Assembly: GCA_031426395.1 (NCBI GenBank) | Contig: JANPLG010000124.1 | Location: 1,851-65,850 of the forward strand | DNA from: Actinomycetes bacterium | GTDB lineage: Bacteria > Armatimonadota > SYMT01 | Direction of reading: 5' to 3' | DNA length: 64,000 nucleotides | In this document: positions 1 through 64,000 of the stretch, one piece after another | Layout: the number at the start of each line of letters is the position of its first letter | How positions within the stretch are numbered: position 1 is the first letter of the stretch | Notes under the pieces: model-generated | The model's input: the letters and a program-made list of their open reading frames with translations, nothing else | What the model was told of the DNA's origin: nothing | Databases searched by the model: none | Program-made: the position numbers and the translations under genes

Positions 1-552
1 TGGAAAGAGCAATGCCAGCGCCGGCTCGAAGTACGCCTGAAGGGCGTCCTTCCAGGGGCTGTCGTATTCATCGGGCAGGGTTGGATCGCGAGGACTGGGT
101 GGCATGGCGTGATAGCCATGACCTTCGCAAACGCTTGCTTGAAGTCCTTTCAGTCCGGGTGCGACCGCGTTTTGCATGTAGCTCGGCAACCTGGGAGAGG
201 CCTCTCACAGCGAGGTATTCGTCCTCGTCTCCGTGACCGTTACCCTCGACGGCGTTCGCCCGGGGACCCGCCTCTTTCGGGGGGCCAGCTGAACCCGAGG
301 TTGGACGTGGCGCATTTGCGCTGGAGTTGGCCTCCGTCGCTGGGGTCGATACCCCGGTGCGTGGCGGGCGTGGCTGGATCCCCGCATGAGACGGGCCGCT
401 TCGCAGTGGGGATGCCTGGCGAGGATGACGAGGTGATTCTGGTGCAGATGGGATACACTCCTCAACCCCGACGGATCCACCTACTTTCGGCGGTCGCAAC
501 CATTTAGTCCCTGAGGATTGACGCTGCCAGAGCATCCCTCACAGGACAGAAT

Positions 553-2601
553 TCAGCGGCGGCGGTGACGCCTGCGCCGATGGCGGCGACCGGCGGTGGC
601 AGGGTCGTAGTCGCCGTGGCCGGGCCACGATTTGAGGCCGTCCTTGAGGTAAACCTGCAGCTCTTCCATCGTGAGGCGCTTGGCCGTCTGTTCTTTGGGA
701 CCGTTGGCTCCCGGGACCGGGCCGTTCCCTGGAGCGTTGACTGAGGGAGCATTCGATGCCGGGGTATCGGCCGCCGGAGCATTGGCCAAAGGCGCGTTGA
801 CTGCCGCAGGCGCGTTGCCAAGGTCCGGCCCGGCATCCTGGCTGCCACCATTCACCGGAGCGGCGCCAGCGTCAGGGCTTACCTGAGCGTCCGGGGCGAC
901 CGCCAGCAGCTTCAGGTCATCTAGTCCCCACTCAATCACCGGGCGCTCTGACTTGGTTTCGGGGTCATAGGGGTAGAGGAGCAGTGCGTGGGGGACGGGG
1001 CGGGCGGGGATGTCTTTCCGCATCAGCCCGGTGACCAGCACCTGCTGACCCACGGTGAGGCTGGTGCTGAAACCGCTGTCCAGCAGCACGCACTCCCGCA
1101 CGCCGATCTTCTCCAGCGTCTGCGCGAGGCGGTCCGACTGGTTCCCCGTCGAAGATGCTCCCAGGAACGGCCGCCCCTGGCTATCGATCCCCATGAAGGC
1201 GCGGGGGCGGAAGTCGAAGATGTTGCTCAGGCGGAAGCTCTCCATCTCCGCATGGGTGAGCGCCCGGCCTTGATGGACCAGCCATGCGCCACCCACGAAG
1301 CAGTCCGTGGCACCTGGGATGAGCCGCTCCACGCCTGCCGGATCGAAGGCGAGCTCTGGGCGGAAGGGAAGGAAGGCCATCTTCTCCCGAGAGATCACCA
1401 CCAGCGGCCGACCGGCGATCCGCTCCCGGTCTCCCGGCAGTCCCGGCGCGAAGGGCGGACCGAATCGGTTGAGGATGGGACCGACCACGCCGGCGCCGGC
1501 GCTGTTCACCCGCGCGTCCGAGAAGAAGGTGCCGTTGAGTCCGGCCGCTGCCTTCGCCGCCTTGATGATGGTGGGGACGTCCTGGCGGCCGATGAGGCGG
1601 AGGCCCGCCATCCGTCCGCCGCAGATCCAACGAACCATGCAGGCCTCGTCGTCCAGACTGCCCATCTCGAGGTCGGAGGGGACGATGTCGAGGACCTGGC
1701 TCTGCGCGACGAAGGTGGGGGCGGTCGCTTCCAAGCCGGCGACCACGTCGCGAAGCCGGTGGAAGCCAAAGCGTGGAACGAAGAAGGCGTCCGCAGGAGA
1801 CCCGGCCCAGCCGGGACCCATGGTGAAGGCGAGCTCGTAGCCAGCGTCATGGGCCACCTTCGCCACGCGGCTGTCCGCGTTGCCGACCGGATACGCGAGG
1901 AAGCGGATCTTCCGGCCCAGCTTCTCCTCCAGGACCTTCTTGCTCTCATTCAGCTCCCGGTCAAGCTGGGTGTCGCTCACCTTCCGGAGGTCGTCCGGGT
2001 GGGTGACGGTGTGGCATTCCACGCTCACCAGCCCCTCCTTCTCCAGGGTCTGGAGCTGCTCCCACGTCATGTGGTCCTTGCTGGTCTTGACCCCCACCAC
2101 GCCGGTGTGAACGAAGTAAGTGGCCGGATAGCCGAACTTCTTCAGCAGGGGATAGGCGTTCTCCCACTGCCCCAGGTAGCCATCGTCGAAGGTGAGGACG
2201 ACCGCCTTCTCCGGGAGCTCCTTGCCGGTGCGGAGATGATCGTAGAGGTCCGCGAGCGGGATGACGTTGGCGCCCACCTTCTTGAGCTGCTGGAGCTGCT
2301 GCTTCAACTCCGCGCGGGTGACGTCGAAGGACACGTCCTTCCCGGACTTCACCACGTCGTGGTACATCAGCACCGCGGCGGGGCGACTGCCCTCGAATAG
2401 GCCGGCGGGAGCGAGGGCGAGTTCCACGGGCGCTGTTGGCGGGCTGAAGGAAGGAAACGTTCCTGAACCGCCGCTCTGCCGAAGCGGGCTGGAAGGCGAG
2501 ACCAGGAAGGCGGCGGCTCCGGCCGCAACCCCGCCCAGAACCACGGTCAACGCAATGAGGAGGGGCAGGCGGTAGGGCTTCGGGGCGGAGGGTTGGCTCA
2601 T
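553..2601 (-). CDS. Membrane-anchored polysaccharide deacetylase (NodB domain) fused to a phosphodiester-glycosidase-like (NAGPA/DUF2233-like) C-domain, with a low-complexity NAP/AP-rich tail
   Basis: Translation has N-terminal TM anchor, then a NodB-type block (YHDV..., TFDDGY, HTVTHP) and a ...DSQGRPFLGASSTGNQSDRLAQTLEKIGVRECVLLDSGFSTSL... block typical of the phosphodiester glycosidase fold. The tail is proline/alanine repeats. Confidence 0.6.
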   Translation of the reverse strand: MSQPSAPKPYRLPLLIALTVVLGGVAAGAAAFLVSPSSPLRQSGGSGTFPSFSPPTAPVELALAPAGLFEGSRPAAVLMYHDVVKSGKDVSFDVTRAELKQQLQQLKKVGANVIPLADLYDHLRTGKELPEKAVVLTFDDGYLGQWENAYPLLKKFGYPATYFVHTGVVGVKTSKDHMTWEQLQTLEKEGLVSVECHTVTHPDDLRKVSDTQLDRELNESKKVLEEKLGRKIRFLAYPVGNADSRVAKVAHDAGYELAFTMGPGWAGSPADAFFVPRFGFHRLRDVVAGLEATAPTFVAQSQVLDIVPSDLEMGSLDDEACMVRWICGGRMAGLRLIGRQDVPTIIKAAKAAAGLNGTFFSDARVNSAGAGVVGPILNRFGPPFAPGLPGDRERIAGRPLVVISREKMAFLPFRPELAFDPAGVERLIPGATDCFVGGAWLVHQGRALTHAEMESFRLSNIFDFRPRAFMGIDSQGRPFLGASSTGNQSDRLAQTLEKIGVRECVLLDSGFSTSLTVGQQVLVTGLMRKDIPARPVPHALLLYPYDPETKSERPVIEWGLDDLKLLAVAPDAQVSPDAGAAPVNGGSQDAGPDLGNAPAAVNAPLANAPAADTPASNAPSVNAPGNGPVPGANGPKEQTAKRLTMEELQVYLKDGLKSWPGHGDYDPATAGRRHRRRRHRRR

Positions 2602-2713
2602 CGGTTACCGCTGGGCGTGGAATCAGGGCGTGGAGGCAAGTCCCGCAGAGGGTCGTGAGCTGCCGCTGTTATGGTAGTCGGCTTGGAGCGCGCCGCAGTT
2701 CGACGGATGGACC

Positions 2714-2752
2714 GCCAAAGAGAAACCTGGAGCCTCGTCAGAGAGGCTCCAG
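2714..2752 (-). terminator. Rho-independent terminator downstream of thrS
   Basis: Perfect 11-bp stem CCTGGAGCCTC-gtcaga-GAGGCTCCAGG immediately 3' of the thrS stop, followed on the minus strand by TTTCTCTTT. Confidence 0.55.
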
Positions 2753-2790
2753 GTCATGATTGCCTAGTATCAGCTCTTATCCGGGTTGAA

Positions 2791-4530
2791 TTAGCTCTTC
2801 AGTTCCGCCTCTACCTGTTCCAGGAACTGCGTGATCGGCGTGGCACCGAGGTCGCCCTTGTCGCGGGAGCGGACGGAGACGGCTTCCGCCGCCGCTTCCT
2901 TGTCGCCCACCACGAGCATGTAGGGCACCTTCTGGAGCTGGGCGTCACGGATCTTTGCCTGCATCCGCTCTCCACGGGTATCGATCTCCACGCGCATGCC
3001 GGCGTCCGTGAGCCGCTGCTTCACGGTCTGGCAGTACTCGGCGTGCCGGTCCGCAATCGGGATGATCTTGGCCTGAACCGGCGCCAGCCAGAGCGGGAAG
3101 GCCCCGGCGAAGTGCTCGATCAGCACGCCGACGAACCGCTCCAGAGAACCGAATGGGGCGCGGTGGATCATCACGGGACGGTGCGGCTGGCCGTCCTCGC
3201 CGGTGTATTCCAGGCCGAAGCGCTCCGGCAGGACGTAGTCCACCTGCACCGTGCCAAGCTGCCACTCCCGCCCGATGGCGTCCTTCACCATGAAGTCGAG
3301 CTTGGGGCCGTAGATGGCGGCCTCGCCCTCAACCACTTCGTGTGGCATCTCCAACTGCTCGACCGCTTCCAGGATGGCCGCCTGGCTCTGCTCCCAGACT
3401 TCATCGCTGCCCACGTACTTCTCCGGCTTGGCCGGGTCCCGGAGGCCGACCCTCGCCCGGAACTCCAGCTTGAGCTTGCTGAAGACGAGCATGATCAGGT
3501 CGACGACGCCGTGGAACTCCTGGACCAACTGGTCCGGGCGGCAGAAGATGTGGCTATCGTCCTGGGTGAAGCCGCGCACGCGGGTCAGGCCGGCAAGCTC
3601 GCCGCTCTGCTCGTACCGATAGACGGTGCCGAACTCCGCGTAGCGCACCGGCAGATCCCGGTAGCTGCGCCGCTCGTTGGCGTAGATCTGGATGTGGAAC
3701 GGGCAGTTGACCGGCTTGAGGACAAATTCGGCCCCCTCGTCGTCATGCATGCTGGGGAAGAGGCCGTCCTTGTAAGCCTCCCAGTGCCCGGAGACCTCGA
3801 AGAGCTCCCGCTTGGTGAGGTGCGGCGTGATGACCGGCTGGTAGCCGCGCACCCGCTGCTGATCCCGCATGAACTCGGTGAGCGTCTCCCGCAGCACGGC
3901 GCCTTTGGGCAGCCAGAGCGGCAGACCCCCGCCGACCAGCGGGCTGATCATGAAGATGCCGAGTTCCCGGCCGAGGCGGCGGTGGTCGCGCTTGCGGGCT
4001 TCCTCCAGGCGGTGGAGGAACTCGTCCAGCTCAGCCTGGGTGAAAAAGGCGGTGCCGTAGATGCGCTGAAGCTGCGGGTTCTTCTCGTTGCCGCGCCAGT
4101 AGGCTCCGGCCACGTTGAGCAGCTTGAACGCGCCGATATGGCCCGTGCTCTCCGCGTGCGGACCGCGGCAGAGGTCGGTGAAGTCGCCGTTGGTGTAGAG
4201 CGTGATCCGCTCGTCGTCAGGAAACTCGCGAATGAGTTCCGACTTGTAGGGGTTCTCGCTGAACATGGTGAGGGCTTCGTCACGCGAGATCTCGCGGACG
4301 GAGAAGCTCTCATCCCGGGCCACACCCTTCGCCATCTCCGCTTCCAGGGCCTGGAGGTCTTCCAGGGTGAAGGGCGTGGGACGGTCGAAGTCGTAGTAGA
4401 AGCCTTCCTCGGTCGGCGGACCGATGGTCATCTTGGCTTCGGGGAAGAGGTGGGAGACCGCCTGGGCCAGCACGTGGGCGGCGCTGTGGCGGAGGCGGTA
4501 GAGGTCATCGACCTCTGGAGCACGTCGCAT
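2791..4530 (-). CDS. thrS: Threonine--tRNA ligase, short form lacking the N-terminal TGS domain
   Basis: HSAAHVLAQAV editing-domain motif near the N-terminus, class II catalytic core and anticodon-binding region. 579 aa, about 60 aa shorter than E. coli ThrRS at the N-terminus. Confidence 0.9.
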   Translation of the reverse strand: MRRAPEVDDLYRLRHSAAHVLAQAVSHLFPEAKMTIGPPTEEGFYYDFDRPTPFTLEDLQALEAEMAKGVARDESFSVREISRDEALTMFSENPYKSELIREFPDDERITLYTNGDFTDLCRGPHAESTGHIGAFKLLNVAGAYWRGNEKNPQLQRIYGTAFFTQAELDEFLHRLEEARKRDHRRLGRELGIFMISPLVGGGLPLWLPKGAVLRETLTEFMRDQQRVRGYQPVITPHLTKRELFEVSGHWEAYKDGLFPSMHDDEGAEFVLKPVNCPFHIQIYANERRSYRDLPVRYAEFGTVYRYEQSGELAGLTRVRGFTQDDSHIFCRPDQLVQEFHGVVDLIMLVFSKLKLEFRARVGLRDPAKPEKYVGSDEVWEQSQAAILEAVEQLEMPHEVVEGEAAIYGPKLDFMVKDAIGREWQLGTVQVDYVLPERFGLEYTGEDGQPHRPVMIHRAPFGSLERFVGVLIEHFAGAFPLWLAPVQAKIIPIADRHAEYCQTVKQRLTDAGMRVEIDTRGERMQAKIRDAQLQKVPYMLVVGDKEAAAEAVSVRSRDKGDLGATPITQFLEQVEAELKS

Positions 4531-4985
4531 CGGGGATTCCTCCGTCGTTCACCCGCATGACCGGTTACAGTTCCGGCGGCGGGAACGACGGCAGTCTACC
4601 AGACCCTCCTCCGCTGCAGGCCAATTTGCAGTTTTCAATTGTCAGTTTCCGACTGGCGCAGGGGTGTGATCCGAGATGGTTGCAGAGAGCTTCAGCCCTC
4701 GGTTGACAGAAATGCATGGTAGCTAGGGTTCATTGTTTTTAGGGGGGGGACTACACCACCACCGAGAGTAATTCAGAATGCAGAATTCAGAATGCAAGGG
4801 ATCGCACTCCGGGTGGCTGTTGGCGGGACGGATTCCAGCGTGCATGGCTGGGGTTAGGGTTTAGTCTTGGGCACAGTAGGATGATGGAGTTGGCTGCTTG
4901 GGCGGTCTGCATCTGCTTAGCGCGTCATCCCAGGGTTCTGTCTGCAAGTGTGGGGCGCTGTGAATCGAGGGTGGCGGCGCTGCAT

Positions 4986-5032
4986 GAAGAAGGGGAAGTC
5001 CGACGATGCGGACTCCCCCTCTTCTTTTTCCC
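4986..5032. terminator. Bidirectional hairpin terminator (A-tract / stem / T-tract) 3' of the giant secretin gene
   Basis: gaagaaggggaagtccg-acgatg-cggactccccctcttc followed by tttttccc on the plus strand and preceded by an A-rich run. Confidence 0.45.
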
Positions 5033-5048
5033 AAGCGATTTCCGACGC

Positions 5049-8000
5049 CTATTGAGCGAGGTGAAGCTTCTTCAGCAGCCCGTTGAGTGTCTCCCTTGCG
5101 GTGGGGCGGTCGCCGACGCGGAGGTATGCCGGCGGCTTGAACCCGAGTTCGGTGCGCTGGGGCACGTCCACGAGGAGGTCGACGATCTCCGAGACGGTGG
5201 GATAGATGGCCGTCTGGCCGAGGATGACGCTCTCCTGGATCAGGCCTCCCTTGGCTGCCTGCCGGGTGAAGTAACCGATGAGCGGGATGTCCTTCAGGAT
5301 GGGCAGGTTGCGGACGATCGGAACGCCGCCGGTGCGCTTCTCCGGAAGCCCCAACTGCGCGTTCACGCCGAAGCGGGAGACCTCGCGCACCTCCAGGTTG
5401 CTGACCTGCACCTCGGTGTTGACCGTGTGGCGGTCGACGCGCGGGATGGAGGGGTTCACCGTCCCATTCGGCTCCCGGACGTTCACTACGGCGGCGTAGT
5501 CGAACTTGAAGCGGAGAGCCTGGCCGGAGGGATCGAAGATGGGCGTCAGCTTGAAGGTGTTGCCACTGGTGAGGGCATAGACCTCACCCGGCGGCTCCTC
5601 CTTCTGTTCGTCCAGGAGGCTAAGTAGAGCCCCGATTCCCCCAAACAGCCCCAGCGAGGCACCACTGGCCCCCAGGGCACTCGCCGCTCCCGCCGCCGTC
5701 ATCCCGTTCTTGGCGGCATTGCTGCTCCGCTTGGGGGCGAAGAAGGAGTTGTTGACCGACTGGGCGATCTGCGCCAACTGCTGCGCCTGCTCCAGGAAGT
5801 CCTCGGGACCTTTGAGCGTCACATCTCCGCTGGCGTTGGGAGAGACGCGCGCCACCAGCCGGTTGGTGGCGAGGATGGAGGTCCGCTCAATCAGGCCGAA
5901 GTTGACCCGAGGCTTGGTCCCTCCTACCAGGCCCGCCAGCTTGTCCCCAATGCGTTCGCCTGTACTGGGCTTGTCATGGATCACGTCCTGGAGCGCCTTC
6001 AGCGCGGGAGAGACGAAGTAATGGTCAACGTCATCCTCGACAATGACCATGAGGCGCTTGACCATGTCGTCCGCCGCAGCAACGCGGGCGGTAGATTGCG
6101 TCAGGGAGTTCCGCTGCCCCTCCAGTGCCGCAATGGTCCAAGCCATCTGGTCTGCTGCCACAGGTTGCTTGAAGTTCATTTTGACGGCTTGCATTCCGAG
6201 GGCGCGATACGGCTGCGGCACATAGCATGCCCCGGCCTTTGCCTGATCATCCAGGTCCCGGAAGTCAGTGGGCGAGTCCACCAGGGACCGGGAGAGCCAT
6301 CCGAGGAGCGGCAGATACTGCTCACGCAACTGCCATACCAGGGGCGATCCCGGCTGGACTTGATCACCCGAGAGGCCCTGCGTGCGTTGGATCTGCCGCA
6401 GGATGCTTCTCACCTCCAGGCCGCAGGAGTGCCTCCCCTTTGCCTGGAGCGCCATGAGGACCTCCAGTTGGTTGGCGGTCATCTCGTCATCGTTGAGGTT
6501 TGACTCTCGCTTGTGGAGCGCACCGAATAAGGTTCTCGGTAGCGCTGGAAAGGTTGGGGATCCCGCTTGCTTGTTCGACGATGCATTCCCATTCGCCGCG
6601 CCAAGCAAAGAAACGGTGTCCTCTCCTGAAATCAGGACCCGGGCGACCGCGAGAGAATCGTGCAGGAATTGGTCGTAGCGTTCTCCTCGCCGCTTGGCAA
6701 GCTCTTGATCCCTGCCGTTCGAGTATTTGCCGGCGGCGGCATTCGCTTGGCGGCTCAGAGCGATGAGTTCCGTTGAAAAGTCCCGCAAGACCCGCAGCCG
6801 ACAGGATCTCCGGAGGAGGGAGGAGATGAACAGCGTCTGGCCGAGGGTGGTGGAGTTCGCGGGGTCAGGAATGGTCCAGCGGGTCACGGTTTCAAGGTCC
6901 AGTAGCTGAATTGCTAACTTCGACTTGTCGACTTCTTGCTTTTTGCGCTGCCTATAGACCTTTTCGAGCTTGTTGAGCCGGGACCCGAGGGCTGACGTGT
7001 CGCACACGCAATCAGGATCAATGCCCTTCGCGATCGAGTGCAGAATCCTCTGAAGTTCCTGCACGGACTCTTCACCCTTGCGAACCGCTGGCAGGACCGT
7101 ATCACCATAGAAATTGTCTAGCGTGTCCTTTTCTTTCGGGGGCGGGTCTCCGGGAACTAACTGCTTGAAACTGCGCTTCACCAATTTTCTAAGATTGTCT
7201 ACCAAAGTGGCCTTGTCTTGCTTGATGGCGAGCATCTCTGCCATTTCTTCTGCGAGCTTAGCCAAGGTCTTCAGTTCGCAGAGCGCGTCAGCCTTCCGCA
7301 ATTTCAGCGCCTGCCAGGTGAAGCCACCCGCGTCTTCGACATAGCACTTCTGAAGACCCTTCACGCGATCCATCCGGTGCGTGACTCGTCCCAGCGAAGC
7401 CTGAACTTCTCTAACCGCAGCTATCCCAAACTCCCCAACAAGGTTAAGCTCCTCAGCCAATCTATTGGATGGTCTAGGGTCGAGTCCTTGCTTCTTTCGA
7501 AGCGCCCTAAGCTCCATGAATCGTTCCACATAGCCCCGGAGCGCCTTCAAGTCAGCGGAAAGGCGAAGCGTCTGCGCCGCAGTGGAGTGCCACTCGGAGT
7601 AGGGGAGCTGAAGGCCCAGCCGTTCCCGTACCTCGCGGGGATAGGCCATGTAGCGACAGAGGCGCTGGTCCATATCCAGCGGCGTACCCTGGATGAGGCT
7701 CTTGAACCCAATGGCGACGGAATTCACCTCCTGGTTGACGGAGTTGCGCAGCACGTCCTGGATGCCGATGATGTTGGCGCGCAGGTAGCGCATCTCTTCA
7801 TTGATCAGGCGCACGCTGCCGTTCAGTTGGGCGGGGTCGCGGCCATTCAGTTGCAGGGTCCAGAGGGTGACCCGCGCCTGCGGCGCGGGACGGTCGAACC
7901 CGGCGACCACGTCCAGCGCGGTTTCCACGTCGGCGGGATTGCCCCGGAGGAAGAGCGTCTTGCTGTCTCCGTAGGCGAAGAACATGACCCGGCCCAGCGG

Positions 8001-10229
8001 GTCGTTGCTGCCGGCGCGGGCCGGGGCGAAGTAGATGGGCAGGTTGTCCGAGGCTTCCCCGAAGGCCTCCGCTTCTGCCCGCGCCTGGAGGACCAGTTGC
8101 TGGCGCAGCTCGAAGACGGCTTGCTGCGCTTGCCGGAGCTGGGGCATGGCACCGAGCGCCTCCGCCTCAGTGTTGTTCAGTTGCCGGTTGACCTCATCCC
8201 GCCGGGTCTGCGCGGAACGCATCTTCTCCTCGGCGCGGCCTACGGCGGCGCGTTGGTCGTCGGTGAGCGACTTGGCGAAAGCCGCATCAGCGGTTGCCGG
8301 CGGGACCGCGTTCTGGAGCGCCATGAGCTCGCCCTTGAGCTTCTCGACCTTCGCCGTCTTCTCATCGATGACGGGCTGGGGCATCATCGCCGCGATCGCA
8401 TCCGCCAACTCCTTCTCGGCGGCGGTGAGTTCCTGCTGCTTGACGGTTACGGCGTTGTCCGACTTCGCCTTGTTGAGGTCCGCCAGGGCCTGCTTCGATA
8501 CCAGGTCGCTGAGGATCTTGTTGGCGTCCGTTACCGCCTGCTGCTCGGCGGCGAGCTTCTTGTCCGCGACCTCGAGTTCGGTCTGGAGGATGATGACCTG
8601 CCGCTTCAGGTCGGCGACAGCTCCGTCCCTGGCGAACGCCTCCTGCTCCTTCTTCAGCAATTCAGACTGGAGCGTCCGGGCGCGGTCGACGAAGGCACGG
8701 CCCTCCGGATTGAGGATCGTCACCTCGTTGCGCCGCAGGGACTGAAGGAGGCGGGGCACGTTGGTGAAGTAGAAGAGGCGCACCTGCTCGTTCACAAACC
8801 CCTCGGCGTCTCCCGTGTAGGTCTCGTCCAGGCCAACGAGAGCGGCGGAGAGGATGTCGCGCCCCACGCGGGCTCCGACCACGCTCTCCCCGGCGGCCTT
8901 CATCGCGGCGTCGTTCACTTCGCGGAGCTGCGCCGCGAGGGTGGGCCAAGCGGTGTCGGCCTGATTGATCAGGGTGACCAGCCCCCGGCCCAGGGTCATG
9001 CGGGTCTCATCGGGGACGGGGAGGGCCCGGTCATCATCACCTTCCCGCGCCCTGGCAAGTCCCTCCCGGAGTGCCCGCGTGTACTTGAGCAGCTCGCCGG
9101 TCTCGACGTCGCAGGCGGTCCGGACCGCGTCATACAGCCCACGGAAACCTTCGATGCAGCGCTGGGTCTTCTGGCCATGCTCCCGCACTCCGGCGCAAAG
9201 CTTGTCATCCCGCTTCGCGCCGTGCATCTCCGTTGCCTCGACGTAGTCCGGCGGCTCGAGTCCCTCGACTAGCAGGCCTGACCCAGGCTCATCCAGCTTG
9301 TCCGACTGACGGATGGGCGCCAGGGCTTTCACCAGTGATCGGTTGAGGATCTCCGCGCGACCAAAGGCAACGAGTTGGCCAGCCAGCGCATCGGCGGCTG
9401 CCAGCCCCGTAGGCTTGCCGCTGGTCAGCTTGGGGAACTGGGTGGCATCAAGTTGGGAACCGAGACCGGAGGAGAGCTTGTTGCCATAGCCCGTGAACGC
9501 CTTGACCGCCTTGAAGAGCAGGCCCTTCTCCCCCTCCGTGCCGCGCAGTTTCTTCGCGTCCTCGATGCCTGCCTTGAGCTCGGTCAGTAGCGCCTGCGCC
9601 TCGTCAATGGGATCCTGCTTCTTCTTGAGAGCGGCCGCAGCATCCGACTTCGCCTTATCCGCAGCAGCAGCGGCGGCAGTGGCGGTATCGAGCGCCTTCT
9701 GCGCTTCGTCGATCTCGGCCTGTGGTGCCATCTTCTCTTTGAGCTGCTTCAGCTTCTCCTGCGCCGCCAGCAGCTCTTTCTTCTTGGTTTCCTGCGCCGT
9801 GGTCTTGTCCGCGAGGTCCTTGCGCAACTGCACGATCTCGGTGGAGGTGTCAGCCGCCTTGAGCGCTTCATCAAGGCACTTGGAATCGGTCTCGGCCTTC
9901 GGCTCTGTCAATGGCTTGAGCTTGGAATCAAGGCCACCGTTTCCGCCAATGGGGTGCGCCTTCCAGAGCTTGGCCCCCTCCGCGAGGCGAGCGATGCTGG
10001 TGCTGGAAAGCTCCGGGTCGGCGGGAAGCCCCAGCGCCGGCAGTAGCTTCTTCGCGTTCGCCAGCGGGGTTCTTGTCTCGCCGAGAAGCTTCTTCGCGTC
10101 GGTGACGGCTGCCGGGAGGTCCGTACAGGGCTTGTCAGCAGCCATGCCGCCAGTCACATAGGAGAGGGAGAGGAGACTGGTAACCAAGATGAACAGGGAG
10201 CAGAAGGCTCTTCGACTAGGGTGCCACAT
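5049..10229 (-). CDS. Giant (1726 aa) secreted protein with a Secretin_N-like module, extensive coiled coils and a C-terminal secretin pore domain
   Basis: N-terminal signal peptide (MWHPSRRAFCSLFILVTSLLSLSYVTGGMAA). Mid-protein block ...RVMFFAYGDSKTLFLRGNPADVETALDVVAGFDRPAPQARVTLWTLQLN... resembles Secretin_N ring modules. C-terminal ~250 aa (...FKLTPIFDPSG..., VDRHTVNTEVQVSNLE..., GGVPIVRNLPILKDIPLIGYFTRQ..., ESVILGQTAIYPTV) follows the secretin (GspD/PilQ/pIV) domain pattern, including the VPLLGDIPLLGxLF signature. Most of the remainder is heptad-like, K/E/A/Q-rich helix. Confidence 0.75.
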   Translation of the reverse strand: MWHPSRRAFCSLFILVTSLLSLSYVTGGMAADKPCTDLPAAVTDAKKLLGETRTPLANAKKLLPALGLPADPELSSTSIARLAEGAKLWKAHPIGGNGGLDSKLKPLTEPKAETDSKCLDEALKAADTSTEIVQLRKDLADKTTAQETKKKELLAAQEKLKQLKEKMAPQAEIDEAQKALDTATAAAAAADKAKSDAAAALKKKQDPIDEAQALLTELKAGIEDAKKLRGTEGEKGLLFKAVKAFTGYGNKLSSGLGSQLDATQFPKLTSGKPTGLAAADALAGQLVAFGRAEILNRSLVKALAPIRQSDKLDEPGSGLLVEGLEPPDYVEATEMHGAKRDDKLCAGVREHGQKTQRCIEGFRGLYDAVRTACDVETGELLKYTRALREGLARAREGDDDRALPVPDETRMTLGRGLVTLINQADTAWPTLAAQLREVNDAAMKAAGESVVGARVGRDILSAALVGLDETYTGDAEGFVNEQVRLFYFTNVPRLLQSLRRNEVTILNPEGRAFVDRARTLQSELLKKEQEAFARDGAVADLKRQVIILQTELEVADKKLAAEQQAVTDANKILSDLVSKQALADLNKAKSDNAVTVKQQELTAAEKELADAIAAMMPQPVIDEKTAKVEKLKGELMALQNAVPPATADAAFAKSLTDDQRAAVGRAEEKMRSAQTRRDEVNRQLNNTEAEALGAMPQLRQAQQAVFELRQQLVLQARAEAEAFGEASDNLPIYFAPARAGSNDPLGRVMFFAYGDSKTLFLRGNPADVETALDVVAGFDRPAPQARVTLWTLQLNGRDPAQLNGSVRLINEEMRYLRANIIGIQDVLRNSVNQEVNSVAIGFKSLIQGTPLDMDQRLCRYMAYPREVRERLGLQLPYSEWHSTAAQTLRLSADLKALRGYVERFMELRALRKKQGLDPRPSNRLAEELNLVGEFGIAAVREVQASLGRVTHRMDRVKGLQKCYVEDAGGFTWQALKLRKADALCELKTLAKLAEEMAEMLAIKQDKATLVDNLRKLVKRSFKQLVPGDPPPKEKDTLDNFYGDTVLPAVRKGEESVQELQRILHSIAKGIDPDCVCDTSALGSRLNKLEKVYRQRKKQEVDKSKLAIQLLDLETVTRWTIPDPANSTTLGQTLFISSLLRRSCRLRVLRDFSTELIALSRQANAAAGKYSNGRDQELAKRRGERYDQFLHDSLAVARVLISGEDTVSLLGAANGNASSNKQAGSPTFPALPRTLFGALHKRESNLNDDEMTANQLEVLMALQAKGRHSCGLEVRSILRQIQRTQGLSGDQVQPGSPLVWQLREQYLPLLGWLSRSLVDSPTDFRDLDDQAKAGACYVPQPYRALGMQAVKMNFKQPVAADQMAWTIAALEGQRNSLTQSTARVAAADDMVKRLMVIVEDDVDHYFVSPALKALQDVIHDKPSTGERIGDKLAGLVGGTKPRVNFGLIERTSILATNRLVARVSPNASGDVTLKGPEDFLEQAQQLAQIAQSVNNSFFAPKRSSNAAKNGMTAAGAASALGASGASLGLFGGIGALLSLLDEQKEEPPGEVYALTSGNTFKLTPIFDPSGQALRFKFDYAAVVNVREPNGTVNPSIPRVDRHTVNTEVQVSNLEVREVSRFGVNAQLGLPEKRTGGVPIVRNLPILKDIPLIGYFTRQAAKGGLIQESVILGQTAIYPTVSEIVDLLVDVPQRTELGFKPPAYLRVGDRPTARETLNGLLKKLHLAQ

Positions 10230-10609
10230 TCTATGGACCTCGATCTTCAGGTGCGACCAATCCGAGCGGTGCTAACAAGTCGCAAATCACTCGCGAGCAG
10301 CTTCTCCGGTATTGTTCTCCGTGCTTCAGTGCGTCTCCTGCCTAGGAGGGCGAGCAACCTTGGCCTCTCTTGAACGCAGGACGAGGGCGTGATCCGGCGG
10401 TCGCAGCCGAAAGGGGCAGCGGCGCGGGTGGGGCAGTGGAGCGCAGGGGAGTTCGTCACGTCGGCCGCCGCGCCGATGCAGGAGATCCGCGTCACCCCGG
10501 TGCAGTGGGACCTTCCCCGAAACCAGGAGCATCGCCGTCCGTGGATGCAGGGAGTGCTCTTGAACGGGTGGACGGATTCTAGACAGCCGAGGCGTGGCGG
10601 ATTCCCGAC

Positions 10610-10725
10610 AGTTTTCGACGTTCTCTGTCGAATGTGTCGAGAACCGGGCATGAACCCGGAAGTCGTGAACGGCCCCTCCGGATTCCGTCAGTTTCGACAG
10701 AGGCTCTGTCGAGAATCGTCAGGCA
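10610..10725. promoter_or_regulatory. Two copies of a TCGACAGAG-n-CTCTGTCGA palindrome in the divergent secretin/recF intergenic region
   Basis: gttttcgacgttctctgtcgaatgtgtcgag (10610-10645) and gtttcgacagaggctctgtcgagaatcgtc (10688-10720). The second is a perfect 19-bp palindrome. Both lie 260-370 bp upstream of recF. Confidence 0.4.
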
Positions 10726-10981
10726 CGCGTCCAGGAATCCACGGAGAGGCGATAGGGGTTATCGACATCCTGACAGCACTACGGAGTCTACTGAATAGAT
10801 ATATGACTCTGAGTCTTTCAGAGGTCTCATGTGCAAAAGGGAGATCGGGGCCGGGGAGCTGGAAGATCGATTTGGGGAAGGTTGGACCGGAAGGGCCTTC
10901 CGGGGGATGGGGCTTGGATAGAGTAAAGCCAGTCGCCTCCTGATCCCTGACTTCCAGCCTTGATCTGTTTCCCTGGCCTTT

Positions 10982-12139
10982 ATGCTTCTTCGCCATCTGA
11001 CCTTGCGGCATTACCGGAACTACGTGGAGCTTCGCCAGGAGTTCTCACCCAGCCTAAACGTGGTGGTGGGTCCCAACGCCCAGGGCAAGACGAACCTGCT
11101 GGAGTCGGTCTACCTGCTGGCTACCAGCAAGTCGATGAAGGGCAGCAAGGACGCGGACCTGATTGAGTGGGACACGCCGGCCGCGCTGGTTTCCGCGGAC
11201 GTGCTGCGGGAGAAGGCGAACGACATCGAGCTGGAAGTCTCCCTCTCTCGGACGGAGAAGAAGACGCTGGTGGTGAACACGGTCCATGTGCCTCGTGCCA
11301 TGGAGTTCATCGGGCAGCTCAAGGCGGTGGCCTTCAGCGTCAGCGACCTGGAGGTGGTGCGGGGCGAGCCGCTGCGCCGCCGCCGGTTCCTCGACCTGGA
11401 GGTCTCCCAGCTTAGCCCCAGCTACGTCCATACGCTGGCGTGCTACCGCAAGGTGGTGGAGCAGCGGAGCAAGCTCCTGAAGCAGGCGCGCGACCGCAGC
11501 ATGCGTCCGATCATCGAGGAGACGCTGGGGGTCTGGACCGACCAGATGATTGTCTATGGCAGCAAGCTGATGGACAGGCGGCGGCAGTTCCTGGAGAAGC
11601 TGGAGGCGTTCGCCCAGCCAATCCACTCCCTGATGACGGATGCCCAGGAGCGGCTCACGGTCTCCTACCATCCCAGCTTCCGGGCACCGGAGAACCCGGA
11701 GAAGGTGCCGGACGCCTATCGCGAGGCGCTCTCCCATGTGCGGGAAGAGGAGTTCCGCCGGCAGGTCTGCCTGGTGGGTCCCCACCGGGACGACGTGACC
11801 TTCCTGATCAATGGCCGGGACGCGCGCACCTACGGCAGCCAGGGCCAGCAGCGTACGGCAGCCCTGAGCGTGAAGCTGGCCGAGGTGGAGCTGATGCGGG
11901 ATCTCACGGGAGAAGCCCCGGTCTGCCTTCTGGACGATGTCTTCAGCGAGCTGGACAGCCGCCGCCGTGGCCACATCTTCGACGTGACCCTGGGCGCGTG
12001 CCAGACCTTCCTCTCCACCACGGATGTGGAACTCCTCCCGCTGGAGGTGCGGAAGCAGGCGACGCTCTTCCATGCGCGGCAGGGAAGCCTGAGGAGAGAG
12101 GGAGAGAGGGAGAGAGGGAGAGAGGGGGCGACGCGGTGA
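10982..12139 (+). CDS. recF: DNA replication and repair protein RecF, with a C-terminal simple-repeat-encoded tail
   Basis: MLLRHLTLRHYRNY start, Walker A GPNAQGKTNLLE, C-terminal LLDDVFSELD signature. The last ~20 codons (RREGEREREGATR) are encoded by a (GAGAGGGA)n array. Confidence 0.9.
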   Translation: MLLRHLTLRHYRNYVELRQEFSPSLNVVVGPNAQGKTNLLESVYLLATSKSMKGSKDADLIEWDTPAALVSADVLREKANDIELEVSLSRTEKKTLVVNTVHVPRAMEFIGQLKAVAFSVSDLEVVRGEPLRRRRFLDLEVSQLSPSYVHTLACYRKVVEQRSKLLKQARDRSMRPIIEETLGVWTDQMIVYGSKLMDRRRQFLEKLEAFAQPIHSLMTDAQERLTVSYHPSFRAPENPEKVPDAYREALSHVREEEFRRQVCLVGPHRDDVTFLINGRDARTYGSQGQQRTAALSVKLAEVELMRDLTGEAPVCLLDDVFSELDSRRRGHIFDVTLGACQTFLSTTDVELLPLEVRKQATLFHARQGSLRREGERERGREGATR

Positions 12140-12623
12140 ACCGTTTCCGCTGCGTTTGTCGGGTTGTAGCCTCCATCCAAAGCTTCGTGCGCTCGACACC
12201 TTACAATCGATTGGCGAACGGTGTATGAGCCATCCGCCGCAATTGACTGCGGCGCGAGGTCGCTGGCTCTGTGTTTGGGGATGTTTGGGGGCGGAAGCTA
12301 ACCGGAGGGCATAGCCAGCAGCCTTGCGCTGCGTTCGATCACGGTAGCCGCATCGGGTACCTCATGCCCCCTTGGGCTGGGTGTTCTGCCAGGCGGCTTC
12401 CGCAACCGAAAGTCGCGGTGTCCGTGGGGGTGTGCGGGACACCAAGCCACCACCGTGATCGAATGCGGCGCGAGGCCGCTGATCTCCGGCCGGAGCGGTG
12501 ATGCGGGTCGGCTTTGCTTTGCAAAGTGATTGAACTTCGCAAAGACGAGATGCAACCAACCTGAACGGTGCTCCGCGCATTCCAGATTGCTGGAACCCCT
12601 GCATTACGGAGACCCGCGAAAGG

Positions 12624-13598
12624 ATGAGCCGTGAGATGGAAACTCCCTCCCCCCAGCCCGCGCTTGGTGAGTTCGCCCTTGATCCGTCCCCGAACGGGGG
12701 CATGCGTGAACCCGTAGCCGCAGCGGTAGCCGTACCAGCCCCGTCGCCAGCCACAACGATCTCGCCGCGTTCGCATCACTCCGGCTATACCGCGTCGGCA
12801 CTCTTGTCGCCTTCCGTCAACCCTCTCGGCGGAACAGCGCCCCGCGCGTCTCACGCGATCCGCCCGGAGGAAGACGAAGACGTGGATCCGCCCACGGAGC
12901 GGGGACGCGGATTCCTTGGGCGGCTCTCTATCGCGGAGTGGCTGCTGAAATACCGCGGCTACCTGCTCCGGCAGATCGAGAGTGGGCGGGAGCTGGAGGT
13001 CATCCTGATCGACCTCCTCATCGTGGCCGCCCTGCCGACCGCTTTCTACGGCCTGGTGACGGGAATGGCGACCGGCTCCTGGGCGCGGATGCTGACCAAT
13101 CCGTTCAAGCTGCCGGTGCTGCTGGTTCTCACCACGGTCCTCTGCCTGCCCACCCTCTACATCTTCCTCTCCTACCTGGGCAGCCGGCGGTCGTTCCCAC
13201 AGATCACCGCCCTGGCGTTCACCGGCATCGCCATTGTGGGCATCATCCTCGCCGCCTTCGCGCCAATCACATGGTTCCTTACCTTCACGGCACCCGGAGC
13301 GTATGCGCTGCACGTCGTCGTAAACGTTGCCGTGCTCGCGCTGGCGGGGTGCATGGGTGTCCGCTTCCTCTTCCACGGAGTCCGCCGAGTCCTCGGCAAC
13401 CAGCCCGGGGCTGGGAAGCAGATGACCTTCATGACGGCGTGGATGGCGATGTACGGACTGGTCGGCGCGCAGATGGGATGGATGCTGCGCCCCTTCTTCA
13501 GCCCCACCACCGAACTCTTCCGCGCCCCGGAATCCGGCGGTGAGACCGTCTTCGCCGCCATCGCCTCCCTGGTGTGGCAGCTCGTGGGCGGACGCTGA
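12624..13598 (+). CDS. Polytopic membrane protein of unknown family (paralog 1) with a disordered Pro/Ala-rich N-terminus
   Basis: About 5 predicted TM helices. C-terminal half aligns with the next ORF (GAQMGWMLRPFF / AAQQMAWIFRPHF; APESGGETVFAAIASLV / HPLASGGTALQRLWDLI). Confidence 0.5.
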   Translation: MSREMETPSPQPALGEFALDPSPNGGMREPVAAAVAVPAPSPATTISPRSHHSGYTASALLSPSVNPLGGTAPRASHAIRPEEDEDVDPPTERGRGFLGRLSIAEWLLKYRGYLLRQIESGRELEVILIDLLIVAALPTAFYGLVTGMATGSWARMLTNPFKLPVLLVLTTVLCLPTLYIFLSYLGSRRSFPQITALAFTGIAIVGIILAAFAPITWFLTFTAPGAYALHVVVNVAVLALAGCMGVRFLFHGVRRVLGNQPGAGKQMTFMTAWMAMYGLVGAQMGWMLRPFFSPTTELFRAPESGGETVFAAIASLVWQLVGGR

Positions 13599-13657
13599 TT
13601 GAGCACCCTGCCACCCCACCTGAACCCGAAACAGGAAACAGGGAACTGGAGACCCGA

Positions 13658-14311
13658 ATGCTCCCCATCAACGTCTTCCACCACCGTGAAGAGCTGCTGA
13701 AGGCGCTTCGTGGTGGAGTGGGCCTGCGCTCGCTCATCCGGCGGATGGGCGTCGGCTCGTTCCTCTGCGCCACGGGCTATGGGCTGGTGCTGGGCGCGCA
13801 GGTGGGCGGCTGGCAGGTGCTCTCCAGTCCCGTGAAGCTCTGCCTGGTGCTGCTCGGGACCACCGGCCTCTGCGTCGCGGCCCTCTACGTCATGCTGGCC
13901 CTCGCTGGGCAGCGGCTGGGGTGGGGGCAGGTGGTGGGGCTGGCGCTCTGCTCCGTCTCTGCCAGCGCGCTCTGCATGGCGGCTCTGCTCCCGATCACCG
14001 CCTTCTGGGCCCTGGCCAATTCCAGCCCGGACCGCGCCCCATTGGTGCTCGCGCACGCCACCGCCTTCGGCATCGCGGGGTGGGTCGGCACCCGCTTCGG
14101 GATGGAGATGGCGCGCGCGCTCTTTCCCGTTCCACGAGCCATCCATGTCTTCACCCTCTGGCTCTGGCTCTTCGGCCTGGCGGCGCAGCAGATGGCGTGG
14201 ATCTTCCGTCCCCACTTCCACGCCACCACCACCTTCATGCATCCCCTGGCCTCCGGCGGCACCGCCCTGCAGCGCCTCTGGGACCTCATCACCGGCACGC
14301 TCTTCCGCTGA
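13658..14311 (+). CDS. Polytopic membrane protein of unknown family (paralog 2)
   Basis: Tandem paralog of 12624-13598. Start chosen at MLPINVF with a GGAG RBS about 8 nt upstream; the ORF track gives 13574 as the earliest start. Confidence 0.5.
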   Translation: MLPINVFHHREELLKALRGGVGLRSLIRRMGVGSFLCATGYGLVLGAQVGGWQVLSSPVKLCLVLLGTTGLCVAALYVMLALAGQRLGWGQVVGLALCSVSASALCMAALLPITAFWALANSSPDRAPLVLAHATAFGIAGWVGTRFGMEMARALFPVPRAIHVFTLWLWLFGLAAQQMAWIFRPHFHATTTFMHPLASGGTALQRLWDLITGTLFR

Positions 14312-14406
14312 GGTACGGCGGGACATCGCCGATCGGCGGTAGGAGGTCGCTCGTTTATTGTGGAACCCAGTAAGCCTCAGACCGCTGAAAGACAGGGACC
14401 GCAAAC

Positions 14407-15135
14407 ATGGGCAAACCGTTTACGGATGAAGACTGGAACACGTTACTTGGACACATAGGGTATGGCAACCCGAGGGGCGCTCTCTGGTTCCTGGGGATGG
14501 AGGAAGCTCTTGGAGGTGATCGAGACGCCAACCTACGATGGCGTCTCGATCACTTCGCGCATCCAGTTGATACGCTCACCAACCACATGAAGGCACCTTG
14601 GATAGGCGGTACGGTTCCGCGAACGCCCACCTGGCGCATCATGGCAAAAATTGCGCGACTACTTGAGGGAGCGAATGATTGGGCTGCTCCCGAAGCGGCA
14701 GCCACCTATGTCCGGCGCAAGCCGGGTACAGCAACGGGATCGACATTCCTCATGGAGATGCTGCCCTTGCCGAACAAGAGCCTCAAAGACTGGTCACACC
14801 ATGATCGCTTTCCCGGCGGGCGACTCCATTACGAACGCGACCACCTGACCCAACGGATCGAACAGCTTCGCGAGTTCGTGAATGAGTACCAGCCCCGTTG
14901 CATCATCTGCTACGGGAAGGGATTCTGGCCGAGGTACCATCAGGTTATGCCCTTGACTGATGTGCGGAGCATCCAGTTGCCGGAGACAACGGTAACCATC
15001 GGGAGGTGGAACACGACCACTGTGCTGCACACCCCGTTCTTCGTACCGTACGCGTTTCCAGAGCGTGCGATTGCCGCAATCCCTGGCCTACTTCGTGAGT
15101 ACGCGTGCGACGATACGAAGAGCGCGACCCGGTGA
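14407..15135 (+). CDS. Hypothetical protein in a low-GC islet, with weak resemblance to the uracil-DNA glycosylase superfamily
   Basis: GC drops visibly (~55%) versus flanks. N-terminal GYGNPRGALWFLGMEEALGGD loosely resembles the family-4 UDG GEGNP...FVGEAPG..ED motif, and a VLHTPFF block resembles the C-terminal HPSP motif. No confident family. Confidence 0.35.
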   Translation: MGKPFTDEDWNTLLGHIGYGNPRGALWFLGMEEALGGDRDANLRWRLDHFAHPVDTLTNHMKAPWIGGTVPRTPTWRIMAKIARLLEGANDWAAPEAAATYVRRKPGTATGSTFLMEMLPLPNKSLKDWSHHDRFPGGRLHYERDHLTQRIEQLREFVNEYQPRCIICYGKGFWPRYHQVMPLTDVRSIQLPETTVTIGRWNTTTVLHTPFFVPYAFPERAIAAIPGLLREYACDDTKSATR

Positions 15136-15240
15136 GTGACTTGGAACAACCCGACGTTCCGGTTCAATTGGCCGTGCCTACGCCCTCCGCCTACGATCCA
15201 GCGTGGCGCTTGTGTACCACCGTTCCCCTCCAGCACTCGT

Positions 15241-15267
15241 GTAGGGCACGCTCGCCGCAGCGTGCCG
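15241..15267. repeat. REP-like palindromic element GTAGGGCACGCTCGCCGCAGCGTGCCG (single copy)
   Basis: Same 27-mer as in the 24299-24630 cluster. Stem GGCACGCT/AGCGTGCC with a 6-nt loop. Confidence 0.7.
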
Positions 15268-15544
15268 TCGTTCTCGTCACGCGTGAATCCCCCGCTTGGC
15301 CGATGTCTCCATCGCGGACGGATCGGAAGTGTGGAATCCGACGGCTCGACGGGCATGACACGCTTCCTAACGGTCGCGGTTCCGGTCTGCGGCTCTATGA
15401 CGGGAGGGCGGCAGTATGATTCAGTGGCAGGCCGTCAATGTAGATTTGGAACACAGCGTCCGTGAATCTGTTCGCTCGGCCAGGGTCCAGAGCCGTCCCC
15501 GCCGGCCGACTGCCCAATGCCCAATGCCTAAGACCCGAGGTTGA

Positions 15545-15590
15545 AGAGTAGGATTAGGATTAGGATTAGGATTAGGATTAGGAGCAGGCT
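15545..15590. repeat. (AGGATT)6 tandem hexamer array
   Basis: gtaggattaggattaggattaggattaggattaggagc. Same unit as the TAGGAT hairpin elements at 17516, 18297 and 48344. Confidence 0.85.
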
Positions 15591-15627
15591 GGATGGCTTC
15601 GGCCGTCGTTAGGAAGCTCCCCACGCG

Positions 15628-16407
15628 TTGGCAACCTCCCCCACTGAACTGAGCGGAACCACCTTGCGGCCGATGTCGCGGCCCGCCCCACGGGCCAGCC
15701 TCCCGGCGGAGGCGCGGGCGGTGCTGGTCAAGGACCTCCGCTCCGAGGTCCGCACCCGCGCGGCCCTCGCTACCATCCTGCTCTTCGCGGTGGTCACCCT
15801 CATCACGGTCGCCTTCACCGTGCCAACCAGGGTCCCCGGCCTTGTGGAACGGGGCGCGGACACCATCAACCGCTCCTACGTCCTCTCCGCGCTGCTCTGG
15901 ATCATCCTCTTCTTCAGCGCCATGGCGGGCCTGCCGCGCACCTTCGTCAAGGAAGAGGAGATGCGCACTGCGCCCGCGCTGCGGCTGGCCGCCCGGCCAC
16001 TGGCGGTCTTCTGGGGCAAGCTGCTCTTTAACGCCCTGCTGGTGACTGCGGTCGCTGTGGTGGTTCTCCCCCTCTTCCTCATCCTGCTGACGCCGCGCGT
16101 GGAGAGCTGGCCCGCCTTCCTCGCCTACCTCCTGTTCGGCTCACTCGGCATGGCGGGCGGCGCGACCATCCTCGGGGCCATCGTGGCCCGGGCGGGCGGC
16201 AAGGCCTACCTGATGGTGCCGCTCGCCTTCCCCATCCTGCTGCCGCTGCTGGTGATGACCATCAACGGCACCGCCATCGCGCTCAACGGAAGCACCACAC
16301 ATCCGGTGGCGAATCCCGGCGACCAGCTCCTCCCGCTCGTGTCCTACCTGGTAGCGCTGGTCACCGTCTCCGTCCTGCTCTTCGACTACGTATGGCGGGA
16401 CACCTGA
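15628..16407 (+). CDS. ccmB: Heme exporter permease CcmB
   Basis: Six-TM ABC permease with CcmB-like sequence (LVKDLRSEVRTR...LLFAVVTLITVAF...). TTG start at 15628; an alternative ATG is at 15673. Confidence 0.75.
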   Translation: MATSPTELSGTTLRPMSRPAPRASLPAEARAVLVKDLRSEVRTRAALATILLFAVVTLITVAFTVPTRVPGLVERGADTINRSYVLSALLWIILFFSAMAGLPRTFVKEEEMRTAPALRLAARPLAVFWGKLLFNALLVTAVAVVVLPLFLILLTPRVESWPAFLAYLLFGSLGMAGGATILGAIVARAGGKAYLMVPLAFPILLPLLVMTINGTAIALNGSTTHPVANPGDQLLPLVSYLVALVTVSVLLFDYVWRDT

Positions 16408-16555
16408 TGGCCGGGTGCCCAACCTGGGGCGGCATTCAGGGCGTCTCACAAGGCGAGGGTGATCCGAACCACGGAGACCGGGGCCAGACCGACCGTTATA
16501 ATAGGGACGGACACGGACAGAGGGCCAAGGGCGGCCCAGGAGCAAGGGACGCGGG

Positions 16556-17398
16556 ATGCAGCAGGTGAACCGAACGGCACGACGCAGCGCGGGACCGATG
16601 GGCGTGGCGCTCTGGAAATGGGCGCTGCTGCCGCTCATCATGGGCGTCATCTGCATGGCCTACCTCTGGGCGGGCAACCTGCAGAACTTCATGTCGCCTG
16701 AGACGGCGCGGATCATCTTCTGGCACGTGCCGATGGCGATGGTCTCCCTGGTCTGGTTCGCGGCCTCCGCCTGGTACTCCGTCCGCTATCTGCGGCGGGG
16801 CCAGCCGTTCGATGACGACCGCGCCGCCATCGCCGCCGAGATCGGCCTGATGACCACGGTCCTGGCCACCCTGACGGGGGCGATCTTCTCCAAGATGCAG
16901 TGGGCGGGCGGCCTTAACAGCAAGTGGTACGAAGGCTACTGGCAATGGGACCCCAAGCAGACCGCCATCCTGGTGGTGATCCTCATCTTCGGCGCCTACT
17001 TCGGCCTGCGGATGTCGGTGGAGGACACGGAGCGGCGGGCGCGGCTCTCCGCAGTCTACTCCGTGCTGGGCGCGCTGACCGTCCCGCTGCTCTACTGGGT
17101 GCTGCCCCACCTGCCGATCTTCGCCAGCCTCCACCCCACGGACACCATCAAGCAGGGGATGGACACGCCCTACCGGGTCACCTTCTGGACCTCCACCCTG
17201 TTCTTCACCGGCATCACGCTCTGGGCTTACCAGCTCAAGCTGCGCGTGGCGGAACTGAGCCTCCGCCGGATGCTCAGTGGCGCGGCAACTGGAGCGGGCT
17301 CCGCGCCCACCGTGGCGGTGAGGCGGCCACGACCGGAAGTTGCCACTCACCGGGCGGCTGTCAAAGAGCAAGCCGCCATTCAGCAAGGAGAACGGTAA
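16556..17398 (+). CDS. ccmC: Heme exporter protein CcmC
   Basis: WWD-domain motif KWYEGYWQWDPKQTAILVV and conserved His-containing TM helices. The start could instead be MGVALWKW at 16598. Confidence 0.85.
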   Translation: MQQVNRTARRSAGPMGVALWKWALLPLIMGVICMAYLWAGNLQNFMSPETARIIFWHVPMAMVSLVWFAASAWYSVRYLRRGQPFDDDRAAIAAEIGLMTTVLATLTGAIFSKMQWAGGLNSKWYEGYWQWDPKQTAILVVILIFGAYFGLRMSVEDTERRARLSAVYSVLGALTVPLLYWVLPHLPIFASLHPTDTIKQGMDTPYRVTFWTSTLFFTGITLWAYQLKLRVAELSLRRMLSGAATGAGSAPTVAVRRPRPEVATHRAAVKEQAAIQQGER

Positions 17399-17399
17399 G

Positions 17400-17513
17400 A
17401 TGGAGTTGTACGTGGTGCTGGCAACCAGCGTGCTGGTGTGGAGTGGGCTCTTCTTCTACATGCTCAGCCTCGATAGGAAGCTGACGCGGCTCGAAGAGCG
17501 GGACCGGCAGTAA
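17400..17513 (+). CDS. ccmD: CcmD-like small membrane protein (37 aa)
   Basis: Not in the ORF track because it is under 60 aa. MELYVVLATSVLVWSGLFFYMLSLDRKLTRLEERDRQ, a single TM plus basic tail. AAGGAG RBS, and the start overlaps the ccmC stop region. Confidence 0.65.
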   Translation: MELYVVLATSVLVWSGLFFYMLSLDRKLTRLEERDRQ

Positions 17514-17515
17514 TA

Positions 17516-17647
17516 CCAAGTTCCTAATCTTACTCTTAATCCTAATCCTACTCCCAAGCCTCTCGAACCGTTCCCGCCTACCGACAAGCGGAACGAGCTT
17601 CCAGGGCTTCTTGGAGTAGGATTAAGAGTAAGAGTAGGATTAGGATC
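17516..17647. repeat. MITE-like hairpin element of the AAGTTCCTAATC...(TAGGAT/TAAGAG)n family, copy A
   Basis: Arms built of cctaatc/ttactc hexamers in inverted arrangement around a conserved core ctcccaagcc.ctcg...cccgcctaccg.caag.gga.c.agcttccagg.cttct. AT-rich relative to the genome. Confidence 0.8.
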
Positions 17648-17830
17648 CGATGGCGGTCCGCCATCGGAACTCAACACACCAGCTGCCAACTCCAGGCACG
17701 GGCCAGACCCACTCATCAGAGACGAGGGCGGAACGCAGCCCGGCTGGAAACCGTCTGAGTAATGAGCGCGAAGTTCGCGCAGGGTGCGGGCCGCAGGCGT
17801 CAGAGGCTCACCCGGATAAGGGAAGTGAAG

Positions 17831-18292
17831 ATGAAGGCGAAGAACTTACTTTTAGGCGGCGGTCTGGTGCTGGGCTGCGCCGTGGTCGGTGCCGCTTCCT
17901 TCCGGGGCTCCGAGGTCAACTCCATCGAGTTCGACCAGTTGGCGCGCGTGGGCACCAAGCAGGTGATCCAGGTCTACGGCAAGCTGGACGCGCAGACCAT
18001 TAAGCCGATCAAGGGCAGCCCCAACCACGTGGAGTTCAAGCTCCTGGACGAGAAGACCCACAAGCCTCTCCAGGTGGTGTACGACAACGTTCAGGTTCCA
18101 CTGCCGGCAAACTTCCCGGCCGCCAGCCACGCCAAGGCCACCGGCACCTACGACACTGCCACCAACGTCTTCACGGCCAACTCCGTCCTGACCAAGTGCC
18201 CCTCCAAGTACGAGTACGATACCCTGCCGATTGACCAGAAGCAGGCCGTGGACAAGTTCCAGAAGTCGACCGGTCTGGCCGCAGCCAAGTAA
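17831..18292 (+). CDS. ccmE: CcmE-type heme chaperone, CXXXY variant
   Basis: N-terminal TM, OB-fold core. The position normally holding the heme-binding His (H-x3-Y) reads LTKCPSKYEYD, i.e. C-x3-Y. Start at MKAKNLL with RBS gggaag; the ORF track gives 17762. Confidence 0.7.
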   Translation: MKAKNLLLGGGLVLGCAVVGAASFRGSEVNSIEFDQLARVGTKQVIQVYGKLDAQTIKPIKGSPNHVEFKLLDEKTHKPLQVVYDNVQVPLPANFPAASHAKATGTYDTATNVFTANSVLTKCPSKYEYDTLPIDQKQAVDKFQKSTGLAAAK

Positions 18293-18296
18293 TGTT

Positions 18297-18426
18297 AAGT
18301 TCCTAATCTTAATCCTACTCCTAATCTTACTCCCAAGCCCTTCGTGGCGATCCCGCCTACCGGCAAGTGGATCAAGCTTCCAGGACTTCTCTGAGTAAGA
18401 TTAGGAGTAAGAGCAGGATTAGGAAT
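18297..18426. repeat. MITE-like hairpin element of the AAGTTCCTAATC...(TAGGAT/TAAGAG)n family, copy B
   Basis: Begins 5 nt after the ccmE stop. Same core and arm architecture as 17516-17647. Confidence 0.8.
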
Positions 18427-18580
18427 TCGAACCCCACGAGGCTCGTTGTGACCGGACACCCCTGCGCTTCCGCAGGCCGGGCATGGCGGGCCTTTCCCAT
18501 AGATTTGATCGCCGCGTGCGCACTCTTCCCTTTCCCGGGTAGAGCACCGATAGAGCAGCACCCTGGCGAGGAGCGAATGA

Positions 18581-21415
18581 ATGCCGGAACCGAACATCTC
18601 CGATGCCGTCCACAAGTCGGGACTGCTGGGTATCGCCGTTACGTTCGGCAACCTGGCGGTCTGGATCGGCCTCTTCTTCACCGTCCTCGCGGTGATCTTC
18701 TTCTGGCGCGCGATGCTGCGCACCATGCGCCTTCATCCTGAGGGGTCTGGCGCGGCGGGGGCCGGCACGGCAGGTTCCGTGTCTGCGCTGGCCGCCAACG
18801 GGGGCGGCAAGAACGGTGACGGCAAGCAGGCCAACGGAAAGAACGGGAACGGCAACGGGAAACACGCCCGGCCGGCCGCTCACTCCAGTTCGGCGGCCAG
18901 TAAAGCGGCCAGTACGGCGACCAGTTCGTCCCTTTCGGAGGCGGAGCAGAAGACGGAGGTCGTCTTCCACTGGGCCAAGCAGTTCTGGATCGTCTCCTGC
19001 TCCATGATGTTCCTGGCGGCGCTCTGCCTCTGGACCCTGCTCCTCACCCAGCAGTACAACATCAGTTACGTGCTGAAGAACACCAACCCGGAGATCCCCA
19101 TCTTCTACCGGTTCGCCGCGTTCTGGGCCAACCAGGAGGGGACGTTCATCCTCTGGGGGATGTACAACGCGGTCATCGCCGGCTTCCTCTTCTGGCGCGC
19201 CAAGCAGGACGTGCGCTGGGTGATGCCGTTCTTCGCGCTGATCAACGTCTCGCTCTTCACGCTGCTCTTCTTCATGAACCCGTTCTGGTTCCCGGCAGCG
19301 GAAGAAGTGCGCAAGGGGCTCACCGCAGCCGGCCTACCGCCGGACAAGCTGGCCTGGCTGCCTAACACCTGGTCGCAGCACCTCGCGTACTACTTCGGGT
19401 GGGGCACCTACATCCGGCCCAACCTGCTGCAGCCCCGGGGACTGAACGAGAGCCTGCAGAACTTCTGGTTCGTGATCCACCCGCCCACCCTCTTCGTCGG
19501 GTACAGCACCATGATGGTGCCGGGCATCTTCGCCCTCGGGGCCCTGATGCGCCGGGACTACGACCAGTGGATCAACCGCGCCGCCTCGTGGCTGATGTTC
19601 TCCTGGACCGTCCTGGCCTTCGGAGTCTTCCTCGGCGCCTACTGGGCCTACGAGACCCTGGGCTGGGGTGGCTACTGGAGTTGGGACCCCGTCGAGAACT
19701 CCTCGCTCATCCCGTGGCTGGTCGGCACCACGCTGCTCCACGGCTTGCTGGCGCAGCGCAACCGGGGCAACTTCAAGCACGTCAACCTCTTCCTGGGGAT
19801 GCTGGCGCTCAACTCCGTCTGGATCGCCTCCTTCCTGGTGCGGAGCGGCGTCCTCTCGGAGGTCTCCGTCCACTCCTTCGCCACGCCGGACAAGGCGGTC
19901 TTCTTCACGCTGCTGGTTGGCATGATCGCGATGGCGGCCCTGAGTCTCGGGATCTGGCTCTGGCGCTTCAAAGACATCCAGAGCGAGATCGCTTATGAGC
20001 ATGTCTGGGAGCGCCACTTCGGCTTCTTTCTCGGCCTGATCACGCTCTCCGCCATCTCCGTGGTGGTCACCTTCGGCGTCACCATGCCGATCTGGAAGCC
20101 GTGGATCAGCGGCGGGCAGAAGTCGACGCTCGACCACCTCTTCTACAACAAGGCGACGCTGCCCATCGTCTACGTGACGGTGCTCCTGATGGCGCTGACC
20201 CCGCTGATGCCGTGGCGTCACGCGCGTGAGCAGGCGCGGCCACCGAAGCTGTTCACCAAGGTGGCGCTGGCGCTGGCCGGGATCATCTCCGCCTACTTCA
20301 TGGTCGGCGCGATCATGGCGTGGCAGAACGGCTTCCGCTCTTTCAACGACACGCCGCCCTCCTTCGGGAACGACCACGCGTACATCGCCTTCGCGCTGCT
20401 GCTGGGGCTGTCGCTGATCACCAACTTCTCCGTGCTCATTCGCGCCTTCAAGGGCGGCATCTTGAACACGGGGGCGTGGTGGGCGCACATCGGGTTCATC
20501 CTGATGCTGGCCGGCGTGATGATGAGCACCCGCCTCAAGACGGTCCAGAACATCACGGAGTTGCCGCTCAACAGCGCGGTGAAGCTGTATGGCCGGGACT
20601 GGACCTTCAAGGGTGAGCGTCCCTCCTCTGGGGATGGCGACCGGCCACGGATGCTGGTCCAGATGCGGGAGCCGGGTGGCCACGTCCGCGATTTCGATCC
20701 CAAGGTCTTCATCAACACCCAGGGCGAGAAGCCGACCGCCATGGCGTGGCCGCAGATGGAGAGCCAGTGGTTCGGCGGGGCCTGGGGAGACCTCTACCTG
20801 GAGCCCTCCAGCATGGTCTCCTACAAGCCGCTCGGCTCGGTGGAGAAGCTGAAGAAGGACTCCCCGCCGCAGACCTTCCTGGTCCAGCACCCCAGTTCGC
20901 AGAAGGAAGACACCATCACGGTGCAGTTCCTTTCGCTGGACACTTCGGAACTGCAAAAGGCGGTGCAGGCCGGCGCCCGCGGCCCGATGCTGGCCTACGC
21001 CGACCTTACGGTCACCGTCAACGGCGAGCAGCGCTCCCTCCGCGCCCCGATGGAGCTGCAGTTCGGTGGCCCGGAAGGACCGAAGACGGACGCACGCCCG
21101 ATTGTGCTGGAAGGGCCCAACGCGGAGATCACCTACACTCTCTTCTGCCAGACCAACATGACGCCCGGAAACCTGGTTGCCAGCGTGGTGGTGGCGGTGC
21201 CGGTGGCCAACTTCCAGGTGATGCACATTCCCGGCATTCAGGTGCTCTGGTTCGGGGTGTACATCATGGTCGGAGGTGGGATCATCGCCTTCTTGCGGCG
21301 GCGCCAGCTCGCGAACAAGATCGTCCCCGCCTTCAAGGGTCCCCGCCGCACCGACGAGCCGGAACCGACGGAGAAGGCTCCGCTTCCGGAGCGGGAGCTG
21401 GTCGGCGCGGAGTAG
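18581..21415 (+). CDS. ccmF: Cytochrome c-type biogenesis protein CcmF (heme lyase subunit), 944 aa with N- and C-terminal extensions
   Basis: WWD motif GWGGYWSWDPVENSSLIPWL, conserved His-containing TM helices and about 15 TM segments. N-terminal ~150 aa include an extra TM and a G/N/K low-complexity linker. Confidence 0.85.
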   Translation: MPEPNISDAVHKSGLLGIAVTFGNLAVWIGLFFTVLAVIFFWRAMLRTMRLHPEGSGAAGAGTAGSVSALAANGGGKNGDGKQANGKNGNGNGKHARPAAHSSSAASKAASTATSSSLSEAEQKTEVVFHWAKQFWIVSCSMMFLAALCLWTLLLTQQYNISYVLKNTNPEIPIFYRFAAFWANQEGTFILWGMYNAVIAGFLFWRAKQDVRWVMPFFALINVSLFTLLFFMNPFWFPAAEEVRKGLTAAGLPPDKLAWLPNTWSQHLAYYFGWGTYIRPNLLQPRGLNESLQNFWFVIHPPTLFVGYSTMMVPGIFALGALMRRDYDQWINRAASWLMFSWTVLAFGVFLGAYWAYETLGWGGYWSWDPVENSSLIPWLVGTTLLHGLLAQRNRGNFKHVNLFLGMLALNSVWIASFLVRSGVLSEVSVHSFATPDKAVFFTLLVGMIAMAALSLGIWLWRFKDIQSEIAYEHVWERHFGFFLGLITLSAISVVVTFGVTMPIWKPWISGGQKSTLDHLFYNKATLPIVYVTVLLMALTPLMPWRHAREQARPPKLFTKVALALAGIISAYFMVGAIMAWQNGFRSFNDTPPSFGNDHAYIAFALLLGLSLITNFSVLIRAFKGGILNTGAWWAHIGFILMLAGVMMSTRLKTVQNITELPLNSAVKLYGRDWTFKGERPSSGDGDRPRMLVQMREPGGHVRDFDPKVFINTQGEKPTAMAWPQMESQWFGGAWGDLYLEPSSMVSYKPLGSVEKLKKDSPPQTFLVQHPSSQKEDTITVQFLSLDTSELQKAVQAGARGPMLAYADLTVTVNGEQRSLRAPMELQFGGPEGPKTDARPIVLEGPNAEITYTLFCQTNMTPGNLVASVVVAVPVANFQVMHIPGIQVLWFGVYIMVGGGIIAFLRRRQLANKIVPAFKGPRRTDEPEPTEKAPLPERELVGAE

Positions 21416-21540
21416 CGCTGCCGCTTGGGGCAGATGACGCAAATAGCCCGCCGCACGGAGTTGAACCTCCGTGCGGCGGGCTTCTTGCGGTCTGAAACTG
21501 ATCCCTGTCCCCCTACGAACCCAAACCCAAGCCTTCCGCC

Positions 21541-22812
21541 TCAGACTGAACCCCTGAACCCCGAACCCCGAACCCTCCCGAGGTGATGGCTGCCTTCCGT
21601 CAGCGCCGCACCGGCGGCGGCGAGGAGTCGATGCAGTTCCGGTTCGCTGTCCGCGCGCAGCGTCAGGTGGCCCAGCTTGCGGCCCGGTGCTGCGCTCTTG
21701 CCGTACAGGTGCAGGTGCGCCCCCGGCAGCGAGAGGAGCGGCGCGGCATCGGGATGCTCGCCCAGCAGGTTGACCATGGCGCTGAAGCCGCGCGGCGCGG
21801 TGCTCCCCAGGGGCAGGCCGGCCACCGCCCGGAGGTGGTTCTCGAACTGGCTGGTCTCCGCCCCTTCGATCGACCAGTGGCCGCTGTTGTGGACCCGTGG
21901 CGCCATCTCGTTGGCGATGAGCTGGCCATCCGCCGTCAGGAAGAGCTCGATCGCGAGGACGCCCACGTAGTCGAGCCGTTCCAGCGCCACCCGGGCATAG
22001 CTCTCCGCGAGGTGCTGGACCTCCGGCTCAAGCGAAGGCGCGGGCGCGAGGGTGAGCGCGAGGATCCCCTCTGGGTGGTGGTTCTCCACCAGCGGATAGA
22101 AGGCGACTTCGCCGGCCCGGCCCCGCACGCCCAGGATGCTAACCTCCCGCTGAAACGGAACCCAGCCCTCCAGGATCAGCGGAACCCCTCCCAGCGCCTC
22201 CCACGCCCCCGCGACATCGCGCTCCTCCCGCAGGACGCGTTGCCCCTTGCCGTCGTAGCCGCAGCGGCGCGTCTTGAGGACCGCGGGCAGGCCGAGATCG
22301 GCGACCGCCGTGTGGAGGTCGGCCTCCGTTTCCACGGGCGCATAGGCGGGCGTGGGGATTCCGAGAGACTGGAAGAATTGCTTCTCCGTGAGCCGGTCCT
22401 GGCAGGTCTCGAGGGCCCCTGCCGGCGGGAAGACCGGCACGCTGCGCTGGAGGAGCGCCGCTGTCCGCGCTGGGACGTTCTCGAACTCATAGGTGACCAC
22501 GTCCGCGCCTGCTGCAAGCTGCTCCAGCGCCGCTTCGTCGTCGAAGTCGCCCAGCACCAGCTCCGCCAGGTGGCCGGCGGGCGCTTCCGGGCTAGGGTCG
22601 AGCACGCGGAAGCGCATTCCGAGCGGGTAACCGGCCAGTGCCAGCATCCGCCCAAGCTGGCCGCCGCCCAGAATCCCGACTAGGGCACAGGGCGCAGGGC
22701 CTAGGGCATTGGGAGCCGCTGCCGGAAGGTGCGGCGAGGTCTCTCTATCTCCGCGTCTCTCCATCTCTCCATCCCCATTCGACCCGTCGCTGATCGGTGT
22801 CCGCTCGCTCAT
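21541..22812 (-). CDS. purK: N5-carboxyaminoimidazole ribonucleotide synthase PurK, with an N-terminal repeat-encoded extension
   Basis: [17 protein letters not shown]-grasp start motif. The ATG overlaps the purE stop (ATGA), which supports the upstream start. Residues 1-40 ([10 protein letters not shown]...) are encoded by a ctctc/tctcc simple-repeat array. Confidence 0.85.
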
Positions 22813-23366
22813 GGCGCGGTCACTTCGCCGGGGATCGGGTTCTCGAGAACGGCCTGGGTGCGGGCGTCCCGGTACCGGCGGAGGACTTCCCGGATCTCCG
22901 GGTGCTTGATCCCCAGGATGGCGGCCGCCGTGAGCGCCGCGTTCACCGCTCCCGCAGTCCCGATGGCCATGGTCGCCACCGGCACTCCGCCGGGCATCTG
23001 GACGATGGAGAGGAGGCTGTCGAGTCCGCTCAGCGCCTTGCTCTGCACCGGCACCCCGATCACCGGCAGGACCGTCTTCGCGGCGGCCATTCCCGGCAGG
23101 TGCGCGGCACCCCCGGCCCCGGCAATCAGCACCTCCAGGCCGCGCGCCTCCGCCGCACCCGCGTAGTCGAAGAGGAGGTCCGGCGTGCGGTGGGCGGAAA
23201 TGATTCGCGCTTCGAAGGGGATGCCAAGCTCTTCAAGCAGCGCGGCGGTCTGCTGCATGGTAGCCCAGTCGCTTTGGGAGCCCATGATCAGGCCGACCAG
23301 GGGGTGAGGTGAAGTAGTGGATTCAGAAGTCATTGTGCGGGATTCAGCGTGCGGCCAGTGCGACAT
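22809..23366 (-). CDS. purE: N5-CAIR mutase PurE
   Basis: [13 protein letters not shown] ... GAAHLPGM ... PVIGVPV motifs. Confidence 0.9.
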
Positions 23367-23449
23367 ACGCCATTCCCGATAGTCCTATCACCACGGACGG
23401 ACGGGGCGAGTAACTAGACCTCCCACCGTCCACCGAGAGTGATCGGGGA

Positions 23450-23545
23450 CCCAGCCACCTATCGTCATCCTCGCCTGGCAGCCTTTCTGCGAAGCGGCCC
23501 GTGCCGTGCGGGGATCCAGCCACGCCCGTCTCGCACCGGGGTGCG
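23450..23545 (-). ncRNA. Conserved ~95-nt element in the purE 5' leader; second copy at 340-450. Possible structured RNA or repeat, function unknown
   Basis: ccccggtgcg.g.cgggcgtggctggatccccgca.g..acgggccgcttcgcag....g..gcc.ggcgaggatgacga is shared by the two loci, in the same orientation relative to transcription of purE. Confidence 0.3.
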
Positions 23546-23662
23546 GACCTCCTGCGACCGAACGCAACCCGCGTGGACGAGCGGCCACCACCCCCACACA
23601 AACGAAAGGCCCGCCCCGGAATGGGACGGGCCTCTCGATGAGCTTGGTGCGAAGCAGCGAGC

Positions 23663-24022
23663 TTACTGGCCGCCGGTGGTGCCGCCGGTGCTACCGCCCA
23701 TGTCGCCGCCGGTTGAAGGCGTGGCCGGCTCAGCAGGGGCACCCGGAGCGCCAGGGGCACCCGGAGCGCCAGGAGCGCCCGCCGGACCCGCCGGACCCGG
23801 AGCGCCGGGCATCGGCACCGGAATCACGCTCGGCGAGGGCGAGGGGTTGCTCGGCTGGATCACGTTCACGTTGGGAGCGGGGGCGGAGCCGGCCTCAACG
23901 GTGCGCGGCTGCCACCAGACGAAGTAGCCAAGCATCAGGGCGAAGACCGCCACTACCAGCACAATCGCCATCGTTCCCCACGCCGCGCTACTCTCGGTGT
24001 CGCGATAAACCACAGGGCTCAT
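23663..24022 (-). CDS. Small membrane-anchored protein with a collagen-like (GAPGAPG)n tract
   Basis: N-terminal TM (MAIVLVVAVFALMLGYFVWW) followed by P/S/G-rich and GAPGAPGAPG repeats. The coding status of the repeat is uncertain. Confidence 0.35.
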   Translation of the reverse strand: MSPVVYRDTESSAAWGTMAIVLVVAVFALMLGYFVWWQPRTVEAGSAPAPNVNVIQPSNPSPSPSVIPVPMPGAPGPAGPAGAPGAPGAPGAPGAPAEPATPSTGGDMGGSTGGTTGGQ

Positions 24023-24298
24023 GTTTCTTCCTCCGGGAGGTTCGGTCCCGTATCGTTTCTCTTACGAGTGAAAGCTCTAGGTTGGTTGACTGCCGTCAAT
24101 GCGGCGTCAGCACTTGGTACCCGAGGACTCACTTGCTGAAACAGAGCGTTGAAGAAACCGCCCGTGGGGTCACGGCTTGGAGGACGACCGATTGTCGGAA
24201 GCGGGCCTTAGGAATCGCGGGGCGATTGCCAAGAGCAGGTAGTAGGGCTTGGGTAGCATACCGCCACGAGGCCGAAGCGGTTCATCCGCCGTACCTTG

Positions 24299-24630
24299 GT
24301 AGGGCACGCTCGCCGCAGCGTGCCGCTGTTCCCGCCGACCGTCACATTCTTCGCGAAGCGGACGCCGCGTTCGTGGCCGACGGGCCGGAGCGGCGTCCGG
24401 CCCCTACTCGCACGCTCGCGGTATCGGCCGTACCCCTGTAGGGCACGCTCGCCGCAGCGTGCCGCCGTCCCCGCCAACCGTCACATTCTTCGCGAAGCGG
24501 ACGCCGCCTTCGTTGAGGACGGGCCGGAACGGCGTCGACGCGGGACCGTCAGCGACAGAAGCGGCACCGGCTTCGCGGGGACGGCATCGGGTGGCGGGAG
24601 CGGCGGAACGCTGCAGCGAGCGTGCCCTAC
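24299..24630. repeat. Cluster of REP-like palindromic elements: two direct ~140-bp units, each starting with GTAGGGCACGCTCGCCGCAGCGTGCC, plus one inverted copy
   Basis: Copies at 24299-24325 and 24438-24463, and an inverted copy at 24606-24630. Each direct unit also contains ccgtcacattcttcgcgaagcggacgccgc. Confidence 0.8.
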
Positions 24631-24739
24631 ACAAGTGCTCAATGGGTGCGGCGGTGCGAGAAGTCGCTCACTGCCGCCCGTCGGTGGCGATGAAGCCGGA
24701 TTGGGAAACGTCTAGAGTGAGTGCGGTTGCCCGCAGAGG

Positions 24740-25942
24740 TTACTCCTTGATGACACGAGGGGCGATGTTCGCGCCCATCTCGTACAGGGTGCGGTCCCGG
24801 TCCCGGGCGCGGGCCCGGACGAGGTAGTCGTCGTTGCCGATCTTCTGGTAGCTCTCGATCACGAGACCGGAGAAGGCGTCCAGCGTGGCCACCCGCATCG
24901 GCTCGTCCATCCGCAGCTCCTCCAGCGTGACCGGATTGACGAACGCCGGCCGCTCCTCGCTGCCGAACCCTTCCAGGGCGGTGCGGATGTTGGTGAACGC
25001 CTTGAGAGCCGCCGCGCGCCGGGCCGCGCTGGTGGCGTTGAAGCTCCAGCCGCCGGGCGCCAGCCCGATGAGCTGCATGACTGGATCGAGCGCGCCGTTG
25101 ATCCCGTACTCCAGTTGGGTCAGCAGGTCCGGGGGCCGCTGGAAGCGGTCGACCGCCTGCACCTGGGCCCCGATCCGCGTCCGGGCGGCGGGCGCCAGCG
25201 GATTCACGCCGCTCACCTGATAGCCGGTCGCGGCGCTCATCTGGCCCACGGTCGCCTGCGTCTCGGCGGCGGCGGTGCGGAACCGGACCTGGCCCTCCAC
25301 CACGGCGAGGTAGGTCTGTCGGCGCTGCGGGTCGTACATCACGCGGAAGGCGGTTCCCCGCACCGCCGCCACGGCGGTGGGTGTGCAGACGGTCCCCTGG
25401 GATCCCGCCGCCACCCCGAAGTAGCGGCTGAAGCGGGCGACCACCGCCCCCGAGCGGACCATGAACGACCGGTCCCGGCGTCCGCCCCGCGCAAAGTCGA
25501 GGAGCCGCACCTCGAAGGTGGTGTTCGGCTCAAGCTGCACGGCGCTGCCGTCCGGAAAGACGAGGGTGGCCGTGCTGCCGGCGGCAGTGATGAGGACATC
25601 CTTATTCCCCAGCGTCTCACCGGGCCGCGGCGCGATCGGGCCGGCGGTCCCTCCCCGCCGCAGGCTGACGGTGCCGCTCACCAACTCCAGGCGGGCGGAC
25701 ATCTCGCCGCCCTCGCGCCGGATTCCGTCCGCGATGAGCGCCACCAGTGCGACCGCGAGCACCACCAGAACCGCCTTCACCCAGCCTGGCGCGCCACGGA
25801 GCCAGCCGGTCCAGCGCTCCCATTTCTTGTCAGAGCGCCGCCGCTTCAGTTTCTTCTGGTGGACCTGCTCCTGTTCCCGGAGCGCGTCCAGCAGCACCTG
25901 GGCGCTGTCCTGCGACGACGTAGGCTTCTTACCTCGGGCCAT
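24740..25942 (-). CDS. FecR-domain membrane protein
   Basis: TLVFPDGSAVQLEPNTTFEV FecR-type beta-sandwich signature and one TM. Start chosen at MARGKKP, 14-nt overlap with the upstream cyclase stop; the ORF track extends to 26065. Confidence 0.65.
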   Translation of the reverse strand: MARGKKPTSSQDSAQVLLDALREQEQVHQKKLKRRRSDKKWERWTGWLRGAPGWVKAVLVVLAVALVALIADGIRREGGEMSARLELVSGTVSLRRGGTAGPIAPRPGETLGNKDVLITAAGSTATLVFPDGSAVQLEPNTTFEVRLLDFARGGRRDRSFMVRSGAVVARFSRYFGVAAGSQGTVCTPTAVAAVRGTAFRVMYDPQRRQTYLAVVEGQVRFRTAAAETQATVGQMSAATGYQVSGVNPLAPAARTRIGAQVQAVDRFQRPPDLLTQLEYGINGALDPVMQLIGLAPGGWSFNATSAARRAAALKAFTNIRTALEGFGSEERPAFVNPVTLEELRMDEPMRVATLDAFSGLVIESYQKIGNDDYLVRARARDRDRTLYEMGANIAPRVIKE

Positions 25943-27908
25943 CAGGCTGCTCCTTTCGGGTCGAGGCGCGGCGGACCTCGTAGACGCGGACCGGCTGCTC
26001 TTTGCCACGCACGGCAATCTCGCCACGGTCGATGAACTCCGCGAGCGCGGACAACTGCGGGGCACCTTCCTGGAACACCGCCTCGCTCACCAGGAAGACG
26101 GCCGACAGCTCCTTGGTGGCCGACTGGAGACGGGAGCCGAGGTTGACCGTATCACCCAGGGCGGTGAACTGCTCCCGCCGCGCCGTGCCGATGTTGCCGA
26201 CAATCGCCTCGCCCACGTGCGCGCCGATTCCGACCTTGAACGGCGGCAACCCCTCGGCCATCCACAGCTTGTTGAGCTGCTCCAGGCGGTCCTGCATGTT
26301 GAGGCCGCACGCCACCGCCAGCGCCGAGTGATTAGCATCCTCCGGGAGGAACGGTCCGAAGAGCGCCATCACCTCGTCGCCGATGAACTTGTCCAGCACC
26401 CCGCGGAACTGGTCGACGCTGCCGGACATCTCGTCCAGATACTGGCGCATCTGCCGCACGACAACCTCCGGCGGCTGTTGCTCCGAGTACGAGGTGAAGC
26501 CCCGGATGTCCGAGAAGAGCACGGCCACGCGACAGCGCGTCCCCTCCTGGCGCGCCAACTCCGGCTCATCCACAATCTGATCCACCAGCGCCGGCGGGAC
26601 GTACCGTGAGAAGCTCTCCCGAAGCCGCCGCTTCTGCGCCTCCTCTTCGGCAAGCCGCTGGAGGCCCATGGTGACCGTGGCCGCAAGGAAGGCGGTGAGC
26701 ACCGTGGCCCATCCCGGCACCAGCCGTGCGGTCCAGAAGAGAAGTTCCATCGCACCGAGCAGCAGCACAAGCACCGCCGCCGCGCTGAAACTGGCCCGAC
26801 CGGGCGGAAACCGGGAGTAGAGCAGCAGCGGCGCGCCGGCGGCCACCAGCACCAGCGCCCACTGCGCTCCCGCCCCCAGCGGCGCGACCGGCGTCACCGC
26901 CAGCAGGTTCGCCACGATCTCCGCATTGAACTCGACCCCCCGGAGGCCGCTGTCGAGGGGCGTGGGGCGGACATCCGTGGTGCCGGCCGCCGTCTCGCCC
27001 ACCAGCACGATCTTGTCTCGGAACGCTTCCGGGTCGGCCCGGAGCGCCTGATGGAAGCTCATGGTAGGGACGGGTGCGCCTTCGCCCTGGGCGTAGCGGC
27101 TGCCGGAGCGGGCTGACGGCTGCAGGAGCAGGACACCGTCCGGCGCGGGCACCTTGCGTCCGCCCAAACTTAACGCGTCCGGCGCTCCGGCGAGCGCCTC
27201 CTTGAGCGACACTCCCTCGGCGGCACAGGCGGTCATCAGCGCCAGATGCGGCAGCACCTTGCCGCTCTGCGTCATGCGGACCAGCGCCACCCGGCGGTGG
27301 ACACCATCCCCATCCGCCTCCACGTCCACGGAGCCAAGCGCCAGCGCGGCCTTCAGCAGTGCCGCGAATGGGGGCTGGAGCGCCGCATCGTTGACGGGTG
27401 GAAGCGCGCTCCAGAGGGAGGGATCCGGTGCTGAGTCCAGTCGCTGCTGGAAGTCCTGGATATGCCCCAGTTCGGCGCTCCCGAGCGGGCGAAGGTCCTT
27501 CCACTGGTTGAATCCGAGGACCACCCGCCCGTGCTCGCGGATTGCCAGCGAGAAGGCGGCGTCATCCTCTGGATAACGGGTATCCGGCTCCGCGAAGACA
27601 AGGTCGAGCGCCACGGCGTCCGCGTGGCGCAGGGTGCCCAGAAGCCGCGCGTAAAGGGTGCGTCGCCAGTTGGAGAGGCGTCCCAGCTCCTGAACGGAAG
27701 CATCGTCCACGGCCACCACGAGAATGCGTTGGGGGAAGGGCGCGGCGGTTGCGCGTGCCTTCCAGCGCCAATGCTGGTCCGTGAGCCAGCGGTCCAGACC
27801 CGTGGTCAACCCCACCGCCGACGCGACAACGAGCGTTGCCAGCGTCACGCCGAGCGCCCGAAGCCAGAGGGGAGGCGTCATGGGGGAGCGTCGATGGGGG
27901 AGCGTCAA
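25929..27908 (-). CDS. CHASE2-domain class III adenylate/guanylate cyclase
   Basis: N-terminal TM plus CHASE2 (VVAVDDASV..., LDLVFAEPD), TM bundle, C-terminal cyclase domain (VLFSDIRGFTSYSE ... KFIGDEVMALFG). Confidence 0.8.
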   Translation of the reverse strand: MTLPHRRSPMTPPLWLRALGVTLATLVVASAVGLTTGLDRWLTDQHWRWKARATAAPFPQRILVVAVDDASVQELGRLSNWRRTLYARLLGTLRHADAVALDLVFAEPDTRYPEDDAAFSLAIREHGRVVLGFNQWKDLRPLGSAELGHIQDFQQRLDSAPDPSLWSALPPVNDAALQPPFAALLKAALALGSVDVEADGDGVHRRVALVRMTQSGKVLPHLALMTACAAEGVSLKEALAGAPDALSLGGRKVPAPDGVLLLQPSARSGSRYAQGEGAPVPTMSFHQALRADPEAFRDKIVLVGETAAGTTDVRPTPLDSGLRGVEFNAEIVANLLAVTPVAPLGAGAQWALVLVAAGAPLLLYSRFPPGRASFSAAAVLVLLLGAMELLFWTARLVPGWATVLTAFLAATVTMGLQRLAEEEAQKRRLRESFSRYVPPALVDQIVDEPELARQEGTRCRVAVLFSDIRGFTSYSEQQPPEVVVRQMRQYLDEMSGSVDQFRGVLDKFIGDEVMALFGPFLPEDANHSALAVACGLNMQDRLEQLNKLWMAEGLPPFKVGIGAHVGEAIVGNIGTARREQFTALGDTVNLGSRLQSATKELSAVFLVSEAVFQEGAPQLSALAEFIDRGEIAVRGKEQPVRVYEVRRASTRKEQPDGPR

Positions 27909-28077
27909 TGGGGGATGACAGACAGAAGCAGCGTTGTTTCTGCGGAAGTCAGAGGTTTCTGACTGTTCCCATCGGCGGATTGCGCTTCCTTCTCCAGGGA
28001 GGGATCACCCCATCGGCCAACCTTGCGTCCGACTCATCGCATCCCGCTCATCCCATTTCTCACCCGCTAAGCACGAA

Positions 28078-28106
28078 GGCCCTGGTCCCACAGGGAGACC
28101 AGGGCC
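28078..28106 (-). terminator. Hairpin terminator downstream of the RRM protein gene
   Basis: Perfect 10-bp stem GGCCCTGGTC-ccacaggga-GACCAGGGCC located 45 bp past the stop. Confidence 0.45.
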
Positions 28107-28152
28107 TTCGGCCATCATTCGGTTACCAACGGGTTACCGATGGGTAGGGGGC

Positions 28153-28479
28153 TTACCAGCCGCCGCGGCTTCCGCCGCCGCCGCCGCCGCCGCCGTAGCC
28201 ACCGCTGCGGCCACCGCCACCACCGCTGCCGCCGCGATCTTCGCGGGGGCGGGCTTCGTTGACGTTGAGGGTGCGACCGTCCATGGTCTTGCCATTCATG
28301 GCGGCAATTGCGGCTGCGGCCTGATCATCGGCCACGTCCACGAAGCCGAAGCCCTTGGAGCGTCCATCGTGGTCGGAAGGAAGGACCGCTCCGCTGCCGC
28401 CGAACGGCTCGAACGCCTGGTTCAGTTCGTTCTCGGTCGTGTTGAAGGAGAGGTTCCCTACGTATAGTCTCTTGCTCAT
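28153..28479 (-). CDS. Glycine-rich RNA-binding protein (single RRM)
   Basis: RNP2 LYVGNLS and RNP1 KGFGFVDV motifs, plus a C-terminal GGGGRSGGYGGGGGG tail. Confidence 0.9.
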   Translation of the reverse strand: MSKRLYVGNLSFNTTENELNQAFEPFGGSGAVLPSDHDGRSKGFGFVDVADDQAAAAIAAMNGKTMDGRTLNVNEARPREDRGGSGGGGGRSGGYGGGGGGGGSRGGW

Positions 28480-28776
28480 GGTTTCCCTTCCAGGTTGCCG
28501 TCTGGCACACCAGGATCAGAGCGGCTCATCGCGAGCCGCGTGGGTCGATACAGACCGGTCAGGGAGCAAACGCCTGGAGCAAAAAACTCAAAAGCCGTCC
28601 CCGGTGTCGATAGAACACTGGCGGGACGGCTGGCTTTCCGAACAGTAATGCGCTACGAACTCAATCTGAACTTGACGAGCAGAGCTTACCGCACTGCGCC
28701 TGGAGACGCAAGTTCTTTTGAAAAGGGTTGCTCCATTCACGCCTTTCGCTGCGCTGCCCAATGCCCCCTCGGGGAG

Positions 28777-30213
28777 TTAGAGCGACTTCAATAGCAGCTC
28801 CGCCAACTCGGCCGCTTGCTGACGCAACTCCGGGACGGCTGTCGACTCCAGCCGCTCTCCGACCAGAAGGTTGCCCATCGCGAAGATGGCGGGGGCACCG
28901 CTAAGCTGATAAGCCCCGTCCGTGGCCACGCCGACGCTGGATGGATGCGGCAGGGCCAACCCGCTCTCCAAGAGGGAGCGGAGCGGAGGGCGCGACGGCA
29001 ATGCCCGCCCCGGCCCGCGGCAATCGAAGACCAGGCTAGCATACAGGGTGTCGCCGCCCAAAGCGATGCGGACTCCGTCCGCCGTCTTCGTGATGCCATC
29101 GCAGCTCGCGGCAAGGACGCGGAGCTGACCGCTCGCTTGCATCGCCTTAATGCGTGCGGCTACCTCAGCGGGCATCCGGTGGCGGTGGACGTTCCACAGG
29201 CTCTCGTAGCGCCGCAGTAGCCGCCGCTGGTCCACTGTCGGCAGCCTGCGCCAGAGGGCGACCGTATGGGGCCGAAGACCGTCCATCACCGCCTGCCATG
29301 CCACTCCCTCTGCTGCGGCTGCCCGCACCTCCCGCCGCAGGTGCCGCAGAACTCCGGAGAGGCGCGGCGCCTCCCCGAACGCCTCGAGCGACAGCTTCCA
29401 GGGCGGGGCCGGGGCCGCGTGGGGGCGTGGGAACAGCCCGCGCCGTGAGATGGCGACCACCGGCTGCCGCCACCCGGCGCGCTCCAGGCTGAGCAGCGTA
29501 TCGACGGCGGTCAATCCCGTGCCGAGGATAACCACGGGGATTTCGGATTTCGGATCTCGAATTTCGGATTTGGATGCGGGTTGACTGGAGGCAGAAGGCA
29601 CTCCGGTCTCTCCCTCGCCCCCTCGCCCCCTCGCTCCCTCGCTCCCTCGCTCAAAGTCGAACTGCCACGGCTGATGGATCACCCGTGACGACGGCTTGGC
29701 TGCCGCGAAGTGGTTGCCCAGCGCCAGCACCAGCCGATTCGAGAGCAGGCTCTCCCCTTGCGCGAAGTCGACTCGTAGACCCTCAGGCGCTTCGGCGATG
29801 CTCACCGCTTCCTGCGCGATGATGTCCAGCCGGATACCGCCAGCCTCCGCGAGGTACTGCGTCTCGGACCAGCGCTGCCGGAGGTAGTCGCCGTAGAGGC
29901 GGCGCGGCAGGAAGTCGCTTGCTGGCGGCGGCGTGATGAGCCCGGCCTGCCCCAGGCTTTCTGCGGCCGCTTCAGAGGTGAGCCAACGATGGAAGCCGTC
30001 CACCTGCTCCGGTGCGGCGCCCATGACCCCGGCACGCACGTTCAGCAGATGCTCCGGTCGCGCGGTGGCGTAGGCGGCACCGGTGGCGAGGAACGGTCCC
30101 CGGTCGATCAGGGCGATGCTCAGTGGACGGTCGGCTCCTTCCACCAACCGCCGGACAAGCTGACATCCCGCGAAGCCGCCCCCGATGATCGCGATGTGGT
30201 AATGCGGCCTCAT
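28777..30213 (-). CDS. FAD/NAD(P)-binding oxidoreductase family protein carrying an in-frame repeat-element insertion
   Basis: N-terminal IAIIGGGFAGC Rossmann motif and a second VVILGTGLTAVD motif. The linker ...SEGARGRGGEGETGVPSASSQPASKSEIRDPKSEIP... is encoded by (CTCCCTCGC)n at 29607-29652 plus (CGGATTT)n at 29538-29578. Confidence 0.65.
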   Translation of the reverse strand: MRPHYHIAIIGGGFAGCQLVRRLVEGADRPLSIALIDRGPFLATGAAYATARPEHLLNVRAGVMGAAPEQVDGFHRWLTSEAAAESLGQAGLITPPPASDFLPRRLYGDYLRQRWSETQYLAEAGGIRLDIIAQEAVSIAEAPEGLRVDFAQGESLLSNRLVLALGNHFAAAKPSSRVIHQPWQFDFERGSEGARGRGGEGETGVPSASSQPASKSEIRDPKSEIPVVILGTGLTAVDTLLSLERAGWRQPVVAISRRGLFPRPHAAPAPPWKLSLEAFGEAPRLSGVLRHLRREVRAAAAEGVAWQAVMDGLRPHTVALWRRLPTVDQRRLLRRYESLWNVHRHRMPAEVAARIKAMQASGQLRVLAASCDGITKTADGVRIALGGDTLYASLVFDCRGPGRALPSRPPLRSLLESGLALPHPSSVGVATDGAYQLSGAPAIFAMGNLLVGERLESTAVPELRQQAAELAELLLKSL

Positions 30214-30399
30214 CGGCTTTCCGCCATCCTGCTCGGCATTCGGGCGCGGGAGTCAGCTACTTGGCGGCGGGTGTCGTGGCGCATTAAGGGGAGGAGCTGC
30301 ATACGAATAGTCTAGCCCCGCGCAGGAGCGGGTGCCCCGAAGTTCACGTGAGAGGGCAATTCAAATCTGACACCAGGACGACATCGTGTCAAATTTGAT

Positions 30400-30915
30400 A
30401 TGGCATCAAGCGATCTTCCATCCGCAGTTGCGATGCCGTTCCGTGGAGATCCGCCCATGCCCAAAAAGTACGCCGTGCTCCTCACTGAGGGGATGCGCGA
30501 GGAGCTGAACGAGCTGGTCGCCCAGGCGACGGCATCGCCGCGCGAACTGGGGCACGCCCGGATCCTCCTTCAGGCCGACCAGGCACCGGGAGGACCGGCC
30601 ACCCTGCACGGCCAGATCGCGGAGGCGGTGGCCGTCAGTGAGATGACCGTCACCCGCGTCTGTCGGCGCTTTGCGGAGGGCGGGCTGAAGTCGGCGCTCC
30701 ACCGGAAGGTGCAGCAGAACCGCAAGGCCCCCACCCTGAACCGTGCCCAGGAGGCGCTGCTGATAGCCCTGTTCCAGGGCGCCCCGCCGGAAGGGCACAC
30801 CCGCTGGTCACTGCGGCTGCTGGCGGACCAGATGGTGAAGCTGGAGCACGCCAATCGTGTCTCCCACGAGACGGTGCGCCAGGTGCTTAAGAGAGCCGGG
30901 ATGAGCCTCAGTTAG
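30400..30915 (+). mobile_element. IS630-family transposase N-terminal (HTH) fragment, a remnant with no DDE domain following
   Basis: MPKKYAVLLTEGMREELNELV...EMTVTRVCRRFAEGGLKSALHRK...GHTRWSLRLLADQMV matches the IS630 OrfA HTH_32 layout. Likely start MPKKY at 30457. No DDE catalytic region downstream; followed by a heptamer repeat and a low-GC stretch. Confidence 0.6.
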
Positions 30916-31074
30916 ATTTCGAGTTGCGGATTTCGGATTTCGGGTTGCGTGCGGTGACGATCTCTTCTGGCCCAAGGTCAAGCAAGCACGATAATTCTCA
31001 CCTGCTCCTACGGGAGGATGATGAACGGCCGAACCGAAGGTGTCAGCCGTGTCAGCCTCAAGCTCCCAGTACTG

Positions 31075-31200
31075 AACCGAAGAAAGCCGAGGGGTCGCCG
31101 GACAACTCCGTAAACCGTCATTCTGGGCACGTGACCCTTCCGGCGCGCGGACTCACTGCCCTCCCAGAATCCACCCGCACCCGTACTCTGCGTCGGAGCG
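31075..31200. repeat. ~120-bp conserved element, copy 1 (copy 2 inverted at 47545-47665)
   Basis: gacaactccg.aaaccgtca.tctgggcacg..accct.ccggcgcg.ggactcactgccctcccaga.tccacccg.acccg...t.cgcgtcggagcg shared between loci. Confidence 0.6.
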
Positions 31201-31828
31201 TTAGTGGGCCGCTCCTGACGGTCAGGGTTCGGCATCGCTTCGTAACCAGCCGAGTTCCCCTATCCCTCCATCGCGCCGACAGGGCTGCAAACGTTGGCCG
31301 GAGCAGGCGATACTTCCCTGCCCGCACAACCTTGAGAGGATTGCGGATTGCCAGCGGGGTTAGGATCGCGGTCGTCCAGGAGGCATAGTGTCGTGGGTTT
31401 CGCAAGTAGCTCCAGATCATCGAAGTCGATGCGGCATCTAGCGGTCTTTTCGACGCTGCTGATGGTCATCATCTTGGCTGCGTTCTTCGGGTCCGTAGCC
31501 AGTCGAGTGCCGATTTGGGGACTTGATGTCAATCTTGCGGGCATTCGCTTCGAGGCATTGTCTTTTGAAGCGTCCGGGGACCCGCTGCCGCTGCTCAGTC
31601 GAGGGAGTGTCCAGACGCCTGGAAGCGGCAGCTATTGGATGGTGTCGATGATGGGGCGGGTCAATCTTATGGTGGTTTCGCACCCGCAGGGGAGCGCTTC
31701 GGAGGGATGGGCCCCGTTGACCTTTGATCGACCCTCAAAGCGCAGCCGCAGTGCCGTTGAACCCTGATCCCAAGCCAACCCGCATCCCAATCCGAAATCC
31801 GAGATCCGAAATTGAGAAGGTGGACTTG

Positions 31829-33787
31829 ATGATCGATGAGCACGCAATCGAGGCGCTGTTGGATGAGTCGCGCCTCTTCCCGCCGACGCCGGAGTTCGCG
31901 GCGCGCGCCACCCTGAACGACCCGGAGATCTACGCGCGGGCGGAAGCCGACCCCACCGCCTTCTGGGGCGAGGTGGCGCAGGAGCTCACCTGGTCCCGCC
32001 CGTGGGACACCACGCTGACCTGGGAGCCGCCCTTCGCCCGCTGGTTCGAGGGCGGGAGGCTGAACGCCAGCGTCAACTGCCTGGACCGGCACCTCGGCAC
32101 GGCGACGCAGAACAAGGTCGCCATCCACTGGGAGGGGGAGCCGGGCGATGAGCGGACGCTGACCTACCGGCAGCTCTGGCGCGAGGTGTGCAAGTTCGCC
32201 AACGTGCTGAAGGGCCTGGGCGTCCAGAAAGGCGACCGCGTCACGGTTTACATGCCGCTGGTCCCGGAGCTGGTCATCACCTGCCTGGCGTGCGCCCGCA
32301 TCGGTGCCGCGCACTCGGTCGTCTTCGGCGGGTTCAGCGCGGATGCCCTGGCGGACCGGCTGCAGGATTCGCAGTCGAAGGTGGTGGTCACGGCGGATGG
32401 CGGCCACCGGCGCGGCGGCGTGGTGCCGCTGAAGCGAGCGGTCGACAGCGCCCTTGAGCGCAGCCCTTCCGTGGAGAAGGTGGTGGTGCTTGAGCGCGTG
32501 GGCCACCAGCTTGCCCCGGCGCACATGCAGGCCGGGCGGGATGCCTGGTGGCACGACCTGATGGACGGGGCCTCCGCGGAGTGCCCGGCGGAAGAGATGG
32601 ACGCGGAGGACCTGCTCTTCATCCTCTACACCAGCGGCTCCACCGGCAAGCCGAAGGGGATCGCCCACAGCACGGCCGGCTACCTCCTGGGGTGCTACGC
32701 CACCACCAAGTGGGTGTTCGACCTCAAGCCGGAGGATGTCTACTGGTGCACCGCGGATGTCGGCTGGATCACCGGCCATAGCTACGTGATCTACGGGCCG
32801 CTCTCCAACGGGGCCACGCAGGTGATCTACGAAGGGGCACCCGACTACCCCGCGAAGGACCGCTTCTGGGCGCTCATTGAGAAGTACGGCGTGAGCATCT
32901 TCTACACGGCGACGACCGCCATCCGTGCCTTCATGAAGTGGGGCGAGGAGTATCCCCGCGCGCACGATCTCACCACCCTCCGCCTCCTCGGCAGCGTGGG
33001 CGAGCCGATCAACCCCGAGGCCTGGATGTGGTACCGCGAGATCATCGGCGGGGACCGGTGCCCCATCGTGGATACCTGGTGGCAGACCGAGACGGGGCAC
33101 ATCATGATCAGTCCGCTCCCCGGACTGGTCGCCGCGAAGCCGGGCTCCGCCACCCGTCCTCTGCCGGGAATCCTGGCGGACGTGGTCGATGCCAATGGCG
33201 TGAGCGTTCCGCCGGGCGGCGGGGGCTACCTGGTGCTCACGCACCCGTGGCCCGGAATGCTTCGGACGCTCTACGGGGACCCGGAGCGGTTCAAGGAGAC
33301 CTACTGGAGCCGCTTCCCCGGCATCTACTTCACCGGTGACGGAGCGAAGCGGGACAAGGACGGCTACCTCTGGATCCTCGGCCGCGTGGACGACGTGATG
33401 AACGTCTCCGGCCACCGGCTCTCAACCATGGAAGTGGAGAGCGCCCTGGTCGACCATCCTGCGGTGGCTGAAGCCGCCGTGATTGGGAAGAAGCACGACC
33501 TGAAGGGCGAGGTGCCCGTGGCCTTCGTGACGGTGAAGCAGGGGGTGACGGCGGACAACAACCTGGCGGACAAGCTGAAGGAGCATGTGGTCAAGAAGAT
33601 CGGCGCCATTGCGCGGCCTGACAGCATCGTCTTCACCGCGGAGCTGCCCAAGACCCGCAGCGGCAAGATCATGCGCCGCCTATTGCGTGACGTGGCGGAA
33701 AGCCGCACCCTCGGCGACACCACCACCCTCGCTGATCCGGCGGTCGTGGCCTCGCTCCGGGAGAAGCACGAGGCCAACGAAGGTTAG
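31829..33787 (+). CDS. acs: Acetyl-coenzyme A synthetase
   Basis: Full-length AMP-forming Acs: [19 protein letters not shown]-terminal [11 protein letters not shown]. Start MIDEHAIE with RBS gagaaggtgg; the ORF track gives 31724. Confidence 0.9.
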
Positions 33788-33888
33788 GGCTCAATTGCGG
33801 ATTTCGGATTGGCAGACGGGACGGGTTCTGCTTTGCCAGCAAGTTCAGTGTCCCCACGGTGCGCCCGCGCTCCGTGGGGTTCTCCCTC

Positions 33889-35184
33889 TCAGCTTGGGAT
33901 GAACCAGCCGGCGGTGCGGGTCTCCGGCCGCAGATAGGCGCTGGCCACGCGAATCAGGTCGTCACGGGTCACGGCGCGGAGCCGGTCGAGATGGCGGTTG
34001 ACGTCCGACCAGTGCCCGTGAAGCTGGAAGTTGAGCAGGGCATAAGCCTGGCTGGTGACGCCGTCACGGCCGTAGGCGAACTGGGCTTCGGCCTGGCGAA
34101 GCGCCCGCGCCATCTCCTCGGCAGAGGGCGGGTCCGCCGCGATGCCTTCCAGCACCGCTTCCAGAGCGGCCTCGGCCGCCGTCGGCTCCTGCCCCGGACG
34201 GAGCGTGAGGCTGGCACTGAAGGCAGCGGGGTCGACCGCCGCACGGTACCCGGTGCCAGCGTTGATCGCCATGCGGCTCTCTACGAGGGCGAGATAGACC
34301 CGGCTGCTTCGGCCCATGAAGCCGCCGCCGGACCAGCTCACCGACTTGCCGCCGCTCAGGATGGCATCCAGAAACGCCAGCGGGTAGACGTCCGCATGGC
34401 CCCAGGCGGGTGCCCGGTACGCCAGCGAGAGGTAGGCCGAAGGTCCGGGGTCACGCACCTCCACCCGCCGTTCTTCCCTCTGCTCCGGCTCAGGGGGCGG
34501 GCCATGAGGCACCGGGCCACCGGGCACGATCCCCTCGAACCAGTGGCGCACCTGGGCCAGCAGGGACTCCGTCTGGAACGCGCCGACCACCACCAGCACC
34601 GCATTGCCCGGCGTGTAGTACGTTCGGTAGTGTCCCAGGAGATCTGTGTGGGTCATCCGCTCCAGGTCGGCGCGCGTGCCGAGCACCGGCCAGCGGTAGG
34701 GATGCTGGTGGAAGACCGCCTCGCCCATCCGCTCGCCCAAGTGGTAGTGCGGGTGGTTCTCGGCACCGTCGCGCTCTGCCAGGATCACCGTCCGCTCGCG
34801 CTCCGTCTCCTCCGCCTCGAAGAGGGCGAAGGCCATCCGCTGGCTCTCGATCTCCAGCGCGACCTCCAGGTGCTCGGAGGGCAGCGTCTCGTAGTAGATG
34901 GTGAAGTCGTCCGAGGTGAAGCCGTTGTTGGTGCCGCCGTAGCGGGAGACCCGGCGAAACAGCTCCCCTTTGGGCAGGCGCTCGGTTCCCTTGAACGTCA
35001 TGTGCTCCACCCAGTGGCTGGCACCGGTGATCCCCGGGCGCTCATTGCGCACCCCGACGCGGTAGCCGACCCAGCAGGTGGCAACCGGCGCGGCGTGGTT
35101 CTCCGCCAGGAGGACGGTCAGGCCGTTGGAGAAGGTGACTTCAGTGACGGGAAGCAAGTGGGGGGTGTCCGGCGGCTCGCGCAC
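33889..35184 (-). CDS. Peptidase M16 (insulinase/pitrilysin family) zinc protease
   Basis: HWVEHMTFKG inverted HxxEH zinc motif and a downstream E...E block. Confidence 0.8.
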   Translation of the reverse strand: MREPPDTPHLLPVTEVTFSNGLTVLLAENHAAPVATCWVGYRVGVRNERPGITGASHWVEHMTFKGTERLPKGELFRRVSRYGGTNNGFTSDDFTIYYETLPSEHLEVALEIESQRMAFALFEAEETERERTVILAERDGAENHPHYHLGERMGEAVFHQHPYRWPVLGTRADLERMTHTDLLGHYRTYYTPGNAVLVVVGAFQTESLLAQVRHWFEGIVPGGPVPHGPPPEPEQREERRVEVRDPGPSAYLSLAYRAPAWGHADVYPLAFLDAILSGGKSVSWSGGGFMGRSSRVYLALVESRMAINAGTGYRAAVDPAAFSASLTLRPGQEPTAAEAALEAVLEGIAADPPSAEEMARALRQAEAQFAYGRDGVTSQAYALLNFQLHGHWSDVNRHLDRLRAVTRDDLIRVASAYLRPETRTAGWFIPS

Positions 35185-35360
35185 GCCCAGAATGCCGTGG
35201 CGTGCTAGGGGCGGTGCGGAGGACTATACCGGCATTCCCCGCCACGCGTCAGGGAAGCGAACGGTCTGCCCGCCCTGCCCAGGCATCCGTCCCGGACAAT
35301 TCTTGGTAGGCCTTTTTCAACGGGGCATAGTAAGGGTATGAGGAGTGCGGAGGCAGAACC

Positions 35361-35648
35361 ATGACGGAAGGCAGCTACACGCAGATTGAGAAGGGAATGC
35401 GCGTCATCGCGCCGGACGGGCACACGCTGGGCAGCGTGACCGAGGTCCTGTACGACGAAGGCAGCGACATCTTTGTCGGCCTGGTGATCCAGCACGACTC
35501 CTTCCGCCAGCCGTGCCTGGTGCATGGCCAGCACATCGAGGGGCTCCGGGACCGCGTGGTCCACCTCAGCGTGGACGAGAGCGCGATGGAACCCTACGTC
35601 TCCGCGGAAGAGCGGTACCGGGAAGTGGCCGCCCGCAACGCCAGCTGA
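35361..35648 (+). CDS. Small PRC-barrel/DUF2171-like protein
   Basis: MRVIAPDGHTLGSVTEVLYDEGSDIFVGLVIQ pattern typical of DUF2171. Confidence 0.45.
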   Translation: MTEGSYTQIEKGMRVIAPDGHTLGSVTEVLYDEGSDIFVGLVIQHDSFRQPCLVHGQHIEGLRDRVVHLSVDESAMEPYVSAEERYREVAARNAS

Positions 35649-35927
35649 GAGCGCCAGGACCACGGCACAGTCAATACGAGAGGTCGAAGGGAAGTCGCTC
35701 CAGGCTTCCGCGGCCTCTCGATTTGCCGTGAGATCAACGGCGCGCCTTCCCTTTCCAAGGGCCTATGGATCGCCATCCCGGCGCCGCTCCCCGGCGAGTC
35801 GCTTCACGCGCCGTATCTCGGTGGGGAACGGTATGTTAAACTCACGGTGCTTTCCCGCAAGCAGGATGCTCGGGGGCTTCTTTGTTTGCCGAATACCCCG
35901 AGCCATGCTGTTCGCTCTTTCGACCGG

Positions 35928-36659
35928 ATGAAACGTCACCTCCTGAACTGGCTCTGGATCCTGCCTCTCCTGGTGATGCTGCCCACCTGGGCCCGTCCCG
36001 ACCCCTCCATGTCCGGCACCGCGCTTGGGTTGCTCACGGACGGCGCCGGCCTTTGGCTGGTGTTCACCGGGGTGGTGATCCGCATCTGCGCGCGCGGCTG
36101 GAAGCATGAGAACTCCGATGGCCGGCTGGTGATCACCGGCCTCTACTGGTACGTCCGGCACCCGCTCTACGTCGGCAGCTTTCTGATGGGGCTGGGGCTG
36201 ACGCTTATCCTCGGGCACGCCTGGTTCATCGTACTGTACGCGGTGCTCTTCGCCGCCAGCCACTCCATCTCGATCCGGAGCGAGGAAGCTTACCTCTCCA
36301 GGCAGTGGCCGCGGAATTTCGGCAAGTACCGGCAGCGGGTCAGGGCCTTCATTCCGAAGCTGAGGCGCCTCCGGCAGCGCAAGCGGGTGGTGCCTCACCG
36401 CCTTTGGGAAGCGATCTGCCGCGAAGCGGATGCGGTCTGCCTCTGGCCCATGGCAGCCGTGCTCTTGCGCCGGTGGGAAGTTCAATCGCTCCCCGGATCG
36501 GACAGCCAGCGGCTGGGGCTTGAGCTGACCGGACTCTGCCTGGTGATTGGCTGGGTGGCACTGCGGTTGACTTTCCGCCAGATGCAAAGCAACGCGACTG
36601 CCGATGGCACCGCGTCGAAGCAGGAAGCCTTTGCGTCGCAGGGGCCACCCAAGCGATGA
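35928..36659 (+). CDS. Isoprenylcysteine carboxyl methyltransferase (ICMT/PEMT) family membrane protein
   Basis: GLYWYVRHPLYVGSFLMGLG...SIRSEEAYLSRQWPRNFGKYRQRV C-terminal signature and multiple TM helices. The ORF track gives 35847 as the earliest start. Confidence 0.75.
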   Translation: MKRHLLNWLWILPLLVMLPTWARPDPSMSGTALGLLTDGAGLWLVFTGVVIRICARGWKHENSDGRLVITGLYWYVRHPLYVGSFLMGLGLTLILGHAWFIVLYAVLFAASHSISIRSEEAYLSRQWPRNFGKYRQRVRAFIPKLRRLRQRKRVVPHRLWEAICREADAVCLWPMAAVLLRRWEVQSLPGSDSQRLGLELTGLCLVIGWVALRLTFRQMQSNATADGTASKQEAFASQGPPKR

Positions 36660-36731
36660 TCTCCGTGCGGGGCTTCCTACGTTCACGCCACCGAGGGGCA
36701 TGATGCGGATTAAACGGGATCGAGAGAAGCG

Positions 36732-37145
36732 ATGATCGAGATCATCCAGAAGCGGACGCGCCGGGTGCTGCACACGGTGGAGGCCGAGACGCTTGCCGGT
36801 GCCGACCTGAGCAAGCTCGACCTCACCGGCGCGCTGCTGGTTGGGGCGGATCTCTCCGGCACCCTCCTCCCAGGGGCCAACCTGGCGGGCGCGAACCTTT
36901 CGGGAGCCAACCTCGGCGGCGCCAATCTCACCGGCGCGGTGCTGGTGGACGCCAGCCTCTACGACGCCAGCCTAGCAGGCGCAATCCTTCGCGGTGCCAA
37001 CCTAGCCAACGCAGGCCTCTCCGGCGCGGACCTTCGCGGCGCTCAGCTTCAAGACGCGGATCTCTCCGGCGCGGTGTATGACCTGGGCACCCAATGGCCG
37101 GCTGGCTTCCGCCCGCATGCGCGGGGAGCCGTCCGCCTGGCTTGA
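36732..37145 (+). CDS. Pentapeptide-repeat protein
   Basis: More than 15 consecutive A(D/N)LSG-type pentapeptides. Confidence 0.85.
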   Translation: MIEIIQKRTRRVLHTVEAETLAGADLSKLDLTGALLVGADLSGTLLPGANLAGANLSGANLGGANLTGAVLVDASLYDASLAGAILRGANLANAGLSGADLRGAQLQDADLSGAVYDLGTQWPAGFRPHARGAVRLA

Positions 37146-37504
37146 ACGCGTTCGTGGAATACCTGGGCTAACGCGAGCTTCTAACGTAGTGTTGGGAGTC
37201 CCGTTTGCAGCGGAAACGGGTCTGCTCTCTTTTCTCGGCACTGCTGAGTGCTCGGCACTGGGTGCAGGGCGCAGGATTTCGCCGACACCTGAGCCGCTGC
37301 CGAATCTCCAAACCGCTATATCGAAGCTCGGGACTGGAATAGATGGCGCAATTTGCGGGTTGATTAAACCCCGGATGCGGGTATGTGTGAGCGATCTCAT
37401 ACCACTGGCCGCTTGGTTGCCCTACCAAAGTAGTGTAGAAGAAAGTCGAGTCCCCCGCTGATCATCACGATAATGGGGATGGACCGTCGCACCGTGGCGA
37501 TGCC

Positions 37505-38134
37505 GTGCCTCAGATGAAGCCGTCCAATCCTCAAGAGTCAATGCCAGCCTTCCCCTGTCGAGAATGCAGCGCTTCCGTAGATGTAGGCGCAGAACGATGC
37601 CCCGGCTGCGAGACCAGGACGCCCTTCGGGTGCGCGGTCTGCTCGCGGCCCCTGGGTGCGGTGAGCCTGAGTTCCCGGCGCTCCCACAAGAACCCGCTCG
37701 GACCCTTCTCGGAGGCGGGTGAGCCGCTCTGTCCGGACCATCGCCTCACCCGCTGCTACCAGTGCGAGCAGTTCCATCCGCTGGGCGAGATGACCCGGCA
37801 GGTGGTGGGCAAGCGCGAGGACACCAACCTCCGGAAGGGCATGCGGCCCCGCATTGAAGAGGTCTTCGGCCACTTCTGCGCGGAGTGCAAGACGGTGGAA
37901 GGGAAGGGGAGCGGCCGGGGCACGCGGCGGTCGGAAGAGCATTCCGGCAAGTCCGGGCATCGCCATCGTTCATCCGGCTCCTCCCGTAGCGGCGGTGAGC
38001 GATCCGGATCCTCGGACTCCGGTTCCGTGCGCTCCGGCTCTGTGCGCACGGGTCCGCCGGTCACGCTCATCGTGCTCCTGGCGGTCTGCCTCATCATTCC
38101 CCTGGTGATCTTCATCCTTGCCCGCCCCGGGTAA
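37505..38134 (+). CDS. Tail-anchored zinc-ribbon protein (Cys-rich N-terminus, Ser/Arg-rich linker, C-terminal TM)
   Basis: Three CxxC...CxxC clusters, an SGSSRSGGERSGSSDSGS linker and a C-terminal hydrophobic helix LIVLLAVCLIIPLVIFIL. Confidence 0.4.
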   Translation: MPQMKPSNPQESMPAFPCRECSASVDVGAERCPGCETRTPFGCAVCSRPLGAVSLSSRRSHKNPLGPFSEAGEPLCPDHRLTRCYQCEQFHPLGEMTRQVVGKREDTNLRKGMRPRIEEVFGHFCAECKTVEGKGSGRGTRRSEEHSGKSGHRHRSSGSSRSGGERSGSSDSGSVRSGSVRTGPPVTLIVLLAVCLIIPLVIFILARPG

Positions 38135-38281
38135 TGGTCCGCCGGGCCCATTCCGAGTAGTGCAAACGGGGAAGTAAGGCGGTTGGCCGTCCGGTGGCCG
38201 AGGAGCGCATTTGGCTCACGCGCCACGGTTGAACCGGTCCCGTTCAGTGCGAGGGGACCTAGGATTGCCTTGGATGCTGAG

Positions 38282-40090
38282 TTAGCGGCCGGTGATCTTA
38301 ACCGTGGCCGTGGCGGTCTTGCTAGGGTCCGCAGCGAGGGTGGCGGTGACCTGGACCGTCTGGGGCATGACCCCTTCCGGGGCGTGGTAGGTCCCGTCCG
38401 GGGTGATCTCGCCCACCTGGGGCGAGAGGCGCCAGGTCACCTCGGAGGGGGTGCCTTTGCCGCCGGGGATGGAGACCTTCAGCCGCACCAGTCGCCCTGC
38501 CCGCACCTCAGCGCGCTCCGGGGAAAGCTCCAGGCCTAGCGCGGGGACTGCCACCCGCAGCGTCAGGGACTTGCTGGGATCCGCCACGCTGGTGGCCTTG
38601 ACCAGGACGGTGGCGGGAGTGGTGAGGGAGTTGGGGGGCCGGTAGAGGCCTTCGGCGGAGACGGTGCCGAAGCGCTCTCCACCCTCCACCAACCAGGTCA
38701 GCTTCCGGTTCTCGGAGTTCTCCACCACGGCGGCCAACTGCACCGCGCTGCCCAGCGGGCAGAGGTAGTCGGTGCGCTGCGCTTGGACCAGCACGGGCGG
38801 GATGTTGATGGTCTGGACCACCGCCTTGGTGGGGTCCGCCAGGCTGGTCGCCCTGATTTGGACCACCTGGGGCGTGGCGAGCTTCTCAGGGATGCGGTAG
38901 ATGCCGTCGCCGGAGATCTCCCCGATCGGGTTGCCGACGATCTCCCAGTTCACGCGGTCATCCGTGGTGTTGAGGACCGTGGCATCGAAGGCGACCGTTC
39001 CGCCCAGCGGGGCGTACTGCTTGCCCGACTTCCCCCGGAAGGTGGGACCCTTGACGAACATATCGCCTGGCTCGAACGGGATAATCAGGCGGACCACGGA
39101 GGGAACGGTCGTCCGGTAAGCCTCATTGGCGATGCGGCCCACCACGCCCGGCCTCCGGTTCCCGCGTCGCTTCTCTCCGCGAGCCGCCGCCACCCCGATG
39201 TTGACCTGGATCGGCTCCACGCGCAGCCGGAGCGTGGCCATCTTGGTGGGGTCAGCCGCCGCACGGACAATCACCAGCACGTCCGCGGGAGTGGCCATGC
39301 TCTCCGGGGTCTTGTAAAGGCCGTTCGGTGAGATGCGGCCCTGACTTCCCTCCTGGAGGCTCCATTCCACGGCAGCATTAGGAGCGCCCTTCACCTCCGC
39401 AACGAGGCGCTGCCCGATTCCATGCTTCACCGGAACGACCTTCGTATCGGCGCGCAGCTCCACGGGCCGGACGCGAAGGGTGGCGGTGGAGGACTTGGTG
39501 GGGTCTGCCTTGGATGTGGCGCGGACCATGATGGTGCCGGGGGTGGTGAACCGCGCCGGTGCGGTGAAGAAGCCGCTTTCCGAAACCGCTCCGTTCGCAG
39601 CGCCGCCGTCCACGGACCACGCCACCCTCAGATCGCCCGCGCCCTCGACCTTCGCGCGGAACTGGGCGCTCTCTCCAACCGGCAGTTCCGCTTCCTCCGG
39701 CGTGACGGCCAGCATCACCGGCAAGAGCTGGACCACACCCTCGGCGCGCCCGCCTGCGTCCCCCGCGTCCAGGGAGGCGATCACCCGAAGGGAGGCGGGC
39801 GTGCTGCCGCTCGGCGGGGCCTGGTAGTAGCCGGAACTGGTGATGGTGCCGTTTCCCGCGCCCTCCACCCTCCAGGTCACGGTGGCGTCCCGGCTGCCGA
39901 GCCGGGCGCGGAACTGGAACCCGTCCCCCAGGCGGCAGCGCGCCGTCGGAGGCTCGATCCGGAGCGGAACGGGAGCGGTGACGGCCGGTCGCTGCGCCAG
40001 AAGGGCGGCACCTGCGACCAGGAAGAGGAGTGGGAATGGGGAGTAGGTTCGGTTCACGTGAAGAGGTTCCGAAACCAAGACGCGCGGCAC
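38282..40090 (-). CDS. Secreted protein with 6-7 tandem bacterial Ig-like (Big_2-like) domains
   Basis: Signal peptide. ~85-aa repeats of the form VxWxVxGxxNGxIxxxGxYxAPxxxxTPxxVxVxATSxADPTK. Confidence 0.8.
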   Translation of the reverse strand: MPRVLVSEPLHVNRTYSPFPLLFLVAGAALLAQRPAVTAPVPLRIEPPTARCRLGDGFQFRARLGSRDATVTWRVEGAGNGTITSSGYYQAPPSGSTPASLRVIASLDAGDAGGRAEGVVQLLPVMLAVTPEEAELPVGESAQFRAKVEGAGDLRVAWSVDGGAANGAVSESGFFTAPARFTTPGTIMVRATSKADPTKSSTATLRVRPVELRADTKVVPVKHGIGQRLVAEVKGAPNAAVEWSLQEGSQGRISPNGLYKTPESMATPADVLVIVRAAADPTKMATLRLRVEPIQVNIGVAAARGEKRRGNRRPGVVGRIANEAYRTTVPSVVRLIIPFEPGDMFVKGPTFRGKSGKQYAPLGGTVAFDATVLNTTDDRVNWEIVGNPIGEISGDGIYRIPEKLATPQVVQIRATSLADPTKAVVQTINIPPVLVQAQRTDYLCPLGSAVQLAAVVENSENRKLTWLVEGGERFGTVSAEGLYRPPNSLTTPATVLVKATSVADPSKSLTLRVAVPALGLELSPERAEVRAGRLVRLKVSIPGGKGTPSEVTWRLSPQVGEITPDGTYHAPEGVMPQTVQVTATLAADPSKTATATVKITGR

Positions 40091-40149
40091 CTCCCCCGGT
40101 CAATTGCGATACGCCCGCAGAAAGGTTGCTTTTCTAACGTGGGAGCCGG

Positions 40150-40195
40150 AATGGAACGCGGATGACGCGGATTTAGCGGATGAGCGCGGATCAGA
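40150..40195. repeat. (GCGGATN)n heptamer array
   Basis: aacgcggatgacgcggatttagcggatgagcgcggatcag. Confidence 0.6.
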
Positions 40196-40379
40196 GGGGA
40201 AGGCGATCAAGGGAACCGGTTTGCGCAGATGCCACCGTGATTCAACGTGGCAGTTGTCTCCGGGAGAAGGGGATCTGGGCCGAGGTTCATAGGACAGTCG
40301 TGAGCGCATTCACACTGCCCTGAAACCGCCTGTCAGCCTGCTCCCCGCCGAAGATAGACTACGCAAGACCGAGCGGCCA

Positions 40380-41789
40380 TTGAGCTGGCGGTTCCATCGG
40401 AAAGCTGTATCCCTGATGTCTCGCCCCCTCTTCTTCCTGACGCGCCTCTTTCGCCCGGCACCTTCGGTGCTTGTCCCGGCCCTCTGCCTGAGCGGCGGCA
40501 TGACGGTCCTCGCAGCGGCGAGTGCGCCGCAGCCGCAGCCCAACCCGAGCGGAACGGCGCTGACCAAGCTGACGGGGAACCGGATCAAACGGAGCAACCC
40601 CTTTTTCGCCAAGCTGGGGATCAATGACCGCACCTGCGAGAGCTGCCACCGCGAGGCGGCGGGCTGGTCTATCACCCCGGCGCAGGTGCGGTCGCTCTTC
40701 GACAGCACGGAGGGCCTCGACCCGCTCTTCCGGACCAACGACGGCACCACCTCTCCGCAGGCGGATGTCTCCACGCTGGAGGCGCGACAGGCGGCGTACG
40801 CACCGCTACTGGAGCGGGGCCTGATCCGGGTTGGCCTGCCCATCCCCGCCGGCGCGGAGTTCGCGCTGGACGCAGTGGACGATCCCCACGGATTCGCGAG
40901 CGTGGCCGAACTCTCCCTTTTCCGGCGACCGCTTCCGGCCACCAATCTCCGCTTCGAAACGACGGTGATGTGGGATGGGCGGAAGTCGACGCCGGGCCAG
41001 ACCCACGCGAGGAACCTGGCCGACCAGGCGCTCGACGCCACCAGGGGCCACGCGCAGGCGGCGGTGGCTCCGACCCCGGCTCAGCTTCAGAGCATCGTCC
41101 GCTTCGAGAGCTCCCTGCACCACGCGCAGATCCGGGACGCGGCAGCGGGCCTGCTGACGGCGGAAGGCGGCAAGGGCGGTCCGGCGGCGCTCCGCCAGCA
41201 GGAGTTCACGGCGGGTCTGAACAATCCGTTCAGCCGGAGGTTCAACCCGATCACCTTCACGCTCTTTTCCAAGTGGGCGAAGGCACGTGGCGGCGGGAAT
41301 ACGGCGATCGCGGCGGCACGGAAGTCGGTGGCGCGCGGAGAGGTGAGCTTCAACCGGAAGCGGTTCACTCTGACTGGCGTGGCCGGCTTCAATGACCGCG
41401 TTGGCCAGCCCGCCGTGACCGTCACTTGCTCAAGCTGCCACCACACGCCCAACGTCGGCAGCAGCTCCATCGGGTTGCTCACCGATATCGGGGTGAGCGC
41501 GCCCACCCGACGGCTGCCACATCAGCCGCTTTACACGCTGCGCAACCTCGGCACGAATGCGGTTCGGCAGACGACGGACCCGGGTCGGGCGCTGATCACC
41601 GGCAAGTGGGCGGACCTCGACCGCTTCAAGACGCCGGGCCTGCGCGGGCTGGCGTCGCGGGCACCGTACTTCCACGACGGCTCTGCGGCCACCCTGGGCG
41701 ACGTGATCGACTTCTACGACACCCGCTTCGACATCCGCTACAGCGCTCAGGAACGGGCGGACCTGGAAGCGTTCATGCGCGCGCTCTGA
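40380..41789 (+). CDS. Di-heme cytochrome c oxidoreductase / peroxidase-like protein (DHOR/CCP superfamily)
   Basis: Signal peptide and two CxxCH motifs (CESCH, CSSCHH) about 260 aa apart. Confidence 0.65.
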
Positions 41790-41981
41790 CGACGGTACGG
41801 AGCGCGGCGCGAGTGAACAATCCCACTCTTTTGATCGATACTCACGGAAGGGACCGGTCGCTCCTCTGGAGAACCAAGGCTCGTTCCCACTCAGTGCTGG
41901 CGTTGGCCTGACACGAATGGAACCGAGCCAGCCCGCCCCGTGCCGTATGGGTGCCGGCCGGCTCAGATACGGAGAAACCAG

Positions 41982-42530
41982 ATGAACAAATCCGGATGGA
42001 TCGTAGCCGCAAGCGCGGTTCTGCTTGTAGCCGGTATTGGCCACCAGGCCAACAGCGCCCCGGGCGACCTGCCCAAGAGCGAGGTCCAACGTGGCCTGGC
42101 CATCTCGCCCGTGAACCTCAAGCTGCGGGGCCTGAACCGTGACCTGGTGGGTCGCGGCTCCTACATCATCAACGCGCAGGGCGGCTGCAACGACTGCCAC
42201 ACTTTCCCTTCCTACGCCCCGGGCGGCAACCCGTTTGCGGGCGAGCCGGAGCAAATCAACAAGGACCACTACCTCTCCGGCGGGATGCCGTTCGGGCCAC
42301 CGCCGAGTTCACCCGTCAGCCGCAACCTCACCCCGGATGCCACGGGCAAGCCGGCGGGTATGACCTTCCAGGAATTCAAGCGCACGCTGCGCACCGGCCG
42401 GGACCTCAACGGAAACACGCTCCGCATCATGCCGTGGCCGGTCTACGGCAAGATGACCGACCAGGACATCCGCGCGGTCTACGAGTTCCTCCGCGCCATC
42501 CCGCGCGCGGAACCCGGCACCGGCCCCTAG
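41982..42530 (+). CDS. Mono-heme c-type cytochrome
   Basis: Signal peptide and a single CNDCH heme-binding motif. Start MNKSGW with RBS ggagaaacc; the ORF track gives 41940. Confidence 0.7.
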   Translation: MNKSGWIVAASAVLLVAGIGHQANSAPGDLPKSEVQRGLAISPVNLKLRGLNRDLVGRGSYIINAQGGCNDCHTFPSYAPGGNPFAGEPEQINKDHYLSGGMPFGPPPSSPVSRNLTPDATGKPAGMTFQEFKRTLRTGRDLNGNTLRIMPWPVYGKMTDQDIRAVYEFLRAIPRAEPGTGP

Positions 42531-42646
42531 GCAATTCGGGTTTGGCGGATCGCTTTCGGGAGAGGGATTGACTCAGGATGGCTGTTATGGCCTGTTAGGT
42601 CGATCTCTCTCCCGTTTTGTTTGCCACCCGGAAGCGATGGTCGGTG

Positions 42647-44179
42647 CTAGGCGAGTAGTTCCCGGACCACGCGGCCGAAGACATCGGTGAGGCGGAAGTC
42701 GCGGCCAGCGTAGCGGTAGGTCAGGCGGGTGTGGTCGAAGCCCAGTAGGTGGAGCAGGGTGGCGTGCAGGTCATGGACGTGGACGGGGTCCTGCACGGCG
42801 CGGTAGCCGAACTCATCCGTGGCGCCGTAGGCCTGCCCGCCCTTGACGCCCGCGCCGGCCATCCAGACGCTGAAGCCCCAGTGGTTGTGATCCCGGCCAT
42901 TGGCCGGCTTGCCGCCGGAAAGCTCCACCGCCGGCGTCCGGCCGAACTCGCCGCCGCAGAGGATCACGGTGTCGTCGAAGAGGCCGCGCTGCTTCAGGTC
43001 GGTGAGGAGAGCGGCGATGGGGCCGTCGCACTGGGCCGCGAGGTTCTTGTGCTCAGCGGCGATGTTGGCGTGGCTGTCCCACGGCTGGACATCGCCATGG
43101 AAGCACTGGACGAAGCGGACCCCCCGCTCGATCAGCCGCCGCGCGATGAGGAGCTGCCGGCCATGCACGCCGTCGCCGTACGCCTTGCGGATGTACTCCG
43201 GCTCCTTGCTGATATCGAAGGCGTCCGTGGCGGCGGACTGCATGCGGTAGGCCAGCTCAAAGCTCTGGATGCGCGCTTCCAGGTCCGGGTCGTCGGTCCT
43301 CGCCGCCTGGTGGCTGCGGTTGAGCGCGGTGAGGAGCGCCATCTGCCGCTGCTGGTCCTCCGGCGCGACGAACTTGCTGCGGATGTTCTCGATCAGCTCC
43401 TCCACCTTCAGACCACCCGCATGCATTTTGCGGGTGTCGATGTGCGTGCCCTGGTAGATGCCGGGCAGGAATGCGGAGCGCCAGTTTGAGACATCCGCCA
43501 CGGGCAGGCCGGGGCACATCGCCACGTAGCCGGGGAGGTCGCGGTTCTCCGTGCCGAGGCCGTAGGTGACCCAGGCACCCATGCTGGGGCGGGAGAGCCG
43601 CTCATCGCCGCAGTTCATGAGGCGCATCGACTGCTCATGGTTGGGCGTGTTGGCGTGCATGGAGCGGACGATGCAGAGGTCGTCCGCGTGCTGGGCGGTC
43701 TTGTCGAAGATCTCGCTGATCTCCAGCCCGCTCTGGCCGTACTTCTTGAACGTGAAGGGCGATGGCAGCGCGTAGCCGGTCTTCCGCTCCGTGGAGAGGT
43801 TGCCGGTTGGAAGCTGCTGCCCCTCGTACTTCTTCAGGAGCGGCTTGGGGTCGAAGGTATCGACCTGGGAGGGGCCCCCGTTCAGGTAGATATGGATAAG
43901 GTGCTTCGCCCGGGGCTGATAATGCGGAGGCCGGGGCGCAAGAGGATCTTCCGATTGCGGATTGCGGATTGCGGATTGCGGATTGGGAGACGGCTTTGAA
44001 CTGGCGGCGTGTGCGGGGCGCTCGTCGGCCAGGAGGGCGGCAAGGCCCAGGAGCGGGAGGCCGGTGCCGAGCTTGGCCAGCGCCTCCCGGCGGCTGATTA
44101 GGAACTGCTCCGGCGATAGTCCCGTTTCTTGGGAGATCGCCTGCCGTAGTTCGGAATGCATAGCGTCTAGTGGTGTCAT
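42647..44179 (-). CDS. DUF1501 family protein (Tat-secreted, sulfatase-like fold) with a repeat-encoded N-terminal insert
   Basis: Tat motif SRREALAKLGTG. DUF1501 conserved blocks (HANTPNHEQS..., FGRTP). Residues ~55-70 (NPQSAIRNPQSED) are encoded by (CGGATTG)5 at 43951-43992. Confidence 0.75.
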   Translation of the reverse strand: MTPLDAMHSELRQAISQETGLSPEQFLISRREALAKLGTGLPLLGLAALLADERPAHAASSKPSPNPQSAIRNPQSEDPLAPRPPHYQPRAKHLIHIYLNGGPSQVDTFDPKPLLKKYEGQQLPTGNLSTERKTGYALPSPFTFKKYGQSGLEISEIFDKTAQHADDLCIVRSMHANTPNHEQSMRLMNCGDERLSRPSMGAWVTYGLGTENRDLPGYVAMCPGLPVADVSNWRSAFLPGIYQGTHIDTRKMHAGGLKVEELIENIRSKFVAPEDQQRQMALLTALNRSHQAARTDDPDLEARIQSFELAYRMQSAATDAFDISKEPEYIRKAYGDGVHGRQLLIARRLIERGVRFVQCFHGDVQPWDSHANIAAEHKNLAAQCDGPIAALLTDLKQRGLFDDTVILCGGEFGRTPAVELSGGKPANGRDHNHWGFSVWMAGAGVKGGQAYGATDEFGYRAVQDPVHVHDLHATLLHLLGFDHTRLTYRYAGRDFRLTDVFGRVVRELLA

Positions 44180-44322
44180 CTAGGGTTGGAAGCTGAAGTT
44201 GAAGGCGTGAACGACTCTGTTCCCCTTCGATGCCGCGTTGGCTGGGATTTTCGCTCGGACGCGCAAGGGTGGCTATCTCTGTCCGGGGGACAATTCGAAA
44301 TCCGCAATCCGCAATTGACCTG

Positions 44323-47300
44323 TCAGTCGACGAACATCATCTCGTTGGTGAGGAACAGCACTTGCGCGAGCTGCTCCCATGCGTTGAGCGGAGATTTGGA
44401 ACCAGCCGTGGCTCCAACGAACGCGAGTGCCGCACGGGTCTCCTCTGAAGTGGCGGGGCGCTGGAATAGGGCGCGGTAGAGGCCGGCGACCCGCGCCTCA
44501 TCCGTCTCCGCGCCCTTGACTTGCGCCGCAAGCGCCCGCGCCTGCTCCACCACAAAGGGCGAGTTCAATCCGAAGAGGGCCTGCTGCGGGACGATGGTCC
44601 GGGGCCGCCGCTCCACGGAGTTGTCCGGCTGCGCGAAGTTGAAGGCGCGGAACGCCTCCGGCAGGCTCTGACGGTCGACCAGGGCGTAGACGGTGCGGCG
44701 CCGGTTCCCTGGATCGAAGGCGTCCCGCAGGGCTCGTCCGAACTGCGCGCGGTCCAGCCGTCCGGAGGCCGCCACCAGCGTGTCGCGCATCTCCTCGAAG
44801 TCGAGGCGGCGGCGGCGGAAGCGCCAGAGGAGCCGGTTCTCGGGATCCTTCAATTGCGGAATGCGGAATGCGGAATGCGGAATTGGGGAGCGGGTTGGCT
44901 GGTGGCGGGAACTGTGCTTCTCGACCCCAGGTTGATGCGGGCGGGACGCCCGCGCTCCGGGGGGCGGAATGAGGGCGGATGACTGGCGGTAGGTGGCGCT
45001 GTTGACCATGAGGCGGTGGAGCTTCTTGAGCGACCACGCTAGGCCATCCGATGTCGCTCCCTCTCCCCCTCGCTCCCTCGCTCCCTCGCCAAGGGGGGCG
45101 GAGAAGCGCGCGGCGAGGTAATCCAGCAACTCCGGGTGCGTGGGCGGCGCGCTGCGGCTGCCGAAGTCGCTGGGTGTGGCGACCAGCGGCTCGCCGAAGT
45201 GGTGCATCCAGACGCGATTGACCATCACGCGGGCCGTGAGCGGGTTGCGCGGGTCGGTGATGGAGCGGGCCATCTCCAGCCGCCCACTTCCAAGGTTGAA
45301 GGAGGGCTGGCGGGTGCCGGTGAGCACCGCCAGGAACCGCCGCGGCACGGTTTCACCAGGAGTTGACGGATTGCCCCGCGTGAAGACGCGCGGTGGGTGC
45401 AACTCCTGGCTGTCGTTGAGCACCATGGCGCGGGGCGGGGCACCGGCCTGCTGTACCGCTAGAACATCGAGGTTCTGCTGCATCCCGCCGTACGCGTCCT
45501 TCTCGCCACGGGACATGTAGTAGTAAGTGTGGTTTCGCGGGAACCAGGCGGGACTCTCGGTGGAGGTCACCAGCTCGAGGAGCTGCCGCTGCTCCGGCGT
45601 CATGGCGGGGGCGCTGGGGGCCTTTCCGGCCTGGTATGTCTGCTTAAGCAGATCCGCATAGACCCTGGCTACGGCCTTCCGGTCGTCCAGCTTGGCGGCG
45701 GTGAGGGCTTGCAGGACGACCCTGTTCACCTGCCCCGTAGCGGTTCCGGCAGGGCGCATAACCAGGCGTGCCAAAACTGCCGCCGAAGCCTCGATAAAGC
45801 CCTTCTCCGGGAGGTCCGCCAGCGCCCGGTAGGGGCTGAAGAGCGGGTCATCCGGGGTGGCGCGTCGCTGGATGAGCCGCCGCCACCGGGCCACAATCTG
45901 CGGGCGGAGGTCGCCGGGGTCGAGGGAGAGGAAGAAGATCGCCGTCTCCAGCGGGTCCGGGTCCGTGGTGGCGGCGTGGAAGAAGTAGTCGCCGGCGCGC
46001 TCCCTCGCCGTCTCGCTCAGCAGCGTGAACTGCTTGCTCTCGAAGGCCGCCAGCTCTTGCTTCTTCGGCTCGTACTGCTTCGCGTAATCCGCGTAGCCAG
46101 GCACCTGCTCCGGCTGCGCGATGAGCGGCAGGTCGAGCGGCGCCTCGCTGGCGGCGAAGACGCCGTAGAGGGAGTAGTAATCCTTGATCGGGATGGCGTC
46201 GTACTTATGGTCGTGGCAGCGGGCGCAGCTCACCGTGAGGCCCAGGAGACCACGGCTCACGGTGTCGATCTTGTCGTCGATTTGATCGTGGACGTTGTTG
46301 TCGTACTGCCGCCCAAGGGTGAGGAACCCCATGGCGGCGAGGCGCCATGCCTCGCCCTTAAGGTCGAGCTGGTCCGCGGCGAGCTGCTCCTGGACGAAGC
46401 GGTCATAGGGGGTGTCCGCGTTCAGGGCGCGGATGACGTAGTCCCGGTAGGTGTAGGCGTAGGGACGGATCCGCGCATCGCCGTACTGGAGCACGCCGTC
46501 CTTGGTGTCCGCGTACCGGGCGACATCCAGCCAGTGCCGTCCCCACCGCTCTCCGTAAGAGGGAGAGGCGAGGAGGCGGTCGACCACCTTCTCGTAGGCG
46601 TCATGGGAGCGGTCGGCCAGGAAGGCATCCGCTTCCTCAGCCGTGGGCGGGAGGCCGGTGAGGTCATAGGTCACCCGTCGCAGCAGTGTGCGGCGGTCCG
46701 CAGGCGGCGAGGGGGCGAGGCCCGCCTTTTGCAGCCGCGCCAGGACGAAGGCGTCGATGGGATTCCGGGCCGGGAGCTTGGAGTTTGCCACCGCAGGCAC
46801 GGCCGGCTTTCGGAGCGGCTGGTAGGCCCAGTGGTTCCTTGCCTCACGGACGATGCGCACCTGGTCGCCCAGCACCATACCGCTCCGGGTCTTGCTCTCC
46901 GGCCATGGTGCCCCGAGGCGGATCCACTCCTCCAGCGCCTCGATCTTGGCCTTCGCGAGGCGCTTGCCGGGCGGCATCACCACATCTTCATGGTGGACGG
47001 CGCGGACGAGCCAGCTTGAGAGAGGGTCGCCCGGCACCAGGCCGGGGCCGCGAGCGCCGCCCTTGAGGGTCGCCTCGCGGGTGTCGAGACGCAGCCCGCC
47101 CTGCTGAAGCTTGGGGCCGTGGCAGGACTGGCATTCCTGGAGCAGCATCGGCCGCACCTGCTTCTCGAAGATCTCCAGGCCCGCTGCGGAGGGACCTATG
47201 GAGGGACCCTGTGGGGCAGCCACGCGGTTGGTTGGCGCGGCCACAGAAGCCGTGGTCGCCACGACTCCGCCGTAAAGACTGATGGCAATCCATCCCACTA

Positions 47301-47346
47301 ACCGCCCGGATTGTCCTATCCGCCTGATCTGCCCTGTTCGCACCAC
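44323..47346 (-). CDS. PSCyt1/DUF1549/DUF1553 (planctomycete-cytochrome-c-type) protein with two in-frame repeat insertions
   Basis: N-terminal CQSCHGPK...LRLDT (PSCyt1), central DUF1549 blocks and a C-terminal DUF1553. (CGGAATG)4 at 44851-44894 and (CTCCCTCGC)n at 45061-45092 lie inside the reading frame. Confidence 0.75.
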   Translation of the reverse strand: MVRTGQIRRIGQSGRLVGWIAISLYGGVVATTASVAAPTNRVAAPQGPSIGPSAAGLEIFEKQVRPMLLQECQSCHGPKLQQGGLRLDTREATLKGGARGPGLVPGDPLSSWLVRAVHHEDVVMPPGKRLAKAKIEALEEWIRLGAPWPESKTRSGMVLGDQVRIVREARNHWAYQPLRKPAVPAVANSKLPARNPIDAFVLARLQKAGLAPSPPADRRTLLRRVTYDLTGLPPTAEEADAFLADRSHDAYEKVVDRLLASPSYGERWGRHWLDVARYADTKDGVLQYGDARIRPYAYTYRDYVIRALNADTPYDRFVQEQLAADQLDLKGEAWRLAAMGFLTLGRQYDNNVHDQIDDKIDTVSRGLLGLTVSCARCHDHKYDAIPIKDYYSLYGVFAASEAPLDLPLIAQPEQVPGYADYAKQYEPKKQELAAFESKQFTLLSETARERAGDYFFHAATTDPDPLETAIFFLSLDPGDLRPQIVARWRRLIQRRATPDDPLFSPYRALADLPEKGFIEASAAVLARLVMRPAGTATGQVNRVVLQALTAAKLDDRKAVARVYADLLKQTYQAGKAPSAPAMTPEQRQLLELVTSTESPAWFPRNHTYYYMSRGEKDAYGGMQQNLDVLAVQQAGAPPRAMVLNDSQELHPPRVFTRGNPSTPGETVPRRFLAVLTGTRQPSFNLGSGRLEMARSITDPRNPLTARVMVNRVWMHHFGEPLVATPSDFGSRSAPPTHPELLDYLAARFSAPLGEGARERGGEGATSDGLAWSLKKLHRLMVNSATYRQSSALIPPPGARASRPHQPGVEKHSSRHQPTRSPIPHSAFRIPQLKDPENRLLWRFRRRRLDFEEMRDTLVAASGRLDRAQFGRALRDAFDPGNRRRTVYALVDRQSLPEAFRAFNFAQPDNSVERRPRTIVPQQALFGLNSPFVVEQARALAAQVKGAETDEARVAGLYRALFQRPATSEETRAALAFVGATAGSKSPLNAWEQLAQVLFLTNEMMFVD

Positions 47347-47544
47347 GCCCGCCTCCCCAACCTAGCCGCCCGCTCCACGATAACCGGAGCCTGAAGGAGT
47401 GGGACACCGTGACGGCCTGGCTGTTGCGATCCTCTTCGTGAGGACGCCCTCCTTCCGTACGCCAAGAAGCCTCCTGGGGTGACGGAGCGCGGCTCGCGCC
47501 CGTAGACAGCCCGTTACAGGGTTGTAACGGGTGGCAGAAATCGG

Positions 47545-47665
47545 CTGACCGGCCAACAAAGGGAGCGCTCCGACGCGCAACGCGGGTCCGGGTGGAATCT
47601 GGGAGGGCAGTGAGTCCACGCGCCGGTAGGGTGTCGTGCCCAGATTGACGGTCTCCGGAGTTGTC
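47545..47665. repeat. ~120-bp conserved element, copy 2 (inverted relative to 31075-31200)
   Basis: Reverse complement matches the 31075-31200 copy at about 85% identity. Lies in a 480-bp non-coding gap. Confidence 0.6.
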
Positions 47666-47830
47666 CACTGACCGGTCATTCGCCCCACGAGCCATAGACA
47701 GCGGCCATGTGCCGCGTTCGATCACGGTGGAGGCTCAGTGGCCCCGCAAAGCCCCACGGATACAGTGACTTACGGTTACGGAAGCCGCCTGTATGGTTCT
47801 GGGGGCGAAGGACCGGTCGAGATTGCGTGG

Positions 47831-48319
47831 TCACGGATCCGCTCCGGCCGCAGCTTGGAGCGCCTCGCCGCTCAGCCGGCAGATGCGCCAGTCTTCCAAG
47901 ATTGTCGCGCCGAACTTCCGGTAGGCGTTCTGCGCCATCTCGTTCCAGTCTAGGACGGTCCACTCCATCCGGCCGCAGCCCCGGCTCACCGCCTCTCGCG
48001 CCAGGTGCCGCAGCACCGCGGTGCCGACCCCCTTCCGACGCGCCTCCGGAACGACGAAGAGATCTTCCAGATGGAGCGTGGGCCGCGCCAGGAAGCTGGA
48101 GTAGGTCTCGAAGACCAGCGCAACGGCCACGGGGCGCTGGTCCACTTCGGCGATCCAGGTCTCGAACTTGGGGCAGGGGCCGAAGGTGTGCTCCACCAGC
48201 CGCTCCTGGGCCTCCGCGTCCGGCGGCGAAAGCTTCTCATACTCCGCCAGCGCGCAGACCAGGGAGAGCATCACTCCCGCGTCCGCCCGCTCCGCCCGCC
48301 GCACGTTGATCTCTGACAT
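47831..48319 (-). CDS. GNAT family N-acetyltransferase
   Basis: RRKGVGTAVLRHL acetyl-CoA binding motif. Start MSEINVRR; the ORF track extends to 48346. Confidence 0.8.
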   Translation of the reverse strand: MSEINVRRAERADAGVMLSLVCALAEYEKLSPPDAEAQERLVEHTFGPCPKFETWIAEVDQRPVAVALVFETYSSFLARPTLHLEDLFVVPEARRKGVGTAVLRHLAREAVSRGCGRMEWTVLDWNEMAQNAYRKFGATILEDWRICRLSGEALQAAAGADP

Positions 48320-48343
48320 GTTGCCTCCTGGCCAAGGGGGCCC

Positions 48344-48405
48344 CAACTTCCTAATCCTAATCTTAATCCTACTCCGTGCAACCGAGCGGGGTTGCAGGCA
48401 CGGAT
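48344..48405. repeat. Truncated member of the AAGTTCCTAATC...(TAGGAT)n element family, with a short hairpin
   Basis: aacttcctaatcctaatcttaatcctactcc followed by gtgcaaccgagcggggttgcaggcac. Confidence 0.65.
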
Positions 48406-48562
48406 GGTCGAGTTCCCTTCGGTGCGACGTTACCTGTGATCTACTCGGGATTCCAGCGGCCGCTGCGGGTTAGCGGCCTAGCTGGTGACGCCTGTCCGGG
48501 GAATGACGCGGGGTTTTCTTGGACCGGAAGGCAGCTGCTGGCTTCGGTCGCGAGGTGGACCT

Positions 48563-49870
48563 TCACGGGTAGATGCCACGGATGCGAGTGGCCTCGGCAA
48601 CGCGGCTCACGCCGACCGCATAGGCTCCCATGCGGAGGTCGGTGCTGTAGCTCTCCGTGGCGTCCCAGACCTGGTGGAAGGCGTGCGCCATGATCTGCTC
48701 CAGGCGGCGGTTCACCTCGTCCTCGCTCCAGAAGAACGACTGCAGATCCTGCACCCACTCAAAGTAGCTCACGACCACGCCGCCGGCGTTGGCCAGCACG
48801 TCCGGCACCACCAGGACGCCCTTCTCCTGCAGGATGCGGTCCGCTTCCGGAGTGGTCGGGCCGTTGGCACCCTCTACGATGAGCCGGGCGCGGATCTGGT
48901 CCGCGTTGGCCGCCGTGATCTGCTGCTCCATGGCGGCGGGCACCAGGATATCGACCGGCAGGGCCAGCAACTCGTCGTTCGTGACGGCGCTGCAGAGGCC
49001 GGAGGCGGTCAGCCCGCCCTGATCCTGGCGGTGGGCCTCCAGCGCGTCGAGGTCGAGACCGGCTTCGTTGTAGACGCCGCCGTTGACATCCGACACGGCC
49101 ACCACACGCGCGCCCTCGCGAGCGAGGAGCTTCGCAGCCACGGAGCCGACGTTCCCGAAGCCCTGAACGGCGACCTTCGCTCCCGCAAGGGGGCGCCCGA
49201 GCTTCTTGCAGGTGAGGCCCGTGATGATCGTAACGCCCCGGCCGGTCGCTTCCACGCGGCCCAGCGTCCCGCCCACGGACGGCGGCTTCCCGGTGACCAC
49301 TCCCGTTACGGTGTGGCCGCGGTGCATGGAGTAGGTGTCCATCATCCAAGCCATCATCTGCGCGTTGGTGCCCATGTCCGGCGCGGGGATGTCCGAGTCC
49401 GGACCGATGATGGTGCTGATCTCCGTAGTGAATCGCCGCGTGACTCCCTCCAACTCCCGCTGCGAGAGGAGCCGGGGATCGAGAGCGACGCCGCCCTTCG
49501 CACCGCCGTAGGGAAGCCCCACGATGGCGTTCTTCCAGGTCATCCACATCGCCAGGGCGCGCACTTCGTGGAGCGAGACATCCGCCGCGTACCGGATACC
49601 GCCCTTGGTCGGACCGAGGCTGGAGTTGTGCTGAACGCGGTGACCGGTGAACATGCGCAGGGTGCCATCATCCATCTGCACGGGGAAGTTGACGGTCAGT
49701 TCCCGCTTCGGCAACCGCAGCACTTCGTAGAGGCCGGTTTCCAGCCGCAGCAAGCCAGCCACAGCCTCAAGCTGGGACTGCGCCATCTCCCACGGGGTCT
49801 GCGAGAGGCCCAACGGGCGATCAGAGTCAATCGTGGGTCGGTGTGCGGGAACGGAAGTCGCCATTGACAT
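48563..49870 (-). CDS. Glutamate dehydrogenase (Glu/Leu/Phe/Val dehydrogenase family)
   Basis: KGGIRYAADVSLHEVRALAMWMTWKNAIVGLPYGGAKGG active-site block and a C-terminal NAD(P) Rossmann GFGNVG. Confidence 0.9.
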   Translation of the reverse strand: MSMATSVPAHRPTIDSDRPLGLSQTPWEMAQSQLEAVAGLLRLETGLYEVLRLPKRELTVNFPVQMDDGTLRMFTGHRVQHNSSLGPTKGGIRYAADVSLHEVRALAMWMTWKNAIVGLPYGGAKGGVALDPRLLSQRELEGVTRRFTTEISTIIGPDSDIPAPDMGTNAQMMAWMMDTYSMHRGHTVTGVVTGKPPSVGGTLGRVEATGRGVTIITGLTCKKLGRPLAGAKVAVQGFGNVGSVAAKLLAREGARVVAVSDVNGGVYNEAGLDLDALEAHRQDQGGLTASGLCSAVTNDELLALPVDILVPAAMEQQITAANADQIRARLIVEGANGPTTPEADRILQEKGVLVVPDVLANAGGVVVSYFEWVQDLQSFFWSEDEVNRRLEQIMAHAFHQVWDATESYSTDLRMGAYAVGVSRVAEATRIRGIYP

Positions 49871-49998
49871 TCAATCTCTCCGGCGTCCCTCCGGGAAGGC
49901 GCCCGGAAGCTGTGACACTCAGCTATAGTATTCCGCACGGTGCGAGGGTGTGAACGCGTGAGGGTGCTGCACGGTGCTGTCTTAAGGAACGGGATCCG

Positions 49999-50694
49999 TT
50001 GGACACGGTTGCCAGTAATTACAGAGCAGTTTCCGACCGAGTGGCGCGCGCAGCCGAGAGGTCGGGACGGCCCGCCGACTCAGTCCGGCTGGTGGTGGTC
50101 ACCAAAGGGCAGCCAGCGGAGCGGGTCCGCGCGGTAATCGCGGCCGGCGCCCGCGAGATCGGCGAGAGCTACATTCAGGAAGTGGAGGGGAAATGGCCGG
50201 AACTCGACCCGGAGCTTCCCGTGGCGCGCCACCTGATCGGTCATCTCCAGCGCAATAAGGCCGCCAGAGCGGCGGCGCTCTTCGACATGGTCCAATCGAT
50301 CGACAGCGCGGCGCTGGCGCAGGCGCTAGGGCGGCGCGCCGTCTCGCTGGGCCGTGAGCTGGAGGTCCTGGTGGAGGTTAACATCTCCGGCGAAGCGACC
50401 AAGCACGGGGCACCACCGGATGCGTCCCTCGAGCTCGTAGAGGAAGTGGCTCAGGTTCCGGGGGTGCGCCTCGTAGGATTCATGGGAATCGGGCCGGCAG
50501 ATGCCGACGATATCACCACGGCGAGGTCATTCGCACGCCTGGCAGCTCTTTTCGGGGAATTGCCGACGCAGCACCGGCAGGTGCTCTCCATGGGGATGAC
50601 GGCCGACTACGAGCTTGCCATCGCGGAAGGCGCGACGATGGTGCGGGTAGGGAGCGCCATCTTCGGGCCGAGGCCGCCCCGGCAATCCGGCTAA
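49999..50694 (+). CDS. YggS/YlmE family pyridoxal-phosphate homeostasis protein
   Basis: VVTKGQP...LIGHLQRNKA...VNISGE..K.G...VRLVGFMGIG...LSMGMTADYELAI pattern. Confidence 0.85.
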   Translation: MDTVASNYRAVSDRVARAAERSGRPADSVRLVVVTKGQPAERVRAVIAAGAREIGESYIQEVEGKWPELDPELPVARHLIGHLQRNKAARAAALFDMVQSIDSAALAQALGRRAVSLGRELEVLVEVNISGEATKHGAPPDASLELVEEVAQVPGVRLVGFMGIGPADADDITTARSFARLAALFGELPTQHRQVLSMGMTADYELAIAEGATMVRVGSAIFGPRPPRQSG

Positions 50695-50779
50695 GCGGCC
50701 GTCAGTACCGCACGGACGCCCAATAGCCACACGGTCGCCAGATTGTGAGACAGCCTTGAGGACGTTGGAGGATGAACGC

Positions 50780-51289
50780 ATGAGCAGACGGCTCAAGACG
50801 GACGATTACGAAGAGCAGGACGGCTGGATCACGCGGATCAAGGACCGTCTCTTCCGCGAAAGCGATGAGGAAGAGGAAGAAGAAGATGTCTTCTCCCCGG
50901 CTCCTCCCGTGACGCCCCAGGCTCCGCGCCAGCAGGGCGGCGGCGGTGGTGGTCGCAGCAAGACCGGCCCCAACGGGACGCTGCTGCAGGTCCACGCCCA
51001 CCGGGGCAGCCAGATCACTAAGCGGGCTCCCCGCTCCCTCAGCGACGCCCAGCGTGCAGCCGAGGACCTCAAGGAGCGCCGGCCGGTGATAGTGAACCTG
51101 GAGCGCGCGGACGACGAACTGGCGCGGCGGGTGATTGACTTCATCTCCGGCGTCACCTACGCGCTGAACGGGTTCTATGAGCGCGTCGGCGACAAGGTCT
51201 TCCTCTTCACGCCCGCCAACATCATCATCGCGGATGAAGACGAGGTGGAACCGGGCGGCAAGGGCCTCTACTCAGAGGACGGCCCCTAG
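50780..51289 (+). CDS. sepF: Cell division protein SepF
   Basis: C-terminal DUF552 core (RPVIVNLERADDELARRVIDFISGVTYALNGFYERVGDKVFLFTPANI) and a disordered N-terminal linker. RBS ggagga; the ORF track gives 50756. Confidence 0.8.
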   Translation: MSRRLKTDDYEEQDGWITRIKDRLFRESDEEEEEEDVFSPAPPVTPQAPRQQGGGGGGRSKTGPNGTLLQVHAHRGSQITKRAPRSLSDAQRAAEDLKERRPVIVNLERADDELARRVIDFISGVTYALNGFYERVGDKVFLFTPANIIIADEDEVEPGGKGLYSEDGP

Positions 51290-51318
51290 CGGTCATTGAA
51301 GCTACTTCTGACAGTTGC

Positions 51319-51578
51319 GAATGGGCGAGAGGGAGAATGGGCGAGAGGGAGAATGGGCGAGTGGGAGACGGCTACGAGGTGTCCGCTCTCGATCTCCCTT
51401 TCCCTCTCAACCGTTTCCCCATTTCGCCGGAATGACGCAGTTTCGTCTACGCGAGGTGTTGGGTGGCCCGTCACGTTGCTCTTGATGTAGTGATTCGTGC
51501 GTAGAGGAATAGGAGACGGCTGCGGCGCTGGCAGCCAACGATCGCCCACTCTCCCGCTCACCCATTCTCCCATTCGCT
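51319..51578. repeat. Inverted-repeat (MITE-like) element: (GAATGGGCGAGAGGGA)n arm, ~170-bp lower-GC core, complementary arm
   Basis: Left arm gaatgggcgagagggagaatgggcgagagggagaatgggcgagtgggagacgg. Right arm tcgcccactctcccgctcacccattctcccattcgc. Sits between sepF and proC. Confidence 0.7.
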
Positions 51579-51594
51579 CGAACACAGCAGTCTC

Positions 51595-52401
51595 ATGCGT
51601 ATCGCCTTTCTGGGGGGCGGAGTGATGGCGGAAGCCATCCTCCGCTCTCTCATCCATTCCGGCCTGGCCACCCCGCAAGAGCTGGTGGTGAGCGAGCCAG
51701 CCCCTGCCCGACGGGACCAGCTTGCCGCGCTGGGTCTCTCCACCACGGACTCCAATACGGAGGCGGTGCGTGGGGTGGAAGTGGTGGTCCTCGCGGTGAA
51801 GCCCTACGTGGTGCCCGCAGTTCTCGTAGAGATAGCCCCGGTTCTCGGACCCACGCATCTGGTGGTCTCCATTGCCGCAGGGCTGACGGTCGCGCAGCTT
51901 GAAGCTCCCCTGGCCGCAGGCGCTCCCGTCATCCGCGTGATGCCGAACACGCCGATACAGGTGGGCGCGGGCGCGACGGCGCTCTGTCGCGGCACCCACG
52001 CAACCGCCGAGCATGCGGCACAGGTCCAGCAGCTTTTCGAAGCGGGCGGTCGGTGCGTGGAGGTGACGGAGGCGCAGTTGGACGCCGTGACCGGACTGAG
52101 CGGAAGCGGACCCGCGTTCATCTGCGTCATCATCGAGGCGCTGGCGGACGGCGGCGTGAAGATGGGACTTCCGCGTAACCTGGCGCTGACCCTTGCGGCG
52201 CAGACCGTGCTGGGGACGGGAAAGCTGGTGCTGGAGACGGGCGAGCATCCAGCCGTTCTCAAGGACCGTGTCACGACCCCCGGTGGAACGACCATCGCGG
52301 GGCTCGCGGCACTGGAAGAGGCGGGGGTGCGGAGCGGCATCATCAAGGCAGTGGAGACCGCCGCTCGCCGCGCCACCGAAATGGCCCAACCGAAGGAATG
52401 A
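51595..52401 (+). CDS. proC: Pyrroline-5-carboxylate reductase
   Basis: MRIAFLGGGVMAEAI Rossmann start, VVLAVKP, SGSGPAF and TTPGGTT motifs. Confidence 0.9.
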   Translation: MRIAFLGGGVMAEAILRSLIHSGLATPQELVVSEPAPARRDQLAALGLSTTDSNTEAVRGVEVVVLAVKPYVVPAVLVEIAPVLGPTHLVVSIAAGLTVAQLEAPLAAGAPVIRVMPNTPIQVGAGATALCRGTHATAEHAAQVQQLFEAGGRCVEVTEAQLDAVTGLSGSGPAFICVIIEALADGGVKMGLPRNLALTLAAQTVLGTGKLVLETGEHPAVLKDRVTTPGGTTIAGLAALEEAGVRSGIIKAVETAARRATEMAQPKE

Positions 52402-52954
52402 TCCGACTCAACTGCGGTTTGCGGCTTGGCTGGATGCGATGTCCCATCCGGGCAACCGCTTGATCCTTTGAAGCTATTTTTCTCGACGGCGACCCGTTGC
52501 TCGGTTGGGTCGGGCGGGGAGCACGCGTGGGCCGGGTTCAAATGGATGGTATGAAGGTCTCGGGGTCGATGTGCCTGAATGTGGTGCCGCTTGCCTGGAC
52601 TGCTTCGCGCACGTTTGGCCCGCCCCCTGGCCCCCAATCCTGGGGGAAATGCCATCCCGGCCAGTTAGCCCGCGCGGCGAGGGTGGCTGCCTTCCCACTT
52701 TCATGCGTGGGCGGGTGACCCTAATGGTCATGGAAGTTCCCGTGAAACAAGGCGGTTCCTTTGGAGGAGGGTGAGTCACCACAGGTCAACGCAAGTGGTG
52801 TACTCACTGGATTGCCGGGCTGGATCGTCACTGCGCCCCGTGCGGAGGCCGCCGGCAATGACGGCTGACGGCAGGGGAGCGGCGCTACGACCCCGACCGT
52901 TTCACGGATGTGGGTGCCGCATAGGCATGGCAGATTCCGGCTCTCGGACGCCGC

Positions 52955-53026
52955 ACCACTCACCCACTCACCCACTCACCCACTCACCCACTCACCCACT
53001 CACCCACTCACCCACACACCCACTCA
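52955..53026. repeat. (CACTCACC)9 octamer microsatellite
   Basis: Eight perfect units plus one variant (cacacacc), immediately 3' of the antiporter stop. Confidence 0.9.
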
Positions 53027-54442
53027 GGCGGGGTCTGCGGCGCGTGACGGGGAGACCCGCCGGCGTTCCGCGCGGGTGAGGGCATCCAGAATCGGCGTGG
53101 TCATAAAGGTGGTCACTAGCGCCATGAGCACCAGCATGGCGAAGAGGGTCGGCGAGATCACGCCGAGGTCGAGGCCGATGTTGAGCACGATCAGTTCCAT
53201 CAGTCCCCTCGTGTTCATCAGGATCCCGAGCGCGGAGGCGTTGCGCCAGTCCATGCCAGTCAGCCGCGCCGCGAGGGTGGAGCCGCCCCACTTGCCGAGG
53301 CAGGCGATGACGATGATGAGGGCGCAGATCCCCCACTGGTCGCCCTGGATCAGGCCGATCTGCGTCCGCAAGCCGCTGAACGCGAAGAACGCCGGCAGGA
53401 ACATCACGATCACGAGGTCGTGGAGCCGGTTGCGCAGGACGCGGGCGACCGTGGAGTCGTGCGGAATGATCGCGCCGATGAGGAACGCGCCGAAGAGCGT
53501 GTGGATGCCGATGAACTCCGTAGCGAGGCTGGAGAGCAGCAGCACAATGCAGACCAGCGCCATCATCGGCTGGTCGATGGTCGCTTGCCCCTCGTACCTG
53601 GCGGTCCACCGCTTGACCAGGGGCCGCACGATCAGGAGCATCCCGGCGATGTAGAGCACCGTGAAGAGGGCGGTCCAACCGGCGGTCGCCAGCTTGGCTT
53701 GTGTGACGCCGACCACCACGGCCAGCAGGCACCAGGCGGTCACATCTCCCACTGCCGCGCACGTCATCGACATGGTGCCGAGACGGGTGCGCTCCATCCC
53801 CCGGTCTTGAAGGATGCGGGCCAGCACCGGGAAGGCGGTGACGGACATCGAGATGCCGAGGAAGAGCGCGAAAGCTACGAATGGCACGTCCTGCGTGGAG
53901 AGCAGCGGGTAGAGCCAGAGTGCCATCCCGCTGCCCAGCAAAAACGGCACCACGATGCTGGCATGCGCGATGGTGAGGGTGGCGTGCGCCTCGCGCTGGA
54001 AGAGGTCCGTCTCAAGCTCCAGGCCGACCACGAACATGAAGAGCAGCACGCCGATCTGGGCCAGCGTCCCGATCAGCGGCATCGTCGCGGTTGGGAAGAG
54101 GTAGGTCGCGAGTTCCGGGGAGAGCTTCCCGAGCAGCGATGGACCCAGGAGTATGCCGGCGAGCACCTCGCCAATCACGGCGGGCTGATGGAAGTAGTGG
54201 AAGAGAGCGCCCACCGCCCGTGACGCCACGATAATGGTGACCAGCGAGATGAGAAGCGGCAGCAGGCTGCTGGAGTGCGAGACTTCTCCCTGCCCGAACT
54301 TCGCGACTCCCGCAGGCGGCGGCGCAATGAGGCCGGCACCGGCAGAGCGGATGAGGAAGAACCCAGCCACGCCCAGCACCATCATGGCCAGGTAGCCCAG
54401 GATGATTCGTTGCCGCCGGTTGCCGGGATCGGATGCCTGCAC
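53024..54442 (-). CDS. Monovalent cation:proton antiporter (CPA1/CPA2 Na+/H+ exchanger family)
   Basis: About 12 TM helices with Na_H_Exchanger-like blocks (IGEVLAGILLGPS...). Confidence 0.8.
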   Translation of the reverse strand: MQASDPGNRRQRIILGYLAMMVLGVAGFFLIRSAGAGLIAPPPAGVAKFGQGEVSHSSSLLPLLISLVTIIVASRAVGALFHYFHQPAVIGEVLAGILLGPSLLGKLSPELATYLFPTATMPLIGTLAQIGVLLFMFVVGLELETDLFQREAHATLTIAHASIVVPFLLGSGMALWLYPLLSTQDVPFVAFALFLGISMSVTAFPVLARILQDRGMERTRLGTMSMTCAAVGDVTAWCLLAVVVGVTQAKLATAGWTALFTVLYIAGMLLIVRPLVKRWTARYEGQATIDQPMMALVCIVLLLSSLATEFIGIHTLFGAFLIGAIIPHDSTVARVLRNRLHDLVIVMFLPAFFAFSGLRTQIGLIQGDQWGICALIIVIACLGKWGGSTLAARLTGMDWRNASALGILMNTRGLMELIVLNIGLDLGVISPTLFAMLVLMALVTTFMTTPILDALTRAERRRVSPSRAADPA

Positions 54443-54495
54443 GGGAAAGCCTCGGAGCCTCGTGGCGTGTCAATCTGCTTCTGAAAGTGGCGGAA

Positions 54496-54590
54496 TGCGA
54501 GAGAGTGGGGGGATTGGGGGAAAGGGAGACATCGTGCCCGAAACCGTCTCCCATTCACCCTTTCTCCCACTCTCCCATTCGGCCGGAAAG
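54496..54590. repeat. ~40-bp-stem hairpin of the GGGAGA/TCTCCC repeat family
   Basis: ggcggaatgcgagagagtggggggattgggggaaagggagac - 15-nt loop - gtctcccattcaccctttctcccactctcccattcggcc. Lies between the halogenase stop and the antiporter start; plausible terminator. Confidence 0.7.
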
Positions 54591-54610
54591 CGGCATTCTG
54601 TCTTGACGAG

Positions 54611-56026
54611 CTACGCGGGCGCGCCAGCGAGTTGCTTGTCGGAGACGGCCTTCGCGTCGCCGGATGACTCGGCGGCTTCGCGGGCGGCGACTTCCGCCTG
54701 GAACTCGACAATCATCTCATCGAGCGGCTCGAAGACTTCCTCGATGCCCTCCAGCCAGAGGTTGCCGATAAGCAAATCGGTGAGGTGCCCCTTGAAGTGC
54801 GGGTACTGCTTGACGAAGCGACCGAAGCTGAAGCCCTCGTAGTAGGCGATGACCAGCTTGCGCATGTAGTCCATGCCGCGGTTGAAGTCCGGCCCCCACT
54901 TGCCCAACTGCGCTTCGGAGGTATCGCCGTTGCGGATGCCTTCCACCACTGCGTCCGCCGCCATTTCGCCGCTCTTGAGCGCCAGGAGAACGCCAGAGGA
55001 GTAGAGCGGGTCGAGGAAGCCGTGGGCATCGCCGACCAGCACCCAGCCGTCGCCGGCGCACTGGGTGGCCCGGTAGCTGTAGTCCTTCGTGGCGAAGAAC
55101 TTGTCGCACCGCTCGCCCTGCATCACGCGGCGCTTGACCTCTGGGCAGAGATCCAGCTCCTCGTTGTAGATCGTCTCGTGGTCCTTGTTGTCCTTGAACA
55201 GCTCGTCGAAGGCGCGGACGATGCCGACGCTGACGATGTCGTCATGGAGGGGTATGTACCAGAACCAGCCCTTCTTGCCCTGGGTCTGCAGCACGATGGT
55301 CGCGCCCGCGTCCCGGCCCTCGTCCCGGTAGGCGCCCTTCCAGTAGGTCCAGACGGCACCCTTCTTGAGTTCCGTGTCCTTGTCCAAGATCTTGAACTTG
55401 CTACCGATCAGGTGGCTTTGGCCGCTGGCGTCCACTACCACCTTTGCCCGCACCTCTTCCATGCGGCCGTCTTCATACTGCACCTTGACGCCGACGGCCC
55501 GCTCGCCTTCGAAGAGGATCTCGCGGATGCGGGCACCCTGGTTGACCTGCACGCCATGCTCCTCGGCGTTCTGGAGCATCATCAGGTCGAACTCGCTGCG
55601 GAGAACCTGCCAGGTTTCAGAGCACTCATGTGGGCGGTGCTCCGTGAAGTAGAACGGCTCTGAGAGCACGCCGCGCTGGCTGACGAACTGGACAGAGCAT
55701 TTCTTGACGAAATGGCTGTTCTTCAACTTGTCTAGCATCCCCAGCCGCTTCAGCGTCCAATAGGTCTGCGGGATGAGCGACTCGCCGATATGGAAGCGCG
55801 GGAAGTGGTCGCGCTCAAACAGCCGGACCTTCACCCCTTGCTGGGCGATCAAGGTGGAGACGGTGGCGCCGGCAGGCCCCCCGCCGATTACGACGACATC
55901 GGTCTCGCTAAAGGTCTCGGTGACGGTCTCGGTCTCTTGGGTGCTAGGGCTGGCGCTCATCTGAGAGTTCCTCTCTTGCAGAGTGGGATGTGGGTGGTGC
56001 GAGAATTGACAATTTTCAATTGACAA
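54611..56026 (-). CDS. Flavin-dependent halogenase-family (tryptophan-halogenase-like) FAD oxidoreductase
   Basis: VVIGGGPAGAT...ERDHFPRFHIGESL dinucleotide motif, WxWxIP motif (KGWFWYIPL) and a downstream GFLDPLYSSG block. Confidence 0.7.
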   Translation of the reverse strand: MSIENCQFSHHPHPTLQERNSQMSASPSTQETETVTETFSETDVVVIGGGPAGATVSTLIAQQGVKVRLFERDHFPRFHIGESLIPQTYWTLKRLGMLDKLKNSHFVKKCSVQFVSQRGVLSEPFYFTEHRPHECSETWQVLRSEFDLMMLQNAEEHGVQVNQGARIREILFEGERAVGVKVQYEDGRMEEVRAKVVVDASGQSHLIGSKFKILDKDTELKKGAVWTYWKGAYRDEGRDAGATIVLQTQGKKGWFWYIPLHDDIVSVGIVRAFDELFKDNKDHETIYNEELDLCPEVKRRVMQGERCDKFFATKDYSYRATQCAGDGWVLVGDAHGFLDPLYSSGVLLALKSGEMAADAVVEGIRNGDTSEAQLGKWGPDFNRGMDYMRKLVIAYYEGFSFGRFVKQYPHFKGHLTDLLIGNLWLEGIEEVFEPLDEMIVEFQAEVAAREAAESSGDAKAVSDKQLAGAPA

Positions 56027-56046
56027 TTGTCAATTGCAAATCGGGG
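56008..56046. promoter_or_regulatory. CAATTGACAATTGTCAATTG palindrome / TTGACA repeats at the halogenase start, candidate MarR operator
   Basis: ttgacaattttcaattgacaattgtcaattgcaaatcgg spans the 28-bp gap between the marR stop and the halogenase start codon, on the minus strand. Confidence 0.4.
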
Positions 56047-56054
56047 CGCGCCGG

Positions 56055-56576
56055 CTAACACCAGGCGCTTTCCGGTATTTCGTGCGGAGAGCGGGCGCGG
56101 CGGAGGAGGGCGACCAGTGTCTCCAGCTCTTCTCCGGTCAGGTGACCCAACTGGCGGAAATGGCAGTCTTGGACGGCGGTGTCGAGCTCTTGGAGCAGCG
56201 TGGCGCCTTCCGGCGTGAGGCCGACGGTGACGGTGCGCCGGTCTCCGGGCAGCCGGCCGCGATCCACCAGCCCCCGGTCTTCCAGGCGGTCGAGCATACG
56301 GGTGATATCCGGCGCACGGGAGATCAGCTTGCCCCCCAGAACGAGCGTGGGGAGGCGCTCCGGCTGGGCCGCGCGAAGGAGCCGCAGCACGTTGTACTGC
56401 TGCGCGGTCAGCTCATAGCGCGCGAAAAGCTCGTCCTCCAGGGCGCGGAGGCGGTCGTAGGTGCGCCAGAGGCTGAGGTAGGCCTCTTGCTCCAGGGAGT
56501 CGAAGCGCGCGGCGCGTGGGAGCTTCTCTTTGGACAGGGTGATCACGTGACGATTATTGCACGTTTGAACAAGCAT
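56055..56576 (-). CDS. MarR family transcriptional regulator
   Basis: Winged-helix block LTAQQYNVLRLL...ISRAPDITRMLDRLEDRGLVDRGRLPGDRRTV. Confidence 0.85.
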   Translation of the reverse strand: MLVQTCNNRHVITLSKEKLPRAARFDSLEQEAYLSLWRTYDRLRALEDELFARYELTAQQYNVLRLLRAAQPERLPTLVLGGKLISRAPDITRMLDRLEDRGLVDRGRLPGDRRTVTVGLTPEGATLLQELDTAVQDCHFRQLGHLTGEELETLVALLRRARSPHEIPESAWC

Positions 56577-56618
56577 TGTCCAAACGAGTTCCGAGCATCG
56601 GGCTCGGAGACGGTCTGT

Positions 56619-57452
56619 CTATCGGCTGGAGCGTGTAGAGATGGGTTGTCGCTTGAAGAGAAGCAACACATCTGACCGATTCAATCTGATTGCCACTTCC
56701 ATAGCAGACTCCCCTCCGGCAGGTCGTAGCCGTGGGTCGGCCCGGTGATCAAGGAGGAGCTTGATGTATCGAATGTCGACTTCGGGTCTTGCGGTCACCC
56801 GAGTCAGAGGGGTGTGAGCCTTGCTTACCCCATTTGGGTCGGCTCCGTGCGCCAGAAGCCACTTGGCAGCCTCCGGCTTGTCTCTCGTGCATGCTTCGGT
56901 GAGCGGGAAGCCAAAACGGCAAGGGCGGTTAACGTTTGCGCCACGTTGCAGAAGACCCTCGCACGCTTCCACGTTGCCGACGTGCGCAGCCAAGTAGAGT
57001 GCAGACCTTCCCCATCCGTCCCAGCAGTCCACCGGGATGCCTAGCCTCAACAATGAGTCCGTTTCCCTCCAATTCGCACCTGCCGCCACAAAGACAAACC
57101 GGCTGTTGAAGCCGGCGCGAATCCACTTGGACGACTCGATCCCGACGCCGACGAGGGTCAGAGCCACGAGTATCTTGATCCACTTGTTTATGCTGGCTCT
57201 CTTCGGAAGCATCGTGTCGCTACGATCGGTCCCTGGCCTGATGCTAACTAAAGTGACGCATTGCACCGCCGCAAGGTTTGCCTTGCCGGGGCGCGGACAC
57301 CAGGGACGGCGCCAATCTGAGGATAAGCCCTCGGATTGGGTAATATCTTCCGAATGTTCGTGAGCAGAGTGCTGTCGGCGACGCGGAGCGGAATCGAAGT
57401 TGCTGGCGTGACACGCCAATATGCGCTTGACGCTATTAGCGTAACGCGCCAA
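56619..57452 (-). CDS. Ankyrin-repeat protein (probably membrane-anchored or secreted) in a low-GC islet
   Basis: Three to four ANK repeats (GRSALYLAAHVGNVEACEGLLQRGANVN; LTEACTRDKPEAAKWLLAHGADPN; ...). GC is visibly lower than flanks. A likely shorter start is MLPKRASINKW (57212). Confidence 0.65.
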   Translation of the reverse strand: MARYANSVKRILACHASNFDSAPRRRQHSAHEHSEDITQSEGLSSDWRRPWCPRPGKANLAAVQCVTLVSIRPGTDRSDTMLPKRASINKWIKILVALTLVGVGIESSKWIRAGFNSRFVFVAAGANWRETDSLLRLGIPVDCWDGWGRSALYLAAHVGNVEACEGLLQRGANVNRPCRFGFPLTEACTRDKPEAAKWLLAHGADPNGVSKAHTPLTRVTARPEVDIRYIKLLLDHRADPRLRPAGGESAMEVAIRLNRSDVLLLFKRQPISTRSSR

Positions 57453-57640
57453 TCTTATGGCGTGATTGTCTCATTCGGAGACCGCGAGACGGAGAACCTG
57501 CCGTGCCTGTCCCCGTGAAGTTCAAGCTCGTGCCTTGGCCAAGCTGGAAAGTCTCCACGACGCAAGGTCCCTGCAGCAACTCCGCCGGCGAAACCGAGCA
57601 TCTTGAGTTAGCCAACCACATAAGGCCCTAGGAGCATCGA
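57336..57640 (+). pseudogene. Possible degraded higB (RelE/ParE-fold toxin) upstream of higA
   Basis: Frame-shifted fragments resembling HigB blocks (LAKLESLHDARSLQQL; ...SFGDRETENL...) spread over three frames. No intact ORF. Confidence 0.2.
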
Positions 57641-57641
57641 T

Positions 57642-58040
57642 ATGGCATACACGGACGACCTATCTCAGCCTGTTCCCACGCCCCCCCATCCGGGCGAGTA
57701 TCTCCGAGAAGAGTTCCTGAATGAACTCGGGATCACATCGTATCGCCTTGCAAAGGACATCGGCGTTGACCCAACCCGCGTTTCCCAGATCCTCGCCGGC
57801 AAGAGGGCCATCTCAGCCGATACATCTCTGCGTCTTGCACGCTACTTCGGAACGGACGATGGCTTTTGGGTGCGGCTGCAGGCGAATCACGACCTGCGGC
57901 TGGCTCGCCGCAGTTTAGGGGAGGAACTGGATCGCATCACACCCTTCCCGCGCCCTGATCTAGAGGAACGGTTCGACGATGGGACCGGAGAAACAGGGTT
58001 AGCAGAATCTCTGGAACCCGAACTCGTCGTCGCGGCCTAA
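57642..58040 (+). CDS. higA: HigA-family antitoxin (XRE-type HTH)
   Basis: PGEYLREEFLNELGITSYRLAKDIGVDPTRVSQILAGKRAISADTSLRLARYFGTDDGFWVRLQANHDL is a canonical HigA signature. Confidence 0.8.
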   Translation: MAYTDDLSQPVPTPPHPGEYLREEFLNELGITSYRLAKDIGVDPTRVSQILAGKRAISADTSLRLARYFGTDDGFWVRLQANHDLRLARRSLGEELDRITPFPRPDLEERFDDGTGETGLAESLEPELVVAA

Positions 58041-58218
58041 TGGGAGAGTGAAGCAGGACCACCCTAACGCGTTGATGCGTCGCTTAACCGAAGGGTCACC
58101 CATGCAGTAACCAGGTCGTGGGGATTCTGCCTGGCAAAGGACAAGCCGTCGTTTTGAGTGGTATCCTCCGCCGAGAAGGCAACCACTCCCCACCCACGCA
58201 GAGAAGGCAGGCTCCACG

Positions 58219-59118
58219 ATGAACCCCGATGGCCCAGGCGTCCCACCCGAAGCAATCGACGCTTACAACCTGTACATCCACGGCAAGATCGACCGCCGGT
58301 CGTTCCTCGACCGCGTACGGACCGTGGCCGCCTCGACGATTGCCGCCTGTGCCATTGTCGACCAGCTCATGCCGAACTACGCGGCGGCACAGCAGGTGCC
58401 CACCAACGACCCGCGCCTGAAGACGGAGTACGTGACCATCCCCTCCCCGCAGGGGACCGGCAGCATCAAGGGCTACCTGGTGCGTCCAGCCAACGCCGGT
58501 ACCAAGAAGCTGCCGAGCATCCTGGTGGTCCATGAGAACCGGGGCCTCAACCCGCACATCGAGGACCTCGCGCGGCGGTTCGGCCTGGAGAACTTCATGG
58601 CGCTGGCGCCGGACGGCCTGACCTCCGTGGGCGGCTACCCGGGCAACGACGAGAAGGGCGGCGAGCTGTTCCGGCAGGTCGACCGCGCCAAGATGGCGGA
58701 GGACCTCCACGCCGCGGCCGTGTGGCTGAAGTCACGGCGGGAGGACAGCACGGGCAAGCTGGGCGTGACCGGTTTCTGCTTCGGCGGAGGCATCGCCAAC
58801 GGGCTGGCGGTTCGGATGGGCGCCGGTCTGGCAGCGGCCGTGCCGTTCTACGGCTCCGCGCCGCCGCTGGAAGAAGTGCCGAAGATCAAGGCGGCCGTGC
58901 TGGTCCATCATGGGGAGACGGACGCGCGCCTGGTGGCCGCGTGGCCAGCCTATGAGGCCGCGCTCAAGGCGGCGGGCGTCACCTACGAGGGCCACATCTA
59001 TCCCGGCGCCGGCCACGGCTTTAACAATGACGCCACCCCGGCGCGCTACAACAAGGCCGCGGCGGACCTGGCTTGGAAGCGCACCGTGGCCTGGTTCAAC
59101 AAGTACGTTCGGGGATAA
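58219..59118 (+). CDS. Dienelactone hydrolase family protein (Tat-signal)
   Basis: RRSFLDRVRTVAA Tat motif. DLH blocks ILVVHENRGLNPHIEDLARR and GVTGFCFGGG nucleophile elbow. Confidence 0.8.
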   Translation: MNPDGPGVPPEAIDAYNLYIHGKIDRRSFLDRVRTVAASTIAACAIVDQLMPNYAAAQQVPTNDPRLKTEYVTIPSPQGTGSIKGYLVRPANAGTKKLPSILVVHENRGLNPHIEDLARRFGLENFMALAPDGLTSVGGYPGNDEKGGELFRQVDRAKMAEDLHAAAVWLKSRREDSTGKLGVTGFCFGGGIANGLAVRMGAGLAAAVPFYGSAPPLEEVPKIKAAVLVHHGETDARLVAAWPAYEAALKAAGVTYEGHIYPGAGHGFNNDATPARYNKAAADLAWKRTVAWFNKYVRG

Positions 59119-59130
59119 CGACCGGTCAGT

Positions 59131-59175
59131 CAATTTCGAATTTCGGATTTCGAGTTTCGAATTGGCAGGCAGGTC
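59131..59175. repeat. CAATT-(TCGNATT)n-GGCAGG heptamer repeat element
   Basis: caatttcgaatttcggatttcgagtttcgaattggcaggcagg. Confidence 0.7.
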
Positions 59176-59411
59176 AGCTCTAGACGGGCGTTGGTCCCGT
59201 CTCTCCATCCCTCAATCTCGCCTTCTCTCAATCTCATCCTGACCGGTCACCCAAGTGCGGATTTCGGCTTCGGGGCACCTGGAAAGCCGGTGTCGTTGTC
59301 GGCATTCGGAAGGTGGGTGCGGGCGGGACGCCCGCGTTCCGTGGACCCTCACGCAGATTGGCGCTATCTCCCGTCTTTGAGCGGGGGATAGCGCCTGCTC
59401 GCTCACCTGGC

Positions 59412-59618
59412 TCAGAGGACGCCGAAGAGGCCGCGCTGCTGCAGGACCACCGCCCCGAGCGCCAGTAAGAGGAAGAGGACACCCATGGCGACCGCGCACC
59501 CAGGTGCCAATTGGGAGCCGAAGAAGAGCGACATGGCGTGGGACATCTCCGTCCGCTGCGCGATCAGGTAGACCCCGATCCCCACGAAGAGCAGCACCCC
59601 GATTGCGAAGAGGATCAT
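59412..59618 (-). CDS. Small two-TM membrane protein (hypothetical)
   Basis: MILFAIGVLLFVGIGVYLIAQ...AVAMGVLFLLLALGAVVLQ. No homology recognised. Confidence 0.3.
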   Translation of the reverse strand: MILFAIGVLLFVGIGVYLIAQRTEMSHAMSLFFGSQLAPGCAVAMGVLFLLLALGAVVLQQRGLFGVL

Positions 59619-60080
59619 CGGCCGTTTCTCATGTTGACTACAGCGCGCACGTCCGCTGGGCACCTGGTGCTGCGTAAGGCCCCTTCGTATCACCGTTGCG
59701 GCAAGTGGTTGTAAATCGCTGGGTCAACTGTAACCTGCTGAGTCAATCAGTGCCGGGCGCATCTCGATTTGACGCTCGGCCTCATGCTCGGGCCGCGCTG
59801 TGCCAGTGCTGGCGGCATCCGGCGGGTTTTCAGCCTCATCGAGCTATGCAGCATGGCGTCCATCGGTTGTCCAGGCACCGGCGCGGCTTGCTCGTCGATG
59901 ACCGCTCCTTCACCGGACGCGGGGCGGGTAGGTGGAGACGGAGAGCCGGATGAACGCCTCCAGCCAATCCGCAATTGATTGGCAGGAGACCGTGCGGGTG
60001 GCCGTCGAAGCGACCGTTGGTGCGCCGTGGCGATCTCGACTTTGGCGCACGTGAATTGCGAATCAGAGGCGGGGAGCGAT

Positions 60081-61883
60081 ATGTCAATGGATACCGCGAC
60101 GGATCCTGGGATCGGCGAGCCGTCTCGCCTCTTCGGCGTGGGGCGTGGTGGGTTCACCACGCGGCCAGTCATCGCCGGTCGCCGGGGCGTGGTGACCGCC
60201 GGCCACTACCTCGCCGCTGAGGCCGGGATGTCGATCCTTCGTGCGGGCGGTAACGCCATCGACGCGGGCGTGGCCACCGGCTTCTGCCTCGCCATCCTGG
60301 AGCCGCAAAGCAACGGCATCGGCGGCGAGAGTCCGATGCTGATCCACCACGCGCGTTCCGGACGGACGGTGTCGCTGAACGGCCAGGGCACTGCGCCGGC
60401 TGCCGCCACCCTGGAGGCGTTCCAGTCCCGCGGCATCTCCCTCATCCCCGGCGATGGCCTCCTCGCCGCCACCGTTCCCAGCCAGGTGAGCAACTGGATC
60501 CTCGCGCTGGAGGAGTTCGGCACGCTCTCGCTGGGCCAGGTGCTGGCCCCCGCCCTGGAGTTGGCCTGGGAGGGCTATCCCGCCTACCACCAGCTCCGGC
60601 GCTGCCTCCAGGCGAATGAGCAGCGCTTCCGCGAGGAGTGGCCCGGCTCCGCTGCCCTCTACCTGCCGGAGGGGCGGCTGCCGGAGTGGGGCGACCCGAT
60701 CCGCTACCCGGAGTGGGCGGCCACCTTTGAGAGCCTCGCCCGCGCCGAGCGGGACGCCCAACACCGGGGCCGATCCGCAGGGCTGGACGCGGCGCGCGAC
60801 CACTTCTACCGTGGCCCCGTCGCGGAACGGATTGCGGAGTTCTGCCGCTCGGAGCGCTTTAGGGACGCGTCCGGCCAGGAGAATGGCGGCCTCCTCGCCT
60901 TCGAGGACTTGGCCGGGTACCGCAGTCGCCTGGAGGAAGCGACGACCCTCGAGTACCACGGCCTCACCGTGCACAAGTGCGGCCCCTGGAGCCAGGGTCC
61001 CGTCTTCCTCCAGCAGCTCGCCCTTCTGGAAGGGTGGGACCTGAAGCCGCTGGGTCACAACTCCGCCGACTACATCCACCTGCTCACGGAGTGCGCCAAG
61101 CTCGCCTTCGCCGACCGCGAGTACTACTACGGGGACCCCGATTTCGTCTCCGTCCCGATGGACCGGCTGCTGAGCAAGGAGTACTCCGCGGAGCGTCAGG
61201 CGCTGGTCGACTCCGCGCGCGCCAGCCTCGCGCTGCGGCCCGGAGACGTGGCCCCCCGCCCCATGAAGCTGATCCTGGGTGACGAGCGCAGCTACAACGG
61301 CGACACCACCCACCTCGACGTCATCGACGCCGAGGGGAACATGATCGCCGCTACGCCCAGCGGCGGCTGGATTCAGAGCAGCCCCGTGATCCCCGGCCTC
61401 GGCTTCCCGCTTGGGACTCGAGCCCAGATGTTCAGCCTGGACCCCGCTCACCCCAACCGCGTCGCGCCTGGAAAGCGGCCCCGGACCACGCTCACCCCCA
61501 GCCTGGTGCTGAAGGAGAGAGCGCCGTGGATGGTCTTCGGCACCCCCGGCGGCGACCAGCAGGACCAGTGGACCCTGCAGTTCTTCCTCAACGTCGCGGA
61601 CTGGGGCATGGGCATCCAGGAAGCCCTGGACGCTCCGACCTTCCACAGTCAGCACTTCCCCAGCAGTTTCTACCCCCGCGCCCAGTATCCCGGCCGGCTG
61701 GAGGTCGAGGCTCGCATCCCGCTCGCGGTCCGCGCGGAGCTGGAGCGGCGCGGGCACGAGATTGTGGAGGTAGGCGATTGGGCCAATGGCCGCGTCCTGG
61801 CCATCCGCGCCGACCGGGAGCGGGGCCTAATCTTCGGCGGCGCCTCCCCGCGCGGCGAGACCGCTTACGCCATCGGCTGGTAA
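60081..61883 (+). CDS. ggt: Gamma-glutamyltranspeptidase
   Basis: GGNAIDAGVAT...GIGGE N-terminal block and autoproteolytic/nucleophile site GDTTHLDVID. Start MSMDTATD with RBS ggggag; the ORF track gives 59979. Confidence 0.85.
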   Translation: MSMDTATDPGIGEPSRLFGVGRGGFTTRPVIAGRRGVVTAGHYLAAEAGMSILRAGGNAIDAGVATGFCLAILEPQSNGIGGESPMLIHHARSGRTVSLNGQGTAPAAATLEAFQSRGISLIPGDGLLAATVPSQVSNWILALEEFGTLSLGQVLAPALELAWEGYPAYHQLRRCLQANEQRFREEWPGSAALYLPEGRLPEWGDPIRYPEWAATFESLARAERDAQHRGRSAGLDAARDHFYRGPVAERIAEFCRSERFRDASGQENGGLLAFEDLAGYRSRLEEATTLEYHGLTVHKCGPWSQGPVFLQQLALLEGWDLKPLGHNSADYIHLLTECAKLAFADREYYYGDPDFVSVPMDRLLSKEYSAERQALVDSARASLALRPGDVAPRPMKLILGDERSYNGDTTHLDVIDAEGNMIAATPSGGWIQSSPVIPGLGFPLGTRAQMFSLDPAHPNRVAPGKRPRTTLTPSLVLKERAPWMVFGTPGGDQQDQWTLQFFLNVADWGMGIQEALDAPTFHSQHFPSSFYPRAQYPGRLEVEARIPLAVRAELERRGHEIVEVGDWANGRVLAIRADRERGLIFGGASPRGETAYAIGW

Positions 61884-61904
61884 CTATCGGGATTGGGTCG
61901 AACT

Positions 61905-63044
61905 ATGGAAACCATCGGCATCGGCATCATCGGCAGCGGGTTCATCGCGGAGATCCACGCGGAGGCGCTCCGCACCGTGCCGGGCGCGCGCATCGCGGCG
62001 GTCGCTTCTCCCACCGAGGGGAAGGCTGCGGCGTTCGCGGCGAAGCATGGAGTCCCCCATGCCTACACGGACTACCGCGCGCTCCTGGATAGGCCGGATG
62101 TCCAGATCGTCAGCCTCTGTCTCCCGAACGACCGCCACTGCGAAGCCACGGAGGCCGCTGCTGCCGCCGGCAAGCACGTCATCTGCGAGAAGCCGCTCTG
62201 CGTCACCCCGGCGGAGGCCGACCGCATGATCGACGCCTGCCGCCGCGCCGGGGTGAAGCTGATGTATGCGGAGGAGCTCTGCTTCACGCCCAAGTACGTC
62301 CGCGCCAAGCAACTGGTCGACGACGGCGCGCTGGGTGAGATCTACCTGGTCAAGCAGAGCGAGAAGCACGACGGCCCCCACGCGCCCTGGTTCTGGGACG
62401 TGCAGCGCTCCGGTGGCGGGGTGGCGCTGGACATGGGGTGCCACGCCGTGGAGTTCTTCCGCTGGATGCTGGGCGCTCCCGGCGGCGGCCGGCGTCTCAT
62501 CACCAGCGTCTACGCCCAGATGGGCACCCACGTCCACCGGGACAAGACGGAAGGCGAGGACAACGCTCTCCTGATCCTGGAGTTCGAAGGGGGAGCGGTC
62601 GGCATGGCGGAGGAGAGCTGGAGCAAGCCGGGCGGCATGGACGACCGCGCCGAAGTGTACGGAAGCAAAGGCCAGACCTACGCCGACCTCCTCCACGGCA
62701 ACGCCCTGGAGACGTTCAGCCAGGTCGGCTACGGCTACGCGGTGGAGAAGGCGGGCAGCACCCAGGGCTGGAGCTTCACCATGTTCGAGGAACTCTGGAA
62801 CTACGGCTTCCCCCAGGAGCTGGCGCACTTCGTTGAGTGCGTCCGGCACGACCGCCAGCCCCTGGTCACCGGCGAGGACGGCAAGGCGGTGCTGGAGGCG
62901 CTCTGGGCCGCCTACGAGAGCGCCCGCACCGGCTGCAAGGTCGCGCTCCCCTTCACGCCCCCCGCCTGGGCTGAGAAGCCCATCCACCTTTGGAAACCCT
63001 GGCTGGCACCCGATTGTCCCGAGGAATTCAAGCACAACTGCTAA
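61905..63044 (+). CDS. Gfo/Idh/MocA family NAD(P)-dependent oxidoreductase
   Basis: IGIGIIGSGFIAEIHAEAL Rossmann start, EKPLC motif and a C-terminal alpha/beta domain. Confidence 0.85.
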   Translation: METIGIGIIGSGFIAEIHAEALRTVPGARIAAVASPTEGKAAAFAAKHGVPHAYTDYRALLDRPDVQIVSLCLPNDRHCEATEAAAAAGKHVICEKPLCVTPAEADRMIDACRRAGVKLMYAEELCFTPKYVRAKQLVDDGALGEIYLVKQSEKHDGPHAPWFWDVQRSGGGVALDMGCHAVEFFRWMLGAPGGGRRLITSVYAQMGTHVHRDKTEGEDNALLILEFEGGAVGMAEESWSKPGGMDDRAEVYGSKGQTYADLLHGNALETFSQVGYGYAVEKAGSTQGWSFTMFEELWNYGFPQELAHFVECVRHDRQPLVTGEDGKAVLEALWAAYESARTGCKVALPFTPPAWAEKPIHLWKPWLAPDCPEEFKHNC

Positions 63045-63156
63045 GGTTGGAGGTGCCGCCCCTTCACTGCACCGAAGTCCTTGCGTAGAAAACCACCCTT
63101 GACCCACGCAGAACTTGCGTAGTTTAGCGGGTATAATCTACGCACGGGGGTAGAGG

Positions 63157-64000
63157 CCGTGACGACCTACATCCATGAACAGGACGATTGGCCCGCTTTT
63201 CGTTGGGATTGGGCCGCCCTCCATGAGCCTCTGGCCGAGGCACGTCTTCGACAAGGAATCCTCATCGGAAAGATGGAGACCTTGGGGTTTGAGTTCCAGG
63301 AAGAAAGTCTGCTTGAGGCCTTAACTGAGGATGTCCAGAAGTCAAGCGAGATCGAAGGAGAACGGCTGGATCGGGAACTGGTGCGCTCTTCCGTCGCCCG
63401 ACGCCTGGGGATGGACACAGCGGCCGTGGCACCCGTGGATCGGAATGTGGACGGGATCGTCGAGATGGCCCTCGACGCCACCCAGCAGTACGGAAGCCCG
63501 TTGACTGCCGAACGGTTGTACGGTTGGCACGCCGCGCTCTTTCCCACAGGCTACAGCGGTATCCATCCCATCAAGGTGGGCGGGTGGCGCGACGACCGCG
63601 AGGGCCCCATGCAGGTCGTCTCGGAGCGGCGAATCGGTGCCTATCGCCGGGTGCACTTCCAGGCTCCCGCCGCATCCAGGCTGGACGAGGAGATGAAGGC
63701 GTTTATCGCCTGGTTCGAAGCTCCCGATGGCATGGATGCGGTCCTGAAGGCTTCCCTTGCCCACCTCTGGTTTGTCACCGTCCACCCCTTCGAAGATGGG
63801 AACGGCAGGATCGCACGCGCGCTAGCCGATATGGCTCTCGCACGCTCGGAGCGCTCGAGGATGCGCTTCTACAGCATGTCGGCGCAGATTCGGATCGAAC
63901 GGGACGACTACTATGACGTGCTGGAACAGACGCAGAAGGGGAGCCTGGACGTCACGGGGTGGATGGCGTGGTTCCTGGGCTGCCTGAAGCGCGCGATCGA
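63157..64000 (+). CDS. Fic/DOC family protein (partial, runs off the window end)
   Basis: HPFEDGNGRIARA Fic motif. GTG start preceded by ggggtagagg RBS and a tataat -10 box at 63131. Confidence 0.8.

Follow-up and report, generated by a model that had tools for sequence, protein, structure and literature searches.

The window analysed here, a 64,000-nucleotide stretch of contig JANPLG010000124.1, encodes on its minus strand a protein of 1726 amino acids (aa) that is best read as a secreted protein of the envelope and a highly diverged secretin-superfamily member, serving as a stand-alone or loosely coupled conduit, a reading to which we assign a probability of roughly 0.6. The open reading frame (ORF) is real and intact, and it is neither an orphan in terms of family size nor a fusion. 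Sequence profiles strongly support an N3-type ring domain that leads straight into strand 1 of the secretin beta core, and there is also strong support for placing the rest of that core, including the conserved signature loop, at the C-terminus. The extra length of the protein results from two insertions, a coiled-coil hairpin and a helical module at the position of the beta-lip. The family to which it belongs is made up of proteins from soil bacteria, has neither a name nor a curated model and probably provides an envelope channel or anchor of a new kind.

The features of the gene, listed from the N- to the C-terminus of the protein with their positions in the window, are as follows.

5049..10229, minus strand: entire gene (1726 aa and stop), one uninterrupted ORF.
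10137..10229, minus strand: signal-peptide-like N-terminus, aa 1–31 (hydrophobicity; modelled helix at aa 5–26).
9522..10136, minus strand: poorly conserved N-terminal region, aa 32–236, with K/E/Q/A-rich helices at aa 128–229.
8814..9521, minus strand: helical bundle, aa 237–472, helices with pLDDT >90 except for a disordered loop (aa 312–338).
8736..8795, minus strand: conserved strand and helix, aa 479–498 (VRLFYF..VPRLLQSL), within the conserved block aa 451–500; strand 479–484, helix 491–498.
8046..8708, minus strand: antiparallel coiled-coil hairpin, aa 508–728, about 16 nm long, two modelled helices of 106 and 111 residues.
7896..8036, minus strand: second half of the putative N3-like (Secretin_N) domain, aa 732–778, from the PF03958 and family profile matches.
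7842..7880, minus strand: first secretin-core strand, aa 784–796 (ARVTLWTLQL), aligned to InvG (ELSLWIVDL) and MxiD and a strand in model 1.
6024..7835, minus strand: helical module at the beta-lip position, aa 799–1402, about 600 aa following the first core strand.
6930..7532, minus strand: lineage-specific sub-insert containing CVCD, aa 900–1100, with aligned residues in about 9% of homologues.
5160..6023, minus strand: remaining secretin-like beta core, aa 1403–1690, from the AlphaFold2 model.
5610..5747, minus strand: Gly/Ala/Leu-rich hydrophobic loop, aa 1495–1540, disordered in the model, its hydrophobic segment kept in the family.
5262..5330, minus strand: secretin signature GGVPIVRNLPILKDIPLIGYFTR, aa 1634–1656, matching PF00263 profile positions 132–152.
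5052..5159, minus strand: non-conserved C-terminal tail, aa 1691–1726 (homologue occupancy 0.22; helix at aa 1711–1724).

A profile built on the C-terminal domain (C-domain) matches this ORF (E 2e-115) and no other in the window and, in an exhaustive profile search, retrieves 643 clusters (50% identity) from several diderm phyla, namely Armatimonadota, Acidobacteriota, Abditibacteriota and Planctomycetota, mainly from Acidobacteriota and Armatimonadota; no family match occurs in the phage and plasmid collections. A homology search with the full-length protein found nothing beyond its own sequence and one Frigoriglobus protein, probably because the short-word candidate list was crowded by coiled-coil words, and the C-domain alone gave 39 matches. 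Intact family genes encode 1200–2280 aa. The window protein is indeed far larger than known secretins, as the preliminary description had held, and its order of blocks is more than a chance arrangement, being shared by homologues from several phyla (more than 50 genomes). In one noisy long-read contig a family gene is broken into three pieces. Exact-sequence look-ups (P0001, P0002) retrieved no record, and no description of such proteins was found in the literature searched, the coverage of which was partial.

The gene is located between thrS (2791–4530, minus strand) and recF (10982–12139, plus strand). Two small upstream ORFs (10247–10651 and 10688–11011) are considered spurious on the basis of their composition and of the lack of homologues and Pfam matches. 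Pfam detects no pilus, type II secretion (T2SS), type III secretion (T3SS) or Tad families among the 28 larger ORFs scanned in the window, 11 of which have no Pfam match, and no pil, gsp, tad or T3SS genes occur within 10 kb at about 50 related loci from several phyla. No synteny was found between the window and any of the related loci and, within the 10-kb flanks of those about 50 loci, no neighbour is common to several phyla; the sole genes seen repeatedly nearby are three small uncharacterised ones at Acidobacteriota loci. The earlier view of a gene set between thrS and recF and devoid of partner machinery is thus upheld and extended to the related loci, and the term orphan is appropriate for its neighbourhood and not for a family of this size.

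The presence of a Secretin_N-like module in the 1726-codon minus-strand ORF was corroborated: PF03958 matches aa 715–784 (E 1.4e-5, 25.7 bits), slightly below its gathering score of 28.2, and it matches all five members tested (21.8–31.8 bits), one of them above the gathering score. The N-domain family profile finds PilQ (PDB 8co1, E 1.8e-6), MxiD (6rwk, E 6.4e-5) and InvG (5tcq, E 1.3e-3) from sequence alone, and its alignment covers N3 and continues into barrel strand 1 of InvG and MxiD. This contradicts the preliminary description, which had placed the N-domain far from the pore with about 800 aa of coiled coil between them; the K/E/Q/A-rich stretches (aa 100–230 and 500–720) are both located upstream of the Secretin_N match.

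The second of these stretches corresponds to the hairpin. In AlphaFold2 monomer models, based on alignments of 71 and 69 homologous proteins, its two helices comprise aa 508–613 and 618–728 (pLDDT 82–95), boundaries that are taken from the models, a heptad scan being uninformative. The hairpin resembles fragments of SMC arms (TM about 0.5, normalised to the target) in a fold search of the PDB, and the spacing over the insertion varies from 185 to 331 aa across the family. As modelled, it appears to split the N3-like domain, the first half of which would be the conserved strand and helix that immediately precede it; in silico removal of the hairpin improved the Pfam score of the N3-like domain by a small, marginal amount. 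The extended loop of the InvG N3 domain presumably occupies the same kind of site, where helix 1 of the fold connects to strand 2, although that loop is short in comparison with a hairpin of about 16 nm.

As regards the C-terminal part, structural and family-level evidence, rather than a hidden Markov model (HMM) match, supports its secretin-like nature. PF00263 does not match the whole protein, no Pfam or NCBIfam secretin model reaches threshold and, when the C-terminal 349 aa are searched alone, PF00263 aligns over 21 residues with E 0.011 and 15.7–16 bits versus a gathering score of 27.5. The C-domain profile retrieves no secretin among PDB sequences, even at E 10, phmmer with GspD finds nothing in the window or the related loci, and hhalign against the single E. 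coli GspD aligns the signature only (GspD residues 560–593, 12% probability). PF00263 is nevertheless the sole Pfam family that recurs on the C-domains, being found in 11 of 14 members (best E 5.7e-5) and also in further members. When the model of aa 700–1726 (pTM 0.75) was compared with the PDB using Foldseek, the top 32 matches were all secretins, including InvG (E 1e-5), MxiD, GspD, PilQ, PulD, EpsD, BfpB and the PilQ-type secretin of D. radiodurans, with pIV at rank 34; the predicted model displays the secretin-type beta-sandwich protomer fold. The lack of a significant PF00263 match is the very outcome that the preliminary description had named as contrary to its reading, and it is not taken here as a refutation because the fold-level evidence is strong. 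The assignment of the last ~250 aa to the secretin domain stands on fold and family evidence and falls short as a PF00263 match.

The signature loop of the VPLLGDIPLLGxLF type, which had been noticed earlier, is indeed present as LPILKDIPLIGYFT at aa 1642–1655, overlapping a loop of the form VP.L..IP.LG.LF (GGVPIVRNLPILKDIPLIGYF, aa 1634–1654), and its Pro-Leu-Ile-Gly core is invariant or nearly so across the family. Strong hydrophobicity over 19 aa is confined to two stretches of the protein, the N-terminus and the Gly/Ala/Leu-rich loop; the loop is read as the site of a putative central gate (Gate 1), from the order of the blocks relative to that of pIV. In place of the short C-terminal tail, relatives carry extensions of up to ~480 aa.

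In known secretins the beta-lip represents the outer-membrane end of the barrel. The short beta-lip of 36–80 aa described for secretins, with its position in pIV (PMC8563730), is absent from the window protein and helices are found in its place; insertion of the protein into the outer membrane can therefore not be assumed. The module that occupies this position consists of many shorter helices of ordinary composition and ranges from 280 to 826 aa across the family. The CVCD cluster (aa 1074–1076), singled out in the preliminary description, lies within a poorly modelled segment (aa 900–1100, pLDDT mostly <60) and is not a conserved feature.

The signal-peptide-like start is shared by most homologues, and signal peptides are general across the family. 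Model confidence is low over aa 27–127 (pLDDT <50) and about 60 over aa 128–229. The N-terminal model is all-helical; compared with the PDB, its helical bundle gave no significant match and coiled-coil analogues only, and a faint resemblance to Tc-toxin shells, which lacked significance, was disregarded. Pfam does not detect an N0/STN domain in the window protein, nor the cell-wall-binding domains SLH, OmpA-like, LysM and AMIN; one relative bears an STN/N0 domain above the gathering score, located at its C-terminus.

Canonical secretins (GspD/PulD, InvG/MxiD, PilQ, RcpA of the Tad system, BfpB and phage pIV) likewise have an N3 domain that passes directly into barrel strand 1, and a C-terminal beta core with a loop of the VP..IP.IG..F type. 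The giant protein differs from them in being two to four times larger and too divergent for PF00263, in lacking an N-terminal N0 domain and linked secretion or pilus genes, in carrying a coiled-coil hairpin of ~220 aa, apparently inside the N3-like domain, and in having 280–826 aa of helices instead of a beta-lip of 36–80 aa. Vibrio-type GspD also has extra sequence at this lip site, a cap gate of ~80 residues inserted after the first outer strand (PMC8563730), although that is a small beta cap whereas the insertion in the giant protein is all-helical and spans ~600 aa. The best sequence-level match of the N-domain profile is with the PilQ-type secretins of Deinococcus/Thermus (PDB 8co1). These secretins reach far into a wide periplasm, and they owe their length to stacked extra N-domain rings, not to a coiled-coil hairpin, and keep a normal lip.

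According to the preferred reading, the subunits, modelled here as monomers, would assemble into a ring of 12–15 members as other secretins do, and this ring would form a double-walled, gated barrel that is embedded in the outer membrane or lies beneath it. The hairpin and the N-terminal helical region may project into the periplasm as a built-in stalk that takes over the role played in ordinary secretins by additional N-domains or by partner proteins; the periplasm-spanning stalk of the preliminary description survives only in this altered form. The helical module replacing the beta-lip would lie nearest the outer membrane, either as a crown or as an altered membrane contact, and the ring would operate as a stand-alone or loosely coupled conduit for a macromolecule. 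A more specific version of this scheme, which is tentative and rather doubtful, envisages an unrecognised branch of secretins without a dedicated inner-membrane machine in which the alpha-helical module crosses the outer membrane or forms a surface crown, the hairpin fixes where in the periplasm the ring sits, and the small proteins of 87 aa and ~217 aa encoded immediately downstream in Acidobacteriota are possible cargo or assembly factors.

It is also conceivable, if unlikely, that the protein is a structural tether or spacer of the envelope and not a conduit, with a secretin-derived ring gripping the outer membrane and the coiled coil and N-terminal helices reaching the cell wall or the inner membrane. 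The antiparallel coiled coil of ~16 nm together with the conserved helical bundle, the housekeeping genes that surround the giant gene and the absence of ATPase, pilin and platform genes near any locus examined are in agreement with such a role. Coiled-coil stalks on outer-membrane barrels are known, as in the SlpA connector of Deinococcus (PMC9388160), and SlpA/OmpM-type connectors, in which a coiled coil is borne on an outer-membrane-associated beta structure, offer a functional analogy; their fold, which combines a porin-type barrel and an SLH anchor, is unrelated and Pfam finds no SLH in the giant protein. Against a tether, the cell-wall-binding domains sought by Pfam were not found, the hairpin returns to the N3 domain instead of ending as a linker in an anchor, and the conserved gate-like and signature loops are easier to explain if a gated channel has been kept.

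It is improbable that the protein simply serves a conventional type IV pilus, type II secretion or Tad system as its usual outer-membrane secretin, the genes for that system being located elsewhere in the genome. Secretin genes do sometimes lie apart from the systems they serve, the N3 domain and core are similar to those of PilQ, InvG and GspD, and the STN/N0 domain borne by one member is of the kind that secretins have at the N-terminus. This explanation is opposed by the window protein having no N-terminal N0 domain, by the two insertions, neither of which has a counterpart in the secretins of known systems, and by the ~50 loci devoid of pil, gsp, tad and T3SS genes and of any cross-phylum neighbour.

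A spurious likeness, arising from chance motif similarity and biased structure prediction, is very improbable: every sequence-model match to the C-domain is below threshold and the Foldseek matches have large rmsd and low TM-scores, but secretins are found by the N-domain profile without recourse to structure, PF00263 alone recurs among the members, and the order of the conserved blocks, read by eye, agrees with the canonical one. The chance that the long ORF arose when a frameshift or an assembly error joined a normal secretin to an upstream gene, an outcome that the preliminary description had raised against itself, is negligible given that nothing was found in its favour, that uninterrupted ORFs of 1200–2280 aa with the same architecture occur in more than 40 independent genomes and across phyla, that the nearest relative is collinear over aa 79–965 and 1104–1703, and that base composition shows no obvious break along 5049–10229.

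Secretins serve as the standard large pores in bacterial outer membranes and, to our knowledge, every secretin studied belongs to a multi-protein machine. The family described here retains the ring core of secretins without their customary membrane-facing lip, and combines very large helical additions with the absence of linked machinery. Its relatives occur in Capsulimonas, Chthonomonas and Fimbriimonas MAGs, in the genome of Frigoriglobus tundricola and in a complete Abditibacteriota genome (IAD-21), and the question is therefore open to experiment where cultured strains carry the gene. If these proteins form pores, they would extend what is known of the variety of secretin architecture and of the ways in which secretins contact the outer membrane, and they could point to an unrecognised device for export, uptake or envelope spacing in poorly studied phyla.

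The window gene is a single unbroken reading frame of 1726 codons (5049-10229, minus strand of the window). Residues 1-30 of its product are signal-peptide-like, and strongly hydrophobic 19-residue windows occur only at this N-terminus and in a segment rich in Gly, Ala and Leu (about aa 1518-1540). The sole Pfam match on the whole protein is Secretin_N (PF03958, aa 715-784, E 1.4e-5, 25.7 bits; gathering score 28.2, thus below it); NCBIfam gives just weak coiled-coil noise from SMC models. The profile support foreseen in the preliminary description is divided: Secretin_N matched at this sub-threshold score, whereas Secretin (PF00263) is absent from the scan of the whole protein and appears on the isolated C-terminal 349 aa with 15.7 bits (E 0.011) over 21 residues that correspond to the signature loop. 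The K/E/Q/A-rich coil that had been placed between the two domains lies elsewhere, since the enriched stretches (aa 100-230 and 500-720) are both upstream of the Secretin_N match and the segment from there to the C-terminal block is of ordinary composition. The anatomy of the protein, encoded on the minus strand, is as follows.

aa 1-31, putative signal peptide
aa 32-127, disordered in the model
aa 128-229, helices of low confidence
aa 237-472, confident helical bundle
aa 479-484 and 491-498, strand and helix, conserved family-wide
aa 508-613 and 618-728, antiparallel hairpin of two very long helices (pLDDT 82-95; 106 residues, about 16 nm)
aa 732-778, strand-strand-strand-helix, the Secretin_N match
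aa 784-796, first barrel strand
aa 799-1435, helices only
aa 1442-1676, long strands, secretin core
about aa 1495-1530, disordered Gly/Ala-rich loop
aa 1634-1656, signature loop
aa 1691-1726, tail, not conserved, containing one helix

No PDB entry matched the N-terminal model significantly, and the hairpin is akin to fragments of SMC arms (TM about 0.5 with normalisation to the target). The strand at aa 479-484 and the helix at aa 491-498 plausibly supply the first half that the N3-like domain lacks, in which case the hairpin would be an insertion inside that domain; the corresponding spacing in the family is 185-331 aa. When the hairpin was deleted in silico the Secretin_N score rose only slightly (four of five proteins) and coverage reached further toward the profile start in three of the five, a marginal gain that makes the split-N3 reading plausible, not proven. 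Three short hydrophobic segments are conserved in the family (aa 1124-1140, 1383-1397, and 1522-1542), none of which resembles a classical membrane-spanning helix.

The sequence of the C-terminal secretin-like block (C-domain) hints weakly at secretins. Searched with its profile, the PDB yielded no secretin up to E 10, hhalign against Escherichia coli GspD aligned the signature loop alone (12% probability), and the only recurrent Pfam family was PF00263, in 11 of 14 C-domains (best E 5.7e-5) and again, with longer coverage, in further family members. The N3-like region (N-domain) points to secretins more clearly: a profile built on 43 sequences (aa 715-840) matched the PilQ-type secretin of Deinococcus radiodurans (8co1, E 1.8e-6), MxiD (6rwk, 6.4e-5) and InvG (5tcq, 1.3e-3), all three alignments spanning the N3 domain and the first secretin barrel strand, with the family consensus 'PapqArltLwtlel' aligned to InvG 'rhvELSLWIVDL'. 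Secretin_N matched all five family members tested, one of them above the gathering score. AlphaFold2, run without templates on aa 700-1726 with 71 sequences, gave a model of pTM 0.75 and mean pLDDT 73; in a Foldseek comparison of this model with the PDB, the top 32 matches were all secretins (E 1e-5 to about 2e-2), including InvG, MxiD, GspD, PilQ, PulD, EpsD, BfpB, and DR_0774; pIV followed at rank 34 (E 0.26). The predicted fold is thus of secretin type, as far as a prediction can settle it, and the C-terminal secretin domain proposed earlier holds at the level of structure, its sequence support being slight (PF00263, 15.7 bits). Homology of the window protein to secretins is well supported, with a probability of about 0.85-0.9.

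In pIV the N3 domain comprises residues 108-172 and the secretin domain starts at 175, the beta-lip being the extracellular part of the barrel (residues 199-234) straight after the first outer strand; the lip of phage secretins has about 36 residues and that of type II secretins 51-60, while secretins with a cap gate have one of about 80 (PMC8563730). In the window protein helices start two residues past the first strand. This helical stretch closes with the helix HYFVSPALKALQDV followed by the strand VNFGLIERTSILATNRLVARV, which in our block-by-block reading of the sequences would correspond to the post-lip helix and strand of InvG and pIV. As we read the sequences, a helical module of about 600 aa therefore sits where the lip belongs. 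The segment in this position measures 280-826 aa (median 437) in 56 full-length family members. Within it, aa 900-1100 are poorly modelled and specific to the window lineage, and only about 9% of relatives have residues that align there; the CVCD cluster singled out earlier lies in this part and is not conserved.

The protein is not an orphan, as it had been called. A full-length query retrieved itself and one 1740-aa protein of Frigoriglobus tundricola, sharing the N-domain and C-domain at about 27% identity, and the C-terminal 361 aa retrieved 39 metagenomic proteins (38-59% identity), all lacking a Pfam assignment. Scanning a single genome for each species with the C-domain alignment gave 53 loci: Armatimonadota, among them the closest relative (MAG 30dZY2.bin.9, 73% C-domain identity) as well as MAGs with an assignment to Capsulimonas, Chthonomonas, or Fimbriimonas, Acidobacteriota (Pyrinomonadaceae, Acidobacteriaceae), one complete Abditibacteriota genome and one Planctomycetales MAG. 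Two of the 53 loci, L049 and L018, come from single MAGs that bear the labels Heliomicrobium (a Firmicute) and Dormibacterota; neither would be expected to host an outer-membrane protein, and the loci may reflect binning errors or a wider distribution. The domain-bearing frames are typically 1200-2280 aa, most with a signal peptide. An exhaustive profile search of 1.84 billion cluster representatives gave 643 proteins at E ≤ 1e-3, of which 434 reached E ≤ 1e-30, and most intact members are 1200-2270 aa long; phage and plasmid collections held no match to the C-domain. In the Armatimonadota relatives L003:10901-11923, L008:10300-11838, and L007:9900-10802, C-terminal extensions of 300-500 aa occur without Pfam match (that of L008 resembling repeated beta-rich units), compared with a tail of 36 aa in the window protein.

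On a noisy metagenome contig of 210 kb, assembled from long reads, the family gene (L001:7597-11821) was called as three consecutive pieces of 167, 607, and 606 aa; an alanine racemase close by is likewise split, so these breaks are probably frameshift errors of that assembly. That the window frame is a fusion artefact, a possibility raised in the preliminary description, was rejected, as long frames recur among the 53 loci, the closest homologous protein (P0095, 2037 aa) is collinear over aa 79-965 and 1104-1703, and the split L001 gene shows the opposite pattern.

The placement between thrS and recF was confirmed, with a polysaccharide deacetylase beyond thrS, and Pfam assigned no pilus or secretion family to the remaining large ORFs in the window, which also include PurK, acetyl-CoA synthetase and similar genes.

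2791-4530, minus strand, thrS
10982-12139, plus strand, recF
15628-21415, plus strand, cytochrome c maturation genes (CcmB-like, CcmC-like, 944-aa CcmF-like)
24740-27908, minus strand, CHASE2 adenylate/guanylate cyclase (659 aa), its ORF overlapping the one for a 441-aa FecR-domain protein; the two may be a signalling pair
38282-40090, minus strand, 602-aa protein with weak Ig-like matches (I-set, Ig_3, Big_2)
42647-47346, minus strand, DUF1501 protein (510 aa) adjoining a PSCyt1/PSCyt2/PSD1 protein (1007 aa)

The non-coding flanks are unusually long: about 520 bp lie between the gene and thrS, and about 750 bp between it and recF, which is divergent and shares this stretch; 4531-5048 and 10230-10981 contain short, spurious-looking ORFs only, no Rfam match and no consensus sigma-70 promoter. 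None of the neighbours recurs in any related locus, and all-against-all clustering of ORFs within 10 kb gave no partner shared across phyla; spot-checks of four other loci showed beta-propeller proteins, Mfd and proteins without Pfam match. In many loci of Acidobacteriota a cysteine-containing protein of roughly 87 aa lies directly downstream on the same strand (21 loci; e.g., L013:10796-11059, plus strand), often followed by a secreted protein of roughly 217 aa (9 loci; L013:11110-11757), and a membrane protein of roughly 165 aa is sometimes upstream (6 loci; L013:6470-7009). These three, which have no Pfam match and are not encoded in the window, might be partners of the giant protein, its cargo or factors in its assembly.

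Studied secretins reach the threshold of curated models, carry a beta-lip and an N-terminal N0 domain and are typically linked to a secretion system, whereas the window protein and its gene lack all of these. The STN/N0 domain of secretins is normally N-terminal; one Pyrinomonadaceae member (L024:10400-11188, plus strand) has it at the C-terminus (PF07660, 29.4 bits, exceeding the gathering score). The C-domain has no curated model, the family proteins encountered are all named 'hypothetical protein' in databases, and a literature search of incomplete coverage found no description of such proteins.

As to function, the main rivals are an unlinked secretin serving a conventional system and a structural tether. 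The preferred reading is a ring-forming, gated assembly of the envelope. By fold and by the junction of N3 and core the window protein belongs to the secretin superfamily, and this assembly of secretin descent would carry a built-in periplasmic stalk, made of the hairpin and the N-terminal helices, with the helical module taking the place of the usual outer-membrane lip.

Follow-up and report, generated by a model that had tools for sequence, protein, structure and literature searches.

The window analysed here, a stretch of 64,000 nucleotides with a GC content of 65.6%, carries two adjacent genes for membrane proteins, designated A and B, and beside them a low-GC orphan gene and several repeat elements. 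The features are given below by position in the window, with strand and basis.

12316-12481, no strand assigned: long imperfect inverted repeat with 56-nt arms and a 54-nt spacer, within the 484-nt recF-A spacer (repeat search)
12624-13598, plus strand: gene A, encoding a 324-aa five-TM membrane protein (ORF list)
12663-12683, plus strand: short N-terminal motif of A, L14-G-E-F-A-L-D20 (listing of ortholog N-termini P0032-P0070)
12924-13595, plus strand: five-TM core of A, the region it shares by homology with B (BLASTP of A against B and joint alignment A2)
13658-14311, plus strand: gene B, whose product is a paralog of A with 217 aa and five TM helices (same coordinates as P0001 of NCBI)
14335-14351, plus strand: terminator-like hairpin followed by a T-rich tail (consensus scan and sequence reading; a pattern match only)
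14407-15135, plus strand: low-GC orphan gene of 242 aa with a predicted UDG-superfamily fold lacking known catalytic motifs, outside the A/B module
15245-15266, plus strand: REP-like perfect hairpin GGCACGCT-CGCCGC-AGCGTGCC, a dispersed repeat in the window
15549-15583, plus strand: (AGGATT)n hexamer array (TRF: period 6, 5.8 copies, 100% matches)

The start of gene A is placed at 12624 in Logan (324 aa) and 12 nt later, at ATG 12636, by NCBI (320 aa, P0032). Upstream lies recF (TIGR00611, E=5e-100), in agreement with the original prediction that the genes follow it, and gene B starts 59 nt past the A stop codon, with a GGAG 8 nt 5' of its ATG. BLASTP aligns A and B with 30% identity over 219 columns (E=4e-25), and the motifs previously cited for the two proteins, GAQMGWMLRPFF / AAQQMAWIFRPHF, align between them. 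By sequence comparison A and B are true paralogs, as had been claimed for 12624-13598 and 13658-14311, whose coordinates proved correct. The core of A runs from an amphipathic helix, AEWLLKYRGYLL, through TM1-TM5 to an RPFF tail; in the ortholog alignment the conserved core comprises aa 101-324 and the N-terminal tail is variable, with 43 ortholog clusters for A and a match of the joint A2 profile to A at E=3.5e-96. The composition of both genes is native, with GC3 of 82% in A and 90% in B; recF, A, B and the ccmB-like and ccmC-like genes together span 65-70% GC and 82-91% GC3. The hairpin at 14335-14351 starts 24 nt after the B stop and, judged as a sequence pattern, likely marks the end of an A-B transcription unit. 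We propose that A and B constitute a two-gene operon.

Scans with Pfam, NCBIfam and PADLOC assigned no family to A, B or gene 14407-15135 (Pfam and PADLOC at E<=1), and membership of an anti-phage defence system is not supported by this PADLOC result. NCBIfam scans of 35 and of 10 A/B relatives likewise gave no match, a PDB sequence-profile search with the A/B family gave none, and the family has no structural neighbour in PDB or BFVD. A confident match to a characterised transporter family, which by the original prediction would have made these proteins ordinary, did not emerge from the HMM searches (Pfam, NCBIfam; MFS, ABC-2 etc.), from the sequence-profile search of PDB or from Foldseek on PDB structures. 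A profile built from A and B retrieves 3,132 cluster representatives at E<=1e-3, of which 1,947 remain at E<=1e-10, distributed over Planctomycetota, Verrucomicrobiota, Armatimonadota, Myxococcota and Bacteroidota. The description of the proteins as an unknown family stands in that no curated family exists, but must allow for the very large size of the family and for its consistent, though sub-threshold, link to Yip1.

Pairing of the two genes in other genomes, proposed earlier as a check, is conserved: two full-length copies lie in tandem on the same strand in 76 of 84 loci (window included), with a median of 22 nt from the A stop to the start of the B domain. In all three close-ortholog contigs examined A precedes B, and the flanking genes differ. 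This two-paralog operon structure is very consistent across the family. No other neighbour is conserved: among the 83 public loci clustered, gene families other than that of the pair reach 15 loci at most. Synteny in these loci is lineage-specific only, involving HEAT-repeat giants (15 loci), HTH_34 regulators (6 loci), xseA/xseB and hydroxyproline-type catabolic genes. Cultivable strains carrying the operon include Limnoglobus roseus, Paludisphaera soli and Hyalangium versicolor. Two apparent A-B gene fusions were considered as evidence of contact and set aside: residues 170-320 of P0094 resemble an out-of-frame translation, probably a frameshift artefact, and P0189, with a Met at the expected B start, may be an artefactual fusion.

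The AlphaFold2 model of B (pLDDT 93.2, pTM 0.88) has five long helices at residues 23-49, 53-82, 89-120 (kinked), 127-155 and 159-182, with additional short helices at the N- and C-terminal ends, which bears out the earlier count of about five TM helices per protein. The long disordered Pro/Ala N-terminus ascribed to A is also real, covering approximately aa 1-95 (roughly 100 aa) and varying in length and sequence among orthologs. In many A orthologs the variable Pro-rich linker is preceded, close to the extreme N-terminus, by the pattern [LIV]-x-[DE]-F-x-[LIVMF]-[DE], exemplified by MEQSLNDFSVE, MERSLHDFALD, METHLQDFAFN and MSDFILDPF; this motif may serve as a docking peptide to which a cytoplasmic partner binds. 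Counts of K+R over 76 pairs are 11.0 inside versus 5.7 outside for A and 7.8 versus 5.7 for B, a bias of the same sign that places the N-terminus inside for both subunits. Some family members carry N-terminal zinc ribbons, which fits a cytoplasmic N-terminus. With 3.3-3.6 K+R residues in the C-terminal tail, the membrane side of this tail is uncertain.

On the shared orientation, an antiparallel dual-topology heterodimer, considered because tandem paralogs with an odd TM count invite the idea, is rejected. SMR pairs of the YdgE/YdgF type and Fluc/CrcB pairs are similar in that two genes in tandem encode small polytopic membrane proteins, paralogous to each other and odd in their number of TM helices; they differ in that opposite K+R bias defines the partners there, whereas A and B are both N-in, and they have no sequence similarity to A/B.

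Residues conserved family-wide are, in B numbering, Y41, G42, G46, Q53, K60, P62, P112, F116, Q178, W181, R184 and P185, and the family motifs are K-x-P at the start of TM2 and VGxQMxWxLRPF at the end of TM5. Helix boundaries combined with the positive-inside rule would put the conserved residues in the outer-leaflet half of TM1, TM2, TM3 and TM5. This placement, together with the polar set Y41, Q53, K60, Q178 and R184, suggests a putative polar, cationic binding site that opens to the periplasm or the outer leaflet. The cytoplasmic parts, namely the N-tail and the TM4-5 loop, are lineage-variable, with Pro-rich inserts or zinc ribbons.

Pfam Yip1 (PF04893) is the sole Pfam family matched repeatedly, with sub-threshold matches in 6 of 58 members and, in a larger set, 13 of 149, at a best E of 1.4e-4; any other family appears in at most 3 members. 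P0071 scores 13.4 bits against the Yip1 model, and one alignment is collinear, pairing residues 14-152 with model positions 11-150 of 173. The gathering score of 28.6 bits is reached by no member, the A and B proteins of the window have no Yip1 match even at E<=1, and an hhalign comparison of the family profile with E. coli YohC, which belongs to DUF1282 in the Yip1 clan, gives a probability of 0.5%, a negative result that carries no information since YohC is one distant sequence. Sequence similarity at this sub-threshold level suggests a distant resemblance of the A/B family to the eukaryotic Yip1/Yif1 membrane proteins.

The layout of A and B points the same way, since AlphaFold2 helices, K+R bias and zinc-ribbon N-termini together give the five TM segments and cytoplasmic N-terminal region of Yip1 proteins. 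Eukaryotic YIPF proteins have five TM segments, a cytoplasmic N-terminus and specific alpha/beta paralog pairs (PMC6682643). The Yip1 family (PF04893, clan CL0112; YIPF alpha/beta corresponding to Yip1p/Yif1p) shares with A/B the five TM helices, an N-terminal region of variable length in the cytoplasm, a short C-terminal stretch that in A/B would lie across the membrane, polar residues within the TM segments, and paralog pairs, alpha/beta in YIPF and tandem genes in A/B, where the pair is known from the genes. It differs in that the K-x-P and VGxQMxWxLRPF motifs are peculiar to A/B and that the bacterial pairs are encoded as an operon. The A/B duplication and the split of Yip1 from Yif1 in eukaryotes are very probably separate events. 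To our knowledge, Rab/Ypt GTPases and vesicle traffic are absent from bacteria carrying A/B, and no conserved GTPase gene adjoins the pair among the 83 public loci clustered.

Bacterial Yip1-type proteins offer a second comparison. YknW of the B. subtilis SDP-efflux system and the "Yip1 family proteins" reported from bacteriocin gene clusters resemble A and B in being small polytopic membrane proteins without an enzymatic motif; both are of the Yip1 type, are regarded as likely accessory or adaptor subunits in the membrane, and are single genes inside ABC-transporter or, reportedly, bacteriocin operons. YknW is listed among the four components of the YknWXYZ transporter (PMC4887032). A/B differs in comprising two paralogs with no transporter, bacteriocin or other conserved neighbour.

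The reading we favour, with a probability of about 55%, is that the products of the A/B operon form a parallel hetero-oligomeric inner-membrane complex of Yip1-like architecture, acting as a receptor/adaptor or small conduit. On the genomic evidence, A and B would associate physically in parallel, each subunit running from a cytoplasmic N-terminus with an amphipathic helix through five TM segments to a short conserved tail (R-P-x-F...) that would lie on the periplasmic side, and A would add a long disordered Pro-rich cytoplasmic tail bearing the short N-terminal motif. The combination of an outer-leaflet polar site with lineage-variable cytoplasmic parts is the ground for proposing a non-enzymatic receptor/adaptor or conduit. 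The module would bind a putative ligand, an anionic lipid head-group or a peptide, at its outer face, and this binding may be coupled to cytoplasmic partners recruited by the tails. The analogy would be with the eukaryotic Yip1/Yif1 (YIPF alpha/beta) pairs and with bacterial Yip1-type accessory subunits such as YknW.

A bolder form of the Yip1 link, which we consider unlikely, holds that A and B are true ancient relatives of Yip1/Yif1, a prokaryotic two-subunit YIPF-like complex revealing an original, traffic-independent activity of the Yip1 fold. Such a complex would be over-represented in the PVC group (Planctomycetota, Verrucomicrobiota) and in Armatimonadota, and its activity could be that of an outer-leaflet receptor or conduit whose cytoplasmic tails recruit partners. 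What YIPF proteins do in the membrane is still an open question (PMC6682643). If the Yip1 link is true, the operon provides a simple bacterial system in which to ask what a Yip1-type five-helix pair does in the membrane, and if the ancient-relative reading holds, its simple, self-contained form in cultivable strains makes YIPF molecular function directly testable.

The foremost competitor of the receptor/adaptor complex, and a tentative one, is that A and B together make up a transporter, a channel or a lipid flippase, with K60, Q53, Q178, R184 and Y41 lining a path along which a small anionic solute or lipid-linked head-group is translocated and the tails only regulating it. One Lys and one Gln are invariant at or within membrane-embedded helices across 149 diverse members, the ten TM helices of an A/B dimer would suffice for a conduit, and a pair that needs no conserved neighbour may be self-sufficient; a review of YIPF proteins moreover takes hydrophilic TM residues to suggest channel, transporter or receptor roles for the Yip1 clan, prokaryotic members included (PMC6682643). 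The lack of likeness to transporter families in Pfam/NCBIfam or to solved PDB structures weighs against this reading, as do the absence of an internal inverted repeat, the same rather than opposite orientation of A and B, and the absence of conserved substrate-related genes nearby in the 83 public loci. The conserved residues, moreover, judging by helix positions, would be grouped in one leaflet and not along a full path.

Whether A and B associate at all bears on a further alternative, an improbable one in our estimate, in which each forms independent homo-oligomers and their adjacency is mere tandem duplication. Chondrinema litorale has a single-copy member, one copy was detected in at least three contigs (L022, L080, L085), and an A-A'-B triplet exists, so pairing is not strictly obligatory. 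In neighbour-joining trees of a reduced sequence set, the main-family A-type and B-type sequences form separate clades (bootstrap 0.93 and 0.79); the main-family mean identities are 0.52 for A-A, 0.48 for B-B and 0.32 for A-B; these separate clades and the higher within-type identity indicate paralogs kept distinct, as expected for non-interchangeable subunits and against independent homo-oligomers. Armatimonadota-type A and B cluster together (bootstrap 0.91), apart from the main-family clades, a grouping by which the duplication may have occurred more than once, independently in different bacterial lineages. Repeated duplication suits the homo-oligomer reading, but independent duplications fixed repeatedly would themselves indicate selection for a two-subunit assembly, and those 76 of 84 loci, drawn from four phyla or more, have kept the gene order, the strand and the very short spacers.

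Automatic annotation has suggested yet another identity, through the names "Actin-binding WH2 domain-containing protein" and "actin-binding protein", which UniProt applies to the two Limnoglobus roseus proteins and NCBI applies to a single MAG protein from Armatimonadota. The WH2 pattern is LLxxIxxGxxLKKV, and in A and B a Gly comes after the N-terminal amphipathic helix (B: LLKALRGGVGLRSL; A: LLRQIESGRELEVI), which gives a loose resemblance to this pattern. That A and B are membrane-anchored actin-binding (WH2) proteins, perhaps tethering a bacterial actin homolog to the membrane, is rejected as very improbable: the HMM evidence is negative, with no Pfam WH2 match at E<=10 in ten members, both UniProt-named L. 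roseus proteins included, or at E<=0.1 in 149 members, the current RefSeq name is hypothetical protein, no literature on such a bacterial family was found, and the segment runs straight into TM1 in the AlphaFold2 model, which would put the LKKV equivalent at or in the membrane. A family of thousands in several bacterial phyla thus has no curated model, and either no name or this misleading one; defining it would do away with numerous "hypothetical protein" entries and put right an automatic annotation that is open to doubt. Its immediate value lies in classification and hypothesis-building.

The gene at 14407-15135 differs from its neighbours in composition. The claim of markedly lower GC is confirmed, with GC of 58.0% and GC3 of 65.8% against 65-70% and 82-91% in the surrounding genes, and only 7 homolog clusters were found. 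Its product has no match to Pfam UDG (PF03167) or any other Pfam family at E<=1 and nothing better than E=0.22 in a PDB sequence search. The faint resemblance to the UDG superfamily noted earlier is borne out at the level of the fold: the top 47 Foldseek PDB matches of the AlphaFold2 model (pLDDT 81) all belong to this superfamily (TDG, MUG, family 4 UDG, UdgX and one family-1-type UNG), with E=1.9e-5 to 0.04, TM 0.35-0.55 and a probability at or near 1.0 for the best approximately 30. Matches to TDG, MUG, family 4 UDG and UdgX at E=1.9e-5 to 1e-3 have a probability of 1.0, with TM-scores no higher than the range 0.4-0.55. The product is accordingly modelled, on predicted structure, with the UDG alpha/beta/alpha fold.

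The catalytic signature of the superfamily is a different matter. Motif A of UDG families reads GQDPY, GINPG, GMNPG, GE[AC]PG or GLAPA, and motif B has a conserved His or Asn. In the alignment of the 7 homologs, motif A of the known families is absent and W-F-x-G-x-E-E-x-L is invariant at that position, and the conserved His of motif B is absent, P-x-F standing there. Motif A has G-M-E-E instead of GQDPY, GINPG or GEAPG, and motif B has T/S-P-F-F instead of H-P-S. Near the N-terminus, GYGNPxAPLWFLGMEE occupies the place that GExxxxAxxMxVGEAPG takes in family 4. Only C168 is invariant among the 7 homologs, which excludes the 4Fe-4S site built from four Cys ligands in families 4/5/6 and UdgX. 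The gene encodes an independent protein of predicted UDG fold, was probably acquired horizontally and, as an orphan without canonical catalytic motifs, is a separate small lead to a new branch of the superfamily.

The implied grouping of the three genes as a unit did not hold. Homologs of the third gene adjoin A/B homologs in none of the contigs examined, and a terminator-like hairpin separates B from 14407-15135, so the trio is a duo plus a bystander. It is barely credible, and already largely refuted, that A, B and the UDG-like gene are one horizontally acquired cassette bounded by repeats: the genes are adjacent on one strand, repeats lie on both sides and the third gene is low in GC, but A and B have native composition, the third gene does not accompany the pair elsewhere, the hairpin intervenes, and the hairpin and hexamer repeats are dispersed elsewhere in the window.

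Of the claim that repeats bound the three genes, the presence of the repeats is confirmed (12234/12450, 12316-12481, 15245-15266 and 15549-15583); their role as boundaries is undercut by the recurrence of the 15245 hairpin and the AGGATT arrays. In the recF-A spacer, a 32-nt direct repeat occupies 12234-12265 and 12450-12481, its second copy overlapping the inverted repeat, and the RNA fold of 12225-12490 has an energy of -143.8 kcal/mol (z=-4.5). The core of this repeat is confined to this spot in the window. Neither Rfam nor tRNA scans detected anything in the window, and no Rfam family matches the spacer repeat. The element at 12316-12481 could represent either a structured 5' leader or a repeat element of small size, with at most a putative connection to the pair. 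The hairpin at 15245-15266 recurs unchanged at 24303 and 24442 and, with one mismatch, at 24605, giving five matches in the window against 0.9 expected by chance. The (AGGATT)n repeat forms five arrays in the window, the others lying at 17526, 17630, 18299 and 48347.

The central finding is a large, uncurated, paired family of Yip1-like membrane proteins, represented in the window by genes A and B, and its value would grow with confirmation of the heteromer and of homology to Yip1. The original observation holds; of its interpretation, the conserved pair stands, and the trio as a unit does not. The locus is laid out as follows:

10982-12139: recF (TIGR00611, E=5e-100), upstream of A
12624-13598, + strand: gene A, ORF of 324 aa
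13658-14311, + strand: gene B, ORF of 217 aa
14407-15135, + strand: gene 3, ORF of 242 aa
15628-16407: CcmB-like gene, cytochrome-c-maturation-like, downstream of gene 3
16556-17398: CcmC-like gene, cytochrome-c-maturation-like, downstream of the CcmB-like gene

The NCBI annotation of the source contig (67,758 bp) gives the same coordinates for B and gene 3, and places the start of A 12 nt later. B begins 59 nt past the stop of A and is preceded by GGAG, while a terminator-like hairpin with a T-rich tail lies 24 nt past the stop of B. Given this short, GGAG-containing gap and the hairpin, A and B look like a single operon and gene 3 like a separate unit.

A and B are clear paralogs, as the original prediction had stated, with 30% identity over 219 columns (E=4e-25). 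For B, an AlphaFold2 model derived from a joint alignment of the two paralog families reached a pLDDT of 93.2 and a pTM of 0.88. It exhibits a short N-terminal helix (residues 10-19), five long helices (23-49, 53-82, 89-120, which is kinked, 127-155, and 159-182), and a conserved 20-residue coil starting R-P-x-F, followed by a C-terminal helix (203-215). A carries an additional N-terminal region of ~100 residues in three parts: a short motif, [LIV]x[DE]Fx[LIVMF][DE], near the very N-terminus (LGEFALD in the window, 12663-12683); a Pro/Ala-rich linker of 20-80 residues, freely variable between orthologs; and a conserved basic stretch, PRGRGFxGRLxxAEWLLK, leading into TM1. The motif on its variable linker looks like a tethered docking peptide. 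The N-termini of Armatimonadota-type A proteins (homologs P0032-P0063) share the short motif followed by a hypervariable Pro-rich linker.

Lysine and arginine counts over 76 aligned pairs place the N-terminus, loop 2-3, and loop 4-5 of both proteins on the positive, cytoplasmic side, with 11.0 residues versus 5.7 on the other side in A and 7.8 versus 5.7 in B. The bias has the same sign in both, so both subunits are assigned an N-in topology and the same orientation, which excludes an antiparallel dual-topology pair. Across 58-149 diverse members, the invariant or near-invariant residues (B numbering) are Y41, G42, G46, Q53, K60, P62, T68, P74, L76, P112, F116, W168, V175, G176, Q178, W181, R184, and P185. 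Taken with the N-in orientation, the helix boundaries lead us to infer that most of the conserved residues occupy the outer-leaflet half or the periplasmic face, and every conserved polar residue (Y41, Q53, K60, Q178, and R184) would fall on that side.

Word-seeded searches recovered just ~30-45 close ortholog clusters, without a name save one "actin-binding protein"; where taxonomy is given, which is seldom, the source is an Armatimonadota MAG. An exhaustive search with a profile of both paralogs returned 3,132 cluster representatives at E<=1e-3, of which 1,947 also pass E<=1e-10. A one-genome-per-species scan confirmed 166 loci, and among the best 80 of these Planctomycetota form the majority, accompanied by Verrucomicrobiota, Armatimonadota (Fimbriimonadaceae, Abditibacteriaceae, Chthonomonadales, and "Hebobacteria"), and Myxococcota; isolates among the same 80 include Limnoglobus roseus, Paludisphaera soli, and Hyalangium versicolor. 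A Bacteroidota member resides on a plasmid of Chondrinema litorale.

Pairing was counted by hmmsearch of six-frame ORFs with the A2 profile, derived from the joint alignment of A and B paralogs, over 84 non-redundant loci (the window and 83 public). Two full-length same-strand copies occur in 76 of the 84, with a median of 22 nt from the first stop to the second domain start, and the pairing is strongly conserved in other genomes. The order A then B is kept in all three contigs with close orthologs, where the flanking genes are wholly different, and at least 15 A/B ortholog pairs are implied to share a contig by the equal lengths of the contigs that carry them. Exceptions include a single detected copy in at least three contigs (loci L022, L080, and L085), one copy followed by a small HTH gene on the C. 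litorale plasmid (L095, 4989-5810), an A-A'-B triplet in L096 (6001-8459), and three copies in L058 (4032-6657). In a neighbour-joining tree, a simple distance method open to long-branch artefacts, the main family resolves into distinct A-type and B-type clades (bootstrap 0.93 and 0.79), and the Armatimonadota-type A and B proteins, the window's group, cluster together (0.91). The latter clustering fits either an independent duplication in the lineage or concerted evolution; whichever applies, the two-paralog state is fixed and retained.

Clustering of 848 neighbouring ORFs from the 83 public loci yielded no family beyond the pair itself in more than 15 loci. The recurrent neighbours reflect lineage-level synteny, namely HEAT-repeat giants in Isosphaeraceae, an HTH_34 regulator with an unknown gene in Tepidisphaerales, xseA/xseB, and DHDPS, proline racemase, and DAO. 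The HTH_34 winged-helix regulator lies upstream of the pair on the same strand (median gap 54 bp) in L025, L041, L058, L069, L082, and L084, which are Tepidisphaerales/Phycisphaerae-type loci plus one from Isosphaeraceae (L025). In five of the six, a 207-251-aa gene without a Pfam match precedes the regulator, and the unknown gene, HTH_34, and the pair may constitute a lineage-specific four-gene operon.

The pair had been described as belonging to no placeable family. The family indeed has no match among Pfam, NCBIfam, or PADLOC models, PDB sequences, or PDB folds, and its RefSeq label is hypothetical; the description falls short in that the family is large and shows recurrent sub-threshold similarity to Yip1 (PF04893). 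Yip1 is the sole recurrent Pfam family among relatives, matching 6 of 58 and 13 of 149 members (best E=1.4e-4), whereas any other Pfam family matches at most 3. The one alignment examined is long and collinear, pairing residues 14-152 with model positions 11-150 of 173. Yip1-family proteins span the membrane five times with the N-terminus in the cytoplasm, and the eukaryotic ones work in specific alpha/beta pairings of paralogs, Yip1p/Yif1p among them; prokaryotic relatives such as DUF1282 have no reported function (PMC6682643). The A/B family has the same architecture, and its Yip1 matches all score below the 28.6-bit cut-off. We accordingly regard its kinship with the Yip1 clan as remote and probable, and its membership as not demonstrated.

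With a probability of roughly 0.55, A and B would assemble in parallel as an inner-membrane hetero-oligomer serving as an adaptor or receptor module of Yip1-like architecture. Its conserved polar, cationic site would face the periplasm or outer leaflet, and its cytoplasmic tails, which differ between lineages, would bring in partners, A doing so through the N-terminal motif on its flexible Pro-rich tether. The main rival, which we regard as doubtful, reads the same complex as a transporter or flippase; channel, transporter, and receptor roles have all been suggested for the Yip1 family (PMC6682643). Independent homo-oligomers of A and B are improbable.

A three-gene island joining gene 3 to the pair, as originally implied with repeats as its borders, is very improbable. 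The low GC of gene 3 was correctly noted (58%; GC3 66%, versus 82% in A and 90% in B, which match the neighbourhood), yet its homologs form only 7 clusters, none with an A/B pair nearby, and the hairpin after B separates it from the pair. Its suspected resemblance to uracil-DNA glycosylases (UDG) survives at the fold level: the AF2 model (pLDDT 81) retrieved exclusively UDG-superfamily structures as top Foldseek matches (E=1.9e-5, TM 0.4-0.55), comprising TDG, MUG, family 4 UDG, UdgX, and one family-1-type UNG. It fails at the level of Pfam UDG models, which give no match, and of motifs, since the invariant residues, including G18, G20, P22, W27, F28, G30, E32, E33, C168, Y169, G170, P210, and F212, reproduce neither the two motifs (A and B) nor the Fe-S ligands known from any UDG family described so far. 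An invariant G-x-E-E (GMEE in the window) replaces the usual catalytic loop. With its foreign composition and UDG fold, gene 3 is an orphan and, to the membrane pair, a bystander; it may represent an undescribed branch of the superfamily.

The supposed borders downstream of gene 3 recur elsewhere in the window:

15245-15266, 24303-24324, 24442-24463, and 24605-24626: REP-like perfect hairpin GGCACGCT-CGCCGC-AGCGTGCC, three identical copies and one near copy
15544-15585, 17526-17561, 17630-17647, 18299-18328, and 48347-48376: hexamer arrays of (AGGATT)n and its complement, intergenic

Three of the four hairpin copies fall within ~320 bp, around 24.3-24.6 kb. The AGGATT arrays are AT-rich in 65.6% GC sequence, with none expected by chance, and two oppositely oriented sites flank the ccmB/ccmC-like genes. 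Hairpin and arrays are dispersed repeats within the window, not mobile-element borders. The recF-A spacer (12225-12490) carries two repeats, one inverted (56-nt arms, 75% complementary) and one direct (32 nt, at 12234 and 12450), and its RNA fold is very stable (-143.8 kcal/mol, z=-4.5). It has no Rfam match, its core sequence is found nowhere else in the window, and it may serve as a structured leader or else be a small non-autonomous element.

Actin binding by the A/B proteins is very improbable, the label lacking WH2 HMM support. Both proteins of the L. roseus pair (L046, NZ_CP042425.1 5220-6627) bear the UniProt name "Actin-binding WH2 domain-containing protein", and NCBI lists a single MAG protein (P0044) as "actin-binding protein". 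The WH2 label is probably a propagated annotation artefact, with its probable origin in the amphipathic N-terminal helix and the Gly after it. Upstream of recF, an ORF on the - strand (5049-10229, 1,726 aa), rich in Ala, Lys, Glu, and Leu and with a signal-peptide-like start, may encode a long coiled-coil protein.

Follow-up and report, generated by a model that had tools for sequence, protein, structure and literature searches.

A putative cysteine-type System I cytochrome c maturation operon in an uncultured Armatimonadota bacterium

Introduction

Can a cytochrome c maturation cluster work when its heme chaperone carries a cysteine in place of the heme-binding histidine and when neither ccmA nor ccmG and ccmH are found around it? 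This question is raised by the operon ccmB-ccmC-ccmD-ccmE-ccmF located at 15628-21415 on the forward strand of a 64,000-nucleotide stretch of DNA (hereafter the window) from an uncultured Armatimonadota bacterium. The combination of a CXXXY CcmE with the absence of CcmH is known as variant System I or “System I-prime” (Allen et al. 2006, as cited in PMC9084895). As far as PMC9084895 covers the subject, heme binding to CcmE via the cysteine and the sufficiency of such a system for maturation have been demonstrated only in Desulfovibrio desulfuricans and Methanosarcina acetivorans. What we show directly is which genes are present, which of their residues are conserved, how CcmF folds, how the system is distributed and how it is arranged in relatives. 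We consider it likely, with a probability of roughly 80%, that the locus is a working cysteine-type System I maturation operon.

Results

Identity of the five genes

All five ORFs exceed the Pfam gathering scores of their families, which bears out the preliminary description of the locus as a System I ccmBCDEF cluster, and their GC3 of 0.88-0.92 is that of real genes. The five genes are real, and the operon would serve to attach heme to c-type cytochromes. The NCBIfam scores of CcmC, CcmE and CcmF lie far under the curated equivalog or subfamily cut-offs, therefore these three proteins are divergent from the characterised proteobacterial ones. A System II (CcsBA/ResBC) assignment did not fit: matches to CcsB were weak and sub-threshold, and CcmE, CcmC and CcmF_C are all present.

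The first gene, ccmB, encodes the permease subunit of the heme-exporter ABC transporter (15628..16407, a 259-aa ORF; PF03379 with 42.7 bits, cut-off 24.9). Its likely start, according to the genes called on an independent contig, is at about 15673, giving 244 aa, and full-length alignment against CcmB of relatives revealed no truncation. From the same calls the likely start of ccmC is about 16598 and that of ccmD is 17400. CcmC, which handles heme and loads it onto CcmE (16556..17398, a 280-aa ORF), matches Cytochrom_C_asm (PF01578) with 63 bits and the ccmC model TIGR01191 with an E-value of 1.2e-19, which is under that model's cut-off. Its Trp-rich WWD motif WYEGYWQWDPKQT begins at residue 129 and is flanked by loops containing His57 and His193 in the expected places; judging by motif similarity and not by a computed alignment, we take these to be the counterparts of H60 and H184 of E. 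coli. The third gene (17400..17513) encodes a CcmD of the CcmD_alt type with a single TM helix. It is 37 aa long, the same length as called on the independent contig, and scores 30.7 bits with PF20077 (cut-off 23.5) and 28.9 bits with TIGR04391 (cut-off 24). A CcmD_alt between ccmC and ccmE is also found in the relatives and in loci of the FCB group.

The cysteine of CcmE and its distribution

The heme chaperone gene ccmE (17762..18292) is a 176-aa ORF; alignment sets its probable start at about 17840, which yields a protein of 150 aa. The heme-binding motif reads C146-P-S-K-Y150. The protein possesses an N-terminal hydrophobic anchor and scores 43.6 bits with PF03100, above the cut-off, but only 17.6 bits with the NCBIfam equivalog (cut-off 152). 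In the alignment with E. coli CcmE, His130 corresponds to Cys146 of the sequence LTKCPSKYEYD and Tyr134 to Tyr150, so that the replacement of H-x3-Y by CXXXY noted earlier is upheld. Two explanations that could have overturned it, an alternative histidine in the C-terminal tail or a protein that is no CcmE at all, do not apply: inspection of the tail revealed no histidine beyond Cys146, and the PF03100 cut-off is passed. The best PDB match is CcmE of D. vulgaris (2KCT), which is of the cysteine type as well, and the TKCPSKY core is invariant in the CcmE of 37 members of the clade. Mutagenesis elsewhere bears on this residue. In M. acetivorans the exchange C120A abolishes heme-bound CcmE and with C120H the protein is undetectable (PMC9084895); for C127H in D. 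desulfuricans, PMC9084895 cites Goddard et al. 2010 as having found no heme-bound CcmE.

The cysteine form had been thought rare in bacteria generally, which turned out not to hold. Scanning the pattern TKCPSKY[DEK] over GTDB species representatives confirmed 324 CcmE relatives among the 600 stretches listed, hence a CcmE with TKCPSKY occurs in no fewer than 324 species-representative genomes. Among the matches listed, the carriers belong mostly to Bacteroidota, Ignavibacteriota and Kapaibacteria, together with Desulfovibrio and others, and many bacterial phyla are represented. The same picture emerged when 1.84 billion representatives were searched with a profile blind to the motif: the 150 best hits included 141 CxxxY and 0 HxxxY sequences. 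Judged by sequence, this known variant of CcmE is common in several bacterial phyla, which makes the locus largely ordinary.

Absence of ccmA, ccmG and ccmH from the window

Pfam detected no ccmA, ccmG or ccmH among the 30 large ORFs of the window, and tblastn of the window with three CcmA proteins of the clade gave a best E-value of 0.03. The earlier observation that ccmA does not precede ccmB and that ccmG and ccmH do not follow ccmF is therefore correct for the window. The sole ORF with a WCxxC motif (23506-24441) did not survive the filter that picks likely genes by codon-position GC and was left out of the family scan; LRCxxC is carried by no ORF of the window. Neither CcmH nor CcmG adjoins the operon in any of four relatives, and in 86 loci there was no plausible CcmH-like LRCxxC gene beside ccm, the five ORFs with the motif looking like chance occurrences. 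The lack of CcmG and CcmH in the window fits variant System I and not canonical System I.

The situation is different for ccmA, which in studied systems is needed to release holo-CcmE. In all four relatives it lies directly 5' of ccmB, in the order ccmA-B-C-D_alt-E-F. In the window CcmB is intact; the sequence does lack ccmA upstream of it, which is atypical. The position of ccmA in the relatives is here occupied by a 242-aa ORF (14407..15135, forward strand) without assigned function, which is not part of the ccm system. It has no match in Pfam, NCBIfam or PHROGs and is a compositional outlier with a GC of 0.58 and a GC3 of 0.66 compared to the 0.88-0.92 of the ccm genes. A half hairpin arm consisting of (TAGGAT)x5 followed by TAGGAG (15549..15584) precedes the ccmB ORF by 44 nt, where the relatives have their ccmA. 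In one relative (L003) ccmA and ccmB are separated by a complete hairpin with hexamer arms, of which the window has the right-hand arm only. In the independent Logan assembly of SRR20217183, the same sequencing run, the sequence stops near 15267, in a GTAGGGCACGC... repeat, and resumes with contig L005 at 15555, within the TAGGAT array. The junction is spanned by no independent contig. Because the independent assembly breaks at these upstream repeats, the missing ccmA may be due to a rearrangement or to a mis-join.

A real rearrangement, with the 5' gene lost by recombination or insertion at the hairpin element, has about even odds in our judgement. We infer for this case a location of ccmA elsewhere in the genome, and the system would therefore still work, although ccmA was not found in the 64 kb available from this genome. 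In favor of such an event are the half hairpin arm at the breakpoint, the low-GC, foreign-looking ORF and the second repeat family directly upstream, and the preservation of ccmB to ccmF with their conserved residues. The other flank has changed as well: hemA, a CcsA-like gene and hemC (followed by hemD in L001 and L003) of the relatives are replaced by a convergent purK-purE pair, and on this right-hand side an independent contig does confirm the junction.

That the true order is ccmA-hairpin-ccmB and the contig was mis-joined across the repeats 5' of ccmB appears rather doubtful to us. An assembly artefact of this kind would account for the conserved position of ccmA in the four related loci, the lone arm in comparison to the complete hairpin of L003, the interrupted Logan assembly and the deviating composition of the gene to the left of the junction. 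However, the deposited contig (67,758 bp) runs through the junction, and the Logan breaks indicate no more than the halting of short-read unitigs at repeats; they are no proof of a wrong join. In addition, other cysteine-type loci genuinely have no ccmA and ccmB within 10 kb, e.g. those of the Kapaibacteria type with the order C-D-E-F.

Hairpin elements within and behind the operon

Two copies of a 137-nt palindrome with hexamer arms of the CCTAAT/CTTACT type interrupt the operon. The first (17509..17645; -66.5 kcal/mol, z = -9.5) begins at the ccmD stop codon and belongs to a direct-repeat family (D2) in which it is 83% identical to the second. In three relatives ccmD and ccmE overlap (L001, L003) or are 5 nt apart (L004), which marks this element as an insertion. 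The second copy (18288..18424; -60.7 kcal/mol, z = -7.6) begins at the ccmE stop codon, and two contigs from the independent assembly of that run have their end and start within it. These long hairpins could affect expression of the operon. Downstream of the ccmF stop codon a GC-rich, terminator-like hairpin with a 16-bp stem (21446..21481) is shared with the convergent purK; the region 21416-21545 folds with -60.7 kcal/mol (z = -6.5). It was missed by a simple terminator scan, which requires a T-run.

CcmF has the canonical helices and a length typical of its clade

The last gene, ccmF (18581..21415), encodes a heme lyase or holocytochrome c synthase of 944 aa with matches to PF01578 (Cytochrom_C_asm, 97.6 bits) and PF16327 (CcmF_C, 53.8 bits). 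It resembles CcmF of Thermus thermophilus (6ZMQ) in sequence (E-value 5e-45) and fold (E-value 1.2e-16, TM-score 0.75), 6ZMQ being the sole significant PDB fold match of the model. The AF2 model (pLDDT 89, pTM 0.88) contains 15 TM helices, the number reported for CcmF of T. thermophilus and E. coli (PMC10746174). Across 116 homologs all four histidines, whose positions we read from the sequence, are invariant: P-His1 (H300), TM-His1 (H387), P-His2 (H431) and TM-His2 (H636). Nine of the 12 residues of the WWD motif (362-373) are invariant in the same set (W362, G363, G364, W366, W368, D369, V371, E372 and N373), and Y365 and P370 are kept in at least 90%.

The preliminary description had called this protein oversized, with an extra N-terminal TM helix and a G/N/K-rich linker. 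The extra helix can be ruled out, since residues 14-51 form the canonical first helix: they align with the N-terminal helix of short CcmFs, contain a Gly23 conserved in at least 90% of the 116 homologs and belong to the 15 helices of the model. The size and the linker are real, the latter being an A/G/S/N/K-rich stretch at about residues 52-119, but they are not peculiar to this locus. CcmF measures 891-915 aa in three complete Armatimonadota relatives (L001, L003, L004), and the low-complexity loop between TM1 and TM2 is a trait of the clade. For loci with the order D-E-F in general the median is 771 aa with a maximum of 915 (n=53). Three segments contribute to the length: the disordered cytoplasmic TM1-TM2 loop, a periplasmic insert before P-His1 and an enlarged C-terminal periplasmic beta domain (654-884), which is followed by the last TM helix (886-910). 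In the CcmFs of 900 aa from Bacteroidota and Ignavibacteria the length has another source, an insert of about 100 aa that aligns after TM9. The large CcmF is a lineage trait and not an added module bearing its own catalytic motif.

It seems improbable to us that the enlarged parts represent a fused replacement of CcmH or CcmI, i.e. an apocytochrome-binding or thiol-reducing module. In its favor, no plausible CcmH adjoins any of the 86 cysteine-type loci, and the beta domain, which exceeds that of short CcmFs by about 130-150 residues, is confidently folded (pLDDT 94.7) and sits at the position of the “beta cap” over the active site (PMC10663686); a weak ResB-like Pfam match of 38 residues lies at 872-909. 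Such a replacement is argued against by the lack of CXXC and LRCxxC motifs; the only three cysteines (140, 149 and 856) fall outside the invariant and ≥90% conserved columns of the 116 homologs. TPR repeats were not found, and a fold search of the PDB with the isolated beta domain gave nothing significant (best E-value 0.08). Furthermore, loci with the order E-F first (Desulfovibrio, Desulfosporosinus and related) have no CcmH-like gene within about 10 kb, yet their CcmFs comprise only 625-663 aa, so the enlargement is not tied to the absence of CcmH.

NCBIfam matches to the NrfE family (TIGR03145, E-value 1e-57), a weak CcsB hit and the name “cytochrome c biogenesis protein CcsA” given to several database relatives at NCBI might suggest a specialised lyase of the NrfE or CcsA type instead of a general CcmF. 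This is very improbable, as the names are generic annotations, the best NCBIfam match is the general CcmF/NrfE subfamily TIGR00353 (E-value 3e-63), every NrfE score is far under its cut-off, NrfA, NrfF and NrfG were not found by Pfam among the 30 large ORFs, the protein has both the CcmF_C domain and the CcmF fold with its 15 TM helices, in the window as in relatives the gene closes a ccmBCDE operon, and a true CcsBA system makes, to our knowledge, no use of CcmE.

Candidate substrates

c-type cytochrome genes are located 19-26 kb downstream of the cluster. In the region already pointed out, 40380-42530, two genes indeed encode CXXCH motifs: a di-heme MauG/MbnH-like protein with two motifs (40380-41789, forward strand) and a mono-heme protein of 196 aa with one (41940-42530, forward strand). 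A third, a PSCyt1/DUF1549/DUF1553 protein of 1007 aa with CXXCH at residues 72 and 374, is encoded on the reverse strand (44323-47346). All three are likely substrates and could be served by the system of the window.

Discussion

Reasoning by homology from the Desulfovibrio and Methanosarcina systems that have been studied, we infer the heme chemistry of the operon and its independence from CcmH. CcmC together with the small CcmD_alt would present heme at the outer face of the membrane, where it would be attached to Cys146 of the membrane-anchored CcmE with Tyr150 as iron ligand. Heme-loaded CcmE would then be released by the CcmB permease and a CcmA ATPase encoded elsewhere, and heme would pass into the WWD/P-His site of CcmF (H300, H431). 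CcmF would probably reduce it via a b-heme that H387 and H636 hold in the membrane. With no CcmH as partner, CcmF would then ligate it to the cysteines in the CXXCH motifs of secreted apocytochromes.

Canonical System I (CcmABCDEFGH of E. coli, and CcmF of T. thermophilus, 6ZMQ) uses the same proteins, including the 15-TM fold, the WWD motif and the four histidines of CcmF. It differs by having His130 in CcmE instead of Cys146, a CcmF of about 650 aa instead of 944, and CcmG and CcmH, neither of which is encoded in the 64 kb. The streamlined Ccm system of M. acetivorans shares the CXXXY CcmE and does without CcmH and CcmI; in this organism (CcmABCEF1F2) the motif is essential for heme binding and CcmABCEF suffices for maturation without CcmH/CcmI (PMC9084895). 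In contrast to the window with its CcmD_alt and single large CcmF, however, archaeal Ccm has no CcmD, and a CcmF divided between two genes that lie at scattered loci.

The variant System I of Desulfovibrio (D. desulfuricans, D. vulgaris; 2KCT) has the same CXXXY CcmE with an identical TKCPSKY core and likewise no CcmH or CcmG beside the operon. Its gene order is ccmE-F-A-B-C and not (A)-B-C-D-E-F, its CcmF is short (625-663 aa), most of its loci contain no ccmD recognised by a model trained on CcmD_alt, and its CcmE is only about 30-35% identical to that of the window. The uncharacterised operons of Bacteroidota, Ignavibacteriota, Chlorobiota and Kapaibacteria share the order ccmA-B-C-D_alt-E-F, save for the ccmA that the window lacks, as well as the CcmD_alt family, the TKCPSKY CcmE and the expanded C-terminal beta domain of CcmF (median 771 aa, some 890-908). 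To this arrangement the clade of the window adds the low-complexity TM1-TM2 loop and a longer periplasmic insert before P-His1 in CcmF, and an extra 3-residue insert and His123 in CcmE.

Gene content of the ccm operon

After filtering on codon-position GC, five genes on the + strand between 15628 and 21415 remained convincing, and all of them score above the Pfam gathering thresholds: ccmB (15628–16407), ccmC (16556–17398), a ccmD of the CcmD_alt type (17400–17513), ccmE (17762–18292) and ccmF (18581–21415, with Cytochrom_C_asm and CcmF_C domains). Two minus-strand ORFs (16496–17386 and 19334–21442) were rejected as genes because they failed the codon-position GC pattern; they are antisense shadows in a window of ~65% GC. 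True starts of three genes were placed downstream of the longest-ORF starts, based on gene calls in an independent contig (ccmB at probably ~15673, ccmC at probably ~16598) and on alignment with E. coli and clade CcmE (ccmE at probably ~17840). CcmB is full length when aligned with its relatives. NCBIfam recovers the same families, with CcmD_alt over its cut-off, but CcmC, CcmE and CcmF score far under the curated cut-offs, which places them at a distance from the characterised proteobacterial proteins.

CcmE has 38 relatives in a collection of 5.8 billion proteins, and those carrying names are Armatimonadota metagenome-assembled genomes. The CcmF relatives at 45–56% identity are from Armatimonadota too. 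Proteins identical to both CcmE and CcmF are present on short contigs of the Logan assembly of SRR20217183. Together with the cysteine-type CcmE described below, the Pfam families bear out the preliminary description of the cluster as System I-prime. Our literature searches returned no discussion of Ccm proteins in Armatimonadota. The locus thus extends the cysteine-type System I, a kind already known, to this phylum, and by itself adds little beyond that.

The heme-binding motif of CcmE

When CcmE is aligned with its clade (the Armatimonadota relatives) and with E. coli CcmE, Cys146 sits on His130 and Tyr150 on Tyr134 of the E. coli protein, as the proposed replacement of histidine by cysteine had implied. 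The TKCPSKY motif is unchanged in 37 clade members. The sole solved structure matching CcmE, that of D. vulgaris CcmE (2KCT), is also of the cysteine type, and its cysteine is aligned as well. A histidine elsewhere in the tail as the true heme ligand, which had been put forward as the refuting case, is rejected because CcmE has no histidine beyond residue 123. CcmE is thus of the variant System I type of Allen et al. 2006. M. acetivorans CcmE has been shown to need its cysteine, since no heme-bound CcmE forms with C120A and C120H yields no detectable protein (PMC9084895; PMC3884852). For D. desulfuricans CcmE C127H, Goddard et al. 2010, as cited in PMC9084895, found no heme-bound CcmE.

His123 itself (~18128–18130, in the motif FPAASHAK) is retained by at least 90% of the Armatimonadota CcmE clade. 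It lies five residues past the phenylalanine that aligns with E. coli F103, which we take to be a heme-contact residue. Cysteine-type CcmEs of Desulfovibrio and the FCB group, in contrast, have Ser or Glu at this position. His123 could be an extra heme ligand.

Size and fold of CcmF

CcmF matches T. thermophilus CcmF (6ZMQ) by sequence with an E-value of 5e-45. Over 116 homologs, the histidines H300, H387, H431 and H636 are invariant, as are 9 of the 12 residues of the WWD motif WGGYWSWDPVEN (residues 362–373), in which Y365 and P370 are at least 90% conserved. An AlphaFold2 model built on the 116-homolog alignment (pLDDT 89, pTM 0.88) has 15 transmembrane helices, as many as have been reported for E. 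coli CcmF and for the crystal structure of the T. thermophilus protein (PMC10746174), and the only significant fold match of the model in the PDB is 6ZMQ. The supposed extra N-terminal transmembrane helix turned out to be the canonical TM1: it aligns with helix 1 of short CcmFs and its Gly23 is at least 90% conserved. Nor is the large size singular to this locus, as the CcmFs of three relatives share its layout and measure 891, 905 and 915 aa.

According to the alignments and the model, the extra length is distributed over five places: a disordered loop, rich in A/G/S/N/K, that joins TM1 to TM2 (~52–119, pLDDT <50 at 59–104), a periplasmic insert before P-His1 (~236–285), a small loop (583–598), the C-terminal beta domain (654–884) and a tail of 34 residues. 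By canonical topology the TM1-TM2 loop is predicted to be cytoplasmic. It is variable, with a shorter form in all three aligned Armatimonadota relatives, and absent from the eight aligned CcmFs of other phyla. The beta domain exceeds that of short CcmFs by ~130–150 residues, an enlargement common to the FCB-type proteins; its additional strands, at roughly residues 745–865, fall opposite gaps in the aligned short CcmFs. Modelled in isolation the domain reaches a pLDDT of 94.7, and no PDB fold matches it significantly. In a review, the beta-stranded domain of CcmF is described as covering the heme site in the manner of the CcsB cap (PMC10663686), and a weak ResB-like Pfam stretch at residues 872–909 fits this placement. 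A fused CcmH is unlikely, because none of the three cysteines of CcmF falls in an invariant or at least 90% conserved column of the 116 homologs and its sequence contains no CXXC motif.

Flanking regions and the missing ccmA

The absence of ccmA, ccmG and ccmH around the operon was confirmed: the 30 large ORFs of the window include no ABC ATPase, thioredoxin, CcmH or CcdA, and tblastn with three clade CcmAs detected no ccmA remnant in the window. In all four loci of the relatives, by contrast, ccmA lies directly 5’ of ccmB. Using the CcmA of a relative as query gave 1516 matches, all ~57–71% identical, and the ccmA of the window's own genome was not located. At the relatives' ccmA position the window has a + strand ORF of 242 aa (14407–15135) with a GC of 0.58 and a GC3 of 0.66, compared to 0.88–0.92 in the ccm genes; it is probably foreign DNA. 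Two adjacent + strand ORFs further upstream (12624–13598 and 13574–14311) have normal GC3 and hydrophobic stretches that resemble each other on visual inspection. None of these three ORFs, 14407–15135 included, matches Pfam, NCBIfam or PHROGs, and with the family scans blank there is no sign that any of them replaces CcmA.

Two explanations of this arrangement were weighed. We consider a real rearrangement, with ccmA now elsewhere in the genome, somewhat more likely than a mis-join of the contig across the upstream repeats. A copy of the GTAGGGCACGC... repeat lies between ORF 14407–15135 and ccmB, and the Logan assembly of SRR20217183 ends at ~15267 and restarts at 15555, so that no independent contig spans this junction. 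On the right side the junction between ccmF and purK is confirmed by a Logan contig. There the window carries a convergent purK-purE pair in place of a block found in its relatives. In the loci L001 (13454–20189), L003 (14240–19300) and L004 (13279–15524), all from related Armatimonadota, hemA (GluTR) comes directly after ccmF, together with the gene of a CcsA-like Cytochrom_C_asm protein of 306–323 aa. In L001 and L003 hemC and hemD/cobA come next, which groups the genes for making heme with those for attaching it; L004 has other genes there.

Hairpins and repeats in the window

The window also contains a family of long, near-perfect hairpins, the arms of which are tandem hexamers (CCTAAT, CTTACT and CTCTTA types), AT-rich within a 65% GC genome. 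Two full copies share 83% identity and begin at the stop codons of ccmD (17509–17645, -66.5 kcal/mol, z = -9.5) and ccmE (18288–18424, -60.7 kcal/mol, z = -7.6). Half arms are located at 48348–48371 and at 15549–15584, the latter a lone (TAGGAT)x5-TAGGAG 44 nt 5’ of ccmB. In L003, a related metagenomic contig, the family occurs at 8151–8228 and 1702–1772, including a complete, shorter hairpin with hexamer arms exactly between ccmA and ccmB. Short-read assemblies break within these hairpins. None of them matches Rfam, and scanning public metagenomes with the core pattern returned no copy of the element and five chance matches, all lacking the hexamer arms. The hairpins may be REP/MITE-like elements or structures that stabilise or terminate transcripts. 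Searches of the operon for known RNA families gave sub-threshold Rfam matches only, at a hairpin 3’ of ccmF, and matches to promoter and terminator consensus sequences were no more numerous than in shuffled sequence.

The core of a second intergenic repeat family, GTAGGGCACGCTCGCCGCAGCGTGCCG, is a short palindrome. Copies are located at 15235–15284, 24293–24342 and 24432–24481, the last two in 114-nt units (24284–24397 and 24423–24536); the first, between ORF 14407–15135 and ccmB, is the end point of the independent assembly. Short arrays of 8-nt units (TCGCCCCC/TCGCTCCC) were found at 29599–29658 and, inside the PSCyt1 gene, at 45046–45097.

Candidate substrates and a possible mode of operation

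Three proteins encoded in the window are candidate substrates: a di-heme MauG/MbnH-like protein (40380–41789), a mono-heme protein of 196 aa (41940–42530) and a PSCyt1/DUF1549/DUF1553 protein (44323–47346, minus strand). The gene of the latter has a DUF1501 partner (both within 42647–47346, minus strand), a pair typical of Planctomycetes that here lies on an Armatimonadota contig. By homology with the studied Desulfovibrio and Methanosarcina systems, CcmC and CcmD would load heme onto Cys146 of CcmE and CcmAB would free the heme-loaded CcmE. CcmF would then take the heme into its WWD/P-His site, reduce it via a b-heme held by the TM-His residues and attach it to CXXCH without CcmH. The analysis demonstrates the identity of the genes, the conserved residues, the fold and the synteny; from these we infer both this heme chemistry and the independence from CcmH. 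A further-reaching reading is that the cysteine-type Ccm of this lineage is self-sufficient, the CcmF beta domain and His123 of CcmE replacing the apocytochrome handling and ligand switching of CcmH/CcmI, possibly in an operon without a dedicated CcmA. We give this reading a probability of about one in eight; if true, it would be a mode of operation so far undescribed. The enlarged beta domain is a concrete target for studying heme ligation without CcmH.

Distribution of the cysteine form and operon layouts

The preliminary description had called CXXXY CcmE rare in bacteria. The pattern TKCPSKY[DEK] was run against the species-representative genomes of GTDB and gave at least 600 matching stretches; among 600 listed, at least 324 proved to be relatives of CcmE. 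From the matches listed 80 loci were retained, which belong to Bacteroidota, Ignavibacteriota, Kapaibacteria, Chlorobiota, Desulfovibrio and relatives, Desulfosporosinus, Deferribacterales, Thermoanaerobaculia, Gemmatimonadota and one archaeon. Because the scan selects on the motif, a motif-blind CcmE profile search was added against 1.84 billion cluster representatives. Among its best 150 matches 141 carry CxxxY and none HxxxY; four have the cysteine without the tyrosine, one has neither (TKVPNRD) and four end or leave the reading frame before reaching the motif. The form is hence not rare. The statement in recent literature that "a few bacteria" carry a cysteine-type CcmE (PMC9084895) understates the database content, and the sequence data show that the cysteine form is the standard one in large bacterial groups. 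This distribution is a more useful result than the locus itself: annotators of cytochrome maturation in Bacteroidota, Ignavibacteriota, Chloroflexota and Armatimonadota should expect the cysteine form.

HMMs from the Armatimonadota Ccm proteins were applied to all fetched loci. Loci with the order D_alt-E-F, usually after A-B-C, have a large CcmF (median 771 aa, maximum 915, n=53 complete genes), and the window belongs to this style. E-F-A-B-C loci (Desulfovibrio, Desulfosporosinus, Deferribacterales) have a short CcmF of 625–663 aa (n=11). No plausible CcmH-like LRCxxC gene is close to any fetched locus. A third layout is seen in Kapaibacteria/Chlorobiota-type loci (L017, L018, L021, L029, L030, L045, L063, L070, L080–L082), in which CcmC is enlarged (331–365 aa), ccmB is absent within 10 kb and no CcmA-like gene lies beside the operon. 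Most of these loci have a thioredoxin-like WGTWCPPC gene directly 3’ of ccmF, which the Armatimonadota loci lack. To our knowledge the D_alt-E-F layout has never been studied experimentally. Across the large bacterial groups the cysteine form goes with this distinct layout, namely D_alt-E-F order, mostly after A-B-C, and a CcmF of about 770–915 aa.

Follow-up and report, generated by a model that had tools for sequence, protein, structure and literature searches.

The stretch of DNA analysed here (in the following, the window) comprises 64,000 nucleotides of an Actinomycetes bacterium (GCA_031426395.1) and contains a cluster of ccm genes, which gave Pfam matches to CcmB, CcmC, CcmD_alt, CcmE and CcmF in this order on the plus strand. 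The corresponding genes are ccmB (15673-16407, with its ATG at 15673), ccmC (16598-17398), ccmD (17400-17513, coding for a CcmD_alt protein of 37 amino acids), ccmE (17831-18292, coding for 153 amino acids from an ATG shared with the homologues) and ccmF (18581-21415); the gene starts were refined using a Logan contig from this organism together with the homologues. Because the Pfam matches confirm the identities of these genes, two complete hairpin elements on the plus strand can be assigned to the spacers on either side of ccmE: el1 (17520-17647) lies between ccmD and ccmE, and el2 (18299-18426) between ccmE and ccmF. The TAA stop codons of ccmD and ccmE precede the respective elements by 7 nt each, the ATG of ccmE follows 185 nt after the end of el1, and 155 nt separate el2 from the start of ccmF. 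The predicted CcmE protein carries a CPSKY motif (encoded at 18197-18211) in place of the usual haem-binding HxxxY, as does CcmE of the closest relative considered below (L004), and represents the Cys-type CcmE of archaea and some bacteria.

Each element consists of an arm of pyrimidine type, a core and an arm of purine type (17522-17554, 17555-17612 and 17613-17645 in el1; 18301-18333, approximately 18334-18391 and approximately 18392-18425 in el2). The left arms are built from tandem hexamers of the type CYTAMT and the right arms from their complement, AKTARG, represented by TAGGAT, TAAGAG, TAAGAT and TAGGAG. Over 128 nt, el1 and el2 align without any gap and with 106 identical positions (83%), of which the left arms contribute 29 out of 33 and the cores 46 out of 58, including a block of 40 nt with 87.5% identity. 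The register of this alignment also matches an AGTAAT spanning both stop codons, both elements begin with the letters (A)AGTTCC, and TTCCTAATC is the outermost motif in either case. Within each element, the inverted arms of 33 nt are complementary at 91% (el1) or 88% (el2) of the positions, and they enclose a core of 58-59 nt that contains no open reading frame. The GC contents amount to 0.36-0.39 for the arms and 0.59-0.60 for the cores, compared to 0.656 for the entire window. The claims of an earlier note on this DNA are thus borne out as far as they concern two elements of about 130 bp in the ccmD-ccmE and ccmE-ccmF gaps, a core shared beyond the hexamers, and inverted hexamer arms forming a stem of more than 30 bp; the same is true for their predicted folding as RNA (see below). 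Directly abutting el1, we found a perfect GC palindrome of 10 bp, CCGATGGCGG-T-CCGCCATCGG (17647-17667), which is not present beside el2 and has no second copy in the 64-kb window.

Searching the 64-kb window for the arm pattern returned four occurrences at an expectation of 0.00, and the core blocks were not found at any third site within it beyond el1 and el2. It therefore holds two full copies, located 779 bp apart in the same operon, and two lone arms. One of the latter is a purine-type array, (TAGGAT)5.8, on the plus strand at about 15546-15583, some 90 nt before the start codon of ccmB. The other (48349-48375) is of purine type when read on the minus strand and lies about 30 nt upstream of a gene for a GNAT acetyltransferase on that strand, whose ATG we read from the sequence at about 48319 (the ORF being listed as 47831-48346); a small GC hairpin precedes this arm on the minus strand. 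The related fragments previously proposed at 15545-15590 and 48344-48405 are therefore real, but they represent single arms and not full elements. A Logan contig assembled from the same organism (L002, SRR20217183) starts within the (TAGGAT) array upstream of ccmB (contig positions 1-30) and terminates within the core of el2 (2745-2824). As both of its ends fall into repeats, they may represent assembly breaks.

RNA folding of the plus strand yielded minimum energies of -68.9 kcal/mol for el1 and -61.8 kcal/mol for el2, corresponding to z = -8.8 in each case against 200 shuffled sequences, none of which folded as well as either element. The minus strands were predicted to fold slightly better (-77.8 and -67.1 kcal/mol), and the consensus structure of both elements contains 39 pairs on the plus strand and 45 on the minus strand. 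Two pairs are kept despite changes on both sides, namely C-G to U-A in the arm and U-A to A-U in the inner stem. The mismatches of the stems show no strand bias, with 14 of them compatible with G-U pairing in sense and 11 in antisense direction, which gives no sign of RNA-level selection acting on the sense strand. For the lone arms, a lack of RNA structure is predicted (z = +1.6 upstream of ccmB and +0.25 upstream of the GNAT gene).

Neither a sigma-70 promoter consensus nor a terminator-like site was detected at el1 or el2 by scanning positions 15300-18800. Because the ccm genes are co-directional with no predicted terminator or promoter in between, the sequence suggests that ccmBCD, ccmE and ccmF are likely co-transcribed across both elements, and processing of the common RNA becomes plausible. 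An identity of the elements as intrinsic terminators or attenuators was rejected: their stems are AT-rich and continue into CCGAUGG or UUCGAACC, and the lack of a U-tract after either stem makes the attenuation site suggested in the earlier note unlikely. An inverted repeat of 23 bp that is rich in GC occupies the space between the convergent genes ccmF and purK (21438-21489) and looks like a conventional two-way terminator, which indicates that this genome possesses ordinary terminator hairpins, too, and that these are unlike el1 and el2. At the other end of the cluster, no ccmA gene is located directly 5' of ccmB, as opposed to the three relatives with a visible gene at this position (L003, L020 and the P0005 contig). 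Where ccmA is absent, the window contains a 1.3-kb stretch of lower GC content (14311-15628; 0.55-0.62) with a copy of a REP-like repeat, a (TGCCCAA) repeat, the (TAGGAT) array and an ORF of 242 amino acids (14407-15135) without any Pfam match.

The orthologous ccm loci of five relatives were compared with the one in the window. The best CcmE homologues were 63% and 59% identical, and those with names came from Armatimonadota at 45-48% identity; such sequence similarities give a weak indication of the taxonomic placement of the window. Four of the loci (L003, L020 and the P0004 and P0005 contigs) represent compact operons in the order ccmA-B-C-D-E-F, in which ccmD and ccmE overlap or are 5 bp apart and ccmE and ccmF are separated by 62-133 bp. 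The closest relative (L004, with the CcmE protein of 63% identity) has a spacer of 182 bp between ccmD and ccmE which contains no hexamers. The same spacer measures 317 bp in the window, corresponding to about 185 bp plus one element; the two spacers are too diverged in an alignment for defining an exact empty site. Elements of the el1/el2 type are missing from all five related ccm operons examined, which identifies them as lineage-specific insertions and not as an ancestral device for ccm control. We conclude with high confidence that el1 and el2 are inserted palindromic repeats. An integron attC site or gene cassette was rejected as their identity, as ccmE occupies its ancestral position in the relatives and R'/R'' core sites are absent.

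A search of metagenome contigs for the arm pattern plus the terminal motif led to ten loci, four of which contained intergenic arrays of the hexamers known from el1 and el2 (three with a GC content of 0.58-0.60, one of 0.45). One of these loci (L010) carries a small hairpin between adk and fmt, consisting of (CTTAAT)n arms around a core of 15 nt. Another (L015) contains three hexamer arrays, two of which form an inverted pair that tightly encloses a gene of 125 codons with one frameshift. After correcting the frameshift, its product matched PF05635 ("23S rRNA-intervening sequence protein", S23p) with E = 4e-19. About 8000 proteins were matched by this sequence at E <= 1e-10, the best 120 of them being 77-95% identical, and the matches with names are called "four helix bundle protein" and come mostly from Verrucomicrobiota and Limisphaerales. 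In total, we found PF05635 genes with hexamer arms at five independent loci, namely L015, L022, L032, L033 and the first copy in L043 (10001-10378); the last four are all of the further independent loci examined, and the flanks are alike in all of them. A distance of 2-4 nt separates the pyrimidine array (CYTAAT)n from the ATG, the stop codon is part of the purine array (GATTAR)n, and end-to-end duplexes of -50 to -76 kcal/mol are predicted. The terminal motif TTCCTAATC recurs at L015 and a variant of it, TTCCTGCTCCTAATC, at L032.

The arms follow a fixed order. In all eight palindromic hexamer elements counted (el1, el2, the hairpin of L010 and the five PF05635 cassettes), the pyrimidine arm precedes the purine arm, and the latter points towards a downstream gene of the same direction; the three lone arms with a clear gene context obey the same rule. 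The contig L043 of a member of the Limisphaerales (GCA_052325445.1) contains three PF05635 genes within 6 kb (10001-15740) in a cluster for polysaccharide export and ABC transporters, all of them co-directional with their neighbours and each equipped with its own short repeat unit as arms. The arms of the other two genes are composed of the heptamers GGTCAGA/CCGCTGA and of GAAGAGC against CTCTTC, respectively, and one of the genes is placed inside an operon, between genes for an ABC-2 membrane protein and an ABC ATPase, which mirrors how el1 and el2 are placed within the ccm cluster. The varied arm repeats and the operon placement in L043 indicate that the design with short repeats as arms is a general one.

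Free-standing PF05635 genes, which we take to be covered by TIGR02436 as well, therefore share with el1 and el2 the hexamer vocabulary, the arm order and the terminal TTCCTAATC (in variant form at some loci), and they likewise precede a host gene directly and in the same orientation, sometimes within operons. They differ in carrying a gene of 378 nt, compared to the unrelated core of 58-59 nt in el1 and el2, and in occurring in different groups of organisms. No PF05635 gene was found in the 64-kb window, and the cores of el1 and el2 have no similarity to the PF05635 cassettes. Judging from the shared sequence features, we hold with moderate confidence that el1 and el2 are kin to the S23p cassettes; as the arms are of low complexity, their resemblance could also be due to convergence rather than common descent. 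A search of the literature for PF05635/TIGR02436 and intervening sequences with inverted repeats returned the paper on Coxiella considered below and no free-standing cassettes with repeat arms, and a search with the S23p protein revealed no relatives among viral contigs.

Further searches were conducted with the individual parts of the elements. The core pattern had no true match in 185,579 species-representative genomes (one genome per species), a set that consequently does not include the source genome; the sole match among them, of CCCGCCTACCGNCAAGN{5,9}AGCTTCC to a GC-rich sequence of Tepidiphilus, lacks hexamer arms and was rejected as a chance event. Matches of the arm pattern in viral contigs were also rejected, as they were mostly due to sequences coding for linkers of proline, threonine and asparagine (three of four inspected), and these show that the arm pattern lacks specificity when used by itself. 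None of the sequences in a word-indexed set of 5.8 billion or a representative set of 1.84 billion matched the open frame of the elements in translation, BLASTN in distant mode gave no match to plasmids, and searching the literature for the hexamer strings retrieved unrelated primers only. Nothing reached the gathering score in Rfam, which also indicated no rRNA in the window, and accepting E values of up to 10 added nothing meaningful; the best match below the threshold was a plant miRNA precursor hairpin with 34 bits, compared to the 90 bits required.

The window is rich in other repeats. A second hairpin with repeat arms is located at 51310-51592 between genes for a SepF-like protein and pyrroline-5-carboxylate reductase, both on the plus strand. 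It consists of three copies of the 16-mer GAATGGGCGAGAGGGA and their complement around a core of 181 nt without an ORF, is predicted to fold with -138 kcal/mol (z = -5.4), and has arms similar to the ones in the third PF05635 cassette of L043. A REP-like repeat with a GTAG head and a palindrome, GTAGGGCACGCTCGCCGCAGCGTGCC, is present in four copies (15241-15266, 24299-24324, 24438-24463 and, on the minus strand, 24605-24630) compared to none expected; the last three form a composite structure at 24290-24640, in which two direct copies and an inverted one share longer flanks. Moreover, short tandem repeats with units of 6-16 nt form dozens of arrays, about half of them in or beside intergenic spacers (examples start at 4770, 29538, 29610, 30915, 31789, 43953, 44291, 44855, 45054, 52956, 54547, 56004 and 59132). 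Some units recur on both strands, as GATTTCG at 29538, 30915 and 31789 (minus) and GATTGCG at 43953 and 44291 (minus), and CTCCCTCG is the unit of the arrays at both 29610 and 45054. Such arrays may derive from elements of the same kind as el1 and el2, as their arms or remnants. Heptamer and octamer arrays are also embedded in uninterrupted ORFs (29538-29652, 43953-43985, 44855-44883 and 45054-45089). The array-bearing ORFs include those for an FAD/NAD-binding oxidoreductase (28777-30213, minus strand) and a PSCyt1/PSCyt2/PSD1 protein (44323-47346, minus strand; the PSD1 domain is matched in two stretches), and reading by hand placed another array near the N-terminus of a DUF1501 protein, behind a twin-arginine-like signal. 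Units whose length is not a multiple of three could allow frame switching within such coding sequences.

Among the known systems, the intervening sequences (IVSs) of 23S rRNA genes offer the closest comparison. The IVS of Leptospira carries an S23p ORF, and IVSs of about 100 nt without an ORF occur in Salmonella and other enteric bacteria. In el1 and el2, as in IVSs, a long stem of terminal inverted repeats closes the element (33-nt arms, 39-45 pairs, z of about -8.8), and the loop of an IVS is either short or filled by an S23p ORF, the same gene family that is found in the arm-sharing cassettes. In Coxiella burnetii, the IVS is a selfish element of 428 nt in helix 45 of the 23S rRNA; its terminal repeats form a stem of 28 bp that is cut by RNase III at the first repeat, leading to excision of the IVS, and two to three tandem heptamers directly precede the ATG of the S23p gene (PMC4990558). 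IVSs are generally regarded as selfish and are patchy in their distribution (PMC4990558). Unlike them, el1 and el2 are situated between protein-coding genes and not in helix 25 or 45 of 23S rRNA, they carry no ORF, in contrast to the ORF-bearing IVSs, and their arms consist of 33-nt hexamer arrays.

With little more than even confidence, and by analogy to these systems, we interpret el1 and el2 as ORF-less members of a family of IVS-like selfish hairpins which reside in mRNA instead of rRNA. They would represent non-autonomous palindromic intergenic elements that were inserted into the ccm cluster of this lineage and are presumably co-transcribed with ccmBCD, ccmE and ccmF. Their transcripts would form imperfect duplexes of about 39-45 bp, which RNase III may cut in the same way as the stems of IVSs. 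The processing of RNA proposed earlier gains support from the analogy with RNase III-cleaved IVSs of the same architecture; we hold the cleavage itself with lower confidence than the assignment. Such cleavage would split the ccm transcript into pieces for ccmBCD, ccmE and ccmF and would leave purine-rich single-stranded leaders on the downstream pieces, resembling the lone arrays in front of ccmB and the GNAT gene. Any effect on the level of CcmE is more likely a by-product of the insertion than a selected function. We infer the homology of the arms across phyla, and likewise the mobility of el1 and el2. An extension of this interpretation appears possible to us, if less than probable: IVSs would then occur far beyond rRNA, as widespread hairpin cassettes with stems of short tandem repeats, with or without an S23p gene, which reside in fixed orientation in 5' regions and intercistronic spacers of apparently at least two phyla and are cut out of mRNA by RNase III, and the many repeat arrays of this genome would be their arms or remnants.

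An unlikely alternative, though the most probable one, is that el1 and el2 act at the level of DNA only, as mobile or recombinogenic palindromes of the MITE or REP type whose transcripts remain unprocessed and without consequence. With MITEs, they have terminal inverted repeats in common, and together with Correia, RUP, BOX, ERIC and REP-BIME elements they belong to the short, non-coding, intergenic and often co-transcribed repeats with inverted ends. Some Correia elements and the REP sequences in malEFG are known to serve as sites for RNase III or RNase E or as stabilisers of mRNA. The lineage-specific presence of the elements, the unbiased mismatches of their stems and the ends of the Logan contig in the (TAGGAT) array and in el2, where assemblies often break at repeats, would all agree with such repeats. 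However, no target-site duplication is visible at either element, as the flanks ACCAAG/TCCGAT (el1) and GTTAAG/TTCGAA (el2) contain no direct repeat, and no transposase gene with the same ends was seen in the window or the fetched loci, PF05635 being the sole cargo found; no transposase activity of PF05635 proteins is known to us. The arms are tandem arrays of hexamers and not a unique terminal repeat, and the GTAG or GTGG head of REP/REPIN sequences is absent from el1 and el2, even though a separate repeat of the GTAG type exists in the window. Finally, the uniform orientation of all eight palindromic elements is hard to explain unless transcription matters. Rickettsia palindromic elements are palindromes of about 100-150 bp which are scattered over the genome and typically lie in frame within coding sequences. 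By comparison, el1 and el2 are palindromic too, but are placed 7 nt after stop codons and not in coding sequence.

Two further explanations are both quite improbable in our view. According to the first, which comes closest to the device for setting CcmE stoichiometry envisaged in the earlier note, the hairpins evolved as cis-regulatory RNAs dedicated to the ccm operon, with processing or attenuation sites adjusting CcmE against CcmBCD and CcmF. The precise bracketing of ccmE at identical distances from the stop codons, the stable folds and the two compensatory pairs are in favour of this proposal. It is contradicted by the five related ccm operons that lack the elements and by the same arms occurring next to unrelated genes in other organisms (adk/fmt, SNF2, SOD and polysaccharide export), and the missing U-tract and the lack of a matching Rfam family also speak against it. 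The second explanation assumes a local origin without mobility, in which arrays generated by slippage were inverted by template switching, one hairpin was copied into the neighbouring spacer by local recombination, and the likeness to the S23p cassettes is convergent. The abundance of short tandem repeat arrays in the window, some of them in inverted pairs, the close vicinity of the only two full copies known and the low complexity of the arms are consistent with this scenario. Against it, the same hexamers, terminal TTCCTAATC and arm order recur in contigs of other organisms with GC contents of 0.54-0.61, and as about 340 distinct classes of hexamer repeats exist, sharing one of them by chance is unlikely. 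It is most improbable that the (UAGGAU)n purine arrays are leader elements (as a ribosome standby site, an SD-like enhancer or a protein-binding site) with the pyrimidine arm as a masking anti-leader, since the arrays lie anywhere between about 10 and 185 nt from the start codons, a sigma-70 consensus is lacking and the ORF of the S23p cassettes directly follows the pyrimidine arm without an SD sequence, in spite of the sense orientation and predicted lack of structure of the lone purine arrays in front of ccmB and the GNAT gene, the purine arm pointing to the downstream start in all palindromic copies, and the AGGA and GGAG motifs within the arrays.

If el1 and el2 are indeed IVS-like hairpins, the consequence for the ccm operon would be modest: cleavage would probably divide its transcript into three mRNAs and may thereby uncouple the expression of CcmE from that of CcmF. 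For this genome, the same interpretation would explain the swollen intercistronic spacers rich in short tandem repeats. Beyond the organism, it would link three phenomena, namely the ORF-less palindromes in operons, the abundant functionless "four helix bundle" (S23p, PF05635) genes and the IVSs of rRNA, and it would provide a testable model of RNase III-processed hairpin cassettes riding on host transcripts. It would also bear on the origin of the rRNA IVSs, which has been unclear since 1990.
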